The notes under the pieces were generated by a model. That model saw nothing but the letters and a program-made list of their open reading frames with translations. It was not told where the DNA came from and made no database searches. Of a stretch of DNA of 64,000 bases, positions 1-64,000 are shown one piece after another. How positions within the stretch are numbered: position 1 is the stretch's first letter; every line of letters begins with the position of its first letter. Source of the stretch: Dehalococcoidales bacterium (GTDB taxonomy: Bacteria > Chloroflexota > Dehalococcoidia > Dehalococcoidales > RBG-16-60-22). Position numbers and translations under genes: made by a program. The stretch lies in the NCBI GenBank assembly GCA_050014095.1, contig JBEKDZ010000004.1, forward strand, positions 90,834 through 154,833, written 5' to 3'.

Positions 1-8294: not shown

Positions 8295-10889
8295 ATGAGC
8301 GAGAGTAGGTTCTCATCGCGCTGGCTGATAGTAATTCTGCTGCTCGTCATCTTTGGAGTAGCGCTTTACATCCGCGTCGCTCCAATTTATAACAATATTT
8401 TCGTTGGTGATAATGTAAAATACGCTTCTAATGATGCCTATTACTTTTTGCGCCAGGCTGACAATCTCGTACATCATTTCCCTCATTTCTCTTCCTTTGA
8501 TCCATATTTGAATTATCCTTATGGCTTGCAAACAGGCTCGATGAACTTTTTTGTTTATCTCCTCGGTGGCATCGCCTGGCTTTTTGGGTTGGGTTCACCG
8601 AGTACTCATCTATTGGATGTCATCAGCGCTTACTTGCCGGCATTTTTTGGGGCGCTGACTGTAATCCCTCTATATTTTATCGGCAGGGCTTTGTTCAATC
8701 GGGGAGTTGGCATCATAGCCGCGGCTTTAATCGCTATTCTACCCGGGGAGTTACTGGGTAGAACACTTCTCGGCTTAACCGACAGGGATTCCCTTGAAAT
8801 CCTGTTAACCACTTTGACGATGATGTTTATTATTCTGGCTGTGAAAAGCGCCCGGGAGAAACAACCGACCTTCCGGCGTCTTAATCGGCAGAATTTACCC
8901 GTTTACACTAAACCTATTATCTACAGTCTGCTATCCGGCATCTTTCTTGGGCTTAGCATCCTTACCTGGAGGGGTTCTTTCCTCTTTGTGATAGTATTCC
9001 TTGCCTTGTTCGTCATCCAGTCCATCTTTGATTATGCGGAAGACGAGTCCTTTGGTTACATTAGCTTCGCCGGTATCATAACTTTTCTCACGGCGCTCTT
9101 GATAGTTGGGGTAGTATCCCGCAGCCAGATATACTCGGGCGCTCTTGCTATTTCTCTTTTCATACCACTGGCTTTATCGGGACTATCATGGCTATTGCGA
9201 CGCTGGAAGGCAAAGTCCTTTTCTTACTTTTTAACAGTCGTCGGCATTGGCGCGATTTGTATCGGTATTTTTTATGCCGCCAGTCCTTCTCTTTTCAGGT
9301 CCGTATTAGACCAATTTAGTGTTTTTGTTCCGTCCCGAGCCACGCTCACGACTACCGAGATGGGGTCTATCCTCTTTCCGGGCGGCTTGTTCACGCTTAC
9401 CGTTATTTGGAATAACTATACCACCAGCGTTTTCCTTAGTCTTATCGCTTTGATTGTGCTTATCTATCTCTATTTCCGGCGAAGCAGGGCTGAAGATTTG
9501 TTTATCCTTGTGTGGGGCATGATAATGCTCTGGGCTACTCTGGATATACGACGTATCGCTCCTTTCTTTGCTGTCACTGTCGCTCTGCTGACCGGCTACC
9601 TGTCTGTTATTCTCTATTACGTTTTCCAATTTGCACTCAACTATGTGACAGGTAGAAGTAATAATGACGTATCGTCACGACTTTTAGAATTTCTTAGCTT
9701 AAAAGGGCAGGCTGCGGCTAAGCCTTTAGTTGAGGCGTCCCCACAGGTCGATTACTATAACACGCTTGGCGTTCCTAGAGATGCAACTCGTAAACAGATA
9801 AAGAAAGCTCACGCAAGGTTGGTCTTTAAGTATCAAACTAGCGGCAGTTTAACCGATGAAAGTAGAGAGAGGCTAAGGCAAATAGACCGAGCCTATTCCA
9901 TACTTGTCGATTTCCAAAAGCGGGCTGCCTATGACGGTTCGGAGTATGACGCGGCGGCACAAGAGAAAAGCAAGCCCAGAACATCCAAGAGAGGCGAATT
10001 CCGGTTAGCCAATGGGGTAAATATTGCTATCGCCGGGCTAGCTATTTTCTTTCTTGTCCTTTTCCCTAACTTTAAACCAGCTGCCGGTACTATCGAGCAG
10101 ACAAAGACATTTATCCCCAATGATGCCTGGCTTAGTTCCATGGTCTGGTTAAAGGATAACACGCCGGAGCCTTTCGGCGATGCTAACTTTTACTACGACT
10201 TGTGTCAAACACCTTTCAACTATCCAGAAACCGCTTATGGAGTCACCGCATGGTGGGACTTCGGCTATTGGATACTAAGGATTGGTCACCGCATTCCTAA
10301 TTGCGACCCCGGCGCGGGCGCCCGAGAATCAGTAGCACGTTTATTGATATCCCAGAATGAAACCGCAGCTAATGAACTAGCTAACATCCTAAACTCTAAA
10401 TATGTCATTGTTGACGATGCCACAGTTACCGAGATGGTTTATGCGATAACGACCTATGCCGGCACCACCAGTGAGCAGTTTTTTGATATGTACTTTATAC
10501 TTGGCAACGATGGCAAGCTAAGACCGGTTGTTTACTATTACCCCCAATATTATCAATCTCTGGCTGTCAGACTTTATATTTTTAATGGGAACGAGATAGT
10601 TCCTGATAGCATCGATGTTATCTCTTATGTAGAGAAGGTGAACAATGATGGGACACGCTATAAACAGGTAACAGGCGATAAGACCTTCAACAGCTATAAA
10701 GAGGCGACTGATTATCTCGCCAAGCAGACTACAGGCAATTACAGGATAGTCAATGCGAGTCCTTTTGTGAGCTCTGTACCACTAGAACGGCTCGAGCATT
10801 ATAAGCTCGTATATTCATCCAATCAGTCTTCATTGGTCTACTTAGAGAAAAACGTGCCGGCGTTGAAAATTTTCGAACGCATCGATTAA
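8295..10889 (+). CDS. STT3/AglB/PglB-family oligosaccharyltransferase with inserted J-like domain
   Basis: 864 aa with about 12-13 hydrophobic segments. Motifs: SNDAYYF (aa 45-51), GLTDRDSLE (aa 160-168), LTTTEM (aa 351-356), WWDFGYW (aa 653-659), then KYVIVDDATVTEMVYAI. The C-terminal ~270-aa soluble domain follows the last TM segment. Confidence 0.8.
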   Translation: MSESRFSSRWLIVILLLVIFGVALYIRVAPIYNNIFVGDNVKYASNDAYYFLRQADNLVHHFPHFSSFDPYLNYPYGLQTGSMNFFVYLLGGIAWLFGLGSPSTHLLDVISAYLPAFFGALTVIPLYFIGRALFNRGVGIIAAALIAILPGELLGRTLLGLTDRDSLEILLTTLTMMFIILAVKSAREKQPTFRRLNRQNLPVYTKPIIYSLLSGIFLGLSILTWRGSFLFVIVFLALFVIQSIFDYAEDESFGYISFAGIITFLTALLIVGVVSRSQIYSGALAISLFIPLALSGLSWLLRRWKAKSFSYFLTVVGIGAICIGIFYAASPSLFRSVLDQFSVFVPSRATLTTTEMGSILFPGGLFTLTVIWNNYTTSVFLSLIALIVLIYLYFRRSRAEDLFILVWGMIMLWATLDIRRIAPFFAVTVALLTGYLSVILYYVFQFALNYVTGRSNNDVSSRLLEFLSLKGQAAAKPLVEASPQVDYYNTLGVPRDATRKQIKKAHARLVFKYQTSGSLTDESRERLRQIDRAYSILVDFQKRAAYDGSEYDAAAQEKSKPRTSKRGEFRLANGVNIAIAGLAIFFLVLFPNFKPAAGTIEQTKTFIPNDAWLSSMVWLKDNTPEPFGDANFYYDLCQTPFNYPETAYGVTAWWDFGYWILRIGHRIPNCDPGAGARESVARLLISQNETAANELANILNSKYVIVDDATVTEMVYAITTYAGTTSEQFFDMYFILGNDGKLRPVVYYYPQYYQSLAVRLYIFNGNEIVPDSIDVISYVEKVNNDGTRYKQVTGDKTFNSYKEATDYLAKQTTGNYRIVNASPFVSSVPLERLEHYKLVYSSNQSSLVYLEKNVPALKIFERID
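9747..9938 (+). other. J-like (DnaJ N-terminal-type) domain lacking the HPD tripeptide, inserted before the last TM helix of the OST
   Basis: VDYYNTLGVPRDATRKQIKKAHARLVFKYQTSGSLTDESRERLRQIDRAYSILVDFQKRAAYDGSEY. This matches the J-domain helix I-III pattern (DYYxxLGV...IKKAYRxL..KYHPD...I..AY.vL.D..KR..YD), but QTS replaces HPD. Confidence 0.65.
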
Positions 10890-10940
10890 TGACTACTCAT
10901 GTTCTAGAAGGAATGACCTCGCTATTCACTGCACAGTCGT

Positions 10941-10969
10941 TTGACAGGACTAAAGCCGAAATCTATACT
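10941..10969 (+). promoter_or_regulatory. Near-consensus sigma70-type promoter for the wzm-wzt-GT-GPT operon
   Basis: TTGACA (10941-10946), 17-nt spacer, TATACT (10964-10969). Lies 60 nt upstream of the ATG at 11029. Confidence 0.5.
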
Positions 10970-11028
10970 GTTACCCAGAGATAGCCTATAGAAGCGATGA
11001 TCATTATGTTGGTGTTTGGCGACTGAAC

Positions 11029-11814
11029 ATGGCAGCATTTATCCACATTGTAAAGATTATCTGGCTGCGCCGTTCGCTAATAGTTGAACTTGTTAAGCGT
11101 GAGGTGAAGCTGCGTTACCGTGGAACATGGCTTGGTTTTTTGTGGAGTCTGCTTAACCCCCTCATCATGACGGTAGTTTATACCTTGGTCTTTGTCTACT
11201 TCTTCCGCGTAAGCACTCCTAATTACTCTGTTTTCCTGTTTTGCGCGCTGCTGCCCTGGAACTGGTTTAGTGAAGCGATAATGTCAGGAACGGATTGCTT
11301 TGTAGGGCGTTCCGGGTTCGTACGTGATGCTATTTTCCCCACCGCAATTCTACCCGTTTCTTTAATAGGATCAAGCATGATGAACTATGTGTTTTCCCTG
11401 CCTATCCTGCTGATAGCGTTGCTTGCATTCAGAGTTCCATTTGGCTGGAGTCTGCTTACCTTACCCTTGATTATGGCAGTGCAATTTTTATTTACGCTGG
11501 GTATTGTTTTCATCCTGGGGACGTTTAACGTTTTCTTTCGTGATTTGCGTTACATCGTCCAAAATCTTATGATGGCCCTCTTTTTCTTGACACCAATTAT
11601 GTATGATATTAACACTATCCCAGAGAATTTCCGGATTCTCCTAAAGTTAAACCCAATGGAACACTTAGTTAATGACTACCGGAGCATTTTCTACTACAAC
11701 AACTGGCCCGACTGGGGGGATACCGGGATAGTCGTTGCTATCAGTCTTGTATTTATCGTTCTGGGTATATGGGCTTTTGAAACGCATAGGGAGAGTTTTG
11801 CTGAATACCTATGA
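11029..11814 (+). CDS. wzm: ABC-2 type polysaccharide exporter permease (Wzm/TagG-like)
   Basis: 261 aa with about six hydrophobic segments. The N-terminal LVKREVKLRYRGTWLGFLWSLLNPL is typical of ABC-2 permeases. Its stop overlaps the start of the ATPase gene (ATGA). Confidence 0.75.
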   Translation: MAAFIHIVKIIWLRRSLIVELVKREVKLRYRGTWLGFLWSLLNPLIMTVVYTLVFVYFFRVSTPNYSVFLFCALLPWNWFSEAIMSGTDCFVGRSGFVRDAIFPTAILPVSLIGSSMMNYVFSLPILLIALLAFRVPFGWSLLTLPLIMAVQFLFTLGIVFILGTFNVFFRDLRYIVQNLMMALFFLTPIMYDINTIPENFRILLKLNPMEHLVNDYRSIFYYNNWPDWGDTGIVVAISLVFIVLGIWAFETHRESFAEYL

Positions 11815-12566
11815 AAGACGCTATTGTACTGGAACATGTAAGTAAGAATTTCAAGCGCTTCGCCGTATCGGGGCAAACCACGCTCAAAGACGCAATATTA
11901 AGAGGGAAGATCTTCCAGATGGGACGTTCTGCTGGGTATGTAGAAGCACTAAAGGACATCTCCTTTTCTGTGCCGGAAGCTACGGTGCTCGGCATTATCG
12001 GCCCTAACGGAGCAGGCAAGAGCACACTGCTGCGGATTCTCGCCGGCATTTACCGTCCGACCTCGGGGCAAGTTAATGTTAAGGGGCGTATCTCGGCGTT
12101 GCTAAGCCTTGGTCTTGGGTTCCACCCCGAGTTCTCCGGACGAGAAAATATTATCATCAGCGGGCTGGCTTTAGGTTTATCCCGCAAGCAGGTTGCCGAT
12201 ATTTCTGATGATATCATCCAGTTCGCCGAGCTTGAGGAGTTTATCGATGCACCGATGCGTACCTATTCCTCTGGAATGTATATGCGGCTGGCCTTCTCTG
12301 TCTCCGTCAACATCAACCCGGATATCCTGCTTCTCGACGAAGTGCTAGCTGTCGGCGATGCCAGTTTTGCCCAAAAAAGCCGGGCGCGTATGGAAGAGTT
12401 CAAGAATAGCGGCAAAACCATCGTTCTGGCAACGCATGACCTCGCCACAGTGGAGAACTGGTGCCAGCAGGCAATCTTTTTATACGGTGGTCAGATATGC
12501 GGCTTTGGCAAACCCAAGGAGGTTGTCGCCAAGTACCGGGAAATAGCGCTCGGCGGACCTCATTAA
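11811..12566 (+). CDS. wzt: ABC polysaccharide exporter ATP-binding protein (Wzt/TagH-like, short form)
   Basis: Walker A GPNGAGKST, signature YSSGMYMRLAF, Walker B ILLLDEVLAVGD. At only 251 aa it has no C-terminal glycan-binding extension. Confidence 0.8.
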   Translation: MKDAIVLEHVSKNFKRFAVSGQTTLKDAILRGKIFQMGRSAGYVEALKDISFSVPEATVLGIIGPNGAGKSTLLRILAGIYRPTSGQVNVKGRISALLSLGLGFHPEFSGRENIIISGLALGLSRKQVADISDDIIQFAELEEFIDAPMRTYSSGMYMRLAFSVSVNINPDILLLDEVLAVGDASFAQKSRARMEEFKNSGKTIVLATHDLATVENWCQQAIFLYGGQICGFGKPKEVVAKYREIALGGPH

Positions 12567-12602
12567 GAGGCATATTATATTTAGGGTGGAGTGGGATGCA
12601 GG

Positions 12603-13724
12603 ATGAAAATTCTGTATAGCGTCACAGGTGCTGTCTTCGGGGGAGCTGTCGCTCATGTGCTTAGCCTGATGCGAGCCGATGTCAAAGCCGGACATTCTGT
12701 AGGTCTGGTTGCCGCCCCCGAGCCACGCCTGATGTCGGAAGCCAAGGATATCGGTGTCCATGTCTTTCCCAACCCCTATTTTGTCCACGGGGTACAGCCA
12801 CTCCAAGACATCCGGGCACTGTGGCCAGTGTTCCGGGGCGTTCAGAAATTCAAGCCGGATATTATCTCGGCGCACTCAACCAAGGCGGGATATGCCGCCC
12901 GCTTCGCCGGCGCGATTCTAAGAAAGAAAGTAGTTTTTACCGCTCACGGCTGGCCTTTTACCGAGGGACGAGGTGCATGGCAGAGGTGCCTCTTAGCTCT
13001 GGTGGAACGGTTGGCTTCTATGGCGACGGTAACTATCATTTGCGTTTCTGCCTATGACCAAGAATTAGCCCTGAAATTCAAGGTAGCCTCGCTCGAGAAG
13101 CTGGTGCTGATTCATAACGGGGTGGACCCTGCCCCCCTGCTCAACGCCAGGGGCGAACAGGTACGCCGGGAATTCGGATTGGGAAAGGTGCCGGTACTCG
13201 TTATGGTAGGGCGACTTACCCAGCAGAAGGACCCCCTAACACTGCTGGAGGCCTGCCGACTGCTTGAGACAAACTTCAGGTTAATGATGGTCGGGGATGG
13301 CGAACTGCGCGATAAAGTGGAGGAATTCGTCGCCCGAAACAATCTACGTGACAAGGTCACTTTTACCGGAGAGAGAAATGATATCCCCGAGATTCTGGCC
13401 GCCAGCGATATTCTGATACTTGACTCCCGCTGGGAGGGACTTCCCTTGATCATTATTGAGGCCGAGATAGCCGGGCTGCCCGTGGTGGCCTCGGGGGTTG
13501 GCGGCGTGCCGGAGCTGATTGAGGACGGTGTTACCGGTTTTATTGTCCCGCCGAGAAATCCGCAGGCACTGGCGAATGTAATACAGAAGCTCCTTGGTGA
13601 TGCGAATCTGCGCCACCGGGTCGGGTCGGTCGCCCGTGAGAAGGCCCTCCGTGAGTTCACTTTTCAACGTATGTTGACAAAGACCCAACAGTTATATAAG
13701 GATATTCTCAAGAATAAAGCCTGA
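12603..13724 (+). CDS. GT4 family glycosyltransferase
   Basis: MKILYSV start (the track's GTG at 12591 is an in-frame alternative), with AGGGTGGAG upstream. E-x7-E region EGLPLIIIEAEIAGLPVVASGVGGVPELIEDGVTGFIV. Confidence 0.8.
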   Translation: MKILYSVTGAVFGGAVAHVLSLMRADVKAGHSVGLVAAPEPRLMSEAKDIGVHVFPNPYFVHGVQPLQDIRALWPVFRGVQKFKPDIISAHSTKAGYAARFAGAILRKKVVFTAHGWPFTEGRGAWQRCLLALVERLASMATVTIICVSAYDQELALKFKVASLEKLVLIHNGVDPAPLLNARGEQVRREFGLGKVPVLVMVGRLTQQKDPLTLLEACRLLETNFRLMMVGDGELRDKVEEFVARNNLRDKVTFTGERNDIPEILAASDILILDSRWEGLPLIIIEAEIAGLPVVASGVGGVPELIEDGVTGFIVPPRNPQALANVIQKLLGDANLRHRVGSVAREKALREFTFQRMLTKTQQLYKDILKNKA

Positions 13725-13804
13725 TTTGGTACTAAACCGAAAGGTTTAATAAGTATCTATTATTCGGTGTTGAATTAACCAGGAGATGAGGTGTAGAAAA
13801 GATA

Positions 13805-14767
13805 ATGATTTGGGTATCATTCGTGTGTGCGCTGGCGGTAAGTTATTTCAGCTTTCCTTTGATAATCCCACGGTTGGCTAGGGCTGGCATCACTGGAAAA
13901 GACCTGAATAAACCAGGACAGCCCGAAATCGCGAATATCGGCGGGCTGGTTACTGTGGCCGGTTTTAGCGCAGGAATTCTCCTTATAATTGCTCTAATAA
14001 CTTTTACGGATTTATTCAACTTCATTAATCTTCAATATTTGCTGGCGGCATTATCCACCGTGCTCACTGCCGTGTTGATTGGTATTGTTGATGACTTCGT
14101 CTCCCTTAGGCAATGGTTTAAGGCGCTAACACCTATATTCAGCGCCCTGCCCCTTATAGCCGTAAAGGCAGGCGATACCACCTTGGGTATCCCCTTTTTT
14201 GGTCAGATTGACCTCGGCATTATCTACACCCTGGTTCTCGTGCCTATCGGCGTTACCATAGCCGCAAACGGAGTTAATATGCTGGCTGGATTCAACGGAC
14301 TGGAAACAGGGATGGGCCTGGTAGGCATGGCAGCTTTGGCGGTTATCGCCGGCTTCCTCGGTGAGAACACCGCTCTTACTATTTTACTGGCGGCTATGGG
14401 CGCCCTTTTAGCCACGCTCCGCTTTAACTGGTACCCTGCCAAGATATTTATCGGGGACGCCGGTACCTTCAGCATCGGAGCGATGATGGCCACGGCGGTT
14501 ATCATCGGCAATTTTGAGCTGGCTGGGGTAATCATCATGATTCCCTATGCTGTAGACTTCTTCATCAAGGCGGCCAATCGTTTCCCGAGTCATGGCTGGG
14601 AGGGAATATACCGAGACGGTAAGCTATATTGTCCCGAGTCGAGAGTTAAGGGGCTGGCGCAGCTAGTAATGAAGCTGACAGGAGGCGTTAGCGAGAGGAA
14701 CCTAACGCTGATTTTAATCGGTATTGAAGTAATTTTCGCAGCTATCGCTATTTGGCTTTTCCATTAA
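13805..14767 (+). CDS. Polyprenyl-phosphate HexNAc-1-phosphate transferase (MraY/WecA/AglH family, initiating enzyme)
   Basis: 320 aa, about 10 TM segments. Motifs: Mg-binding IVDDFVSL, NMLAGFNGLETG, GDAGTFSIG. Size and motifs resemble archaeal AglH / eukaryotic GPT-type enzymes. Confidence 0.75.
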   Translation: MIWVSFVCALAVSYFSFPLIIPRLARAGITGKDLNKPGQPEIANIGGLVTVAGFSAGILLIIALITFTDLFNFINLQYLLAALSTVLTAVLIGIVDDFVSLRQWFKALTPIFSALPLIAVKAGDTTLGIPFFGQIDLGIIYTLVLVPIGVTIAANGVNMLAGFNGLETGMGLVGMAALAVIAGFLGENTALTILLAAMGALLATLRFNWYPAKIFIGDAGTFSIGAMMATAVIIGNFELAGVIIMIPYAVDFFIKAANRFPSHGWEGIYRDGKLYCPESRVKGLAQLVMKLTGGVSERNLTLILIGIEVIFAAIAIWLFH

Positions 14768-14785
14768 TATTTTACCTACAGCGTG

Positions 14786-15259
14786 TCAGGGGGAGCTCTT
14801 AAATCTCCGGTCAAATTTCTTCAATGTCAGCCAGGCACAGAATGTGGCGATAACCGCGATTAAAATACTCGCCACGACATCAATTGGATAATGTAAATGT
14901 GCCGCTATTCTGGCAACACCTACCAGTATTCCCAAAACCCCCAGTAAAATGCCCAGCTTACGCCGGTAAACGAAGATTACTGCCGCGGTAACCGTGGCTG
15001 CTAAAGTGTGGTCGGAAGGAAAGCCGTTATCCGGCAAGTGGGGAATCAGCGGCTGAATATTCTCGACGACAAAGGGTCGAGTGTCGTAATATAACATTCC
15101 CGCGATATACGCTATCAGAAAAGCGAGCCCGAACGAGAGAATTACCAGCTTGATAATGCTCCACCGTACTGTTTTTTCGGAGAAGATAGTTGCCACGACA
15201 GCTATCAGCCCCACAACAATAATAAGATACTGGCCAGCAATGGTGATTAATTCGGTCAT
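14786..15259 (-). CDS. PAP2-family polyprenyl-diphosphate phosphatase (BcrC-like)
   Basis: 157-aa membrane protein with the three PAP2 motifs: YYDTRPF, PSDHT, ARIAAHLHYPIDV. Confidence 0.7.
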   Translation of the reverse strand: MTELITIAGQYLIIVVGLIAVVATIFSEKTVRWSIIKLVILSFGLAFLIAYIAGMLYYDTRPFVVENIQPLIPHLPDNGFPSDHTLAATVTAAVIFVYRRKLGILLGVLGILVGVARIAAHLHYPIDVVASILIAVIATFCAWLTLKKFDRRFKSSP

Positions 15260-15264
15260 AACCG

Positions 15265-16380
15265 CTATGTCGCCTGGTGTTTGTAGAATTGTTTTATCTG
15301 CTCAACGACAAATTCGATTTGTCTATTTTCAATCTCAGGGTACATTGGCAGAGAAAGGACGTCCTTCGCGATTCTTTCACTCGCCGGGAAATCACCGGCT
15401 TTATAGCCTAGTGTCCGGTAGACTTCCTGCAAGTGCAGCGGCAGGGGATAGTAAATGGCGGTACCGATGCCCTGGGAATCAAGGTGTTTCTGCAAATCGT
15501 CCCGGCCGGGAGCGCGGATAGTATAGTAGTTGAACACGTGGTCGCAATGAGGGGCGACCCCTGGCACACTGATGCCCGCCAGTCCACCGAGCAGCTTAGC
15601 GTAAAGCTTCGCCTTCTGCTGCCGCTGCTCTATCCATTTATTTATATACTTCAGCTTAACTCGGAGTACGGCTGCCTGAAGAGAATCGAGCCGGCTGTTG
15701 AAACCATGGAGGAGAACGAAATATTTATCTTTGCCGCCGTGGTTCCGGAGCATTTCCGCTTTTTCGGTGATTTTTTCATCGTTAGTTACTATCATGCCTC
15801 CGTCCCCATAAGCACCGAGCATCTTGCTCGGGAAGAAACTTAGGCAGCCGGCATCGCCGAACGAACCGATTTTCCTACCCCGATATGCGGCACCAAAGGC
15901 TTGAGCGCAATCCTCGATGACTTTAAGATTATACTTCCGGGCCAGGCGCAGGATATCGTCCATGTTCGCCGGTTGGCCATAGAGATGCACCGGCAGGATG
16001 GCTTTAGTCTTCTTGGTGATTTTTTTCTCAATCTTTGCTGTATCAATGTTAAATGTCTGTGAGTCGATATCAACGAATACCGGCACTGCACCGCAGCGAC
16101 TAATCGTTTCCGAGGTAGCAACGAAGGTAAAGGGGGTGGTGATTACCTCATCACCTGACGTTATACCACACGACAGCATCGAGATAAGGAGGGCATCGGT
16201 TCCGGAGGCGACACCAATGGCGTATTTCACCCCCAGATAAGCAGCGATATCCTTTTCCAGCGCTTTGACCTCCGGGCCAAGGATGAATTGCGTACCTTCT
16301 ACCGTTTGTTTTATGGCCTGGTCAATTTCATCTTTAAGAGCCAGATGTTGCGCCTTCAAGTCAGTCAATGGTATCTTCAT
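15265..16380 (-). CDS. wbpE: DegT/DnrJ/EryC1-family PLP aminotransferase (WbpE-like, 3-aminotransferase)
   Basis: Start set at MKIPLTDLK, with AGGAG just upstream. The track's longer start would overlap the upstream gene by 32 nt. Schiff-base Lys block SFFPSKMLGAYGDGGMIV. Genomic context is WbpA/B/D. Confidence 0.75.
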   Translation of the reverse strand: MKIPLTDLKAQHLALKDEIDQAIKQTVEGTQFILGPEVKALEKDIAAYLGVKYAIGVASGTDALLISMLSCGITSGDEVITTPFTFVATSETISRCGAVPVFVDIDSQTFNIDTAKIEKKITKKTKAILPVHLYGQPANMDDILRLARKYNLKVIEDCAQAFGAAYRGRKIGSFGDAGCLSFFPSKMLGAYGDGGMIVTNDEKITEKAEMLRNHGGKDKYFVLLHGFNSRLDSLQAAVLRVKLKYINKWIEQRQQKAKLYAKLLGGLAGISVPGVAPHCDHVFNYYTIRAPGRDDLQKHLDSQGIGTAIYYPLPLHLQEVYRTLGYKAGDFPASERIAKDVLSLPMYPEIENRQIEFVVEQIKQFYKHQAT

Positions 16381-16387
16381 CGGTCTC

Positions 16388-16954
16388 CTAATCCACAGCA
16401 GTGCATTGCTCTTTCTCAACCTTATAGCGCTTGCCGCACTCGGTACAGGTCATGATGCCCTTACCTTGAAGCTTAACCCCGCATTCACAGACCCAGCCCT
16501 GAATACGCGCCGGATTTCCGTAGACCAGGGCATAGTCCGGAAGGTCTTTCGTCACCACCGACCCCGCCCCGATAAAAGCATACCGACCGATAGTATGGCC
16601 GCAGACTATTGTTGCGTTGGCGCCGATGGTGGCACCTTTCTTGACGAGCGTTGGCCGGAAATCGTGCTTACGGGATATGTGAGCCCGCGGATTGATAACA
16701 TTGGTAAAAACACAGGACGGGCCGCAGAAGACATCATCTTCAAGCGTTACGCCTTCATAAACCGAAACGTTGTTTTGAATTTTAACACGGTTTCCTATTT
16801 TTACTCCGTTGCCGATATAGGTATTCTGGCCAAGGACGCAGTCCTTACCGATGGTAGCGTCGGGCATAACATGGCAGAAGTGCCATATCTTTGTCCCTTT
16901 GCCAATCTGGCACGGCTCATCAATCACGCTGGACTCATGGACATAAAAATCCAT
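16388..16954 (-). CDS. wbpD: Hexapeptide-repeat (LbH) N-acetyltransferase, WbpD/WlbB-like, with C-terminal Zn-ribbon
   Basis: Start at MDFYVHESSVIDEPCQIGKGTKIWHFCHVM, with GGGGGTGAGG upstream. Repeated [LIV]G hexapeptides. Tail is WVCECGVKLQGKGIMTCTECG (CxC...CxxC). Confidence 0.7.
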   Translation of the reverse strand: MDFYVHESSVIDEPCQIGKGTKIWHFCHVMPDATIGKDCVLGQNTYIGNGVKIGNRVKIQNNVSVYEGVTLEDDVFCGPSCVFTNVINPRAHISRKHDFRPTLVKKGATIGANATIVCGHTIGRYAFIGAGSVVTKDLPDYALVYGNPARIQGWVCECGVKLQGKGIMTCTECGKRYKVEKEQCTAVD

Positions 16955-16958
16955 AACC

Positions 16959-17948
16959 TCACCCCCCAATGGGTATCACTTTACCGTCTGCTTCCAGAGA
17001 GCGCTGGCAGGATGACAGTATCTCCAGTACCCGGAGTCCATTGCGTCCATCCGTTCTCGGCTTTTTCCTGGCTTTTATCACATTGATGAACTCCTGGCAT
17101 TCCAGTTTAAGGGGTTCATCATCGGAGACTTTAATCGCTTCCGGTTCGCCAGGATGCGTGATGGGTTTTTTCTCCACCCACTCGATTTCATGCTTGAAAA
17201 CGACAAGCTTATCTTTAGAGGTATCATTGAACTCGGCCATTTCCCTATCGCCGATGACAACCAGCTTTTGCTCTTTATAGGGGTGCAACCATGAAACAAA
17301 AATGTGGGCTTTGGCGCCGCTCCGGAACGACATGTTGGTCAGAGTAATATCGGCAATATCATGATGAAGATAATAGCCGCCGTGGGTGCAAATTTCGAAG
17401 GGCATTTCCCCATCCAGGAGGGAGAGAATTACGGAGATATCATGAGGAGCGAAGCTCCAGAGGATATTCTCTTCAGTTCGTATCTTGCCAAAGTTAAGCC
17501 GGTTAGAGTAGATATACTGGATTTTACCTAGCTCTCCTTTATTGATAATTTCCTTCAGTTTGACCACAGCAGGGTGGTACTCCAGAAGGTGCCCTACCAT
17601 CAAAATTTTGCTGTTCTTTTCAGCAAGCTTAACGAGCTCCTGCCCCTCTTCTATCTTCAAAGCCAGGGGTTTTTCCACAAAGGTATCTTTACCGGCCTGC
17701 AATGCCTGTTTCGCCATGCTGTAGTGAAGCGCGGCAGGGGTAGCAATGACAACCCCGGCGATGTCTTTATTCTGGAGGACGCGGGCAAAGTCCGTCTCTA
17801 AATCCACTCCCAGGTAAAGAGTCTTGAAATCAGCCAGTGCCTTGGCATCCACGTCACAGATAGTGTGGAGAGCACCAAGCTCGGCGAAGTTCCGCACCAG
17901 GTTCTTCCCCCAGTAACCACCCCCAATGACCGCGATATTTCCTGCCAT
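16959..17948 (-). CDS. wbpB: Gfo/Idh/MocA-family NAD oxidoreductase (WbpB-like 3-dehydrogenase)
   Basis: N-terminal Rossmann motif IAVIGGGYWGKNLVRNF. EKPLAL block typical of the family. Lies between WbpA-like and WbpD-like genes. Confidence 0.7.
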   Translation of the reverse strand: MAGNIAVIGGGYWGKNLVRNFAELGALHTICDVDAKALADFKTLYLGVDLETDFARVLQNKDIAGVVIATPAALHYSMAKQALQAGKDTFVEKPLALKIEEGQELVKLAEKNSKILMVGHLLEYHPAVVKLKEIINKGELGKIQYIYSNRLNFGKIRTEENILWSFAPHDISVILSLLDGEMPFEICTHGGYYLHHDIADITLTNMSFRSGAKAHIFVSWLHPYKEQKLVVIGDREMAEFNDTSKDKLVVFKHEIEWVEKKPITHPGEPEAIKVSDDEPLKLECQEFINVIKARKKPRTDGRNGLRVLEILSSCQRSLEADGKVIPIGG

Positions 17949-19258
17949 TACTCGCCAAGCCTGATGATATTTTTATAGTTCAGTTTTCGCGTCGCGCCCC
18001 GGGTGTCGAAAACCAGTTTTGACCACCGCACAATCTGGTCGTAGTCGTAGGCGGTATGGTTAGTGGCGATAATAACGCAGTCCATTTTCCCCAGCGACTC
18101 TTGGGTAACTTCGATGGATTTTAAGACGTGGCCTTTGATATAGCTGGTTTCCGGTATATAGGGGTCATTATAGTCTACCTTGGCTCGCTTTTTCAGTAAT
18201 AACTCTATTAGCTTCAGGGAGGGAGATTCTCTCGGGTCGCCGACATCTTTCTTATAGGCTATGCCGAGGACTAGTATTTTAGCGTCCTTAATAGATTTGC
18301 CGTGATTATTCAGAGCTTCCGCGATACGTTCTACCACGTAATAAGGTATCCGCTCGTTGATTTCACCTGCCAGCTCGATAAAGCGAGTATGGAAATCGTA
18401 CTCCTTGGCTTTATCAGCGAGATAATAGGGGTCGAGGGGGATGCAGTGGCCACCCACGCCCGGCCCGGGGTAAAAAGGCATAAATCCGTACGGCTTGGTC
18501 GAGGCGGCTTCAATGACTTCCCACATGCTGATACCTAAAACATGGCAAAGCTGCGCCGTCTCATTCACCAGAGCGATATTGACGGACCGGAACACGTTCT
18601 CGAACACCTTGGTCATCTCCGCAACTTCGGCCGAGGATACCGGGTACACTTTATCCACTATCTGGCTGTAGAGCAGTAAAGCCATCTTGGTTGACTCGGA
18701 TTCTATACCACCGACTATTTTGGGAACGTTCTTGAGGCTGTACTTAACGGTGCCGGGGTCAATCCTCTCCGGAGAAAAAGCCAGATAAAAATCCTTGCCC
18801 ACTTTCAGTCCGTTTTTTTCCAGAATGGGCAGACACACCTCCCTCGTTGTCCCCGGATAAGTGGTGCTTTCGACGACGATAAGCTGCCCGGGACGGAGGC
18901 GCTTGGCTACTTCCTCGGTCTCGTAGATAATATAAGAAAGGTCCGGCTGTTTTGTCTTGGTCAGCGGGGTCGGCACGCATAAAGATATTGTATCGGCTTC
19001 GGCTAACCTGTCCTGGTTCTGGGTAGCCTCCAGCAGCTTTTTGCTCACGACATGAGCAAGCCTTTCACTGGTGACATCACCGATGTAAGACTCCCCACGG
19101 TTAACCGCATCAACCCGTCGCTTCTGGATTTCGACCCCGAGTACATGATAACCGGCCTCGGCGAAGGCTACTACCAGCGGTAGTCCCACGTAGCCGAGAC
19201 CGATGACGCTTATTATGGCTGATTTGTCCCTTATCTTTTGCTCTAAATTATGTAACAC
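17948..19258 (-). CDS. wbpA: UDP-N-acetyl-hexosamine 6-dehydrogenase (WbpA/WecC-type nucleotide-sugar dehydrogenase)
   Basis: 436 aa. VIGLGYVGLPLVVAFAEAGYHVLGVEI; catalytic-Cys block GVGGHCIPLDPYY. First gene of the A-B-D-E-PAP2 minus-strand operon. Confidence 0.7.
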   Translation of the reverse strand: MLHNLEQKIRDKSAIISVIGLGYVGLPLVVAFAEAGYHVLGVEIQKRRVDAVNRGESYIGDVTSERLAHVVSKKLLEATQNQDRLAEADTISLCVPTPLTKTKQPDLSYIIYETEEVAKRLRPGQLIVVESTTYPGTTREVCLPILEKNGLKVGKDFYLAFSPERIDPGTVKYSLKNVPKIVGGIESESTKMALLLYSQIVDKVYPVSSAEVAEMTKVFENVFRSVNIALVNETAQLCHVLGISMWEVIEAASTKPYGFMPFYPGPGVGGHCIPLDPYYLADKAKEYDFHTRFIELAGEINERIPYYVVERIAEALNNHGKSIKDAKILVLGIAYKKDVGDPRESPSLKLIELLLKKRAKVDYNDPYIPETSYIKGHVLKSIEVTQESLGKMDCVIIATNHTAYDYDQIVRWSKLVFDTRGATRKLNYKNIIRLGE

Positions 19259-19405
19259 TATCCTCGATATTCATATGATCAGGCAAGACTGCCGACCATT
19301 GCCGTAGGAGCGGAATTTTCATTACTGATTATATTACGGGTCAGCTAAACAAGCAAATTACCCCTCCGGTTTATCTCAAGAATTGCCCCAGAAAAACCCC
19401 AAGAG

Positions 19406-19434
19406 TTGACAATTATAATGACGCCAAGTAGGAT
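19406..19434 (+). promoter_or_regulatory. Candidate sigma70-type promoter
   Basis: TTGACA (19406-19411), 17-nt spacer, TAGGAT (19429-19434). A GAGGTGG RBS precedes the GTG start at 19526. Confidence 0.4.
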
Positions 19435-19525
19435 ATAGCTAGATAGAATTTCCACCAGTTATGGAACACAGTCGATCTGTTTTCGCTCATTCGCGGCGTC
19501 CGGGCCTCGTAGTCGAGGTGGTTCT

Positions 19526-20809
19526 GTGACCGAGGCATCTGATTTCAAAAAAGTCCTTATAATTGTCCACCTGCCCCGTTCTTCCCCCAGGATTGCCGGC
19601 ATGGTCAAATACCTGCCGGAATTTGGCTGGCAACCAATTATCTTAACCGGGACGACGACACAATATAAGGACCTGCCAGCTAGAATTATCGAAACACCCT
19701 ACCGAAATGCCTTGGGGCGTCTGGGTAATTTGTTCAAGTTTAAACCGGATGAAGATATTAGACGGCAGATAAAAGATGGCTTGAATATCACATCCAGGAA
19801 ATCTATCTTGGATTTATTTCTCAATTTCGCATCAGAGGTCATTAATTACCCCTGCCTGGATAAAAACTGGATGCCCTATGCTATTGAAGCGGGAAGAAAG
19901 CTTTTACAAAACGAGCGAATAGATGCCTTATTTTCTACCTCTCAGCCGATAATCAGCCATCTTATCGCCAAGCAGCTAAAAACCGAGTTTAAAATGCCCT
20001 GGCTCGCCGACCTGCGCGACCTGTGGTCACAGAATGCCAATTACGGCTACAGCCGTCTAAGGCGGGCTTTTGACAGAAGACTGGAAATTAAGACCCTGGC
20101 CAAAGCCGATGCCCTGATAACCGTCTCCGAACCGCTGGCGGAGAAACTTAGGAGGTTACACACAGAGAAACCTGTTTATGCTGTGCCTCCCGGCTTTGAC
20201 CTGGCGCAGGTAAATGACCCGCCATCGGTACTATCGCCTAAATTCACTCTTACCTACACCGGCACTATTTATACGGGGAAACAGGATCCGGCGAAGCTTC
20301 TTATCGCAATAAAAGACCTCATCGCTGAAGGTACGATGAAGCCGGAAGAGGTGGAGGTTAAATTTTATGGTCTAAAGTCACCTGCCCTGGACAAAGAGAG
20401 TAAACGATACGGGCTGAAGGAAATTATCAGGCAATATGGGGTTGTACCGCAGGCGGTTGCCCTGGAAAAGCAAAGGGAGTCGCAGGCGCTCATACTCTTT
20501 GACTGGGATGACCCGAAAGAGAAAGGCGTGTACACCTGCAAAATTTTCGAATATCTTGGCGCGCGCCGTCCCATCATTGCCACGGGCGGTGTTAAAGGTA
20601 ATGTTATCGATTCGCTGCTGGCAGAGACCGGGGCTGGAGTGCACGCACCAGCGGCTGAGGATATCAAAAAGGCGTTGCAGAAAATGTACCAGGAATATAA
20701 GCAGTCCGGGCAGGTGAGCTATCGCGGTAATATTTCTAAAATAGATAAATTCAGTCACCGGGAAATGGCGAGGAGATTTGCGGAAATCCTGGCGCAGGCG
20801 GCGGAGTGA
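19526..20809 (+). CDS. GT-B fold glycosyltransferase (GT4-like)
   Basis: 427 aa, GTG start. C-terminal CKIFEYLGARRPIIATGGVKGNVIDSLLAETGAGV fits the GT-B donor-binding region. Monocistronic between divergent and convergent glycan genes. Confidence 0.55.
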   Translation: MTEASDFKKVLIIVHLPRSSPRIAGMVKYLPEFGWQPIILTGTTTQYKDLPARIIETPYRNALGRLGNLFKFKPDEDIRRQIKDGLNITSRKSILDLFLNFASEVINYPCLDKNWMPYAIEAGRKLLQNERIDALFSTSQPIISHLIAKQLKTEFKMPWLADLRDLWSQNANYGYSRLRRAFDRRLEIKTLAKADALITVSEPLAEKLRRLHTEKPVYAVPPGFDLAQVNDPPSVLSPKFTLTYTGTIYTGKQDPAKLLIAIKDLIAEGTMKPEEVEVKFYGLKSPALDKESKRYGLKEIIRQYGVVPQAVALEKQRESQALILFDWDDPKEKGVYTCKIFEYLGARRPIIATGGVKGNVIDSLLAETGAGVHAPAAEDIKKALQKMYQEYKQSGQVSYRGNISKIDKFSHREMARRFAEILAQAAE

Positions 20810-20962
20810 ACGACCGATTCTTTAAGACCACAATACAGTTACGCCGTTCCATATTTAAATATCATCACTAACAAACTCCTACAATGATACAGCTGATTTA
20901 GTGACTCCTTGTGATAAGTGACATTGCTCTTTGTTACCTTTAGAACAAATGTTGGTGTTCCC

Positions 20963-20991
20963 TTGTTCGAAAATGACTGAAGCATTATAAT
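20963..20991 (+). promoter_or_regulatory. Candidate promoter for the 21014-30311 ten-gene operon
   Basis: TTGTTC (20963-20968), 17-nt spacer, TATAAT (20986-20991). An AAGGA RBS precedes the ATG at 21014. Confidence 0.4.
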
Positions 20992-21013
20992 ATTAGCTAA
21001 CTAAGGACTCAAT

Positions 21014-22201
21014 ATGAAGATACCGGTTGTTAAGCCATATTTTGATAACAAGGAAATAGAAGCGGTTACTTCGGTGCTGAAATCGGGCTGGCTGGTTCAG
21101 GGGCCGATGGTGGCTGAATTTGAAAGGATGATTACCGGCTTTACTAAAGTTAAATTCGCCAAAGCCTCTTCCTCTTGCACCACCGCCCTTCACCTGGCAT
21201 TGCTGGCATCAGGGATAGGACATGGCGATAGGGTTTTGGTACCCTCTTTTACCTATGTTGCCTCGGCTAACGCCATTGAATACACCGGCGCCACGCCGGT
21301 ATTCATTGATATTAACCCTGATACCTTTAATATCGACCCTCAAAAGATAGCCGATTATCTAGAAAAATCACGACAATCAAATATTAAGGGTATCGTGCCT
21401 GTTCACCTTTTTGGTCTTGCGGCCGATATGAACCCGATAATGGAAATAGCTCGACAATATAATTTGAAGGTTATTGAAGATGCCGCCTGCGCTCTGGGGA
21501 CATTTTATTATAAAAAACATGTTGGGACTTTCGGCAACGCTGGTTGCTTCAGTCTGCATCCCCGTAAATCCATAACCACCGGCGAGGGCGGCATAACCAT
21601 TACCAACGATAAAGAGATTGCCACAGCCATCGAATCCTTGAGAAACCACGGCGCCAGCGTCTCGGACCTGGCACGACACCAGAAAGAAGGGTTTTTACTA
21701 CCAGAGTTTAATATCCTGGGCTATAACTACAGGATGACTGATTTACAGGGCGCCATCGGCATTGAGCAGATGAAAAAGTTAACCTTTATTATCAACCAGA
21801 AGACTAAGAGAGCCAGGCTCTATGATGAGCGACTAAAGGGAATCGATTACCTGCGGCTTCCGTCTGCCCCTGAAGGGTACCGGCATGTCTATCAGTCTTA
21901 CGTGGCGCAGATTAAGAACCCGACATCGAAGAACCTGTCTCTTGATGAGCTTAATCAGATAAGGAATAGAATTATGCTCAAGCTGGAGGAAAAGGGAATA
22001 GCCACCAGACAAGGAACTCACGCGGTTCATACGCTGGGCTACTATCGTAAAAAATATAACCTGAAGGACGGCGATTATCCTAACTCTCTGGCTGCCGATA
22101 GATTGAGTATTACCCTGCCTTTATACGTTCAGATGACCGATAAGGAGCAGGAATATGTCATTGATAATCTCCTGGCAATAGCCGGAGGGTATTTCGGGTA
22201 A
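21014..22201 (+). CDS. DegT/DnrJ/EryC1-family PLP sugar aminotransferase (second copy)
   Basis: 395 aa. MKIPVVKPYF start; Lys block FSLHPRKSITTGEGGIT. Confidence 0.8.
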   Translation: MKIPVVKPYFDNKEIEAVTSVLKSGWLVQGPMVAEFERMITGFTKVKFAKASSSCTTALHLALLASGIGHGDRVLVPSFTYVASANAIEYTGATPVFIDINPDTFNIDPQKIADYLEKSRQSNIKGIVPVHLFGLAADMNPIMEIARQYNLKVIEDAACALGTFYYKKHVGTFGNAGCFSLHPRKSITTGEGGITITNDKEIATAIESLRNHGASVSDLARHQKEGFLLPEFNILGYNYRMTDLQGAIGIEQMKKLTFIINQKTKRARLYDERLKGIDYLRLPSAPEGYRHVYQSYVAQIKNPTSKNLSLDELNQIRNRIMLKLEEKGIATRQGTHAVHTLGYYRKKYNLKDGDYPNSLAADRLSITLPLYVQMTDKEQEYVIDNLLAIAGGYFG

Positions 22202-22216
22202 TTTAGGAGTGATAAA

Positions 22217-22870
22217 GTGATTCACCAGTCAGCCAGGATATATGGTAAGAGCACCGTAACAGAAAATAGCTTTATATTGGAGAACGTGATATTGGGATAC
22301 CCGGATAGGGAAAGTTTAAACAATATACGGGCGAAGAATATTAGGGTTGAGGATTCTCAACATCAGGGCAGTAGCGTTGGTGAGAACGCTCTGATTAGAG
22401 CCAATACTATTATCTACTGCAAGGTCCGTATCGGGAAGAACTTCCAAACAGGGCATAATGTCCTTATCCGAGAAAATACTTCCATCGGGGACAATGTCAG
22501 TATTGGTACGAATTCGATTGTCGAGGGCAACACTAAGATTGGCAACAACGTCAATATTCAGAGCAATGCGTTTATCCCTATCAACACTACCATAGAAGAC
22601 CTCGTTTTTATCGGCCCCAACGCCGTACTTACCAACGATAAGTATCCCCCCTCTAGAATTAAAAAGGAACTAAAAGGGCCTATATTAAGAAGAGGGGTAT
22701 CGGTCGGCGCCAATGCCACGATACTGCCTGGTCTGGAGATTGGTGAAGGCAGCATGATTGCCGCGGGTGCTATTGTTACCAAAGATGTCCCGAGTTGGAA
22801 ACTGGCGGTCGGCTGTCCGGCTAAGATAATTGACTTGCCTGAAAAACTAAAGGTACTCAATAAAATATAG
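22217..22870 (+). CDS. Hexapeptide-repeat sugar N-acetyltransferase (second copy)
   Basis: 217 aa, GTG start. Long run of hexapeptide turns ([31 protein letters not shown]...). Confidence 0.75.
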
Positions 22871-22888
22871 AATTGTTGGGGTATTGAT

Positions 22889-23809
22889 ATGAAAGTTGGC
22901 GTTATTGGCGTCGGCAATATGGGGAAAAACCATGTCCGTGTCTATCGTGAGCTCGGCACAGAGTTAGTGGGTGTGGCTGATATTAATTTTGATGTAGCCC
23001 AAAATATCGCCGCTCAATACAAGACAAAGGCGTACTCCGACTATAACGAGTTGCTAGCCAAGGGACTGGATGCGGTTAGCATCGCTGTCCCGACCACACG
23101 GCACAAAGCAATAGCTTTGGCGGCCATACAGAAAGGGGTAAATCTGCTCATTGAAAAACCGATAGCAGATTCTGTTGAGAATGCCCAGGAGTTAATTAAG
23201 GCAGCCAAGAGCCATAAAGTGAAACTCATGGTAGGACACATTGAACGATTCAACCCGGCTGTCAGAACACTAAAAGAAATCATCGATGATGGGGTGCTGG
23301 GGGACTTGGTGTATATCTCGGCAAAGAGAGTCGGCCCCTTTGTTCCCAGGGTTAGCGATGTAGGCATAATCATTGACATGGCTACCCATGATATCGATGT
23401 TATTAGATATTTCATCGGCAAAGAGTGCACCAGTGTTTTTGCCAGGTCTACAAGATGGAAGAATGTAAAAGGCGATGCGGCGATAATACTCATGGGCTTC
23501 GGGGAGGTTTCCGCCTCCGTAGAGGTCAACTGGTATACCCCCCACCGCGAAAGAAACCTCGCGGTAACCGGTACTAAAGGCGTCGCTTATTTGGATTATA
23601 TTAAACAGGAGATAGAAATATTTAAGGCAGAATGGAAGATGATTCCGGAGGTGCCACGTGCTGAACCGCTCAAGCTGGAGCTGGAGCATTTCCTTGACTG
23701 TGTCGGGAAGGATAAAGAACCTCTGGTAAGTGGTACGGATGGGTTGAAGGCGCTGGAAATCGCCATTAAGGCTGGGCAAGTAAGCGGCTCGGAAGAGAAA
23801 AACCTGTGA
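22889..23809 (+). CDS. Gfo/Idh/MocA-family NAD oxidoreductase (second copy)
   Basis: MKVGVIGVGNMGKNHVRVY Rossmann motif; EKPIADS block. Confidence 0.75.
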   Translation: MKVGVIGVGNMGKNHVRVYRELGTELVGVADINFDVAQNIAAQYKTKAYSDYNELLAKGLDAVSIAVPTTRHKAIALAAIQKGVNLLIEKPIADSVENAQELIKAAKSHKVKLMVGHIERFNPAVRTLKEIIDDGVLGDLVYISAKRVGPFVPRVSDVGIIIDMATHDIDVIRYFIGKECTSVFARSTRWKNVKGDAAIILMGFGEVSASVEVNWYTPHRERNLAVTGTKGVAYLDYIKQEIEIFKAEWKMIPEVPRAEPLKLELEHFLDCVGKDKEPLVSGTDGLKALEIAIKAGQVSGSEEKNL

Positions 23810-24774
23810 ATCTTAACAATAAATCAGTCCTGGTGACCGGGGGCGCTGGCTTCATCGGCAGCCATCTCGTTGATAGGCTAATAGACGAAAAGCCGGCTAA
23901 TCTGGTGGTAGTAGATAATTTCTTCCTTGGTAAGGAAGATAACCTGAACGAAGCAAAACAAAAATACCCCCGCCTCAAAATATACCGCCAGGATGCCGCC
24001 GACTTTAAAACGATGAAGAGCCTGGTCAAGCGACAGGGCATACAGGTAGTATTTAACCTGGCTGTAATTCCGCTGCCTGCTTCTATAGAAAAACCCAGAT
24101 GGGTCTATGAACAGAATAACGATATCACCCTTTGCTTTTGCGAGTTGGCCAGGGAAGGCTGTTTTGAAACACTGATTCACTTCTCGTCGTCGGAAGCCTA
24201 CGGCACCTGTCAATACTCGCCAATGGATGAGAGCCACCCCCTGGTTCCCACCACCCCTTATGGCGCCAGCAAGGCGGCTAGTGACTTGCTCGTGCTGTCT
24301 TATATCAAGACGTTTAACATCGATGCGGCGATCATAAGGCCGTTCAACAATTATGGTCCGAGGCAGAATGAAGGCAGCTACGCCGGCGTTATTCCTTTAA
24401 CCATTAAGCGGATATTATCTGGGGAATCGCCGGTAATCTACGGCGATGGCAAGCAAACGAGGGACTATATTTTTGTAACTGATACCACCGAGGCTGCTGT
24501 ACAAATATATAACCACGAAACTACTAGAGGTAGGATTATCAACATCGGCAGCGGTAGCGAAATCACGATAAACAAGCTGCTCAAAACAATTTCACAGCAT
24601 ATGAACTACGACAAAACCATCGTATATGAAAATGAGAGACTGGGCGATGTGAGGAGATTAATCGCCAATATAGACCTTGCCCGCGATTTAATCGGTTTCA
24701 AACCCAAGACCGACTTTGATAATGGCTTGAAGCTTACTATTGATTGGTATAGAAAAAACCTGAAAACAGGATAA
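23806..24774 (+). CDS. Extended-SDR NAD-dependent sugar epimerase/dehydratase
   Basis: VTGGAGFIGSHLVDRL; catalytic SSSEAYG ... YGASKAA (S/Y-x3-K). 4-nt overlap with the upstream gene. Confidence 0.8.
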   Translation: MNLNNKSVLVTGGAGFIGSHLVDRLIDEKPANLVVVDNFFLGKEDNLNEAKQKYPRLKIYRQDAADFKTMKSLVKRQGIQVVFNLAVIPLPASIEKPRWVYEQNNDITLCFCELAREGCFETLIHFSSSEAYGTCQYSPMDESHPLVPTTPYGASKAASDLLVLSYIKTFNIDAAIIRPFNNYGPRQNEGSYAGVIPLTIKRILSGESPVIYGDGKQTRDYIFVTDTTEAAVQIYNHETTRGRIINIGSGSEITINKLLKTISQHMNYDKTIVYENERLGDVRRLIANIDLARDLIGFKPKTDFDNGLKLTIDWYRKNLKTG

Positions 24775-24778
24775 AGCG

Positions 24779-25861
24779 ATGCTGCAAATAAAACTGCTCA
24801 AGCCGGAAAGAGAAGACGAATACACCCGTCTCATCTTGAGCGATGAAAGGTCCCTCTTCAATAGCTCTCTGAAATTCCGCGAGCTATTGAGGCGGGTAAC
24901 CGGTGCGAGCGATTATTACCTAATCGCATTAGAGGGCGGCAAAATTGTTGGCGCGTTGCCGGCTTTCTTAAAACTAAACGCCAAATACGGAAATGTTCTT
25001 AACTCGTTGCCCTGGTACGGCAGCAATCCGGGCATAGTAGTAGACTCTTCAAACCCCGACCGACAGCAGGTAAAAATCAACCTGCTAAACGCTTTCCATG
25101 AGCTGGCGCAGGAGAAACAGGCAGTGACTTCTACCATTATTACGCGGCCATTTGAGGTCGACCAAGAGCTTTACCAGAAGTACACCAAGTACAACTATCT
25201 GGATAGCCGGATCGGGATGATGACACCGTTGCCTGAATTCGGCGAAAACATAGATGCAGACCTGATGTCCATCATCCATTCCAAGACCAGGAATCTGGTG
25301 AGAAAAGCGCAGAAATCGGGCATGAAGTTCTACCATGATAATAGCCAGGAGGCCCTTCGTTTCCTGGCCGATACACACTACAAGAATATGGTAGAAGTCG
25401 GCGCGCCGCCCAAGGAATCGGAGCTTTTCGAGACGTTAGCCGCCATCCTTAACTATGATAAGGACTACCGTATATATATTGCCGAGCTTGACGGCGTTAA
25501 AACTGCTGCCCTCCTGCTCACCTATTTTAATAAGACGGTCGGCTATTTCACTCCGGCGATAGTTGAAGAATATCGCAGCTATCAGCCGCTGAACCTGCTC
25601 ATTTTTAACGCTATGAAGGACGCCGCTGAAAAAGGCTTCCGCTACTGGAACTGGGGCGGGACGACACTCCCTTCCCAGGAGGGCGTCTATCACTTCAAAA
25701 AGAGGTGGGGTTCTCAAGAGTGCACGTACTATTACTACGTCCGTTCTTACGGTAATATCGACCACTTGCTGGCGGCGAGCAAGGAAACGTTATTGAGCGA
25801 ATATCCGTATTTTTACGTGTTGCCCTTCTCACAATTGAAAAATCAGGGTAAGGTGGTATAG
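24779..25861 (+). CDS. FemAB / Acetyltransf_6 (GNAT-fold) family transferase
   Basis: 360 aa. C-terminal LLTYFNKTVGYFTPA...YQPLNLLIFNAMKDAAEKGFRYWNWGG...GVYHFKKRWG matches the FemAB/BioF2-like pattern (y.y.g.....ylL....i..A...G...fdfGG......gl..FK..fG). Confidence 0.55.
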   Translation: MLQIKLLKPEREDEYTRLILSDERSLFNSSLKFRELLRRVTGASDYYLIALEGGKIVGALPAFLKLNAKYGNVLNSLPWYGSNPGIVVDSSNPDRQQVKINLLNAFHELAQEKQAVTSTIITRPFEVDQELYQKYTKYNYLDSRIGMMTPLPEFGENIDADLMSIIHSKTRNLVRKAQKSGMKFYHDNSQEALRFLADTHYKNMVEVGAPPKESELFETLAAILNYDKDYRIYIAELDGVKTAALLLTYFNKTVGYFTPAIVEEYRSYQPLNLLIFNAMKDAAEKGFRYWNWGGTTLPSQEGVYHFKKRWGSQECTYYYYVRSYGNIDHLLAASKETLLSEYPYFYVLPFSQLKNQGKVV

Positions 25862-25863
25862 GA

Positions 25864-26823
25864 ATGATAATCGTTACCGGCGCGGCGGGATTTGTTGGCC
25901 GTTATCTGGTCGACCAGTTGATTAAAGACGGCGTTGAGGTTTTGGCTACTGCCAGAAGCCAGGCAGGCGAGCAATACTACAAAAAGCAGGGCATACCCTT
26001 TATCAATCTGGATGTTTCTAATGAGGAGGACTTCACTAAACTACCCAAGCAGGGTGTTGAAGGAGTCGCTCACGTTGCCGCTTTGTTGAGTATTGATATC
26101 GCGCAACACACACCTAAAGACTATCTTTTGACTAATGCCCTCGGCACTTATAATGTATTGGAATACTGCCGGAAAAATAATATCAAAAAGATAGTCTACA
26201 CCATGACCCATAGTGATGTTAATCGTGCCAAAGAAGTAATTATCACGGAAGAAACCCCGAGGCAGTTTGGTGCAACGATTGGATTAGGAAATACCGTACC
26301 TTTTATTGTCTCAAAAATTGCCGCCAGTACCTTCATTGAAGTTTATGACGGGGATGGATTAATCCAAGCGATTATGTTGAGATTACCGGGTGTTCGCGGC
26401 TACGGCAGCCGTGATACCTATTACAATACGGTTTTTCACCAGTTTATCCAGAAAGCAATGAAAAGTGGTCCGATAGAGATATGGGGAGAGCATAAGACCG
26501 TGCGTGATTTGGTATATGTCAAAGATGTTACTGCTGCTATCAGCCAAGCACTCAAGAGTGAAAATGCCCGCGGTCTTTATAATATAGGTTCGGGAAAGGG
26601 CTTAACTATCGAGGATGAAGCCAAGGCCATCATCAAGGCGTTTTCTCCGCCGGGCAAGCCCTCGCCTCTCGTTTACCGCCCGGACATTGAAGAGGTCAGG
26701 AAAAGAAGCTATGTATGGGATATAAGCAAGGCAAAGAGAGAGCTTGACTGGGAGCCTCGCTATTCCTACTATGAAGCCATGGTAGACTACAAGAAAGAGA
26801 TGGAGCGAGGATATTTTAAATAG
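25864..26823 (+). CDS. Extended-SDR-like NAD(P)-binding protein with Phe in the catalytic Tyr position
   Basis: VTGAAGFVGRYLVDQL Rossmann motif. VPFIVSKIAASTFIEVY aligns to TPYGASKAASDLLVLSY of the neighbouring SDR, giving F147-x3-K151 instead of Y-x3-K. Confidence 0.6.
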   Translation: MIIVTGAAGFVGRYLVDQLIKDGVEVLATARSQAGEQYYKKQGIPFINLDVSNEEDFTKLPKQGVEGVAHVAALLSIDIAQHTPKDYLLTNALGTYNVLEYCRKNNIKKIVYTMTHSDVNRAKEVIITEETPRQFGATIGLGNTVPFIVSKIAASTFIEVYDGDGLIQAIMLRLPGVRGYGSRDTYYNTVFHQFIQKAMKSGPIEIWGEHKTVRDLVYVKDVTAAISQALKSENARGLYNIGSGKGLTIEDEAKAIIKAFSPPGKPSPLVYRPDIEEVRKRSYVWDISKAKRELDWEPRYSYYEAMVDYKKEMERGYFK

Positions 26824-26852
26824 AACACACCAACAATTGAGGATGAGCATAT

Positions 26853-27761
26853 ATGAAATGGATTAAGAGAGGGTTGATTTTTCAACCGACCAAGGCTAAA
26901 TGGATGATTACACATGCTACATTGCCTTTTGCAGAAAAAATAGGAGAGGATATTTACCGCGTATATTTTTCGGCACGAGATCAGCTAAACAGATCACAAC
27001 CGGGATTTATAGAAATAGACATAAAAGAACCTTACAAATGTTTATATATCAGCGAAACACCGATTCTCGGTTTAGGTGACCTAGGCTGCTTTGATGATAG
27101 CGGCGTAACGGCATGCTGTATTGTTGAGCACCGCAGTACAAAATTCTTGTTCTATAACGGATGGAATAGGGGGGTAACTGTTCCATATCATATTTATCTT
27201 GGACTTGCTATCAGCAAAGATGAAGGGAAAACCTTTGAAAAAATTTCTAAAGTACCAATACTAGATAGAAATATTCATGATCCGTGCATAACATCATCCC
27301 CATCCATATTGATTGAGAATGGAATCTGGCGGATGTGGTATAGTTCCGGCGGAAGATGGGAAGTAAAAAATGGTAAATTTAAGAACTACTATCAAATAAA
27401 ATATGCTGAATCTAGGGACGGTGTAGATTGGGAGAGAAAGGGAGTAGTGTGCATACCATATAAGTCTAAAGATGAATATGCTATTGGTCGTCCTTGTGTT
27501 TTAAAAGAGGGTAGCAAATACAAGATGTGGTATTCATACAGTAGTGGAAGTTACAGAATTGGTTATGCGGAATCCAAGGATGGTGTAGTTTGGGAAAGAA
27601 AAGATGAAGAAGTAGGGATAGATGTCTCCGAGTCAGGCTGGGATTCCGAATCGATAGAATACCCTTTTGTTTTTATACATCAAGGTAAGAAATATTTGCT
27701 CTACAATGGCAATCAATTCGGTAAAGACGGTTTTGGTCTTGCAATAGAAACATCAATTTAA
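26853..27761 (+). CDS. Five-bladed beta-propeller protein (GH32/43/130-like superfamily), function unknown
   Basis: 302 aa. Recurring blade motifs KFLFYNGWN, WRMWYSSGG, YKMWYSYSS, KYLLYNGNQ, with W-E-R-K loops (DGVDWERKG, DGVVWERKD). Confidence 0.45.
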   Translation: MKWIKRGLIFQPTKAKWMITHATLPFAEKIGEDIYRVYFSARDQLNRSQPGFIEIDIKEPYKCLYISETPILGLGDLGCFDDSGVTACCIVEHRSTKFLFYNGWNRGVTVPYHIYLGLAISKDEGKTFEKISKVPILDRNIHDPCITSSPSILIENGIWRMWYSSGGRWEVKNGKFKNYYQIKYAESRDGVDWERKGVVCIPYKSKDEYAIGRPCVLKEGSKYKMWYSYSSGSYRIGYAESKDGVVWERKDEEVGIDVSESGWDSESIEYPFVFIHQGKKYLLYNGNQFGKDGFGLAIETSI

Positions 27762-27771
27762 ACATGCGAAG

Positions 27772-28815
27772 ATGAGAATATTTATTGGACCAAATGAAAT
27801 TGCCAATATCAACGCCATACTGGCAAGCGCCTTAAAAGAAAAAGAAATAAAAGTCACTGCTGTTAGATATAATATGTCACCATTTTTTGAGGGTATGAGA
27901 TATGATGTAGCGCTTAATTTCCAAGGTTTAAATAAGTTACAGAAGATATTTAAGTATCTCTACCACTTTCCGAAATTTTTCCTCAAGCATGATGCCTTTA
28001 TCTTCCTATTTGGAGCAAGTCTCCTCCCCTGCAATCTGGACATCCCCATTCTCAAGCTATTCCACAAGAAGACAGTAATGTGGTTCTTGGGTAGCGATAT
28101 AAGACATTACGAGGCTGTGGAGGCAACCATTAGAAAAATGGGCATAAAATACCAGCTAAGTGAAGCTTATAGAGAGGAACCAAAAGCTCTCAAAAGAAAA
28201 TTAAGAATGATACGCAGGGTGGAAAAGTATGTGGATTATATAATTTCTGAGCCATCATACTCTCAATTATTGACCAGAGACGATTTAGGGAAGGAGATGG
28301 CTAGCAAAATTTATATTCCACTGGATGTAGATAACATTAGATATAATAATGCCCCTAACCCGAGACCAGTGGTAGTCCACGCTCCAAGTAACGATGAAAT
28401 CAAAGGGACTACTTATATTTTAAAGGCAGTAGAGCAGCTTAAAAAAGAAGGCTATGACTTTGACTTCCGCTTGTTTAGAAACATGAGTAATATTGAGGTA
28501 CGGCGGACATTATCTGAGGCAGATATCGCTGTTGACCAATTATTCGCCGCAGGTCCTGGTATGTTTGCGCTTGAATCTATGGCGGCTGGGTGTGCCGTGT
28601 TAGGCGGCAATATCCCGGAGTTCGCTGGTTATCCCCGGGAGCTGCCTATTATTCATACCGACCCTGATAATATCTACCAGAACCTGAAAATGCTACTGGA
28701 AAACCCCGAGTTAAGGCGAGAGCTGGGGGAAAAGGGCAGGAAATATGTGGAGAAATACCACGACCACAGAAAGATAGCCGATGATTTTATCAGGCTTTTA
28801 GCTGGAAGTAAGTAA
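27772..28815 (+). CDS. GT-B fold glycosyltransferase-like protein
   Basis: 347 aa. C-terminal VVHAPSNDEIKGTTYILKAVEQLKKEG ... AAGPGMFALESMAAGCAVLGG resembles the GT1/GT4 donor-binding half. Confidence 0.5.
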   Translation: MRIFIGPNEIANINAILASALKEKEIKVTAVRYNMSPFFEGMRYDVALNFQGLNKLQKIFKYLYHFPKFFLKHDAFIFLFGASLLPCNLDIPILKLFHKKTVMWFLGSDIRHYEAVEATIRKMGIKYQLSEAYREEPKALKRKLRMIRRVEKYVDYIISEPSYSQLLTRDDLGKEMASKIYIPLDVDNIRYNNAPNPRPVVVHAPSNDEIKGTTYILKAVEQLKKEGYDFDFRLFRNMSNIEVRRTLSEADIAVDQLFAAGPGMFALESMAAGCAVLGGNIPEFAGYPRELPIIHTDPDNIYQNLKMLLENPELRRELGEKGRKYVEKYHDHRKIADDFIRLLAGSK

Positions 28816-28829
28816 GGAAATATAACATA

Positions 28830-30311
28830 ATGCAGCAAAAGATAGTAAATACTGTAAAGCATTCAGCTATTTATAGTGTTACCGCCGTTGTCAGCCCATT
28901 TATCAGTATATTTCTAATACCTGTCTACACCAGAATATTTTCCCCGGCCGCCTACGGTATTATGGCTGGCATAAACATGTTTACTCCTATCGTATCGACT
29001 CTTATAAATGCAGCCCCCCAGAACGCAATCGCCCGCTTTTATCTTGACTCCCAAGATACCAACGACAGGAAGCTTACTGCATCTGTCGGACTTTACCAGA
29101 TAATCTTTGTAGCACTAGTTTTAATTTTACCTTTGACCTTGATCTTTCCTCAAGAGATATCAGAGCTGGTTCTAAAAGATAGCCAATACACCAAGTATTT
29201 TATTATCGCCTTAGCCACGATATTTTTCACTAGTTTCTTTAACTACGGGCAAGATATGATGAGATTTAACTTTCAATCTATTAGATATTCTGTTATCTCC
29301 ATGGTGTATACCCTTACTGCAGTTGGTTTATCCATCCTACTGGTCGTGGTATTGAGAATGGATATAACCGGAGCCCTGACTGCCTCTCTTATTGCCTCGG
29401 CAATGTTTAGTTTTGTTATTATTTTAATGACCAGAAAATACTACTCATGGTCGTTTTCCACAACCAGGCTCAAGGAAATGTTAAAATATGGGCTCCCTCT
29501 TATTCCTGTGGGAATCTTGACTTATGCTCTAACCTACACCGACCGATATTTCCTGATTAATTATCGCGGTCTGGCTGATTTGGGGTTGTATTATGTTGGG
29601 CTCTCTCTAGCTAACGTTCCCGCGATTCTTTTCTCTGGCTTCCAGGTAGCCTGGGCACCTATCCTTTGGTCAACCTACAAGGATGAAGACGCCAAGCAGT
29701 TTTATTCCAAAATACTCGATTACTCCTTTGCCTTGGCTATTCTGGCTATCACGGCAGTCTCGGTATTCTCCCGAGAAATACTAGTAGTCATCACTACTAC
29801 AGAATACCTGGATGCATATAAGGTGGTGCCTTGGCTGGCTTTTAGTCTGTTATTTACGACGGTCTTTTCCCTGTTTGTCCCGGGGGTAGGTATTGCTAAA
29901 AAAACAGTCCACCATATATGGCGTATTGCCGTGGTACTAGTATTAAACATTGCCTTGAATTTTTGGCTCGTTCCTATCTACGGAATGGTAGGGGCGGCTG
30001 TAGCTACCCTGATATCATCCGCTATTTCCTACATCATATATTTGATTATGTCGCAAAGATATTACCCTATGCGCTACAATTTTCTTAGTTATTTCGAGAT
30101 AACCTCTGTTGCCGTAGTAATACTATTTCTATGGTATTACTTATTCCTGGATATAAGCTGGCATAACGTTTTAATCAAGCTAGGGTTGATGCTCCTGTTA
30201 CTAATATCCCTTTTCGTTTTTAAAACGATTGGCAAGACGGAGCTTAGTTTTGTTAAACAGGTGACTGTTACATATTTTAAAAAACTTATGTCATCAAAAG
30301 TATTTCACTAG
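28830..30311 (+). CDS. wzx: Wzx-type (MOP superfamily) oligosaccharide flippase
   Basis: 493 aa with about 12-14 hydrophobic segments. Polysaccharide-biosynthesis-protein-like N-terminus (KHSAIYSVTAVVSPFISIFLIPVYTRIFSP). Last gene of the operon. Confidence 0.65.
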   Translation: MQQKIVNTVKHSAIYSVTAVVSPFISIFLIPVYTRIFSPAAYGIMAGINMFTPIVSTLINAAPQNAIARFYLDSQDTNDRKLTASVGLYQIIFVALVLILPLTLIFPQEISELVLKDSQYTKYFIIALATIFFTSFFNYGQDMMRFNFQSIRYSVISMVYTLTAVGLSILLVVVLRMDITGALTASLIASAMFSFVIILMTRKYYSWSFSTTRLKEMLKYGLPLIPVGILTYALTYTDRYFLINYRGLADLGLYYVGLSLANVPAILFSGFQVAWAPILWSTYKDEDAKQFYSKILDYSFALAILAITAVSVFSREILVVITTTEYLDAYKVVPWLAFSLLFTTVFSLFVPGVGIAKKTVHHIWRIAVVLVLNIALNFWLVPIYGMVGAAVATLISSAISYIIYLIMSQRYYPMRYNFLSYFEITSVAVVILFLWYYLFLDISWHNVLIKLGLMLLLLISLFVFKTIGKTELSFVKQVTVTYFKKLMSSKVFH

Positions 30312-30354
30312 TTCAGAGATTGACCATTCCAGTTACAACGCAGAAAGGTGGTAG

Positions 30355-30498
30355 GACCCGATAAAGATAGCCGCGCGAAAGAAAGAAGTCTATCAGAGCA
30401 CCATGAAATACATTAGTGAACAGAATGCCTGGGTTACCAGTGGGAAAGAGCTTATTGCCTGGTGGACGAAGCAACTGCCTGGGTTTCAAGGTGAATAA
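30355..30498 (+). pseudogene. Possible 3' remnant of a polysaccharide-deacetylase-like gene
   Basis: 47-codon open stretch DPIKIAARKKEVYQSTMKYISEQNAWVTSGKELIAWWTKQLPGFKGE*. It has no upstream body. The tail resembles the '...vWvaTgeEIArWW' C-termini I associate with deacetylase-type enzymes. Confidence 0.25.
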
Positions 30499-30522
30499 CA
30501 CCATATGACGAGAGACCAGGTC

Positions 30523-31767
30523 TCACTCCGAACGCAGGGCTTCAATGGGGTTAAGACGCGAGGCGTTCCAGGCAGGATAAAAACCAAAGAACAGGCCGAT
30601 ACCTACCGATACGGAAACAGACATAATAATTATACCAGGACTAATAACAGTCGTCATCTGCGCTACGCGAGAAACGACCTCCGAAACCACCCAGCCCAAA
30701 ATAACGCCGATTAGACCGCCGGCGAATGTCAGCACGACTGCCTCAACGAGAAACTGGGTCCAGATATCCCGCTCCCTGGCACCTAATGCCTTGCGGATGC
30801 CTATCTCTCTGGTTCTCTCCAATACCGAGACCAGCATGATATTCATGACCCCGATACCCCCGACCAGCAGAGAAATAGCAGCGATAGCGCCCAGCAGCAT
30901 CGTCAACGTGCCTTCTGTCGCGGAAACGGTGGCGACCAGCTCTGCCATCGAGCTAATGTTAAAATCATTATCAGCGGTGGTACTAAGTTGATGCCGGGTA
31001 CGGAGCAGGCTAGTGATTTCATCGTTAACGGTGCTAGCATAGCTCTGGTCAGTTATCTCCAGCGATATAGATGATACTACATGCCCACCCGAAGCTGTCC
31101 GCGGCTGGGCTACCGTCTGCTGCATTGCTGTCAGCGGCACATAAACGGCATCATCAGGCGAACCGAATGTTTCCCCTTTGCTCTCCAGGACGCCGATGAC
31201 CGTTATGATAATGTTGCCCATGCGCACCTGCTGTCCTATCGGGTCGACGTTGGCGAATAAGGTATCTTTTACATTAGAGCCAAGAATAGCGACTGTTTCC
31301 CCATTCTCATATTCAAAATCAGAAAAGAAGCGGCCATTGGCAATAGCAAGGTTATTGGCCGTCAGATACTCTGATGTTATTCCATTAACGTTACTATTCA
31401 TATTATTGACGCCGACTACCAACTGGAGGGACTTGGAATAAGAAGGGGCTACAATCGCGATGTAAGGGAGTTGGCTGATGGCCTCGGCATCTTCCAGAGT
31501 CAGGGTAGAAGCACCGCCGGTAGCCCCCCTGATCCCGCCAAAGCTCATCACCGCTCCAGGGCGGATGGTGACAAGGTTGGCGCCAAGGCTCCCGATACGG
31601 TTGAGAATATCTGCTTCCGAACCGTTACCGATTGCCATGAGGACAATGACAGAGGTTACGCCGATAACGATGCCAAGCATGGTTAGAAAGCTGCGCAGCT
31701 TATGAGTGCTAATGCCTACCAGTACCGTAGACCAGACAACGGCTAAATAGTTGAACCACTTTTTCAT
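30523..31767 (-). CDS. MacB-type ABC efflux permease (MacB periplasmic domain + FtsX)
   Basis: 414 aa. One N-terminal TM, a ~230-aa extracytoplasmic domain, then C-terminal FtsX-type TMs with the REIGIRKALGA motif. Confidence 0.8.
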   Translation of the reverse strand: MKKWFNYLAVVWSTVLVGISTHKLRSFLTMLGIVIGVTSVIVLMAIGNGSEADILNRIGSLGANLVTIRPGAVMSFGGIRGATGGASTLTLEDAEAISQLPYIAIVAPSYSKSLQLVVGVNNMNSNVNGITSEYLTANNLAIANGRFFSDFEYENGETVAILGSNVKDTLFANVDPIGQQVRMGNIIITVIGVLESKGETFGSPDDAVYVPLTAMQQTVAQPRTASGGHVVSSISLEITDQSYASTVNDEITSLLRTRHQLSTTADNDFNISSMAELVATVSATEGTLTMLLGAIAAISLLVGGIGVMNIMLVSVLERTREIGIRKALGARERDIWTQFLVEAVVLTFAGGLIGVILGWVVSEVVSRVAQMTTVISPGIIIMSVSVSVGIGLFFGFYPAWNASRLNPIEALRSE

Positions 31768-32450
31768 ACGTTTTCTTCCGCGATAACCTCGCCATCCTTG
31801 AGGTGAATTATGCGCTGGCAGTGATGGGCAATATTGGCATCATGGGTCACCACCAGCAAAGTGATGCCCCGCTCGGCATGCATAGAGGTAAGGATGGAAA
31901 TTACCTCTTCGCCGGAGTGACTGTCCAGCTGGCCGGTAGGTTCATCTGCCAGAAACAGGGAGGGATTTTTTACCAGAGCCCGGGCAATAGCTACCCTTTG
32001 CTGTTCCCCTCCCGAAAGCTCGAGGGGGCGATGACTGACCCTATCAGCCAGGCCGACCTTGGCTAAAGCCTCTCTGGCGCGTTCATGGTTAACTCCGCCA
32101 GCATAAGTCATGCCCAGTTCCACGTTGGCTAGCGCCGTTAGCCGTGACAGCAGATTAAAGGTTTGGAAGATAAAGCCAATCTTCTGTCCCCTGATACCGG
32201 CTAGTTCCTCGCTACTAAGGCCGTTGACCTCATTATCCTCAAAATAGTAGCTGCCTGTTGTTGGCCTGTCCAGGCAGCCGATAAGATTGAGCAGAGTTGT
32301 TTTGCCAGACCCGGATGCGCCCATAATAGCCACCATTTCGCCCTTTTCGATATTCAGGGATACGCCTTTAAGCACCGTCAGTTCCCTTTTGCCCATGGGA
32401 TAGATTTTGGTTATATTCTGTAAACGTATTAAAGAAGTACTACCTTCCAA
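31764..32450 (-). CDS. MacB/LolD-type ABC ATP-binding protein
   Basis: Walker [13 protein letters not shown], signature [15 protein letters not shown], Walker [13 protein letters not shown]. 4-nt overlap with the permease gene. Confidence 0.85.
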
Positions 32451-33987
32451 AGAATAAACCTCCTGGGGCTCCTCCTGTTGTTGTCGTTTTTATAGTAGAG
32501 CTAGAACTCGTTTGGGACACCAGAACCTGATCGCCTTCATTGAGACCGCTGGTTATCTCGGTATACGTTGAGTTACTGATGCCGGTCTGCACCTGGCGGC
32601 TTTCCGCAACACCGTTAACCATAACCTGAACAGTAGTCTTCCCTCCCTGGCTAGTAATGGCCTGGGTTGGTACCAACAGCACGTTGGTGGCTTCTGCGGT
32701 GATGATGCTTACAGTGACCGTTAGTCCTTGGGCCAGCTGAACACTGCTTGTAGAGTTGGCAGATGTTGTTTTCTGCATCATTTGCTGCATCTGGCTAAGT
32801 TGTTCCTGTGATAGATTGCTGCTGGTAGGCATCTGCTCTGGAGGTCCCGACCCGTTAAAAGATGAACTACCCCCCAGAGGTCCGAATGAGCTATTAGCAG
32901 AAGAATTACTCATAGAAGGCACGTTGGTTGTCGATGTCTGTATAGAGGCATTCGATGATAGTTCGACTACAACTTCGTAATTCACTACGCTTGAGGAAAT
33001 CGTGGCTGACGGGGCGATGAAGCTAACTGTCGCCGGGTAAGTCACCCCACTCACGGCTTCAACTTGCACTGTGGCTGAGCTTCCCAGCTTAATCTTCAGG
33101 ATATTAAGCTCACTAACCATGACCGAGGCTTCAAATTTGTTGGGGTCCGCAATGGTCACCGCCACAGTCCCCTTATATATATCATCGCCACCAGCAACAT
33201 TAACCTTAGTGATTAAACCGTTAAAAGGAGCTGTGACCTCCGGGCTTAAGCTCTTGGCATCGGCCAGGTTCTTGTTAGCTTGATCCAATGCCGTCTGGGC
33301 ATCCCCCACGGCTGTGATAGCATCAACCAGTTTCGTGGCGGCATCATCGACAGCCGCTTGAGCATTCTGCATACCGTAAGTTTCTGCATTTTTCAGGTCT
33401 GTCAGGGCAGTATTATACTGCCCTTGAGCTAACTCCACCTGTAGCTGTTTAATTTCAATCTCTACTTCGTCGCTGCTTGATGCCTCGGCATCCTCCAGGG
33501 ATAGCTGGGCATTTTGCAGGTTTATCTTGGCTTGGATGACGCTCAGCTGCTTGGAGATTATTGTATTATTAGCTGTCTGTATGCCTTGTTGCGCTACAAC
33601 CAGACTTTGCTGTGCCTGGGTTACAGCACGTTTCTTGGCAGTCAGGCTACGTGTAGCGGTAGTTGCCTGGCTCGTCAATGTATCAATTTCGTCCTGCCAT
33701 GCCGAAGTATCCAGACGTGATAGCACCTGGTCCTTTTTAACAGAATCGCCCGCCGTTACCAAGATTTCCGAAACAGTGCCGGCTATCTCGAATGGCAGGT
33801 CTACCGTCTGGGAAAACGCCAGATTGCCAACACCAGTGATTTGCGTAACCAGGTTGCCCCGCTGCACTTTCACCACCTCCCCGGCGGTTGTTGGCGTTGC
33901 GCCAGAACCACAGCCCACCGGGATAACAATAACAGCACTTAGTGTTAGTAGTATCAATGCTATCTTTAAAAGCTTCATCGTCGCCAC
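32440..33987 (-). CDS. HlyD/MFP-family periplasmic adaptor lipoprotein with low-complexity insertion
   Basis: Lipobox IPVGCGSG, lipoyl-like halves, a long alpha-hairpin (aa ~95-245), beta-barrel and MP domains. A Ser/Asn/Gln-rich insert spans aa ~344-415. Confidence 0.75.
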   Translation of the reverse strand: MATMKLLKIALILLTLSAVIVIPVGCGSGATPTTAGEVVKVQRGNLVTQITGVGNLAFSQTVDLPFEIAGTVSEILVTAGDSVKKDQVLSRLDTSAWQDEIDTLTSQATTATRSLTAKKRAVTQAQQSLVVAQQGIQTANNTIISKQLSVIQAKINLQNAQLSLEDAEASSSDEVEIEIKQLQVELAQGQYNTALTDLKNAETYGMQNAQAAVDDAATKLVDAITAVGDAQTALDQANKNLADAKSLSPEVTAPFNGLITKVNVAGGDDIYKGTVAVTIADPNKFEASVMVSELNILKIKLGSSATVQVEAVSGVTYPATVSFIAPSATISSSVVNYEVVVELSSNASIQTSTTNVPSMSNSSANSSFGPLGGSSSFNGSGPPEQMPTSSNLSQEQLSQMQQMMQKTTSANSTSSVQLAQGLTVTVSIITAEATNVLLVPTQAITSQGGKTTVQVMVNGVAESRQVQTGISNSTYTEITSGLNEGDQVLVSQTSSSSTIKTTTTGGAPGGLFFGR

Positions 33988-34203
33988 CTTTTCCTTTTCA
34001 TATATGATAACATCTGTATATTATACCGTACTTTGTATTATCAACGCTATTTATATTATAATGAGTGAGCATCATCACCCTTCCGCCAGACTATAGCAAT
34101 AAATTGTTAAGAACTTATTAAAGCCTGCCTAGCCAGCTTATACATGAGGCGTATAAATAACTTAACAAGAAATTAATATTTTGTCCATATAATTAAGCGA
34201 CAT

Positions 34204-37200
34204 ATGAAAATGCGGCATGTTGTCCTAATAGTGCTGGCGGAGTTGTGTGCTTTGCTAGCGCCCCTGCCGGTTCAGGCTGATGATGAGCATATCCTCGAGT
34301 GGGCACAGGTAGATAAGCCCGGTATATCCGGTAATATTGTGGTCACCCCATCTGAAGTCAACGAACTAGCCTTCGGGAGCGGGAGCGTTATCTATGCCCT
34401 TGATACCAGCGCCAATGCCACCAAATCTTCCAAAGTCTATAAATCAGTCAATGGGGGGTCGAGTTGGACAGATATAACCTCCTCACTAATTAGTGCTGGT
34501 GCCGTGTTACCCGCCACCAAGATTGCCGCTGCCCCGGATACAACAGGCTTGGTGGCTGTAGTGACTGATGACGGTACTGGAGTCTACCTATCAGCCAATG
34601 GGGGAGGTACCTGGACTAACCTAGGCGTTCCCGGTTTGGCGGGTAAAATCCAGGCTATTACTATCTCGAAGAAGTATAAGTATATCGAAACTAACACGTT
34701 AGTGAATGAGATTGCCATTGGCACGGCGGAGTGGGGTGATACTACAACTACAGGACAGGTATGGGTGTATCAGTATGGGATAACACTAACAACATGGCAA
34801 AATCAAAACCTGACAATCGACCCTGCCCACATTGGCGGCGAGGTATCGGCTATCGCTTATTCCCCCAGCTATTCAAGAGATAAAACAATAATTGTCGTCG
34901 CGTCTACCAGTGACAGTGATGTTGATGCTGGTCCCCCCGTGGACTACCGTAGCCAGACCTGGTTATGCCTCGGTTACCGGGATACAGATGTGGGGACGAC
35001 CCAGTGGAACAATGCAGTTTTCACCGGTTATCCGGTGGCGATTGGTACGTTGCCATCCGGCGGCGATGGCACCGGCGTCTCCAGTATTTCCTCATCAATA
35101 GCCTTGCCCTCCAACTACTCCACCAGCAGTACCGCCCTAATGAAGCTCTTTGTGGGCTACAACCGAGACCCGGATACAGCCTTCGCTAACGATGTTTACC
35201 TAATTAATGACACAACAGTCCGCCGCCTCGACGCTAGTAATAGCGGTACCACCCCTCCTAGTGCTATCAATATCAGCAGCATTGCTTATTACGGTACAAC
35301 AACTTCCGGTAAACTCCTCGCCGGCGATGAGAATCCGTTTACTTCATTTAATGTCCAGGTGCGGCGGACGGCCAACCCTTTTGATGTATTTCCAACCTGG
35401 GTCCTTGCCTCGCTACCCCCCTCGGGCCCAGGCAATTCCAAGGTAAGCTGGAGTTCTGACGGTAATTCGGCTTACTGCGGCACCGGTCAGTTACCCGGTG
35501 TCGGCTTGGACGAAAGCGCCTTCTCTATAAGCACCGATGGCGGTGATAACTGGCAGCAGATAAGCCTAATCGACACTATATTGAAGCTCGCTGATATCGC
35601 CGTCACCCCTGACTCAAAAACCCTGTTTCTGACATCTTATAGCGCCTTCGGCCCTGAAGGCGTCTGGCGGAGTACCCTTATTGAGGAGGGAATAGGCGTG
35701 TACTGGTCACGGCAGCTGAACATGAACACTAACTCCCAGAGGATTATCTTGAGATTAAGCCCCAACTATACTTCAGACTACACTATTTACGCCTTTGAAC
35801 CCGGAGGCGAGCTTTTATACATTTCCCACGACCGGGGTAACTCATGGAAGCGGCGTCTTACCCTCGGTGCGACGATTGATGGTGTAGCGGCTGATGCAGA
35901 CACCTTCTATGTCGCCTTACCTGGAGGTTACGTCAGGCGGGCCACTAACGACGGCTTGATTTGGGGTAAATTGGTTTTCACCGGAGTGGATGACATCAAC
36001 ATGTTGACTATCACCTCAAATGGCACCATCCTCGTCGGCGGCAGAAAGGGAGATGTTGCCTATTCCAACGACGGCGGCGCTAGCTTTACCTTGATAAACG
36101 AGACTATCGGCACCGGAGATGTCCAGGTGGTGGGGGACGTTAATTACCAGGATAATGGTATTATCTATGCCAGTACCAATGCCTCTGATAGCGGTATCTG
36201 GCGCTGGCGGATGGGGATTTCCACTTATTGGGAGCAGATTGATAAGTCTATTACTGACCTGGGGACGGGGCAGCGTATCGGCGGCCTGACTACCGGACCC
36301 GAAGGCACACTCTACGCTTTAAGAGCGGAGCCAGCGGGCGGGATAAGCCGGTCACTGAACCCGGCTGCCCTGGATAATATTGAGTTTGATATCACCAACA
36401 AGGAATTGCCGGCAGATGTCGCCTTCGACTCCTCGGCGATTTTCCCCCATACCCTCCCTTATCTCAAGGTCTCCACCAACGCCACAGAAAACGAGATATG
36501 GTCTATTGATACCGCCCATGACACTGTTTATCGCTTCGAAGACACTCTGGCGACCAACTTCCCGACGTTAGTTTCACCGGTGAATATGTACGAGGACATG
36601 GTAAACTCAGTAACCGGCCGGGCCGCCGACATTGCTTTTAGCTGGAATGCGCCTTCCCTGAAGGTTACCAACTACGAAATTGGCATCTACACCGATGCTG
36701 CCTGTACTATTCCCGCCCAGCTATGTTTTGTTGCGAGTCTTTACCCGAACATACCCAATATATCCGTGGTCATCGGCCCGTATCAGTCAGCCACAAGTAA
36801 CCAGTGCCTTGAGTATGTTCCTGGCGCCACCTACTACTGGCGGGTGAGGACAATCGGGCCCTTGAGAAGCCCCTGGTCCGAGGTACACGGCTTCGCGATA
36901 GCGCCGTTACATGAACTGGTCATCAACTTGCTGTCACCACTCAACGGAGCTGCCGATGTCAGCCAAACACCGGCCTTCTCCTGGGATCCGGCAATCGGAG
37001 TTACTGACTATCAGCTGGCCCTGGCCGATGATGCCAGCTTCACCTCACCGATAGTGTCTGCCAGCATCAACAATACCGGTTTTGCCTTGACCCAAAAGCT
37101 TGCAGGCGGTAAGACCTATTTCTGGAAAGTCAGGGCAATATCACCAGTCGGGAGTGATTGGTCAACTATCGCCAATTTTACCATTAAAGATACGTCAACC

Positions 37201-37401
37201 GAATCCTCACTACCACCAGTCGCTATTCAGACAACAACATCGGTCACCACGGTCACCCTTACGGCGCCAGCGCCAACCCAGGTGATAGTCGCGCCATCAC
37301 TCCCACCGTCAAGCACGCCTGTTACTATTTGGGTCATCATCGGCATTGGCAGCATCCTGGCGATGGGTATAATCATACTGATATTAAGAACCGCCAGATA
37401 G
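34204..37401 (+). CDS. Secreted Asp-box (BNR) beta-propeller / FN3 surface protein with C-terminal TM anchor (S-layer/cell-surface glycoprotein candidate)
   Basis: Signal peptide ...LAPLPVQA/DD. Five Asp-box-like motifs: SVNGGSSW, SANGGGTW, STDGGDNW, SHDRGNSW, SNDGGASF. Two FN3-like modules: YYWRVRTIGPLRSPWS, TYFWKVRAISPVGSDWS. Then a S/T/P-rich stalk and the TM segment IWVIIGIGSILAMGIIILIL with an RTAR tail. Confidence 0.75.
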   Translation: MKMRHVVLIVLAELCALLAPLPVQADDEHILEWAQVDKPGISGNIVVTPSEVNELAFGSGSVIYALDTSANATKSSKVYKSVNGGSSWTDITSSLISAGAVLPATKIAAAPDTTGLVAVVTDDGTGVYLSANGGGTWTNLGVPGLAGKIQAITISKKYKYIETNTLVNEIAIGTAEWGDTTTTGQVWVYQYGITLTTWQNQNLTIDPAHIGGEVSAIAYSPSYSRDKTIIVVASTSDSDVDAGPPVDYRSQTWLCLGYRDTDVGTTQWNNAVFTGYPVAIGTLPSGGDGTGVSSISSSIALPSNYSTSSTALMKLFVGYNRDPDTAFANDVYLINDTTVRRLDASNSGTTPPSAINISSIAYYGTTTSGKLLAGDENPFTSFNVQVRRTANPFDVFPTWVLASLPPSGPGNSKVSWSSDGNSAYCGTGQLPGVGLDESAFSISTDGGDNWQQISLIDTILKLADIAVTPDSKTLFLTSYSAFGPEGVWRSTLIEEGIGVYWSRQLNMNTNSQRIILRLSPNYTSDYTIYAFEPGGELLYISHDRGNSWKRRLTLGATIDGVAADADTFYVALPGGYVRRATNDGLIWGKLVFTGVDDINMLTITSNGTILVGGRKGDVAYSNDGGASFTLINETIGTGDVQVVGDVNYQDNGIIYASTNASDSGIWRWRMGISTYWEQIDKSITDLGTGQRIGGLTTGPEGTLYALRAEPAGGISRSLNPAALDNIEFDITNKELPADVAFDSSAIFPHTLPYLKVSTNATENEIWSIDTAHDTVYRFEDTLATNFPTLVSPVNMYEDMVNSVTGRAADIAFSWNAPSLKVTNYEIGIYTDAACTIPAQLCFVASLYPNIPNISVVIGPYQSATSNQCLEYVPGATYYWRVRTIGPLRSPWSEVHGFAIAPLHELVINLLSPLNGAADVSQTPAFSWDPAIGVTDYQLALADDASFTSPIVSASINNTGFALTQKLAGGKTYFWKVRAISPVGSDWSTIANFTIKDTSTESSLPPVAIQTTTSVTTVTLTAPAPTQVIVAPSLPPSSTPVTIWVIIGIGSILAMGIIILILRTAR

Positions 37402-37495
37402 ACTGGATGTTTCTCTAAGGTATTTCCATTTGTTATTTGAACGATTTGTCAAATACAACCATTGCGATTTAAAATGAATTAAGGATAAAGAAAGA

Positions 37496-38644
37496 ATGAA
37501 GCTAGATAGACTATTGTTTAAAGACTTGGGAGCCAATTTAAAGCATGGGTTCCAGTTAATCAGGATACTGAACTTCGATCGGAATTGTAATGTCGGTCCG
37601 ATTAGAGCTGAAATATCACCGACGTCGGCCTGCAGCTTCCAATGTTGTTTTTGTGATACTCATTCCTATCTAAAACCATGTTCAGTTAAAATTACAACGA
37701 TGAGCGATGATGTCCTTCATAACCTCATCAGTGACCTGAAAAAATTACACGTTAAAGAGCTGCTTTTTTCCGGTAACGGCGAACCACTCTTATGCAGAAC
37801 TTTGATAAAAGAGATAAAACAATTCGGTAGATACTTTAAAATTGAGATTTTATCGAATGGCAGCACGCTAAATTTGATTGATAAAGAGCTTTTCCATAAT
37901 CTCGCCTACCTCACGATAAGCCTCAACTCGGGCAACGGAGCCAGCCACAAAGTTACACATGGCTATAAAGGTCAAAATAGATTTTCCGAGATTATAACGC
38001 AGATAGAAAGAATCTTAGAGTTTGACCACGCAAGCGATAAGATAAAACTTAATTACGTTATCACCACTGATAATTACAGCGAGCTCGATGCTTTTTTTGA
38101 GAAAGCCATCAAGTGGAACGTGAGTTTTATGGCGCGCCCCGTGGATATTGGCTTTCCCGGGTTGAAATCAAAGGAACTAAACGAAAAAATGTTGCGCGAT
38201 TTAGGCAAAAAAACTCAAGAGTATCTTAGAACAAGAAAATTAACCCATAAGCTAGCCCTGTCTTTTCAGCTTGTTGAACGAGCCTGCAATTTAGCCCTAG
38301 ATGAGTTATCAAACCAAAAATCGAATAGACCAAGTCATCTATATCCATGTTATTTGAGTTTCATTCAGCCCTACATTGATAGCAACGGTGATGTTTTGCT
38401 ATGCAGCTCGGGCAGCGAAAAACCTCTTGGCAATATCAACCGGCAAAATTTCCTATCTATTTGGAAAAACAAAGAGAGTTTAGCGATGCGGCTTTTATGC
38501 ACCCAGATGGACAAAACAAAAAAACCTGTTCTTCCGGCGTGCATCGGCTGTGCTAACGTTCTCTACCATTCAACGGCATTTCATGGGATATATTCTAAAA
38601 TCCCCCTGCTGCCGAAACGACTAGCGGCGAGAGTCAAAGTATAG
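37496..38644 (+). CDS. Radical SAM enzyme with SPASM/twitch-like C-terminal Cys cluster
   Basis: CxxxCxxC in SPTSACSFQCCFCDTH. GNGEPLL glycine motif. C-terminal CYLSFIQPYIDSNGDVLLC ... PLGNI...IW ... C-x13-C-x2-C (CTQMDKTKKPVLPACIGC). Confidence 0.75.
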   Translation: MKLDRLLFKDLGANLKHGFQLIRILNFDRNCNVGPIRAEISPTSACSFQCCFCDTHSYLKPCSVKITTMSDDVLHNLISDLKKLHVKELLFSGNGEPLLCRTLIKEIKQFGRYFKIEILSNGSTLNLIDKELFHNLAYLTISLNSGNGASHKVTHGYKGQNRFSEIITQIERILEFDHASDKIKLNYVITTDNYSELDAFFEKAIKWNVSFMARPVDIGFPGLKSKELNEKMLRDLGKKTQEYLRTRKLTHKLALSFQLVERACNLALDELSNQKSNRPSHLYPCYLSFIQPYIDSNGDVLLCSSGSEKPLGNINRQNFLSIWKNKESLAMRLLCTQMDKTKKPVLPACIGCANVLYHSTAFHGIYSKIPLLPKRLAARVKV

Positions 38645-38677
38645 AAAATTCTTATACTATACTAGATTGCCACAGTG

Positions 38678-39418
38678 TTATCCGCCCAAGTTTACTATCT
38701 GGACATTATCCGGTAGCTCAAACGTCGAATCAGATATATCGGTAAAATCGAAGTTCTTCCATTCTACCGTCGTCGTAACGCCACTGGCAGAGCTCTCCAT
38801 TCTTAATGGAAATCCTGTGTCGTTCGATATCCAGGTTTTTACGCTTGCCTGTTCGTAGGCGTAGGTATATTCGATAACCGTACAGGTTTCCCCGTCGATA
38901 GTTTCCGTTCCGACTATTTTCGGACTATATTCCAGCATGGTGCTGGGGTTCTCGGGAGCCTGGGTGGCATCGAAATTCTCACTTGAAGCTATTTTCTGCT
39001 GCAGGGAATACAAATACATGGTCTGGTCTTCGAAATTTATCAATAACACTAAGCCCGAACTTGGCTGCTCTATCCTAAACTTTTTGTTCTTTATCCAATA
39101 TTTTACGGTGTTTATCGTCGTTAGGCCGGTAACTGTAGTTATCATGTCATACTTAACTGTTGGATAATTAGCCGCCTGGCCCAGGATTTCACTTAAAGGA
39201 ATACCGGTATTAGTAGGAGTTGTTTCGGGAGGAGTGGTGGTTGTTATGGTGGGAGAGGTGGTTGTTACTGTGGGAGAGGTGGTTGTTCCAGTGGGAGTGG
39301 TGGTTGTGCCAGCGGGAGAGGTGGTCGTTGTACCACCATCGCCTCCGCCGCAGCCTGCTAACAAGACGGCTATCAGTAAAATAGCCAGAAACGCGAAGAT
39401 TACAGTATGTTTCTTCAT
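38678..39418 (-). CDS. Lipoprotein with Thr/Pro-rich linker and LolA-like (lipoprotein-sorting/DUF4367-like) domain
   Basis: Start set at MKKHTV (GAGGGGG RBS 6 nt upstream). Lipobox LLAGCGG. About 50 aa of TTTSPxG repeats. The C-terminal fold pattern ...ETIDGETCTVIEY...KTWISNDTGFPLRME...FELP is typical of LolA-like proteins. Confidence 0.65.
   Translation of the reverse strand: MKKHTVIFAFLAILLIAVLLAGCGGGDGGTTTTSPAGTTTTPTGTTTSPTVTTTSPTITTTTPPETTPTNTGIPLSEILGQAANYPTVKYDMITTVTGLTTINTVKYWIKNKKFRIEQPSSGLVLLINFEDQTMYLYSLQQKIASSENFDATQAPENPSTMLEYSPKIVGTETIDGETCTVIEYTYAYEQASVKTWISNDTGFPLRMESSASGVTTTVEWKNFDFTDISDSTFELPDNVQIVNLGG
39228..39332 (-). repeat. ~5 x 21-bp in-frame tandem repeat encoding the Thr-rich heptads
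   Basis: Plus strand shows gtgggagaggtggttgttact / gtgggagaggtggttgttcca / gtgggagtggtggttgtgcca / gcgggagaggtggtcgttgta. The units translate as TTTSPAG, TTTTPTG, TTTSPTV, TTTSPTI, TTTPPET. Confidence 0.8.
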
Positions 39419-39504
39419 GTTACACCCCCTCAATGAGTCTGTCTTTAAATTGTAGCATATTTTTCTTTAACGCAATGCCTCACCTGTGTTAGAATACTGA
39501 ATCT

Positions 39505-39678
39505 ATGGAATACAAAAAAGCCGTACCCATTTTAAAAAGCCTGATAGATAAGCACCCGCTCAACGCCGAAGAAAAAGAGGCGGTGATGACTGCTATCGGC
39601 GTTCTTGTTTGGGGTTCGCTGGCTAAAAGCAAAGCCAGAGCGCAAAAGGAAAAAAGAGATAAGAGAACTGAATGGTAA
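39505..39678 (+). CDS. Small hypothetical protein (57 aa), below the ORF-track cutoff
   Basis: ATG at 39505: MEYKKAVPILKSLIDKHPLNAEEKEAVMTAIGVLVWGSLAKSKARAQKEKRDKRTEW*, TAA at 39676. Preceded by an extended -10 (TGTTAGAAT, 39487-39495) with no SD, so possibly leaderless. Followed by a hairpin plus T6 terminator. Confidence 0.4.
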   Translation: MEYKKAVPILKSLIDKHPLNAEEKEAVMTAIGVLVWGSLAKSKARAQKEKRDKRTEW

Positions 39679-39700
39679 ACTGGAGTTAAAGAGTATTAAA

Positions 39701-39728
39701 GGGGAGAGTAATAATGTTCCCCTTTTTT
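39701..39728 (+). terminator. Rho-independent terminator-like hairpin
   Basis: GGGGA (39701-39705) ... TCCCC (39718-39722), followed by TTTTTT (39723-39728). Confidence 0.5.
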
Positions 39729-39745
39729 ATTTAACATCAGCCCAT

Positions 39746-39774
39746 TTGACAAGCAGTCCAAAGTAGAATACTAT
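39746..39774 (+). promoter_or_regulatory. Near-consensus sigma70-type promoter for the FAD-oxidase operon
   Basis: TTGACA (39746-39751), 17-nt spacer, TACTAT (39769-39774). About 125-nt leader before the ATG at 39905. Confidence 0.5.
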
Positions 39775-39904
39775 ACTTAGGATACTATTTTGCGTAGGTA
39801 AAACGGGCATTACTTGAATTTCCAAACGCAATGTAAATTATCCATCCATATGTGTTACGCAATAGCACTTTTTTTATCTGGCTGAATAATGAAAGGGGGC
39901 AAAA

Positions 39905-41371
39905 ATGATTGAAAAAGAGAAGCTGGTGAAAATAGCCGGGGCCAGCAACGTAATTTATAATCAGGCGACTTTGGAAGGATACTCCAAAGACATAAGCTTC
40001 GTTAATGCTATAAGGCCGGCATGCGTGGTCAAGCCAACCAGTACCGAAGCCGTGCAAAAGCTGGTGAAACTGGCTAACGAGACATTTACGCCGCTCGTCC
40101 CCGTGAGCTCCGGTCCGCCCCATTTCCGCGGCGATACCGTCCCCGGCATCGGCGGAGCGGTAATCGTGGATTTAGGCAAGATGAAAAAAATCATCAACGT
40201 CGACCGGGCGCGCCGCGTCGCCATGGTCGAGCCGGGCGTGACCTTCGGCGAGCTTATAGCGGCAGCGGCAAAGGAGGGAATCCGACTCAACCTGCCACTG
40301 CTGCCCAGAAAGTCGAAGACGGTTATCGGTAGTCTGCTCGAGCGAGAGCCGGTTATTATGCCCAAGTACCAATGGGATATCTCTGACCCGCTGGCTTGTG
40401 TCGATGTCATCTTCGGCTCCGGCGATGAGTTCCGCACCGGTCAAGCGGCGGGACCAGGCACGGTCGAGGAGCAGTGGAAGGTGGGGGGCGTACAAAAAGC
40501 GCCGTACGGACCTGGTGTAGCTTCCTGGCACCGGATTATCCAGGGGGCGCAGGGGACGATGGGCATTGTCACCTGGGCATCGATGCGGTGCGAGCTGGTG
40601 CCCAGCCTCGAGGAGCCTTTCGTGGTTGGCTCTGCCAACGTCGCTACGCTGCTCGAGCTCGCAGCCTGGCTGGTAAGACTAAGAATCGCCAACGAATGCT
40701 TTATCCTCAATAACACCAACCTGGCGGCTATCTTCGCCAAGAAATGGCCCAAAGACTATCAGAATCTTAAAGACGCCTTACCCCCCTGGATTCTCTTCTA
40801 TAATGTCGCCGGCTATGAGTATTTCCCGGAGGAAAGAATCAGCTCTTATATAAAAGACATCACCGACATTACGAAGCGATTAGGTCTTGAGGCGGTAAAA
40901 GCCATCGGCGGAGTCTCGGCTAATGAAATACTTAAAACCGTCCAGCAGCCTTGCGAGGAGCCTTACTGGAAGCTCCGCTACAAGGGCGCTTGCGAGGACG
41001 TTTTCTTTTTGACCATCAACGATAAACTCGAGCGACAAATCGGGGCGATGTTTGACGTGGTGAAAAAAGTCGGCTATCCCTCCTCGGATGTGGGCGTTTA
41101 CATCCAACCGATTGTCCAGGGGACGGGTGTTCATTGCGAGTTTAATCTTTTCTACGACCCCGCTAATGCCAGCGAAGTAAAACGGGTGAAAGACCTCGCC
41201 GCTTCAGCCGTCAAGGCTCTCATGGCTCAAGGCGCTTTCTTCTCCCGACCTTATGGCGAAAGCGCGGGAACGATTATCAATCGAGATGCAGCTACGGTTG
41301 CCGTCTTGAATAAGCTCAAGAAGATGTTCGACCCCAACCATGTGATGAATCCCGGGAAGGTGTGCTTTTAG
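39905..41371 (+). CDS. FAD-binding oxidoreductase (GlcD/VAO-type, FAD_binding_4 + C-terminal oxidase domain)
   Basis: 488 aa. RPACVVKPTSTEAVQKLVKLANE...VPVSSG...GGAVIVDLGKMKKIINVDRARRVAMVEPGVTFGEL is the PCMH-type FAD-binding pattern. AAAGGGGG RBS. Confidence 0.75.
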   Translation: MIEKEKLVKIAGASNVIYNQATLEGYSKDISFVNAIRPACVVKPTSTEAVQKLVKLANETFTPLVPVSSGPPHFRGDTVPGIGGAVIVDLGKMKKIINVDRARRVAMVEPGVTFGELIAAAAKEGIRLNLPLLPRKSKTVIGSLLEREPVIMPKYQWDISDPLACVDVIFGSGDEFRTGQAAGPGTVEEQWKVGGVQKAPYGPGVASWHRIIQGAQGTMGIVTWASMRCELVPSLEEPFVVGSANVATLLELAAWLVRLRIANECFILNNTNLAAIFAKKWPKDYQNLKDALPPWILFYNVAGYEYFPEERISSYIKDITDITKRLGLEAVKAIGGVSANEILKTVQQPCEEPYWKLRYKGACEDVFFLTINDKLERQIGAMFDVVKKVGYPSSDVGVYIQPIVQGTGVHCEFNLFYDPANASEVKRVKDLAASAVKALMAQGAFFSRPYGESAGTIINRDAATVAVLNKLKKMFDPNHVMNPGKVCF

Positions 41372-41411
41372 CCATGAATATTACGTTGAATAAATTCAGG
41401 AAGGAGCGAAC

Positions 41412-42677
41412 ATGGGACTAGAACAATATAAAGGCGATATGGAGATGTGCTGCCGATGTTCGACCTGTAAATTCATACCGATGCAAAAAATCAAGGGCAT
41501 CGAATATTCGTATGTATGTCCCAGCATTGCCAGATATAATTTCCACGCTTACTCCGCCGGCGGGAGGATGAATATCGGAGCCGCGGCGCTGAAGAACGGC
41601 ATGAACTATACTCCTAAACTCCTCGACATCGTTTACAATTGCCAGATGTGCGGCGCCTGCGGCGTCTCCTGCAACTATGCCATGGACATGGAGGTTCTCG
41701 AGCCCATCAGTGAGTTTAGAATCAAGTGCAACGAGGACGGCAAGACCAACCCTGCTTTGGATAAGGTCATCGCCGGGCTCAAGAAAACCGGTTCCATGGT
41801 GACCCCCAAGGGCAAGCGCGGCGCTTGGGCGACTGGTCTTAAGCTAAAGGACGCCGCCAAAGAGAAGGTGGACGTCCTCTATCACGTGGGCTGCCTCACG
41901 AGCTTCGATAAGGATAGCCAGAAGCTCGCCAAAGCCATCGCCAGGATACTCCAGCAGGCAGGCGTCAATTTCGGCATTGCCGGCGACGTCGAGACCTGCT
42001 GCGGTGGCCGCGCCTACCAGATGGGCTATAAAGATGCGTTCCTGGCCCAGGCTAAAAAGAATATGGCGCTGATTAAGAAAGCCGGCGTGAAAACGCTGGT
42101 TACCGGCTGCGCTGACGGCTATCAGGCTTTCAAGGTGCTCTACGATAAATTCGACCTCAAGGGCAATTTGGAAGTGCTGCATATCTCGGAATACATCGAC
42201 CGCCTTATTAAAGCCAAAAAACTAACGCTGAAGAAAAAGATCAACCTGAACGTAACCTACCATGACCCCTGCCGACTCGGCAGGCTGGGCGAGCCGTGGA
42301 TACACTGGCAAGGCAAAAAGATACCGGGCGATAGGTTCGTCTTCGACCCGCCGAAGGAATATCGGCGCGGTACCAAAGGCATCTACGAACCGCCCCGGGA
42401 TATTCTCAAGAGCATACCTGGCATCAAACTAACCGAGATGACCAGAATAAAAGAATATTCCTGGTGTTGCGGGGCCGGCGGCGGTGTCAACGAATCAAAT
42501 CCCGGGTTCGCCACCTGGACTGCCCGGAAGAGAATCGAGGAAGCCGTATCCACCGGCGCCGAGGCGCTGGTTACCGCCTGTCCCTGGTGCGAAAAGACCT
42601 TTAACGAAGCCATCAAGGCAAGCGGCAGCAGCCTTAAGGTTTATGATATCATCGAACTCGTCGAGAAGGCGATATAG
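41412..42677 (+). CDS. Fe-S / CCG-domain protein (GlcF / HdrD-like)
   Basis: Two ferredoxin-type Cys motifs: CCRCSTCKFIP and CQMCGACGVSC. Two CCG-type motifs: ETCCGGRAY and YSWCCGAGGG. GGAAGGAG RBS. Confidence 0.8.
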   Translation: MGLEQYKGDMEMCCRCSTCKFIPMQKIKGIEYSYVCPSIARYNFHAYSAGGRMNIGAAALKNGMNYTPKLLDIVYNCQMCGACGVSCNYAMDMEVLEPISEFRIKCNEDGKTNPALDKVIAGLKKTGSMVTPKGKRGAWATGLKLKDAAKEKVDVLYHVGCLTSFDKDSQKLAKAIARILQQAGVNFGIAGDVETCCGGRAYQMGYKDAFLAQAKKNMALIKKAGVKTLVTGCADGYQAFKVLYDKFDLKGNLEVLHISEYIDRLIKAKKLTLKKKINLNVTYHDPCRLGRLGEPWIHWQGKKIPGDRFVFDPPKEYRRGTKGIYEPPRDILKSIPGIKLTEMTRIKEYSWCCGAGGGVNESNPGFATWTARKRIEEAVSTGAEALVTACPWCEKTFNEAIKASGSSLKVYDIIELVEKAI

Positions 42678-42694
42678 GAAAGGGGGTAATGAAC

Positions 42695-44164
42695 ATGGCT
42701 TTAAGTAAAGAACAATATCAAGCATTCCAAGATGTGGTAGGAGCCGAGAATATCTGTGACGACCCGGCGATTATGCCGGCATATTACAATACAGAGTTCG
42801 CCGCGGTAATGCTTCCTAAGGACACTGCGGAAGTACAGGCTTGTGTTAAGCTCTGCAATAAATTCAAGCTGATGTTCCGGCCTATCTGCACCGGCTGGTC
42901 CGGGATGTTCCCCAAAGGCATTATCCTGCTGGATCTACGCCGGATGAACCATATCATTGAAATTAACGAAAAAAATATGTACGCCGTGGTCGAGCCTTAC
43001 GTCATCTCGGCAGAGTTACAAGCCGAGCTGATGAAAAGGGGCTTGAATTTCTGCATCAAGGGCGCCGGTACCAACTGCGCGGCGATGCTACGCGGTCACG
43101 GGCACATGGACCAGACCACCAGCGGCGACGACCGCAACCACCTGGCGATAGAATGGGTCACGCCGGAAGGAGACATCGTCCGGACGGGCGCACTTGGCTC
43201 TTCCGACGAATGGTTCTGCGGCGACGGACCGGGGCCTTCGTTGCGGGCTATCCTCACCAGCGCCGTGCCGCCGGGCGTAACACCGGGCGTATTCACCAAA
43301 GCCGCGATAAAGCTTTATCACTGGCCCGGCCCTTCACAGTTCCCGATTGTAGGGCATTCGCCGAAATACACCCTTAGTGAAATACCGCCGAATATGATGG
43401 CGCGTTATTACAGCTTCCCGTCCGTCGAGAAGATGTGGAATGCTGAAATTAAGCTCGGTGAAGCTGAAGTTTGCTACGAGCTGATGGGCTTTAACGCTGC
43501 CATGGTTGCCTGCAACATCACCACCTGCAACGAAGAAGAGGAAGAGGTCTTCGCCAAAATGAGTAAAGAAGTGCAGGGCCCCGGTTTCTTCGTCATCATT
43601 GGCGGCAACTCGGTGGACGACTTTGAATATAAGAAAAAGGTGCTCAATAAAATCGTTAAAGACAACGACGGCAAGTCGTTAAAATCGGTAGAAGACCCGG
43701 AGATTGAAGGCATCCTGCTGTGCCAATGCACCAGAATCTCGGCATCCATCAGAGAGACCTTCCGCGCCGGCGGCGCCTTCAACTCCATTCCCATCATGGG
43801 CCAGCGAGACCTGACGATTAAATGGGCTATCGGTGCCGGTAAAGCCAAAGAGCCTTTGATTAAAAAGGGCTTAATCGTGGATGACGGCGGGGCTTTCTTC
43901 GGGTGGGGCGTCGAGCAGGGGCATCTGGGCAAGACGGAAATCTTCTGCAAATTCGACCCCCAGAACGCCGTCGCCAAGAAAGCCGTTGAGGATTGGCAGA
44001 AAGAGCAGACGGCGCGGGCTTTTAAGGAGCGCTACTTCGCCAGCACGATGGGGCCGCAAGATGAAATCGGGCCGGCTTTATCCAACTATCATATCTGGTG
44101 GCGTAAGCTGGTACGTGCCATCGACCCCAATGGCGTATCGCCGGAGGGCGGCGCGCTAGTCTAA
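42695..44164 (+). CDS. Second FAD-binding oxidoreductase subunit (GlcE/GlcD-like, divergent)
   Basis: Start taken at the second ATG, 8 nt after GGAAAGGGGG (the track start 42689 is only 2 nt after it). PKDTAEVQACVKLCNKF...ILLDLRRMNHIIEINEKNMYAVVEPYV is the FAD_binding_4 pattern. Confidence 0.65.
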   Translation: MALSKEQYQAFQDVVGAENICDDPAIMPAYYNTEFAAVMLPKDTAEVQACVKLCNKFKLMFRPICTGWSGMFPKGIILLDLRRMNHIIEINEKNMYAVVEPYVISAELQAELMKRGLNFCIKGAGTNCAAMLRGHGHMDQTTSGDDRNHLAIEWVTPEGDIVRTGALGSSDEWFCGDGPGPSLRAILTSAVPPGVTPGVFTKAAIKLYHWPGPSQFPIVGHSPKYTLSEIPPNMMARYYSFPSVEKMWNAEIKLGEAEVCYELMGFNAAMVACNITTCNEEEEEVFAKMSKEVQGPGFFVIIGGNSVDDFEYKKKVLNKIVKDNDGKSLKSVEDPEIEGILLCQCTRISASIRETFRAGGAFNSIPIMGQRDLTIKWAIGAGKAKEPLIKKGLIVDDGGAFFGWGVEQGHLGKTEIFCKFDPQNAVAKKAVEDWQKEQTARAFKERYFASTMGPQDEIGPALSNYHIWWRKLVRAIDPNGVSPEGGALV

Positions 44165-44191
44165 CTGTCCTGCTTCTTTGCTATCTTAAAA

Positions 44192-44225
44192 GGGGGGAGT
44201 AATAACACTCCCCCCTTATTATTTG
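44192..44225 (+). terminator. Rho-independent terminator
   Basis: 9-bp stem GGGGGGAGT (44192-44200) / ACTCCCCCC (44207-44215), 6-nt loop, then TTATTATTT. Confidence 0.65.
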
Positions 44226-44249
44226 CTAGAATATTAATAGAGCGTTTTT

Positions 44250-44501
44250 ATGAAAAAAATTGAGGTATACGGCACGTCATGGTGTCCCGATTGCTCGAGG
44301 GCCAGACAGATATTCAACCAACACAATATCACTTACATCTGGCATGATATTGAGCAGAATAAAAAGGCTGGCGCCTTCGTCGAGAAGGTGAACGACGGTT
44401 TTCAGAGCGTGCCGACGATTGTCTTCCCCGATGGTTCGTTTATGGTGGAGCCAAGCAACGCTACGCTGGAGAAGAAACTCCACGAAGCGGGCTTTGTTTA
44501 A
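44250..44501 (+). CDS. Glutaredoxin-like small redox protein (NrdH/mycoredoxin-type, CPDC)
   Basis: 83 aa. VYGTSWCPDCSRAR active site; ...SVPTIVFPDGS cis-Pro loop. Confidence 0.7.
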   Translation: MKKIEVYGTSWCPDCSRARQIFNQHNITYIWHDIEQNKKAGAFVEKVNDGFQSVPTIVFPDGSFMVEPSNATLEKKLHEAGFV

Positions 44502-44517
44502 TAAAATCAATGCATGT

Positions 44518-45090
44518 TTAAGTTTGCAAATTATTTAAATTCGCATACTCCAGCCAAACTTCGGGTAATCTATTTACCAAAAATTGATATAGTTTGATAA
44601 ACTTTTCAGCCTCATTTTTTATATATTCCTCAATTACCGAATAATCCTTTTGATCATACTTTTCCAATACAACAGAACCTAAAGATTCTTTTCCAGCGAA
44701 TTTATCAAGATTACACCCTTTAAAAGAACCTTTATTACATAAAAACAATACATGTTGCATATCAATATATGGGTGATCAAAAAATTGTGTTGCTCTAACT
44801 TCAATACCATACTTTTTTAAACGGTAAATTAAGCTGATAAAATCAAATCCACTAAGATTAAATCCAATTGGTATAAAACTCCACCTATCACTAGGATTAT
44901 ATAATTCAATAAATCGTTTCAATATGCCTTTTTCGGATAGCTCCCATGATTTTAATATATTTAGTCCATCTTTTATTTCGCCTGTTCTACTGTCAATGTG
45001 TTGGTAAGTAATAGCAATTATTTCATCGTTATTTAAGTCAGGTTTTGGCGTTTTTGAATAAGTTTCAATATCAAAATAATAGTCCGACAT
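44518..45090 (-). CDS. RNase H-fold 3'-5' exonuclease related to the PolB exonuclease domain (COG3298-like)
   Basis: Start set at MSDYYFDIETYS, with a GGAAGG RBS about 10 nt upstream (plus-strand ccttcc at 45101-45106). FDIET is an ExoI DxE motif; GFNLSGFDF is ExoII-like. 190 aa. Strongly AT-rich gene. Confidence 0.55.
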   Translation of the reverse strand: MSDYYFDIETYSKTPKPDLNNDEIIAITYQHIDSRTGEIKDGLNILKSWELSEKGILKRFIELYNPSDRWSFIPIGFNLSGFDFISLIYRLKKYGIEVRATQFFDHPYIDMQHVLFLCNKGSFKGCNLDKFAGKESLGSVVLEKYDQKDYSVIEEYIKNEAEKFIKLYQFLVNRLPEVWLEYANLNNLQT

Positions 45091-45201
45091 TTTTAATTTA
45101 CCTTCCCTTTTTCTTATTCCAGTAAATACACATTGTAGCACTATTATACAAAAATAAGTAGATATACCTAAATACTTTTTTGTAAGTAAGTAGAAGTACT
45201 A

Positions 45202-45247
45202 TTGACAAGATTTGCTTTAGGTGCTAAACTATTAAGTAACTAAAGCA
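45202..45247 (+). promoter_or_regulatory. Near-consensus promoter with overlapping inverted repeats (candidate MarR operator)
   Basis: TTGACA (45202-45207), 17-nt spacer, TAAACT (45225-45230). TGCTTTAG (45213-45220) is the exact reverse complement of CTAAAGCA (45240-45247). An inner TTTAG-gtg-CTAAA lies at 45216-45228. Confidence 0.5.
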
Positions 45248-45302
45248 TAAACAGCTTCATTTATAAGTAAAATTCCCAAAATGTATTTTTAAATATACAA
45301 AC

Positions 45303-45767
45303 ATGGACAAAATTAGACAAGACCTGCTGCAAACCGCTATTTACCGCATGATGTCGATAATGCGACACATGCGCCACCCCGGACTGCCGCTGGAGCATGT
45401 ATTAAGTCCGCCCCAGGCGCACCTGTTTTTCACAATCGCGGGGAAAAAGGAGGCGGGGATATCCGTTAAGGATCTGGCGGAGCTTTCCCATATCACGCCG
45501 GGCGCGGTAACCCAGTTCGTGGATGCGTTGGTGGAGAGGGGGATGGTAATGCGGGAGGGCGACCCTAACGACAGGCGCATCGTTAGGCTGAAGCTAACAG
45601 CCGAGGCGAAAAGTCATTTTGAAAAAATGCGCAAGCAACACCTGGATTCGATGATAGAAATATTCGAAGCTCTTACCAATGATGAAATAAAACAACTGAT
45701 AGTGCTTTTCACCAAGATGGATACCGAACACGACATGAAAGACAAATTCGATGTTAAAACTGATTAG
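45303..45767 (+). CDS. MarR-family transcriptional regulator
   Basis: 154 aa. Winged-HTH block ISVKDLAELSHITPGAVTQFVDALVERGMVMREGDPNDRRIVRLKLT. Its 3' end overlaps the ABC gene start by 17 nt. Confidence 0.85.
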   Translation: MDKIRQDLLQTAIYRMMSIMRHMRHPGLPLEHVLSPPQAHLFFTIAGKKEAGISVKDLAELSHITPGAVTQFVDALVERGMVMREGDPNDRRIVRLKLTAEAKSHFEKMRKQHLDSMIEIFEALTNDEIKQLIVLFTKMDTEHDMKDKFDVKTD

Positions 45768-47976
45768 ACACCTCAAACCTTTTATCTGGTCGCTGGTGGC
45801 AATTTTCGCCCTACTTTTTATCCAGGCTAACGCCGACCTAGCGTTGCCGGGGTATATGGCAAATATCGTAAACATCGGCATCCAGAACAGCGGTATTGAA
45901 AACTCCGTACCGGAGGCGGTACGCTCCAGCGAATTCGATAAGCTGGCTTTATTTATGAGTCCCGAAAACAAAATCGAAGCCATCAATGATTATCGCAAGC
46001 TGGACAAGCCAACGCTTTCGGAAGACGAATATAACTCTTACGTCGAGACATATCCCGCCCTCGCTAACGAGGCGATTTATATACTCAACACGAGTGATAA
46101 AGCGGAAATTACAAAGCTGGATAGCATTTTCGGTAAGTCGGAGTTAATCGTGTCTATGATAGAACAAAAGGGCGCGGCCATTTTTGAGGGCACGGGAATT
46201 ACCGTGCCGGAAGGAACCGACCCCTTTACCGTAATCGCCAAGATGACGCCGGAACAAACCGCGGGTATGGCAAGCACAGCTAACACGAGTCTTGCCGCCC
46301 TGCCGGCCAGTGCCATCTCGCAGATTTCGGTAGTCTACCTTACTAAAGAATACCAAATCATCGGTTTAGACTTCGTTGGCATACAGACCAGATACATCCT
46401 GCGGGTGGGGAGCATAATGCTCCTAATTACATTGCTGGGGGCAGCTTGTTCCGTAGCAGTAGGGTTCCTGGCGGCACGGGTGGCCGCCGGTCTGGCGAGG
46501 AATTTAAGAAAGCAGATATTCGAAAGAGTCGAGAATTTTTCCAATACCGAGTTCGATAAATTTTCTACCGCATCGCTCATCACAAGGTCGACCAACGATA
46601 TCACGCAGGTGCAAATGCTGCTGGTGATGCTTTTTAGAATCGTTTTTTACGCGCCGATACTGGGCATCGGCGGCGTTATTAAAGTTATCGGCAGCGAAGC
46701 GTCGATGGCCTGGATTATCGCCGCGGCGGTCATGGCGATACTGACGATGATCGGCGTCATGCTTATCATCGCGGTGCCCAAGTTCAAGATTGTGCAAAAA
46801 CTTATAGACAAAGTAAATCTTGTGATGCGTGAAATCCTTTCCGGCTTGATGGTTATCCGTGCGTTTAACACGCAAAAGCACGAGGAAAAGAAGTTCGATA
46901 TCGCCAATCAAGACCTCACCAAGGTTAACCTCTTTATCAACCGCGTCATCGTCCTGCTAATGCCGGTGATGATGCTTATCATGAACGTCGTGACGATTAC
47001 AATAGTATGGGTAGGCGCGCACCAGGTGGACGCTGGCAACGTGCAGGTGGGCGATATGATAGCTTTCATGCAATACACCATGCAGATAATCATGTCCTTC
47101 CTGATGGTATCCATGGTGTTCATCATGCTGCCGCGTGCTATCGTTTCCGCACAGCGTATTAACGAGGTGCTGGATACCGAACTAGTGATTAAGGACCCGA
47201 AAGAACCGAGGAAATTCAACGGCAATATTAAGGGGCAGGTGGAGTTTAAAAACGTCTCTTTCCGCTATCCGAACGCCGAAGATGATTTGCTGAAAAATAT
47301 CACCTTTACCATGCAGCCGGGACAGACGACGGCGGTAATCGGGAGCACCGGCAGCGGCAAATCGACGCTGATTAACCTTATCCCGCGCTTTTACGATATT
47401 AGCGGCGGGAGCATCCTCGTCGACGGCATTGATGTGCGTCAAGTAACGCAGCATGACCTGCGGGAAAAAATCGGGTACGTGGCGCAAAAAACGCTGCTGT
47501 TTTCCGGCACTATCGCCAGCAATATTCGGTACGCTAACGAAAACGCCTCCGATAAAGACCTGGAGAAATTCGCGGCAACGGCGCAAGCCCTGGATTTCAT
47601 CAAGGATAGCGAGAAGGGTCTAAAGACCGTGGTGGCGCAGGGCGGCGCCAACTTATCCGGCGGTCAGAAACAGCGACTATCGATAGCCAGAGCGTTAGCC
47701 AAACAGCCAGAGGTTTATATCTTCGATGATAGTTTTTCATCGCTGGATTACACCACCGATGCGGCGCTTAGAAGAGCGCTGCGTACGGAAACCAATAATG
47801 CCACGGTGCTGATTGTGACACAGAGAATAAGCACCATCATCGGCTCCGACCAGATTGTAGTGCTGGACCATGGTGAAATCGTCGGCATCGGCAAACATAA
47901 AGAGCTCCTGGAGAGCTGCGAGGTTTACCGCGAAATCGCCCAATCCCAGCTGACCAAGGAGGAACTGGCTCAATGA
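45751..47976 (+). CDS. ABC exporter, fused permease/ATPase half-transporter (large extracytoplasmic insert after TM1)
   Basis: 741 aa. Six-TM exporter domain. Walker A GSTGSGKSTL, signature LSGGQKQRLSIARAL, Walker B IFDDSFSSLD. Confidence 0.85.
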   Translation: MLKLIRHLKPFIWSLVAIFALLFIQANADLALPGYMANIVNIGIQNSGIENSVPEAVRSSEFDKLALFMSPENKIEAINDYRKLDKPTLSEDEYNSYVETYPALANEAIYILNTSDKAEITKLDSIFGKSELIVSMIEQKGAAIFEGTGITVPEGTDPFTVIAKMTPEQTAGMASTANTSLAALPASAISQISVVYLTKEYQIIGLDFVGIQTRYILRVGSIMLLITLLGAACSVAVGFLAARVAAGLARNLRKQIFERVENFSNTEFDKFSTASLITRSTNDITQVQMLLVMLFRIVFYAPILGIGGVIKVIGSEASMAWIIAAAVMAILTMIGVMLIIAVPKFKIVQKLIDKVNLVMREILSGLMVIRAFNTQKHEEKKFDIANQDLTKVNLFINRVIVLLMPVMMLIMNVVTITIVWVGAHQVDAGNVQVGDMIAFMQYTMQIIMSFLMVSMVFIMLPRAIVSAQRINEVLDTELVIKDPKEPRKFNGNIKGQVEFKNVSFRYPNAEDDLLKNITFTMQPGQTTAVIGSTGSGKSTLINLIPRFYDISGGSILVDGIDVRQVTQHDLREKIGYVAQKTLLFSGTIASNIRYANENASDKDLEKFAATAQALDFIKDSEKGLKTVVAQGGANLSGGQKQRLSIARALAKQPEVYIFDDSFSSLDYTTDAALRRALRTETNNATVLIVTQRISTIIGSDQIVVLDHGEIVGIGKHKELLESCEVYREIAQSQLTKEELAQ

Positions 47977-49892
47977 AGCTTCCGTATAATTTCATGCCGA
48001 TGGGGGGCGGACCGCCTCCGGGCGCGCCCCCGGGTGGGCCTTTACGTGGGCCATTGGGTGGCAGAGGTCCTATGGGCGGACGCGGCTCGATGATAGCAGG
48101 AGAAAAGGCTAAGAACTTCAAGAGCACCATGGCTACTCTTGTGAAGTATCTAAAGCCTTATCGCTACGCAATTATCCTGACGCTGTTTCTCTCTATAGCA
48201 GGCACGGTTTTTGCTATCATAGGACCTAAGATTATAGGCGACGCCACGAGCGTGCTCTTCCAGGGCGCCGTGGCGAAGATGACCGGCGTGCCGGGCGCCG
48301 CCATTGATTTCGCTTACATCGGAAGAACCGCGATACTCTTGCTTGGACTTTATCTTGCCAGCACAGGATTCAACTATTTGCAGGGCTGGGTGATGTCCGG
48401 CATCGCCATGAAACTCACCTATATGCTCCGGAAGAACATCGCCGAAAAGGTGAACCGTCTGCCTTTAAAATACTTCGATAAAAAGACTCACGGCGAGGTA
48501 TTAAGCCATGTAACCAATGATGTAGATACGATAGGCAGTACCTTAAGCACGAATCTTTCACAGATAGTCACTTCTATCACGTCCATCATCGGCTTCCTGG
48601 TGATGATGCTCTGGATAAGTTGGGCGATGACGCTGGTAGCGCTGGTAATAATACCTATTGCGCTGATATTGATCACCTTTATCTTGAGCAAATCGCAAAA
48701 ATATTACAAAAAGAATCAGGATTACTTGGGGCACGTTAACGGGCACATCGAGGAGATGTTTGGCGGCCATCACGTAATGAAGGCTTATAACGGCGAGGAA
48801 AAGTCGATTAAGCAGTTCGATGGGTTGAACAACGAGCTTTATGACGCGGGATGGAAATCGCAGTTTTTAGGGACGGCGATGATGCCGGTGATGACCTTGG
48901 TGGGGAACCTGGGGTATATCGGGGTGGCTATCATGGGCGGTTACCTGACGGTGAGAAAAATTATCCAGGTGGGCGATATCGTCGCTTTCATCTCTTACGT
49001 CAGGCAGTTTACACAGACCATTTCCCAGACATCTAATATCGCCAACCTACTACAGTCCACCGCCGCAGCGGCCGAGCGGGTTTTCAATTTCCTCGACGAG
49101 GATGAGGAGATACCCGACCCTGCCGATGCAGTAAAACTGGAAAAGGTATCCGGCCACGTAACGTTCGACAAGGTGCACTTTGGATACGACCCGGAGAAAA
49201 TCATCATCAACGATTTCTCGGCGGATATCAAAGCCGGACAAAAAGTGGCTATCGTGGGTCCCACCGGCGCCGGCAAGACGACGCTCGTGAAGCTCCTGAT
49301 GCGTTTTTATGATGTTAACAGCGGCGGCATCTCTGTGGACGGCGTAGACATCCGGAAGATGAGGCGTGAAGATTTGCGGAGCATGTTCGGGATGGTCTTG
49401 CAGGATACCTGGCTTTTCAACGGCACCATCAAAGAAAACATCAGGTACGGCAATTTCAAAGCGACGGACGAAGAGGTTAAAGCGGCGGCCAAAATGGCTT
49501 ACGTTGACGCCTTTGTGCATGTGTTGCCGCACGGCTACGACATGGAGCTGAACGAGGAAACCAGCAACATCTCCCAGGGGCAAAAACAGCTGGTAACCAT
49601 CGCGCGGGCATTCCTCGCCGACCCCAAGATATTGATACTGGATGAGGCTACCAGCTCCGTGGATACGAGGACGGAAATATTGATACAGAAAGCCATGGTG
49701 CAGCTAACGAAAGACCGCACCGCCTTTGTTATTGCGCACCGGCTATCCACCATCCGCAACGCCGACATAATACTGGTGGTGAGGGATGGGGATATCGTAG
49801 AGCAAGGCACGCACGAGGAGCTGCTGGAGGCTAACGGTTTCTACGCCTCGCTTTATTACAGTCAGTTCGAGACGGCGGTAGCGGAAGCTTAA
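47973..49892 (+). CDS. ABC exporter, fused permease/ATPase half-transporter (partner subunit)
   Basis: 639 aa with a Gly/Pro-rich N-terminus. GPTGAGKTTLV, ISQGQKQLVTIARAF, ILILDEATSSVD. 4-nt overlap with the upstream half-transporter. Confidence 0.85.
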   Translation: MKLPYNFMPMGGGPPPGAPPGGPLRGPLGGRGPMGGRGSMIAGEKAKNFKSTMATLVKYLKPYRYAIILTLFLSIAGTVFAIIGPKIIGDATSVLFQGAVAKMTGVPGAAIDFAYIGRTAILLLGLYLASTGFNYLQGWVMSGIAMKLTYMLRKNIAEKVNRLPLKYFDKKTHGEVLSHVTNDVDTIGSTLSTNLSQIVTSITSIIGFLVMMLWISWAMTLVALVIIPIALILITFILSKSQKYYKKNQDYLGHVNGHIEEMFGGHHVMKAYNGEEKSIKQFDGLNNELYDAGWKSQFLGTAMMPVMTLVGNLGYIGVAIMGGYLTVRKIIQVGDIVAFISYVRQFTQTISQTSNIANLLQSTAAAAERVFNFLDEDEEIPDPADAVKLEKVSGHVTFDKVHFGYDPEKIIINDFSADIKAGQKVAIVGPTGAGKTTLVKLLMRFYDVNSGGISVDGVDIRKMRREDLRSMFGMVLQDTWLFNGTIKENIRYGNFKATDEEVKAAAKMAYVDAFVHVLPHGYDMELNEETSNISQGQKQLVTIARAFLADPKILILDEATSSVDTRTEILIQKAMVQLTKDRTAFVIAHRLSTIRNADIILVVRDGDIVEQGTHEELLEANGFYASLYYSQFETAVAEA

Positions 49893-50005
49893 AGGGTAAG
49901 GTGAAATAACCAAGATACAAGATACAATAATCAAATAAAAAGCCAAAGCCATAGCGTAAAAGTAATAAGTTTTACCTGTGGTTACTAAAGTAAAATCCCC
50001 CTTGG

Positions 50006-50037
50006 TCCCCCTTTTTCAAAGGGGGATACTTTTTTCT
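50006..50037 (+). terminator. Rho-independent terminator of the marR-ABC operon
   Basis: TCCCCCTTT (50006-50014) / AAAGGGGGA (50018-50026), 3-nt loop, followed by TACTTTTTTTC. Confidence 0.6.
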
Positions 50038-50098
50038 TCTCCTGTTTTTTCAACATAAAATATGGGATAATAGGTTGAATATTTTCTGGAGGTATTCA

Positions 50099-50641
50099 AT
50101 GAAGGTTTTAGCGATTGTGGGCAGTCCCCACGCCAGCGGTAACACCAGCTATCTGGTGGATGAGGCGCTTAAGGAGGTTGCCGCCCAGGGCATCGATACC
50201 GAGAAAATCGTGCTGGGACAGTGCGTGGTAAACCCCTGCCTGGGGCATAAAGAATGCGGTACTTTTAAGGTATGTAAAATAAAGGACGATGCGCCGGGCA
50301 TCATCGAGAAATTTAACGAAGCCGACGGCGTAATCCTGGCCAGTCCAGTCTATTTCTACGATGTTTCCGCGCAGATGAAGGCGTTTATCGACCGTAACTT
50401 TTTCACTTTTACGCATGAAGGCAAGAGGAAAGCCAAATATGCGGGATTGATAGCGATTGGCGGAGGGGGCGGGGCGGATGAGACCATCGCTACCTTAAAG
50501 AGATTCGTAGGGCTGCCGGAGGATAGCTGCTTTATCGTTTCCGGATATGTGGGTCAGGATAAAGCGAAGGATAAACCGGCTCTGGTAAAAAAAGCTCAAG
50601 ACATGGGCAAGAAGCTGGCAGCGAAGCTAAAGGGGAAGTAA
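50099..50641 (+). CDS. NADPH-dependent FMN reductase-fold flavoprotein with 4-Cys motif (iron-sulfur flavoprotein-like)
   Basis: Start at MKVLAIVGSPHASGNTS, with GGAGG 7 nt upstream. Cys cluster CVVNPCLGHKECGTFKVC. ILASPVYFYDVSAQMKAFIDR. Confidence 0.7.
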   Translation: MKVLAIVGSPHASGNTSYLVDEALKEVAAQGIDTEKIVLGQCVVNPCLGHKECGTFKVCKIKDDAPGIIEKFNEADGVILASPVYFYDVSAQMKAFIDRNFFTFTHEGKRKAKYAGLIAIGGGGGADETIATLKRFVGLPEDSCFIVSGYVGQDKAKDKPALVKKAQDMGKKLAAKLKGK

Positions 50642-50663
50642 GGGATAAATAGTAAATGTGGCT

Positions 50664-50689
50664 GGATTCCCGAGCGGTTCGGGAATGAC
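50664..50689. repeat. REP-like palindromic element (solitary copy)
   Basis: GG-ATTCCCGA-gcggt-TCGGGAAT-GAC. Same GG-ATTC...GAAT-GAC frame as the copies at 51743-51880. Confidence 0.7.
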
Positions 50690-50705
50690 TTTGATGTAAT
50701 TTCCC

Positions 50706-50734
50706 TTGACCTTATTCACCGTCTCTGTTATGCT
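50706..50734 (+). promoter_or_regulatory. Candidate promoter for the bicupin gene
   Basis: TTGACC (50706-50711), 17-nt spacer, TATGCT (50729-50734). An AAAGGAG RBS precedes the ATG at 50772. Confidence 0.45.
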
Positions 50735-50771
50735 TTGGGCGAAAAACGTACATTCTAGAAAGGAGTCCACT

Positions 50772-51725
50772 ATGGTAGTCAAGAAAGAGTATGCCCACCT
50801 GGTAAAACCCATGCTTATTAAAGACCCGCCTAAGGGTCTCTACCCGGAAGAACGTATTTGGATGGAAGCCAAAGACCTTGAGGGATTCAACGCCCACTTT
50901 TCCTTCGGATTTATTAAGAAACCGACCGCATTTTTCCATCCGCTAGAAGGCGCGATTGTCCACCCCTTTGACGAATTATTAGTCTTTGAAGGGACAGATT
51001 CTTCCGGCAGCATCCTCAAGCTGAATGCCGAGGTATCTGTAGAACTCGGCGAGGAGCGTGAGGAACATATATTTAACGAGCCTACGGTCGTGCTGATTCC
51101 CAAAGGCATGCCGCACGGCGGGGTAAAAGTTAGAAAGCTGAATAAACCAATCGCACACTATACTATCGGGCTGGCTCCAGCCTATAGCGCTTCCCCGGCT
51201 AAAGTAAACGCGTCGACCTCAAAAGGCTCTAAATACCAGAAATATATCAAGAAGATGATTACCGCCGTCTTACCTCCCCCTCCGGACGCTGACGGGCGAA
51301 TGCCGCAGGTCATCGGCAAGGACGGCATTATGCGCCCGGCTAAGTTCGGGGTCGGCCCCGGCAACGGCGACCAGATTGTATGGCTTTATGGGCCGGACCT
51401 GGAAGGATTCAACGCCAATTTTACGTGGGGCTTTTACAGTCAAAACGGCAAGTGGCACCGCGGCGGCGAATCTCACTATCATCCCGAGGCGGAAATCTTA
51501 TGTTTCGTGGGGCTGGACACCAATAGACTGGATTATCTTGGCGCGGAGCTGGAATTGGGCTTAGGCAAGGACTACGAACGGCACATCTTCAATACGTCCA
51601 CCGTGGTGGTTTGCCCCGGCGGATTCCCGCACCTGCCGCTAATTACGCGCTGGGTGGATAAGCCTTATGGGTTCTTCGTGATATGCCTTAGCGGCGAGCA
51701 TGCTTCGCCTTGGGTTGAGACATAA
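50772..51725 (+). CDS. Bicupin-like protein of unknown function (internal duplication)
   Basis: Start at MVVKKEY. The track start 50706 lies inside the putative -35. The two halves share DLEGFNAHFSFGF / DLEGFNANFTWGF and EHIFNEPTVVLIPKGMPHG / RHIFNTSTVVVCPGGFPHL. Confidence 0.55.
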   Translation: MVVKKEYAHLVKPMLIKDPPKGLYPEERIWMEAKDLEGFNAHFSFGFIKKPTAFFHPLEGAIVHPFDELLVFEGTDSSGSILKLNAEVSVELGEEREEHIFNEPTVVLIPKGMPHGGVKVRKLNKPIAHYTIGLAPAYSASPAKVNASTSKGSKYQKYIKKMITAVLPPPPDADGRMPQVIGKDGIMRPAKFGVGPGNGDQIVWLYGPDLEGFNANFTWGFYSQNGKWHRGGESHYHPEAEILCFVGLDTNRLDYLGAELELGLGKDYERHIFNTSTVVVCPGGFPHLPLITRWVDKPYGFFVICLSGEHASPWVET

Positions 51726-51742
51726 ACGAAATAGCAAAACAC

Positions 51743-51880
51743 GTCATTCTCGGGCTTGACCCGAGAATCCAAACACTACCTTTATCCCCTCCTCTGGATT
51801 CCAGCCTTCGCTGGAATGACAGGGGAAAGGGGGATTCCCGCTGGAGTTTACCCCGTACTCCGATACAGGGCGGGAATGAC
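51743..51880. repeat. Cluster of three REP-like palindromic elements
   Basis: A: GTC-ATTCTCGGG-cttga-CCCGAGAAT-CC (51743-51770, inverted orientation). B: GG-ATTCCAGC-cttc-GCTGGAAT-GAC (51796-51820). C: GG-ATTCCCGC-28 nt-GCGGGAAT-GAC (51832-51880). Confidence 0.75.
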
Positions 51881-51890
51881 GATTAAAGAT

Positions 51891-53000
51891 ATGAAATACC
51901 GCAAATTCGGCAGGCTGGACTGGCAGGTTTCGGCGCTGGGGTTCGGTCTGGAACAATTGACGGAAAATGATGACGAAGCCGTAAAGATGGTGCGCTACGC
52001 CATCGATAATGGCGTAAACTTCATCGATGTTGGCTCGCCTTTGATACTCAAGCGCAATTCACAGTCGTTCCATCAAGCGCTCGACGACGGTTATCGGCAA
52101 AAAGTAAAAATCGCCGCCACCATTCCGTCGGCTAGCATCAATGAAGCGGCGGACTTCGAACGCGAGCTGGAAAACCTGCTCAAATGGCTTAATACGGATA
52201 GCGTCGATTTTTTAATTCTCGGTGGCTTGAACCGCTTTAGCTGGCCCAGGCTGGAAGAGCTTAACATCACGCGTCGCTTTGAGGCTGCCGTCGCCAATAA
52301 AAAAGTCGGCTATGTCGGGTTCTTTTTTCACGACCAGTACCAGTTCCTGCGGGATATTATCGCCGCTTACGATAACTGGACGCTCTGCCAGTTCCAGTAC
52401 AGCTTGATGGACATCGACCACCACCCGGGGGTAAGCGGGCTGACCTACGCCGCCGATAAAGGCCTGGCGGTAGTCGTGTCTAAACCGCTGCTGGGAGGCA
52501 GGCTGACAAAAGAAATACCGGAAAGCGTGGCGAAAATATGGGCAGCCGCCGAGCCGAAGCGGAGTCCGGCGGAGCGGGGCTTACGCTGGGTTTGGAATCA
52601 CCCGGAGGTAGCTGCCATTGTTTGCGACATGAGCAGTCCGGAGCAGGTCAAGGAAAATATAACGCTGGCGGATAAAGCGGATGCGGGGAGCTTTACCGTG
52701 CCGGAGGAGCTGGTCATCAGCCGGGTAAGGGATGCTTACCGGGAGCTAAAACCCCTCCCCTGTACCACCTGTCGTGGGTGTATGCCCTGTCCACAAGACA
52801 TCGATGCGCCGCGCATTTTTGAAATCTATAACGACGCCGTTATGTACAACGATGCCGCTACCGCACGGGAAATTTATCGTCTAGAACACCACAACATCGA
52901 TAGCTGTAACGAGTGCGGTACCTGCGCCAGCAAATGTGCCCTGGGATACCCCGTCCCCGAATGGCTTAAGAAAGCACGCGATCTATTGGCAAGTGAATGA
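51891..53000 (+). CDS. Aldo/keto reductase with C-terminal 4Fe-4S ferredoxin-like Cys motifs
   Basis: Start set at MKYRKFGRLDWQVSALGFG, the canonical AKR N-terminus. The track's longer N-terminus translates the REP elements. C-terminal CTTCRGCMPC and CNECGTCASKC. Confidence 0.75.
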   Translation: MKYRKFGRLDWQVSALGFGLEQLTENDDEAVKMVRYAIDNGVNFIDVGSPLILKRNSQSFHQALDDGYRQKVKIAATIPSASINEAADFERELENLLKWLNTDSVDFLILGGLNRFSWPRLEELNITRRFEAAVANKKVGYVGFFFHDQYQFLRDIIAAYDNWTLCQFQYSLMDIDHHPGVSGLTYAADKGLAVVVSKPLLGGRLTKEIPESVAKIWAAAEPKRSPAERGLRWVWNHPEVAAIVCDMSSPEQVKENITLADKADAGSFTVPEELVISRVRDAYRELKPLPCTTCRGCMPCPQDIDAPRIFEIYNDAVMYNDAATAREIYRLEHHNIDSCNECGTCASKCALGYPVPEWLKKARDLLASE

Positions 53001-53098
53001 CCAATATATAAGCTGAAACCGTATTGACCGATAATATAGCCTGGTGTTACGATAACAATAAAGATAACATTTTGATATTGATGCGGCAGGTTTCTTGA

Positions 53099-53296
53099 TT
53101 GAAGTTCAGCGAGCTAGTCAAACTACTAAAGAATAACGGTTTCGAGCTGGTGAGGGAGAAGGGTTCTATCCGGTATTATGCCAAGGCAGGCGTTGATAAA
53201 CTAATCAGAATTGACTATCATGGTTCTAGGGAAATCCCCACGGGGACTTGTGACGCTATCTTAAAAGCGGCCGGCCTGAAGAGGAAGGAGGGGTAG
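53099..53296 (+). CDS. hicA: HicA-family mRNA interferase toxin
   Basis: 65 aa, TTG start. LVKLLKNNGFELVREKGSIRYY...HGSREIPTGTCDAILKAAGL is the HicA/YcfA pattern. Confidence 0.75.
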   Translation: MKFSELVKLLKNNGFELVREKGSIRYYAKAGVDKLIRIDYHGSREIPTGTCDAILKAAGLKRKEG

Positions 53297-53298
53297 CA

Positions 53299-53547
53299 AT
53301 GATAGATTTGAAATATTCTCTAGTAATAGAAGCAACTGAAGACCCATCTTTTTTCACCTTCTATTCGACAGACCTGGATGGCTTTACCGGAATAGGACAT
53401 TCCATCGAAGACTGTATCTATAAAGCAAAATGGGGGATGGAGGAGCATGTCAGCCTCCTGAAAGAGCGTGGACTTACTGTTCCCAAACCTAACCCCAATC
53501 CTAATGTTATGATAAAAAATACGCAGCGGTTAGCAACGATAAGCTAG
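53299..53547 (+). CDS. hicB: HicB-family antitoxin (short form)
   Basis: 82 aa, starting 3 nt after hicA. YSLVIEATEDPSFFTFYSTDLDGFTGIGHSIEDCIYKAKWGMEEHV is the HicB N-terminal partial RNase H-like fold pattern. Confidence 0.65.
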   Translation: MIDLKYSLVIEATEDPSFFTFYSTDLDGFTGIGHSIEDCIYKAKWGMEEHVSLLKERGLTVPKPNPNPNVMIKNTQRLATIS

Positions 53548-53622
53548 AATTAATGCTATAATTTATATAGTAAAACTCCCAAGTTAACCTACCCACATTT
53601 TTCTCATTCAGAAGGAGCATAA

Positions 53623-54189
53623 ATGGAAATCTCGGGCGTACGCAGGAACAGCAAGCTGATTATCGACGGGGCGCTTTATAATGTCGATGAGGCGGAATTC
53701 ACTAAACCGGGCAAGGGCCGCTCCGTTTACCGTTTGAGGCTAAAGAACCTGCGCGATGGCAGTGTCATCGACCGGACGTACCGCTCCGGTGAAAAGGTCG
53801 ATGAAGCGACCATGAACACGGAGGAAGAGCAATACCTCTACCACGAAGGCGACCAGTATATTTTCATGAACTCCAAGACCTACGAGCAGCATAGCATCTC
53901 CGAAGACCTGCTCGGCATTAAAAAGAATTTCCTGAAAGAAGGCATGGATGTCGTGGTGCTGATGTTCGGCGACGAAGCCATTGACATCACCCTGCCGTTA
54001 ACCATCGACCTCAAGGTAACCGAGACCGAGGTTTCCACCAAGACGGCGACCATCACCCCGCAGATGAAGTCGTCTATCATAGAGACAGGCTACCGCGTCG
54101 ATACGCCCTCCTTCATCAAGGTGGGAGACGTTATCAAGATAGATACCCGCAACGGCAACTACGTGGAGCGCGTCGCCACCGGTAAGTGA
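53623..54189 (+). CDS. efp: Elongation factor P
   Basis: 188 aa. FTKPGKGRSVYRLRLKNL carries the modifiable Lys (K31 here) in the PGKG loop. GAAGGAG RBS. Confidence 0.9.
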   Translation: MEISGVRRNSKLIIDGALYNVDEAEFTKPGKGRSVYRLRLKNLRDGSVIDRTYRSGEKVDEATMNTEEEQYLYHEGDQYIFMNSKTYEQHSISEDLLGIKKNFLKEGMDVVVLMFGDEAIDITLPLTIDLKVTETEVSTKTATITPQMKSSIIETGYRVDTPSFIKVGDVIKIDTRNGNYVERVATGK

Positions 54190-55121
54190 TAATGCTAGAG
54201 GATGAACCAAAAAGACTCGCCCGCCTGCAGTCCAACCTGGAGCGGCGGGCATTAATTTTTAAATACATCCGCGATTTTTTTAACGAGCAGGGGTTTTTGG
54301 AAGTTGAGACCCCCATCCGCGCCCCCGTCATCGCCCCGGAGCCATTTATCGTCCCTTTTCAAAGCGAGGACTGGTTTCTGGCCGCGTCGCCGGAGCTGCA
54401 TATGAAACGCCTGCTTGCCGCCGGCTACGAAAAGATTTTCCAATTCAGTCACTGTTTCCGCAAAGGCGAAAGGGGCCGTTGGCACAATCCGGAGTTCACC
54501 ATGCTGGAGTGGTACCGTAAAGACGCTGACTACCAGAAAATCATCGAGGATACGGAGAAGCTGGTGGCGACGGTAGCACGCAAGCTGGGGCATAAAAAAA
54601 CCATCAAATACCGGGGACGGGATATCGACATCAGCCTGCCCTGGCCGAGGCTAACCGTTAGAGACGCTTATCTTAAGTCCGCCGGCTGGGACCCGGTTGC
54701 CGTAAACGACCCGGAAAGATTCGATATGGATTTTGTGAGTAAAGTGCTGCCAAGCTTCGCCCACGACCGCCCGACCGTGCTTATGGATTACCCGGCGGCG
54801 CAAGCCTCGCTGGCGCGTCTCAAACCGGATAATCCGCTCGTCGCCGAGCGGGCGGAGGTGTTCATCGGGGGGCTTGAGCTGGCTAACGCTTACAGCGAGC
54901 TGGTAGACGCCAAGGAACAGGCAAAACGCTTCCAAGAAGCGATACAACAAATACAAAGGGAGCGCGGGCAAATAATGCCACTGCCGGAGAAATTCCTGGA
55001 GGCAATGAAAAGTCTACCGGAGTGCGGGGGCATCGCGCTGGGGATTGATAGACTGGTAATGCTTTTCTGCGATGCGGACTCGATAGACGACGTGATAGCT
55101 TTTACCGAGGATACGGCGTAA
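54186..55121 (+). CDS. epmA: EF-P--(R)-beta-lysine ligase (class II LysRS-like, EpmA/PoxA/GenX)
   Basis: 311 aa. Class II aaRS core lacking an anticodon domain: FLEVETPI, FQFSHCFRKGERGRWHNPEFTMLEWY, GGIALGIDRLVML. The start (GTG 54186 or ATG 54192) overlaps or abuts the efp stop. Confidence 0.8.
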   Translation: MIMLEDEPKRLARLQSNLERRALIFKYIRDFFNEQGFLEVETPIRAPVIAPEPFIVPFQSEDWFLAASPELHMKRLLAAGYEKIFQFSHCFRKGERGRWHNPEFTMLEWYRKDADYQKIIEDTEKLVATVARKLGHKKTIKYRGRDIDISLPWPRLTVRDAYLKSAGWDPVAVNDPERFDMDFVSKVLPSFAHDRPTVLMDYPAAQASLARLKPDNPLVAERAEVFIGGLELANAYSELVDAKEQAKRFQEAIQQIQRERGQIMPLPEKFLEAMKSLPECGGIALGIDRLVMLFCDADSIDDVIAFTEDTA

Positions 55122-55158
55122 TAAGCACGCCGGACAGGCAGACACAACGGTCACTTTA

Positions 55159-55187
55159 TTGCCATGTCCATTTTTCTGTGATATCCT
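55159..55187 (+). promoter_or_regulatory. Candidate promoter for the usp gene
   Basis: TTGCCA (55159-55164), 17-nt spacer, TATCCT (55182-55187). Confidence 0.35.
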
Positions 55188-55218
55188 TTTTTATGAATAA
55201 TGCTTCGTGGGGGTAAAA

Positions 55219-55686
55219 ATGATGTTTGAGAAAGTATTGGTCTGTCTGGATGGTTCCGTCCTTGCCGAACAGATCCTGCCATACATCGCCGCAGATAGCC
55301 GCAAGTTTAAGAAAATCGTACTTCTTAATGTTATCGCCCCACCAGGCGTCAATATACCTCTCGGCGTGCCGGGTGAAACCGCTGGCCGATTACAAACAAA
55401 ATCCATGCTCGACCATGTAAAGAAAGAGCTGGAGGAAATGCCCGACTATCTGGAGTCCAAGGCAGAGTCTCTTAGAAAGACGGGACTTAAAGTAGAGTGT
55501 GTGGTTCTGGAGGGTACGCCCACCGAGGCTATCATTAACTATGCCCATGATAACAATATCGGCCTTATCGCCATCGCTACACACGGGCATTCCGGTATCC
55601 GCCAAATCACCATGGGCAGCACCGCGGAATATATACTAAAACATGCCGGCCTGCCGGTGCTGATGGTGACGCCGCAGAAACGCTAA
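55219..55686 (+). CDS. Universal stress protein (UspA family)
   Basis: Start at MMFEKVLVCLDGS. C-terminal ATP-binding block IAIATHGHSGIRQITMGSTAEYILKHAGLPVLMV. Confidence 0.8.
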   Translation: MMFEKVLVCLDGSVLAEQILPYIAADSRKFKKIVLLNVIAPPGVNIPLGVPGETAGRLQTKSMLDHVKKELEEMPDYLESKAESLRKTGLKVECVVLEGTPTEAIINYAHDNNIGLIAIATHGHSGIRQITMGSTAEYILKHAGLPVLMVTPQKR

Positions 55687-57173
55687 GCCCCGCGGAGTTT
55701 TCTTATCATCCCCTTAAGAGTTTGCCAGATGCTATTAGCGCTATCCTCTTTATCCACCGAGGCGATTTCTTCTCCATAACGTACGTCTTCATACATATCC
55801 GTAAGGCTGTTTAGTGGCAGCGCGCTATCCGGTACGATATGCTCGATACGCTGTGCATATTCTTCGGCGGTCTCGTGGCGGCGGCGGGAGATGCCAGAGC
55901 GCCCCGCCTCCCATTGCATGTGGCGGTAAATTTGTCTAATATCCAGTCGACCGGTATCTTCGTCAAAATTATAAGTCGGTGCCTTAAGAGGTTTACGCCT
56001 CCTCCCAATCGACCTGAAAAGCTCCTTCAAATCGTCCCTTAAGCCGCGCCAGCTAAAGAGGGACTCGCGGACTTCATCGAAATCCTCCCGGGCATGGCGG
56101 GCGCGGTAGCGCGCAATAGCTCTCGCTAGGAAGAAAATAACTACACCAATAACTATGGCGAGCACCGACCATTTTATTATCGAGGTCACTAACGGCGATA
56201 ACTCTACGCCTTCGTTTGTTCCATAGTTCGGCATCGTCATGTTTGCCCCCCACTCGCCTTGCTCCTGCTGACCGCCGCTAATCAAGCCAATGAACCATTT
56301 GAAAACGATAATCAGTCCCTGTCCCAGATAGACTATCGGTATCATAATATATTCAAGTATTTTACCCAGGAACCCGAAGACGGCGTCGGCGCCATGACCG
56401 ATAGTATCAATAAAGTCCGGCGATATGGCCGAGGCGACGGCGAAGCCAATGATAATCATCCCGCCGATAACCCCCAGCATCACCGGCAGCCAGCGCCAGA
56501 CAGAAGTAAGTTTGGCTTCTTCCTTAGGCATCGTGCGGCGCATATTGTAGAGGTGGCTGATGGCGATGGCGAGCAGACCGAAGAAGAAAAAGGCGATGAC
56601 ATTAATGCCGATTTCCGCTCCCGGTTTAGGAATGCTGCCGGATGACGCGCTAATCTGCCAAATGATTATCAAGGCAACAAGCGCCACCATACCGAGCAAA
56701 AAGGAACGATAGATATCTCGGAAATAAGAGGTCGACTGCCCCAGCATAATGCCCCGCCACCAGAGGTAGACAATGGCTGGTATCGCCACGGAAATAGTGC
56801 TGGCATGAGTGAAGGTATTCCCCAGAGCCTGCCCGATATGACCGAACCAGCCGCCGGAGAGAAAGGTATAGCCGTCATTATATTCGACAGCCAGGATGAG
56901 TAGCATGGTTAATAGTCCGCTGCCGATAATGATAAGCTGAATCTTCCAGAGGGACCATGGCTGCCGGGTGAATATCCTCGAAATCACTAGGGAAGCGACG
57001 ATAACGATAACAACGGAAGCTAGATTCAATACCGGGCGTGCTTCCGAAAAAGCCGGCCAAAACCCCACCCAGCTCAACCAGGGAGAGACCCAGAAGGCTT
57101 CCATTAGAATGACCGCCAGCGGGTAAAAAACCACCGCCAGCCAGTCGAAATTTTTGAACCTATCAATCCTCAT
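55683..57173 (-). CDS. Polytopic membrane protein with C-terminal DUF4129-like domain
   Basis: 496 aa with about 9 hydrophobic segments. The cytoplasmic tail ...RRRHETAEEYAQRIEHIVPDSALPLNSLTDMYEDVRYGEE matches the DUF4129 'TP.Eya..l.....l..lt..ye..rYg' pattern. Third gene of the MoxR operon. Confidence 0.55.
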   Translation of the reverse strand: MRIDRFKNFDWLAVVFYPLAVILMEAFWVSPWLSWVGFWPAFSEARPVLNLASVVIVIVASLVISRIFTRQPWSLWKIQLIIIGSGLLTMLLILAVEYNDGYTFLSGGWFGHIGQALGNTFTHASTISVAIPAIVYLWWRGIMLGQSTSYFRDIYRSFLLGMVALVALIIIWQISASSGSIPKPGAEIGINVIAFFFFGLLAIAISHLYNMRRTMPKEEAKLTSVWRWLPVMLGVIGGMIIIGFAVASAISPDFIDTIGHGADAVFGFLGKILEYIMIPIVYLGQGLIIVFKWFIGLISGGQQEQGEWGANMTMPNYGTNEGVELSPLVTSIIKWSVLAIVIGVVIFFLARAIARYRARHAREDFDEVRESLFSWRGLRDDLKELFRSIGRRRKPLKAPTYNFDEDTGRLDIRQIYRHMQWEAGRSGISRRRHETAEEYAQRIEHIVPDSALPLNSLTDMYEDVRYGEEIASVDKEDSANSIWQTLKGMIRKLRGA

Positions 57174-57180
57174 ATAACCT

Positions 57181-58410
57181 TTAACCCGGCTCCTCTTTAA
57201 GTCCTATCTCTTTTACCAGCTCCCAGGCGACTTTATCAGGAACATAGAAAACCGGAAAGCGGCTGGCATTCACTTCCGGAACCTCGCTGCCTACGACAAC
57301 CAGAGTTACGCTTCGCCCCACCCTCTTCATGTCCAGCAGCGTCGCCAGCAGCTTTTCATCGGGCTGGGCCGAGATAACCAGCATCGTGCTGCCCCACGGG
57401 AGACTGCCGACTTCCTGGCGTATGTACCTGGTCACCGGTATCGTTTCCACCTGGTGCAGCTGGGCCAGCGTTTCGAGTATCCGTAATAACTGGTCGGGAT
57501 GCTGGCTGGGCGGCACCATAACCAAACCCTCCGAGAAACGCGTTATCTGGTTAACGTAGAGACCGACCCGAAAGCCGGCATTAAGCGCGTGCTGCGAAAG
57601 CGAAGCCGCGGTAATAATGCCCAGCTCCTGTAGCTGGTAGCTGCTGCCCCATAAAGGCGCTCTTAGCGTGCGCACATCGAGGAAAATGCTGATATCGATG
57701 GTGGTGGTGGGCTCGTAGATTTTCGTCTGCAGCCTGCCGAGGCGGGCGGTGCTTTTCCAATGTATGCGCTTAAGGGCATCGCCGGAGTGATATTCCCTTA
57801 CGCCGGCGGTGAGCACCGGGTCCTGGAAGAGGTGCTGTTTCAAGCGGATATCGCCGAAGAGCTGCCGTGAAGATATACCCAGCTTTTCCAGCGGTACCAG
57901 ACGTGGATACACCAGCAAATAGTCCAGCTTTTCAATTTCCATATCCCGCCGGAAGAACCCGAAAAGGTCACCGGACTCGAGACGGGTAGGCCCGAAAATA
58001 AAAGCGCCACGCAGGGGACACTTTATAGGGAAGCGTCGCTTGACCCTGTGGTACATGCCGATGGGGAAGATATTGGTGAGGGTGACACGGTCTTCATGAG
58101 ATGGCGAGGCTTTCCCTTTCAGAAGTATCAGTTTCTCCGGCAGGTCGTCCTCTATCTTCAGCCACGGGAGTGGCAGCGGCTTACGGTTGGAAACCTCTAT
58201 CTCAAGGACGACTTCTTCACCGAAAAATACCTGGTTATGATTCAAGCGTCGGTGGTATTCGACACGACTAAGGCAATACTTGTTCCAGAGTCGCGATACA
58301 CCGCCGGTAAGGATAAACAGCAAAGAAACCAGCGCCAGCGGTACCTGGTGGAGCGCCAGGCTGATAATCAAAATGATGACGGCAATGATAATCCAGTAGT
58401 CGCCCCGCAT
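57181..58410 (-). CDS. DUF58 (vWA-like) protein
   Basis: 409 aa with two N-terminal TM segments. REYHSGDALKRIHWKSTARLGRLQTKIYE is the DUF58 signature. Directly downstream of MoxR. Confidence 0.75.
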   Translation of the reverse strand: MRGDYWIIIAVIILIISLALHQVPLALVSLLFILTGGVSRLWNKYCLSRVEYHRRLNHNQVFFGEEVVLEIEVSNRKPLPLPWLKIEDDLPEKLILLKGKASPSHEDRVTLTNIFPIGMYHRVKRRFPIKCPLRGAFIFGPTRLESGDLFGFFRRDMEIEKLDYLLVYPRLVPLEKLGISSRQLFGDIRLKQHLFQDPVLTAGVREYHSGDALKRIHWKSTARLGRLQTKIYEPTTTIDISIFLDVRTLRAPLWGSSYQLQELGIITAASLSQHALNAGFRVGLYVNQITRFSEGLVMVPPSQHPDQLLRILETLAQLHQVETIPVTRYIRQEVGSLPWGSTMLVISAQPDEKLLATLLDMKRVGRSVTLVVVGSEVPEVNASRFPVFYVPDKVAWELVKEIGLKEEPG

Positions 58411-58413
58411 CCC

Positions 58414-59391
58414 TTATGCCTCCCCGGCGGCGCCTTCATCTTCCACCGGCACGGTAACAGAATCTCTGATTTCCTTTAGGGTCTGCTCCGCTTTTTGCCC
58501 GCGCAGGCGACTTTCCGACTTGGGAATGATGCGGTGTATCAGCACCGGCGTCATTAAATATTTAATATCGTCAGGAGTGACAAATGTCCTGCCGCGTATG
58601 GCGGCGAATGCTTGTGCAGCGTTATAAAGCGCCAGCATGGCGCGGGGACTGGCTCCCAGCTCGACAGCGGGGTGCTGGCGGGTGGCGTGAACCAGGCGGA
58701 TGATATAGTCCTCGACATCCCTGGCGACATGTACCTCATGGCATGTCTTCTGTATTTTAATCAATGCATCGGCGGTGACCACGGACGATAGCTCTTCAAG
58801 TGGGTCTTCATCGCGGAAACGCGCCAGAATCGCGCGGTCGTCCTCAAGCGAGGGGTAGCCTATCTGTATTTTCATCAGAAAGCGGTCGAGTTGGGCTTCG
58901 GGGAGGGGGAAAGTGCCTTCCAACTCGATGGGGTTTTGCGTTGCCATGACTAAAAAGGGACGGGGCAAAGGGCGGGTCTCACCCTCGGTAGTGACCTGGC
59001 GCTCCTGCATCGCCTCCAGGAGGGCGGACTGGGTGCGGGGAGTAGCGCGGTTGATTTCATCCGCCAGTACCACCTGGGACATGACGGGTCCGGGGCGGTA
59101 CTCGAAGTCCACGGTTTTCTGGTTGAAGATATAGGTGCCGGTAATATCCGAGGGGAGCAGGTCCGGGGTGCATTGAATACGCCGGAAGGAGCAGCCGAGC
59201 GATTTGGCTAATGATTTTGCCAGGACGGTTTTGCCTACGCCCGGCACGTCCTCGAGGAGGATATGCCCTTCACAGAGCAAAGCGACTATCGCCAGCTCCA
59301 CCACCTCGCCTTTGCCGACGATAACGCGCTCGACGTTTTCTTTTATCTTGGCGGCGGCTTTTTTTATTTGCTGTACCTGTTTCTCTTCCAT
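58414..59391 (-). CDS. MoxR-family AAA+ ATPase
   Basis: 325 aa. Walker A DVPGVGKT; Walker B VVLADEINRATPRTQSALLEAM; ATQNPIELEGTFPLPEAQLDRF. Confidence 0.9.
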   Translation of the reverse strand: MEEKQVQQIKKAAAKIKENVERVIVGKGEVVELAIVALLCEGHILLEDVPGVGKTVLAKSLAKSLGCSFRRIQCTPDLLPSDITGTYIFNQKTVDFEYRPGPVMSQVVLADEINRATPRTQSALLEAMQERQVTTEGETRPLPRPFLVMATQNPIELEGTFPLPEAQLDRFLMKIQIGYPSLEDDRAILARFRDEDPLEELSSVVTADALIKIQKTCHEVHVARDVEDYIIRLVHATRQHPAVELGASPRAMLALYNAAQAFAAIRGRTFVTPDDIKYLMTPVLIHRIIPKSESRLRGQKAEQTLKEIRDSVTVPVEDEGAAGEA

Positions 59392-59592
59392 TTACTTAAT
59401 CGCTTTCTATCTCGAATATAATGACCTGAACAATATCCATTATAACAGCTTAGCTATTCTGACGCTATTTTAAGACCAAAAGCTTTGATGGGGGAGGTTT
59501 AGTTGGGGAAATTGTTATTAGCTGATTTTTTATAGTCGTTTAATGATGACAACTGACGCTGAATGATATATTATATGCCCAGAGGTTAGCTG

Positions 59593-60438
59593 ATGGGCTT
59601 AAAATCCGAACGCCAATACGCAACTCAAGCTGATTATGCTGGGTGGGTAAAAAAGACCACTCAAGAGCGTGTAGCAAGAATTGCAGCCTCTCTCGGAGAA
59701 GCTTTCAAAGATTTTATACATAAAGAAGAAGTAGATATCATCGTTTTTTCAGAAATAACGGTTAAGCAACTAGCCTTTAGGATTGTTAAATATCCTCACA
59801 TTCTAAAACCATTACTTATTGCCACTAACATTGCTGCAAGGGCTATTGAACGAGATTTAGGAATCAAGAACCTTGACACATACGATACACATTTAACAAA
59901 GGAACACGCTCTCTCCGTCTCTGGTTATATAAAACCATTTTTACCCGACAGTCTTCCATTGCCAACTTTAACAGAAATGGACAGGATAATGTTCGAGGAT
60001 AAGGAGATTCGAAAGATTAAAGGGCAATGGGAGAAGATGGTAGTAAAAAGTTTGAATTCCTGTGCCAATGTCGTTTTTAGAAAATCTAAATTTCAACACA
60101 GCGGTCAGGGTTTTGAGCTCGATGCAGCTGCAAAAAACAATTCAGGAATAATAATCTACGCGGTAGATATAAAACGAATTGAGGCGAGGCGGGATATACA
60201 TAAAAGAATAGATGAGATAGCTAATAAAGCTACTCACCTTAAGGCGGTGTTTCCAAAGGCGAAATTTGGAGCTATTATTTATTATCCTTTTATTACCGAA
60301 CATGGTAATGTTAGAGATAGACTTCAGTCGAGTTACATTGATTCGGTGGTATTCGCTGGCGCTTCAATGGAATCCATAAGCAATGCAATCAAATTATTAT
60401 TGAGCAAATTTGAATGTCTGAAAAGTCAACGGTACTAA
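59593..60438 (+). CDS. Candidate type II restriction endonuclease
   Basis: 281-aa AT-rich ORF whose 3' end overlaps the methyltransferase start by 25 nt. Possible PD-(D/E)XK elements are FELD177 ... VD192-I-K194. No family recognised by eye. Confidence 0.45.
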   Translation: MGLKSERQYATQADYAGWVKKTTQERVARIAASLGEAFKDFIHKEEVDIIVFSEITVKQLAFRIVKYPHILKPLLIATNIAARAIERDLGIKNLDTYDTHLTKEHALSVSGYIKPFLPDSLPLPTLTEMDRIMFEDKEIRKIKGQWEKMVVKSLNSCANVVFRKSKFQHSGQGFELDAAAKNNSGIIIYAVDIKRIEARRDIHKRIDEIANKATHLKAVFPKAKFGAIIYYPFITEHGNVRDRLQSSYIDSVVFAGASMESISNAIKLLLSKFECLKSQRY

Positions 60439-61295
60439 ACCATACTCAGGGAAATATTGTTTTATCCTCTACGCATCACTTAAAGATTGGTGATTCTCGT
60501 GACATGTCTTTTTTAGGTGATAACTCAATTCACTTAATTGTTACTTCACCACCTTATTGGAATTTAAAAACCTATCCAAATGGGGAAAAACAATTAGGAA
60601 ATATAAATGACTATCAGACTTTTCTCGGAGAACTCAATAAAGTCCTTCATGAGTGTTATCGTGTTCTCGTACCAGGCGGTAGACTTGTCTGTGTCGTTGG
60701 AGATGTATGTTTATCACGCAGTAAACATGAACGACACCGTGTCATGCCCCTTCATGCCGATATAGCAGTACTCTGTCGTTTCATTGGGTTTGATAACCTC
60801 AATCCTATCATCTGGTATAAAATTACCAATGCTTCTTTCGAGGTAAATAACGGCACAAAATTCTTAGGAAAGCCCTATGAACCCAATGCTATTATTAAAA
60901 ACGACATTGAATATATTCTCATGCAACGCAAGCCAGGTGGATATAGAAAACCCTCTGAGGAACAAAGACACCTAAGTAAACTTTCTAAAGCTGAGTACGA
61001 TGCTTGGTTTCGTCAAATATGGACAATTCCTGGGGCATCCACTCGAAAGCATCCTGCACCTTATCCACTAGATTTAGCATATCGTTTGGTACGTATGTTT
61101 TCATTTTCAGGTGACACCGTTTTAGACCCCTTTGTTGGCACTGGTACTACAATGGTGGCCGCTTTAAGAGCAGGGCGAAATAGCTTGGGAATTGATATTG
61201 AGCCAATGTACATTGATATGGCAAAAACTTGGCTGCAAGAGGAAGCTTCTTCATTTCTTTCGAATGCCTCTATAACTTGTGATTCTCTTGGGTAG
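60414..61295 (+). CDS. Beta-class N4-cytosine/N6-adenine DNA methyltransferase (N6_N4_Mtase family)
   Basis: Motif IV IVTSPPYWN comes first, with motif I DPFVGTGTT near the C-terminus, preceded by HPAPYPLDL. Confidence 0.85.
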   Translation: MSEKSTVLNHTQGNIVLSSTHHLKIGDSRDMSFLGDNSIHLIVTSPPYWNLKTYPNGEKQLGNINDYQTFLGELNKVLHECYRVLVPGGRLVCVVGDVCLSRSKHERHRVMPLHADIAVLCRFIGFDNLNPIIWYKITNASFEVNNGTKFLGKPYEPNAIIKNDIEYILMQRKPGGYRKPSEEQRHLSKLSKAEYDAWFRQIWTIPGASTRKHPAPYPLDLAYRLVRMFSFSGDTVLDPFVGTGTTMVAALRAGRNSLGIDIEPMYIDMAKTWLQEEASSFLSNASITCDSLG

Positions 61296-61317
61296 TACGC
61301 TCCATATCTCATCCGCC

Positions 61318-61346
61318 TTGACAATTTTTCTACTCTCTTGAATAAT
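61318..61346 (+). promoter_or_regulatory. Candidate promoter for the ADH gene
   Basis: TTGACA (61318-61323), 17-nt spacer, AATAAT (61341-61346). Confidence 0.35.
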
Positions 61347-61379
61347 AACGTATAATTCCTCGTGTAGTTATTTTAGAGT

Positions 61380-62417
61380 ATGACCATGAAAGCCCTGCGC
61401 TGGTATAAACAAAAAGACGTGCGTTATGAAGACGCCCCGGAGCCCTCACCCGGGCCGGGGATGCTTAAGGTAAAGGTAGCCCTGGCCGGCATCTGCGGCA
61501 CGGACCTGAAAGAATATGCCTACGGTCCGGTGTTGATTCCCCCGGATAAAGTGCCCCTGACGATGGGGCACGAGTTCGCCGGTACGGTGGCGGAGGTGGG
61601 TAAAGGGGTGAAGGGATTCAATGTGGGGGACCGTGTGAGCGGGGTGGGCTACTACTACTGCGGCGAGTGCTATGTCTGCAAAAAGGGACTTTATAACATC
61701 TGCGTGAACCAGCGCTTTACTGGGATTTCCACCGACGGGTGCATGGCGGAATACTTCGTTATTCCCGATTATGCCTGCTATAAACTGCCCGATTCCGTAT
61801 CCGATGAACAGGGCGCTCTTGTTGAACCTTTAGCTGTCGCCCTGCATGCGGTGAGACAGGCGCATATTCAATCCGGAGATACCGTGGCTATCGTGGGGGA
61901 CGGGACGATAGGACTGTGTTCGCTGCTGGCCGCCAGAGCCGCGGGAGCGTCAGCCGTCTATGTCATCGCCAAGCATAAAGGGCGGGGCGGACTGGCCGAG
62001 AAAATGGGTGCAACCGCCGTTATCTATTCCAGCGAAGAAAATCCGGTAAAGAAACTGCAGGAAATGACCGGCGGCATCGGCACCGACGCCGCCATTGAAT
62101 GCGTCGGCCGGCCGGAAACGCCCCAGCTGGCCATCGAGCTAACGCGGCGCGCTGGCATCGCCGTCATCGTCGGCATCTTCGAGAAACCCGGCTTGGTAGA
62201 CTTTAGCACTATGACTTTTACCGAGAAAACGATAGTGGGCAGCTCCATTTACATTGACGAGGGCCGGACCGCCATCGCGCTTATGGCGGATAAAAGAATC
62301 GACCCCTCCCCATTGATTTCCTCCATCGTCCCCCTGAAAGACGCTGCCAAAAAGGGATTCGACGCGCTAATCAACAACAAAGAGGACAATGTTAAGGTAT
62401 TGTTGCGTGTAGCCTGA
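61380..62417 (+). CDS. Zn-dependent medium-chain alcohol/polyol dehydrogenase
   Basis: GICGTDLKEY, GHEFAGTVAEVG, structural-Zn Cys cluster CGECYVCKKGLYNIC, Rossmann motif VAIVGDGTIGL. ATG at 61380 or 61386. Confidence 0.85.
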   Translation: MTMKALRWYKQKDVRYEDAPEPSPGPGMLKVKVALAGICGTDLKEYAYGPVLIPPDKVPLTMGHEFAGTVAEVGKGVKGFNVGDRVSGVGYYYCGECYVCKKGLYNICVNQRFTGISTDGCMAEYFVIPDYACYKLPDSVSDEQGALVEPLAVALHAVRQAHIQSGDTVAIVGDGTIGLCSLLAARAAGASAVYVIAKHKGRGGLAEKMGATAVIYSSEENPVKKLQEMTGGIGTDAAIECVGRPETPQLAIELTRRAGIAVIVGIFEKPGLVDFSTMTFTEKTIVGSSIYIDEGRTAIALMADKRIDPSPLISSIVPLKDAAKKGFDALINNKEDNVKVLLRVA

Positions 62418-62430
62418 AGCTTTTCCTAAA

Positions 62431-63669
62431 TTAAACCTGCGGGCAGTACTGGATATCGGCGCTGGGATAGACGGCTACTTTCGCCCGGCTGCCATGACTC
62501 TGTTTTAACAGTTTTAAAACCTCTGACCAGTCGGACAGCATAACCACCCTATCTGTATATTCCAGGTAGTGTCGGGCAGCAAGCTCGGGGTACTCATTGA
62601 AAAAGATGAGCCGTTTTACGTTCGGCGGCACTTTCTTCTGGAGTTTTAGTTTGCCAGTGATGGTATTCCCGAAAGGCCCCATGAGGTAATGCGTCACCTG
62701 CCCCTCCGGCGCGCCGGCGATAAGCACTACCTCGCCGCCCTGCTTTTTTACCGACGGAAAAGCGACTTGCAGTCCGGAAATAGCCTCGTTAGCCTTGGCG
62801 AAGCTGTTGGCGATGACGATATCCTTTTCCACAGCTTGATTCGTCAAATAGTGCTTTTTGGCTTCTTCCAGGGCGGCGGCATAGGTCGGGCGGGGTGAAC
62901 CAGCGTAGAGGGCGACCGTCTCGCCCCAATTATTGACAAGGGCGTCGATTTTCATATCCAGTCCTACAATATCCGCCGCCTCATCGATATCACGTCGCCG
63001 GGGATTGTCCGCCAAAGCGCCCATACCTGATAATGTATCGTCAAAATCCCCTTTACCCCGCGGAGAATGGAGTGCCAGCACCGTTTCATAGGCAGCGACG
63101 CCCGGCATGACGATTTTGCTGCCCCCGCCGAATCCCGCCATCTCATGCGGCACGATAGAGCCGATGCCTATTTTAAGGTCGCACTGCATGACCTCGGCAT
63201 TGATGTTCACCTTCGTGCCGCCGGTGGTCGTGCCCGCATAAGTGCAGTTATCGTAAGGATTATGGTTATAGACCGGGAACCGCTTAAGTACGTCCTCCCC
63301 CAGCTTTTTTACAAAGTCCACCCGGTTTAAAGTCCCATGGCAGCCGCTAGCGGCGATAAATCGTATCTGACTATCCTGGATACCGGCGGCAGCCAGTTCC
63401 GCCAGGATAAAAGGCACAATCTCCGCCACGCGAGTCACCCGCGTCATATCGTCGAAGAGAATAACCACCTGTTTTTTCCCACGGGAATATTCCCGCAGGG
63501 GCGACATGCCGATGGGACTGCCGATGGCTTTCTTTATGGCGGCGGGGTTAAGGCGCGGGCGATTATAACCCGCCATATTGCAGACCTCCACCTGCCAGCT
63601 ATCCGGCAGGGCGATTTTAAGCTCCTTTACGCCGTACCAGGCTAACTGCGGCAGTGAGATTTTAGGCAT
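62431..63669 (-). CDS. LarA-like (DUF2088) nickel-pincer-dependent racemase/epimerase family protein
   Basis: 412 aa. ...VVILFDDMTR..., IAASGCHG, IVPHEMAGFGGGSKIVMPG are blocks characteristic of the LarA family. Confidence 0.65.
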   Translation of the reverse strand: MPKISLPQLAWYGVKELKIALPDSWQVEVCNMAGYNRPRLNPAAIKKAIGSPIGMSPLREYSRGKKQVVILFDDMTRVTRVAEIVPFILAELAAAGIQDSQIRFIAASGCHGTLNRVDFVKKLGEDVLKRFPVYNHNPYDNCTYAGTTTGGTKVNINAEVMQCDLKIGIGSIVPHEMAGFGGGSKIVMPGVAAYETVLALHSPRGKGDFDDTLSGMGALADNPRRRDIDEAADIVGLDMKIDALVNNWGETVALYAGSPRPTYAAALEEAKKHYLTNQAVEKDIVIANSFAKANEAISGLQVAFPSVKKQGGEVVLIAGAPEGQVTHYLMGPFGNTITGKLKLQKKVPPNVKRLIFFNEYPELAARHYLEYTDRVVMLSDWSEVLKLLKQSHGSRAKVAVYPSADIQYCPQV

Positions 63670-63690
63670 TGGTCTCGACCTCCAACTCTA

Positions 63691-64000
63691 TTATTTAAGT
63701 CTTTTTATAATACCCTGTTGTTCCAACATGGTGCGCAAAATCGGGGTAATATCCATGCCGACTACTTCCTCAGGCATAAACCAGCCACAGTCCTGGGCAT
63801 CGGACTGTGCTTTAAGGTCACCGCCGATATAATTCGCCAGCAGGTCGATGATAGCGTAATGGTAGCGGATACGTCCATCGGCGTCCCTAACAATATTATC
63901 CGCCGCGTCGAGCACCCGCATTATTTCGATTTTTACCGAGCATTCTTCAAATACTTCCCGCTGTGCCGCTTCCTTTATCGTCTCCCCTAGCTCTATCCCC
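63691..64000 (-). CDS. Nudix hydrolase (5' end outside window)
   Basis: The frame stays open to the window edge. Upstream of the track's Met it reads GIELGETIKEAAQREVFEECSV, a Nudix box (E-x7-REUxEExGU). Confidence 0.7.
   Translation of the reverse strand, partial: GIELGETIKEAAQREVFEECSVKIEIMRVLDAADNIVRDADGRIRYHYAIIDLLANYIGGDLKAQSDAQDCGWFMPEEVVGMDITPILRTMLEQQGIIKRLK

What the first reader, a model, noticed from the sequence alone, without database searches (positions are those of the whole stretch)
9747..9938. HPD-less J-like domain inserted into the last cytoplasmic loop of the oligosaccharyltransferase
Between the penultimate hydrophobic segment (aa ~425-448) and the final TM helix (aa ~574-592) there is a ~120-aa insert. 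Its core reads VDYYNTLGVPRDATRKQIKKAHARLVFKYQTSGSLTDESRERLRQIDRAYSILVDFQKRAAYD. This follows the DnaJ J-domain helix I-II-III pattern almost residue for residue, but the Hsp70-activating HPD tripeptide is QTS.

Exactly one TM helix separates it from the WWDFG domain, which must be extracytoplasmic. The J-like module should therefore face the cytoplasm. I know of no OST of any domain of life with a J or J-like insertion.

Speculative roles are coupling the OST to a cytoplasmic partner (DnaK-like, Sec/ribosome-associated, or glycan-assembly enzymes), or acting as an oligomerisation or regulatory module.
Basis: partly seen in the sequence, partly recalled or inferred. Interest (0 to 1): 0.8.

Follow-up and report, generated by a model that had tools for sequence, protein, structure and literature searches.

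The report
Oligosaccharyltransferase with a built-in J-like domain
A bacterial (Chloroflexota) protein-glycosylating enzyme carries, on its cytoplasmic side, a real chaperone-recruiting "J" domain that has lost its activating HPD motif, while some relatives keep the motif. This suggests an undescribed link between N-glycosylation and the Hsp70 chaperone system.

Summary
ORF 8295-10889 (+) encodes an 864-aa AglB/STT3 oligosaccharyltransferase (TIGR04154, 507 bits against a cut-off of 450). Residues 486-547 match Pfam DnaJ end to end (44 bits against a cut-off of 27.8). They fold as a J domain in AlphaFold models (TM 0.81, rmsd 1.7 Å to the DnaK-bound E. coli J domain). QTS stands where HPD should be.

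The segment lies between TM12 and TM13, flanked by low-confidence linkers, and 13-TM parity puts it in the cytoplasm. It is not an artefact: 27 of 28 full-length members of the query's clade carry it, and none has HPD. It is as conserved as the catalytic core (58-62% against 62%), while the linkers are at 35-42%.

Two further results:
- Among 229 Chloroflexota AglBs, 70 carry the J module. Eight sequences (seven clusters) keep a canonical HPD, and others have near-HPD forms such as RPD, QPD and HAD. The module was therefore probably once a true DnaK-activating J domain.
- The loop-J-TM13 region behaves as a swappable cassette. Two loci that are 98-99% identical in DNA differ only in this segment.

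The function is inferred: a tethered cytoplasmic docking module that no longer activates Hsp70. No paper describing it was found. I rate it a new variant of known kinds.

The parts
8295..10889 (+). aglB: 864-aa archaeal-type oligosaccharyltransferase (STT3/AglB) carrying the J-like insert
   Evidence: ORF. Pfam STT3, AglB_core and DnaJ. NCBIfam TIGR04154, 506.8 bits against a cut-off of 450. Foldseek to A. fulgidus AglB 3wak, E 1e-24, TM 0.62.
9549..9650 (+). TM12 (aa 419-452), a long helix with a ~23-aa extension (about aa 437-459) absent from most J-less homologues
   Evidence: AF2 helix H419-452. Hydropathy peak 421-439. Alignment gap in J-less homologues.
9651..9749 (+). Linker 1 (aa 453-485): short amphipathic helix 457-467, then a low-confidence stretch
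   Evidence: AF2 pLDDT below 50 at 469-484. Only 39-42% identity within the clade.
9750..9938 (+). J-like domain (aa 486-548): helices I-IV of a DnaJ-type J domain
   Evidence: PF00226, 44 bits, profile 1-63/63. PDB J-domain hits down to E 7e-11. Foldseek 5nro_B TMt 0.81, rmsd 1.7 Å; 6iws TMt 0.79, rmsd 1.7 Å. 58-62% identity within the clade, like the catalytic core.
9834..9842 (+). Q514-T515-S516 at the position of the Hsp70-activating HPD tripeptide
   Evidence: Alignment to E. coli DnaJ H33-P34-D35. The position is variable (Q/R/S/T, T/S/A/L, G/S/H/T) across the 27 clade members.
9939..9998 (+). Linker 2 (aa 549-568): end of helix IV, then a K/R-rich low-confidence stretch (KSKPRTSKRGEFR)
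   Evidence: AF2 pLDDT below 50 at 551-571. 6 K+R in 22 residues. 35-42% identity within the clade.
9999..10109 (+). TM13 (aa 569-605), the only membrane helix between the J-like domain and the external catalytic domain
   Evidence: AF2 helix H569-605. Hydropathy peak 571-589. Aligns to the last TM of A. fulgidus AglB-L.
10251..10265 (+). WWDFG catalytic motif of the external C-terminal domain
   Evidence: Position. W653, W654 and G657 are invariant and D655 nearly invariant in 58 homologues.
11029..12566 (+). wzm-wzt: ABC-2 permease and ATPase directly downstream, conserved with aglB in the query's clade
   Evidence: Pfam ABC2_membrane and ABC_tran. Same order and 78-84% identity in L001 and L019; in L022 Wzt is 84% and Wzm 61% identical.
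12591..14767 (+). GT1 glycosyltransferase and GT4 (MraY/WecA/AglH-like) initiating phosphosugar transferase, part of the conserved block
   Evidence: Pfam. Conserved in L001, L019 and L022.

Best explanation
SHOWN:
- The window encodes an archaeal-type oligosaccharyltransferase (AglB) of a Chloroflexota bacterium.
- Its TM12-TM13 loop carries a DnaJ-derived J domain. The loop is placed in the cytoplasm by homology to the solved 13-TM AglB topology and by helix parity.
- The domain hangs on two poorly conserved, low-confidence linkers of about 20-30 residues each.
- In the query's clade the Hsp70-activating HPD loop has decayed (QTS here; it varies between members). The rest of the domain is as conserved as the catalytic core.
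- In sister lineages the same cassette keeps a canonical KYHPDRN.
- In near-identical genomes the cassette is present, absent or replaced with sharp breakpoints.

INFERRED:
- The cassette entered Chloroflexota AglB as a genuine J domain that brought DnaK to the cytoplasmic face of the OST. It would have acted as a site-specific type III J protein, probably handling proteins on their way to export and glycosylation, or handling AglB itself.
- It has since spread or been lost by recombination as an accessory module.
- In the window's clade it can no longer trigger DnaK ATP hydrolysis. Established knowledge: HPD is indispensable for that.
- It most likely survives as a tethered J-like docking module. 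It would use its retained basic helix II (K500, K503, K504 invariant) and a clade-specific LTDE-x-RE-x-L-x-QI surface to hold a cytoplasmic partner next to the OST. Candidate partners are DnaK in a non-activating mode, a true J protein as in Pam16/Pam18, or another factor.
- It is not needed for catalysis as such, because J-less alleles exist.
For: - Identity and fold.
- Topology: the solved AglB/PglB structures have 13 TM helices joined by short cytoplasmic loops and an external C-terminal domain (PMC7226087). The query aligns to 3waj on both sides of the insert. AF2 helix order gives 13 TMs. K/R-rich loops fall at 190-197, 304-307, 395-399 and around the J segment.
- Purifying selection: within the clade, J 58-62%, TM core 62%, C-terminal domain 56%, linkers 35-42%. 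K19, K22 and K23 equivalents (E. coli DnaJ numbering) are invariant, while positions 33-36 and 26-27 vary.
- Not an artefact: 27 of 28 clade members from four data sources carry it.
- Ancestral J function: 8 of 70 J-bearing AglB sequences (7 clusters) have HPD. There are also RPD x3, QPD x2, HAD x2, HSD, HHD and HPG.
- Common origin of the cassettes: a shared YD[RH]S.Y tail, found in only 2 of 138 generic J domains.
- Accessory and mobile nature: a clean 243-nt in-frame indel between syntenic loci L023 and L024, whose AglBs are 82% identical. A sharp-edged replacement between L028 and L029, which are 98-99% identical in DNA elsewhere. At least 21 presence/absence changes on the tree.
Against: - No partner was identified. 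No chaperone or other candidate gene is consistently next to J-bearing aglB genes.
- The whole genomes were not available, so co-occurrence with DnaK paralogues or other J proteins could not be tested.
- Much of the retained conservation coincides with generic J-fold residues, so it may partly reflect fold maintenance only.
- J-less alleles in close relatives show the module is dispensable in some backgrounds.
- The direction of change (HPD ancestral, then lost) rests on an unbootstrapped, midpoint-rooted NJ tree and on near-HPD remnants, not on a rooted, well-supported phylogeny.
- Topology is predicted, not measured.
Confidence: 0.55

Rival explanations
1. The J-like domain docks the OST to the glycan assembly and export machinery encoded beside it (the Wzm/Wzt ABC transporter or cytoplasmic glycosyltransferases). 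It would work independently of Hsp70, forming a glycosylation complex that channels lipid-linked glycan to AglB.
For: In the query's clade, aglB is always followed by wzm-wzt-GT1-GT4. The neighbours are mostly more conserved (78-84%) than AglB itself (about 65%). J domains serve as structural subunits of large complexes in solved structures that appeared among the fold matches: NDH-PSI subunit U, Tetrahymena complex I, radial spokes. The HPD loop is relaxed, but a clade-specific surface motif is conserved.
Against: J-bearing AglBs outside the main clade sit in quite different gene neighbourhoods, some with no adjacent ABC transporter. HPD-bearing relatives point to an Hsp70-related origin. No interaction evidence exists.
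Confidence: 0.15
2. The domain is a decaying relic or passive spacer. A once-functional J domain lost its role and now persists only because removing it would disturb TM12-TM13 packing or membrane insertion.
For: HPD is lost and the HPD-loop positions drift freely. J-less alleles exist in close relatives of other lineages, so the OST works without it. The AF2 model shows it on flexible linkers, with no confident contact to the rest of the enzyme.
Against: Across a clade that has diverged to 53-68% identity, the domain is as conserved as the catalytic TM core and clearly more so than its own linkers. Surface lysines of helix II are invariant. 27 of 28 clade members keep it intact with no truncation. 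A neutral relic would be expected to erode or be deleted, as happens readily in the sister clade.
Confidence: 0.15
3. Despite lacking HPD, the domain still works as a DnaK co-chaperone, activating or productively recruiting DnaK through helix II and III contacts and a non-canonical loop.
For: Helix II keeps its basic face, and helices III and IV are close to the DnaJ consensus. The query is 40% identical to the E. coli J domain over 62 aligned positions in the Foldseek match to 5nro_B, and 33-42% to other J domains. HPD-bearing relatives exist.
Against: Established knowledge: single substitutions in HPD (such as H33Q or D35N in E. coli DnaJ) abolish ATPase stimulation. Here all three residues are replaced, and the replacement is not even conserved within the clade (QTS, STS, SSS, QTG, TSG, RTG, QLH and others). 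This argues against a new functional motif at that site.
Confidence: 0.1
4. Assembly chimera, frameshift artefact or chance similarity.
For: Some database relatives are visibly broken by frameshifts (P0121 in L022).
Against: The window has one uninterrupted ORF. The G+C of the J segment equals that of the gene (0.448 against 0.454). There are 70 independent J-bearing AglBs from several sources. The HMM score is above the curated threshold.
Confidence: 0.01

Closest known systems
Archaeal AglB, 'archaeosortase A system-associated' OST (NCBIfam TIGR04154); solved example A. fulgidus AglB-L (PDB 3waj, 3wak, 5gmy, 7e9s)
   Same: Full-length HMM match above the curated cut-off. The 13-TM core plus external C-terminal domain. 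The WWDxG motif. Conserved acidic residues in EL1, EL2 and EL5 (D47, D163, E355). The gene sits in a glycan-biosynthesis locus.
   Different: The host is a bacterium (Chloroflexota). The short cytoplasmic TM12-TM13 loop (about 12 residues in AfAglB-L) is replaced by about 127 residues containing a J-like domain. No described AglB, PglB or STT3 was found to have this.
DnaJ-type J domain (Pfam PF00226), for example E. coli DnaJ residues 1-70 bound to DnaK (PDB 5nro)
   Same: End-to-end HMM match. 40% identity over 62 aligned positions to the E. coli J domain (5nro_B) and 33-42% to other J domains. The same four-helix fold (rmsd 1.7 Å). Basic helix II. The KRAAYD helix IV signature.
   Different: HPD is replaced by QTS, and R36 and K26 are not conserved. 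The domain is embedded between two TM helices of an enzyme rather than at the N-terminus of a chaperone. There is no G/F or zinc-finger region.
HPD-less 'J-like' proteins (type IV), for example mitochondrial Pam16/Tim16, which pairs with the true J protein Pam18 at the import channel (from established knowledge; papers listed)
   Same: J fold without HPD, membrane-associated, retained under selection. Presumed to bind rather than activate.
   Different: No paired true J protein was identified here. The sequence is much closer to canonical DnaJ than Pam16 is. It is fused into an enzyme.
Membrane-embedded true J proteins that localise Hsp70: Sec63 (J domain in a loop between two TM helices at the ER translocon) and E. 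coli DjlA (from established knowledge)
   Same: TM-J-TM (Sec63) or TM-anchored J architecture that places a J domain at a membrane machine dealing with exported proteins. HPD-bearing relatives of the query (for example P0284, P0305, P0323, P0356) fit this logic.
   Different: The Sec63 J domain faces the lumen (trans side) and has HPD. Here the domain faces the cytoplasm (cis side), the host protein is the OST itself, and the window's copy lacks HPD.

Membership tests
J-domain family (Pfam PF00226) as a sequence and fold family | Profile match above the curated gathering score over the whole domain | tested here: met
   44.0 bits against 27.8, profile 1-63/63, aa 486-547.
J-domain family (Pfam PF00226) as a sequence and fold family | Four-helix J fold with an antiparallel helix II / helix III hairpin | tested here: met
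   AF2 helices 487-491, 499-514, 521-538 and 540-558, block-mean pLDDT about 63-89 in the full-length model and 80-94 in the insert model. Foldseek 5nro_B TMt 0.81 at 1.7 Å; 6iws 0.79 at 1.7 Å; 3ucs 0.79 at 2.5 Å.
Functional J-domain co-chaperones (Hsp40 types I-III) | Invariant His-Pro-Asp tripeptide in the helix II-III loop | tested here: not met
   QTS at aa 514-516. No member of the query's 27-member clade has HPD.
Functional J-domain co-chaperones (Hsp40 types I-III) | Stimulation of Hsp70/DnaK ATP hydrolysis | not testable with these tools
   Needs an ATPase assay or genetic complementation.
J-like (HPD-less, type IV) proteins | J fold retained under selection without HPD | tested here: met
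   Fold as above. Within-clade identity is 58-62% for the J segment against 35-42% for the linkers.
Pam16-type J-like regulators | Forms a heterodimer with a cognate true J protein | not tested
   No partner gene was seen in the window or related loci. Whole genomes were not available.
AglB/STT3 oligosaccharyltransferase (TIGR04154 subfamily) | Full-length HMM score above the curated cut-off | tested here: met
   506.8 bits against 450.
AglB/STT3 oligosaccharyltransferase (TIGR04154 subfamily) | 13-TM GT-C fold plus external C-terminal domain with the WWDxG motif | tested here: met
   Foldseek 3wak E 1e-24, TM 0.62. WWDFG at 653-657. Invariant or nearly invariant D47, D163, E355, W653, W654 and D655.
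AglB/STT3 oligosaccharyltransferase (TIGR04154 subfamily) | Co-occurrence with archaeosortase A and PGF-CTERM substrates (basis of the family name) | not tested
   The 64-kb window holds no archaeosortase. The 1065-aa surface protein at 34204-37401 has a C-terminal TM anchor but no obvious PGF motif.
AglB/STT3 oligosaccharyltransferase (TIGR04154 subfamily) | Transfers lipid-linked glycan to Asn in N-X-S/T | not testable with these tools
   Needs biochemistry or glycoproteomics.
Sec63-type loop-embedded J domain | J domain between two TM helices, facing the trans (lumenal or external) side, with HPD | tested here: not met
   It lies between two TM helices, but is predicted to be cytoplasmic and lacks HPD.

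The most novel reading that the evidence does not exclude
Chloroflexota AglB enzymes are the first oligosaccharyltransferases that double as site-specific J proteins. In the HPD-bearing forms, the OST itself recruits and activates DnaK at the cytoplasmic face of the export and glycosylation site, coupling cytosolic Hsp70 handling of pre-secretory proteins (or of AglB) to N-glycosylation. The window's clade would be a derived, non-activating J-like state of this coupling. The whole loop-J-TM13 module would circulate as an exchangeable allele cassette within populations, tuning that coupling.
Probability: 0.3. Interest if true: 0.8.

Novelty: new variant of a known kind. Interest (0 to 1): 0.62.

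Why it matters
All described OST catalytic subunits (PglB, AglB, STT3) have only short cytoplasmic loops. No prokaryotic OST is known to be physically linked to cytosolic chaperones or to the export machinery.

A J domain built into the enzyme is a concrete, testable handle on an open question: how, or whether, prokaryotic N-glycosylation is coordinated with substrate delivery and unfolding.

The family offers a natural series for experiments:
- HPD-intact forms.
- Near-HPD forms.
- HPD-less but conserved forms.
- J-less alleles in almost identical genetic backgrounds.

It also highlights a large, essentially unstudied group of archaeal-type N-glycosylation systems in wall-less or S-layer-bearing Chloroflexota. 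And it adds a bacterial, enzyme-embedded example to the short list of J-like domains retained without HPD.

Tried and rejected
- Insert-only search. Searching the 160-aa insert alone in the word-indexed protein database returned almost nothing. The one strong hit, P0121, looked like a stand-alone membrane J-like protein. It is only a frameshift fragment of an aglB gene (L022).
- Possible donor of the cassette. In the exhaustive profile search, small proteins matched from the J domain into the TM13 part of the profile. This suggested a tail-anchored J protein as the donor. On reading them, most are ordinary DnaJ N-termini followed by out-of-frame hydrophobic junk. I rejected this idea.
- Partner by gene neighbourhood. 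I looked for a chaperone or other partner gene next to J-bearing aglB genes: the whole window and loci L019-L029. There was no DnaK, GrpE or DnaJ and no gene specific to J-bearing loci. DUF1616 is adjacent in only two (L021, L027).
- Link to the TM12 extension. I checked whether J presence tracks the 23-aa TM12 extension. It does not strictly: P0073 and P0031 have J without the extension, and P0096, P0103 and P0115 have the extension without J.
- Mechanism of the L023/L024 indel. I looked for direct repeats at the junctions that would indicate a deletion mechanism. None was obvious.
- Foreign origin. G+C of the J segment gives no sign of recent foreign origin.
- dN/dS. I did not attempt it, because the available orthologues (about 65% amino-acid identity) are saturated at synonymous sites. 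Region-wise amino-acid identity was used instead.
Full report
**1. What is in the sequence**

Window 9747-9938 (+) translates to VDYYNTLGVPRDATRKQIKKAHARLVFKYQTSGSLTDESRERLRQIDRAYSILVDFQKRAAYDG. It lies inside one uninterrupted ORF, 8295-10889, of 864 aa.

Pfam finds three domains:
- STT3 N-terminal, aa 25-310, E 9e-30.
- AglB_core, aa 611-708.
- DnaJ PF00226, aa 486-547, matched from profile position 1 to 63 of 63. The score is 44.0 bits against a gathering score of 27.8, and 47.7 bits on the isolated segment.

NCBIfam places the whole protein in TIGR04154, [quoted passage not shown], at 506.8 bits against a cut-off of 450.

phmmer against PDB sequences hits A. fulgidus AglB-L on both sides of the segment (query 2-455 to chain 4-463; query 583-737 to chain 476-644). 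It also hits about 45 solved J domains with the segment itself (best E 7e-11). About 127 residues therefore stand where AfAglB-L has a loop of about 12 residues. The tripeptide aligned to H33-P34-D35 of E. coli DnaJ is Q514-T515-S516.

**2. Fold and topology**

A full-length AlphaFold2 model (58-sequence alignment; mean pLDDT 78.7, pTM 0.75) resembles the A. fulgidus AglB crystal structures (Foldseek E 1e-24, TM 0.62) and eukaryotic STT3.

In the insert it predicts:
- helices 487-491, 499-514, 521-538 and 540-558 (block-mean pLDDT about 63-89);
- low-confidence stretches on either side (469-484 and 551-571);
- a long TM12 (419-452) before it and TM13 (569-605) after it.

A second model of aa 420-600 alone gives the same helices, with block-mean pLDDT 80-94 in the J core. 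Its best PDB matches are all J domains. Examples are E. coli DnaJ bound to DnaK (5nro_B, TMt 0.81, rmsd 1.7 Å over 62 columns, 40% identity), Tid1 (6iws, 0.79, 1.7 Å) and CbpA (3ucs, 0.79, 2.5 Å).

Solved AglB and PglB have 13 TM helices joined by short cytoplasmic loops and an external C-terminal domain (PMC7226087). In the model the helix order gives 13 TMs. The catalytic acidic residues (D47 in EL1, D163 in EL2, E355 in EL5) fall on the outer side. K/R-rich loops (190-197, 304-307, 395-399) fall on the inner side. By parity the TM12-TM13 loop is cytoplasmic. One helix separates it from the WWDFG domain (aa 653-657), and the stretch just before TM13 is KSKPRTSKRGEFR. The topology is a prediction, but all lines agree.

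**3. Whose gene is it**

The closest relatives are from Chloroflexota (Dehalococcoidia/Dehalococcoidales) metagenome-assembled genomes. The best species-level genome hit is 64% identical (L001, MFD04408.bin.2.186), and source names agree. The window also holds bacterial genes such as EF-P and a MacB/HlyD efflux system.

The gene sits in a roughly 30-kb glycan-biosynthesis cluster:
- Upstream: a UDP-glucose dehydrogenase and a 1268-aa fusion of methyltransferase, B12-radical-SAM and GT2 domains.
- Downstream: wzm-wzt, a GT1, a GT4 MraY-like initiating transferase and a PAP2 phosphatase.

The block aglB-wzm-wzt-GT1-GT4 is conserved in the close relatives L001, L019 and L022. The neighbours are 78-84% identical, except Wzm in the frameshift-damaged L022 at 61%.

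**4. Is the insert real and maintained**

In an NJ tree of 217 full-length Chloroflexota AglBs, the query falls in a clade of 28. Of these, 27 carry the J segment, and none has HPD (QTS, QIS, STS, SSS, QTG, TSG, RTG, QLH and others). The sequences come from JGI, ENA, NCBI and Logan assemblies, which excludes an assembly artefact.

Mean pairwise identity within the clade:

| Region | Identity |
|---|---|
| TM core | 62% |
| J segment | 58% (62% to the query) |
| C-terminal domain | 56% |
| Linker 1 | 39% |
| Linker 2 | 35% |

The J-like domain is thus under purifying selection comparable to the enzyme itself, and the linkers behave as tethers.

Position by position, in E. coli DnaJ numbering:
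- The equivalents of R19, R22 and K23 are invariant lysines (K500, K503, K504).
- The hydrophobic core and the KRAAYD helix IV are kept.
- A clade-specific motif, LTDE-x-RE-x-L-x-QI, follows the former HPD loop.
- Positions 33-36 and 26-27 drift freely.

The constraint has been lifted exactly on the Hsp70-activating loop and kept elsewhere.

**5. The wider family changes the picture**

I combined three searches: the first homologue search, an exhaustive profile search of 1.84 billion representatives with the TM12-J-TM13 profile, and a homologue search seeded with a distant J-bearing member.

- 70 of 229 Chloroflexota AglBs examined carry a J domain at this same loop.
- Eight sequences (seven clusters; P0073 is a truncated call of P0274) have a canonical HPD, typically KYHPDRN: P0073/P0274, P0275, P0284, P0305, P0323, P0356, P0130.
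- Others are one step away: RPD x3, QPD x2, HAD x2, HSD, HHD, HPG.
- All of these lie outside the query's clade, interspersed with J-less enzymes.
- The cassettes share a YD[RH]S.Y tail after helix IV. Only 2 of 138 best-scoring generic J domains have it. This argues for one origin of the AglB cassette rather than repeated capture.

The most economical reading is that the cassette began as a true, DnaK-activating J domain and has lost HPD repeatedly, including once at the base of the query's clade. This polarity is inferred, not proven.

**6. The cassette is exchangeable**

- L023 (P0073, J with HPD) and L024 (P0116, J-less) are fully syntenic loci. Their AglBs are 82% identical outside the loop and differ there by a clean in-frame 243-nt (81-codon) indel.
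- L028 (P0307, J-bearing) and L029 (P0329, J-less) come from two MAGs of one study. They are 98-99% identical in DNA over more than 10 kb, including both ends of aglB.
- In this second pair, gene nucleotides ~1320-1870 share no detectable similarity (548 nt against 200 nt). That region covers the end of TM12, the loop, J, TM13 and the first ~25 external residues. This is the signature of allelic cassette replacement by recombination.
- Parsimony needs at least 21 presence/absence changes on the tree.

The module is therefore accessory to catalysis and polymorphic in some lineages, yet fixed and conserved in the query's clade.

**7. Mechanism**

- Shown: a J fold without HPD sits on flexible tethers at the predicted cytoplasmic face of an AglB. 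It is conserved, and HPD-bearing homologous cassettes exist in relatives.
- From established knowledge: HPD is required for a J domain to trigger Hsp70 ATP hydrolysis, and single substitutions abolish it. Type III J proteins act by placing a J domain at a particular site (Sec63, Pam18, DjlA). HPD-less J-like proteins such as Pam16 bind and regulate rather than activate.
- Inferred: the ancestral cassette made the OST a site-specific recruiter of DnaK on the cis side of the membrane. The window's version no longer activates DnaK and most likely serves as a tethered docking surface.
- The partner is unknown. No candidate is encoded consistently nearby.

My confidence is about 0.95 that this is a genuine cytoplasm-facing HPD-less J-like domain, and about 0.55 for the full statement including the docking role. 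The rivals are docking to the Wzm/Wzt and glycan-assembly machinery (0.15), a relic or spacer (0.15), a still-active co-chaperone (0.10) and an artefact (0.01).

**8. Comparison with what is known, and novelty**

- As an enzyme it passes the tests for AglB/TIGR04154.
- As a domain it passes the sequence and fold tests for PF00226. It fails the HPD test that defines functional J-domain co-chaperones, so it is a J-like domain.
- Full-text searches found no paper linking AglB or an OST with a J domain or DnaJ in this sense. They found essentially nothing on AglB in Chloroflexota.
- Automatic Pfam annotation of database entries does already show PF00226 on these proteins. The architecture is therefore visible in databases but, as far as I could find, undescribed.

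I rate it a new variant of known kinds (an OST with an accessory J/J-like cassette), interest 0.62. The most novel reading not excluded is Hsp70-coupled N-glycosylation with exchangeable cassette alleles. I give that a probability of about 0.3 and an interest of about 0.8 if true.

Noticed in passing
L028:7324-7871 versus L029:7324-7523 (aglB genes of GCA_042583145.1 and GCA_042579185.1): Two loci are 98-99% identical in DNA over more than 10 kb. They differ only in the TM12-end/loop/TM13 segment of aglB, which is J-bearing in one and J-less in the other, with sharp breakpoints. This is an allelic cassette swap inside an essential-looking enzyme.
   Followed up: partly
window 2966-6772 (-): A 1268-aa single ORF fuses an FkbM-type methyltransferase, a B12-binding radical SAM domain, a class I SAM methyltransferase and a GT2 glycosyltransferase. 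This is an unusual four-enzyme fusion next to the OST, presumably building a methylated sugar of the N-glycan.
   Followed up: no
window 11029-12566 (+) and 28830-30311 (+): The cluster holds both a Wzm/Wzt ABC-2 transporter immediately after aglB and a Wzx-like (Polysacc_synt) flippase 17 kb downstream. There are therefore two possible routes for moving lipid-linked glycan across the membrane. The Wzt here (251 aa) has no C-terminal glycan-binding domain, unlike the one in L027 (Wzt_C).
   Followed up: no
window 34204-37401 (+): A 1065-aa secreted protein has a signal peptide, BNR/sortilin-like repeats, 13 N-X-S/T sequons, a Ser/Thr/Pro-rich stalk and a C-terminal TM anchor ending in RTAR. 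It is a plausible surface-layer glycoprotein and OST substrate. No clear PGF-CTERM motif is present, despite the 'archaeosortase A-associated' family name of the OST.
   Followed up: partly
window 53623-55121 (+); also L020:20721-22221: EF-P is followed by a 311-aa truncated class II lysyl-tRNA-synthetase-like gene (EpmA/GenX-like). The same pair lies near aglB in the distant J-bearing locus L020. This suggests EF-P lysylation in these Chloroflexota.
   Followed up: no
window 12001-14000, 26001-30000 and 44001-46000: G+C shifts sharply within the window. It is 0.53 at 12-14 kb against 0.44-0.45 around aglB, 0.40-0.42 at 26-30 kb, and 0.41 at 44-46 kb. This suggests a mosaic glycan locus assembled from different sources.
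   Followed up: no
L021:12758-13309 and L027:12606-13055: A DUF1616 membrane protein lies directly next to aglB in two J-bearing loci outside the main clade. One of these has HAD and the other HPD at the motif position. It is absent from the window.
   Followed up: no
P0127 (679 aa): This protein consists of six near-identical tandem HPD-bearing J domains separated by low-complexity spacers. It was the top hit of the exhaustive profile search and is unrelated to AglB.
   Followed up: no
P0137 (1010 aa), P0159 (975 aa), L003:1069-3975 (974 aa): A long form of Chloroflexota AglB has about 100-150 extra hydrophobic residues inserted after EL5, as well as the J cassette (HLT or HPG at the motif position). 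The same enzyme family has therefore accepted a second large insertion.
   Followed up: no
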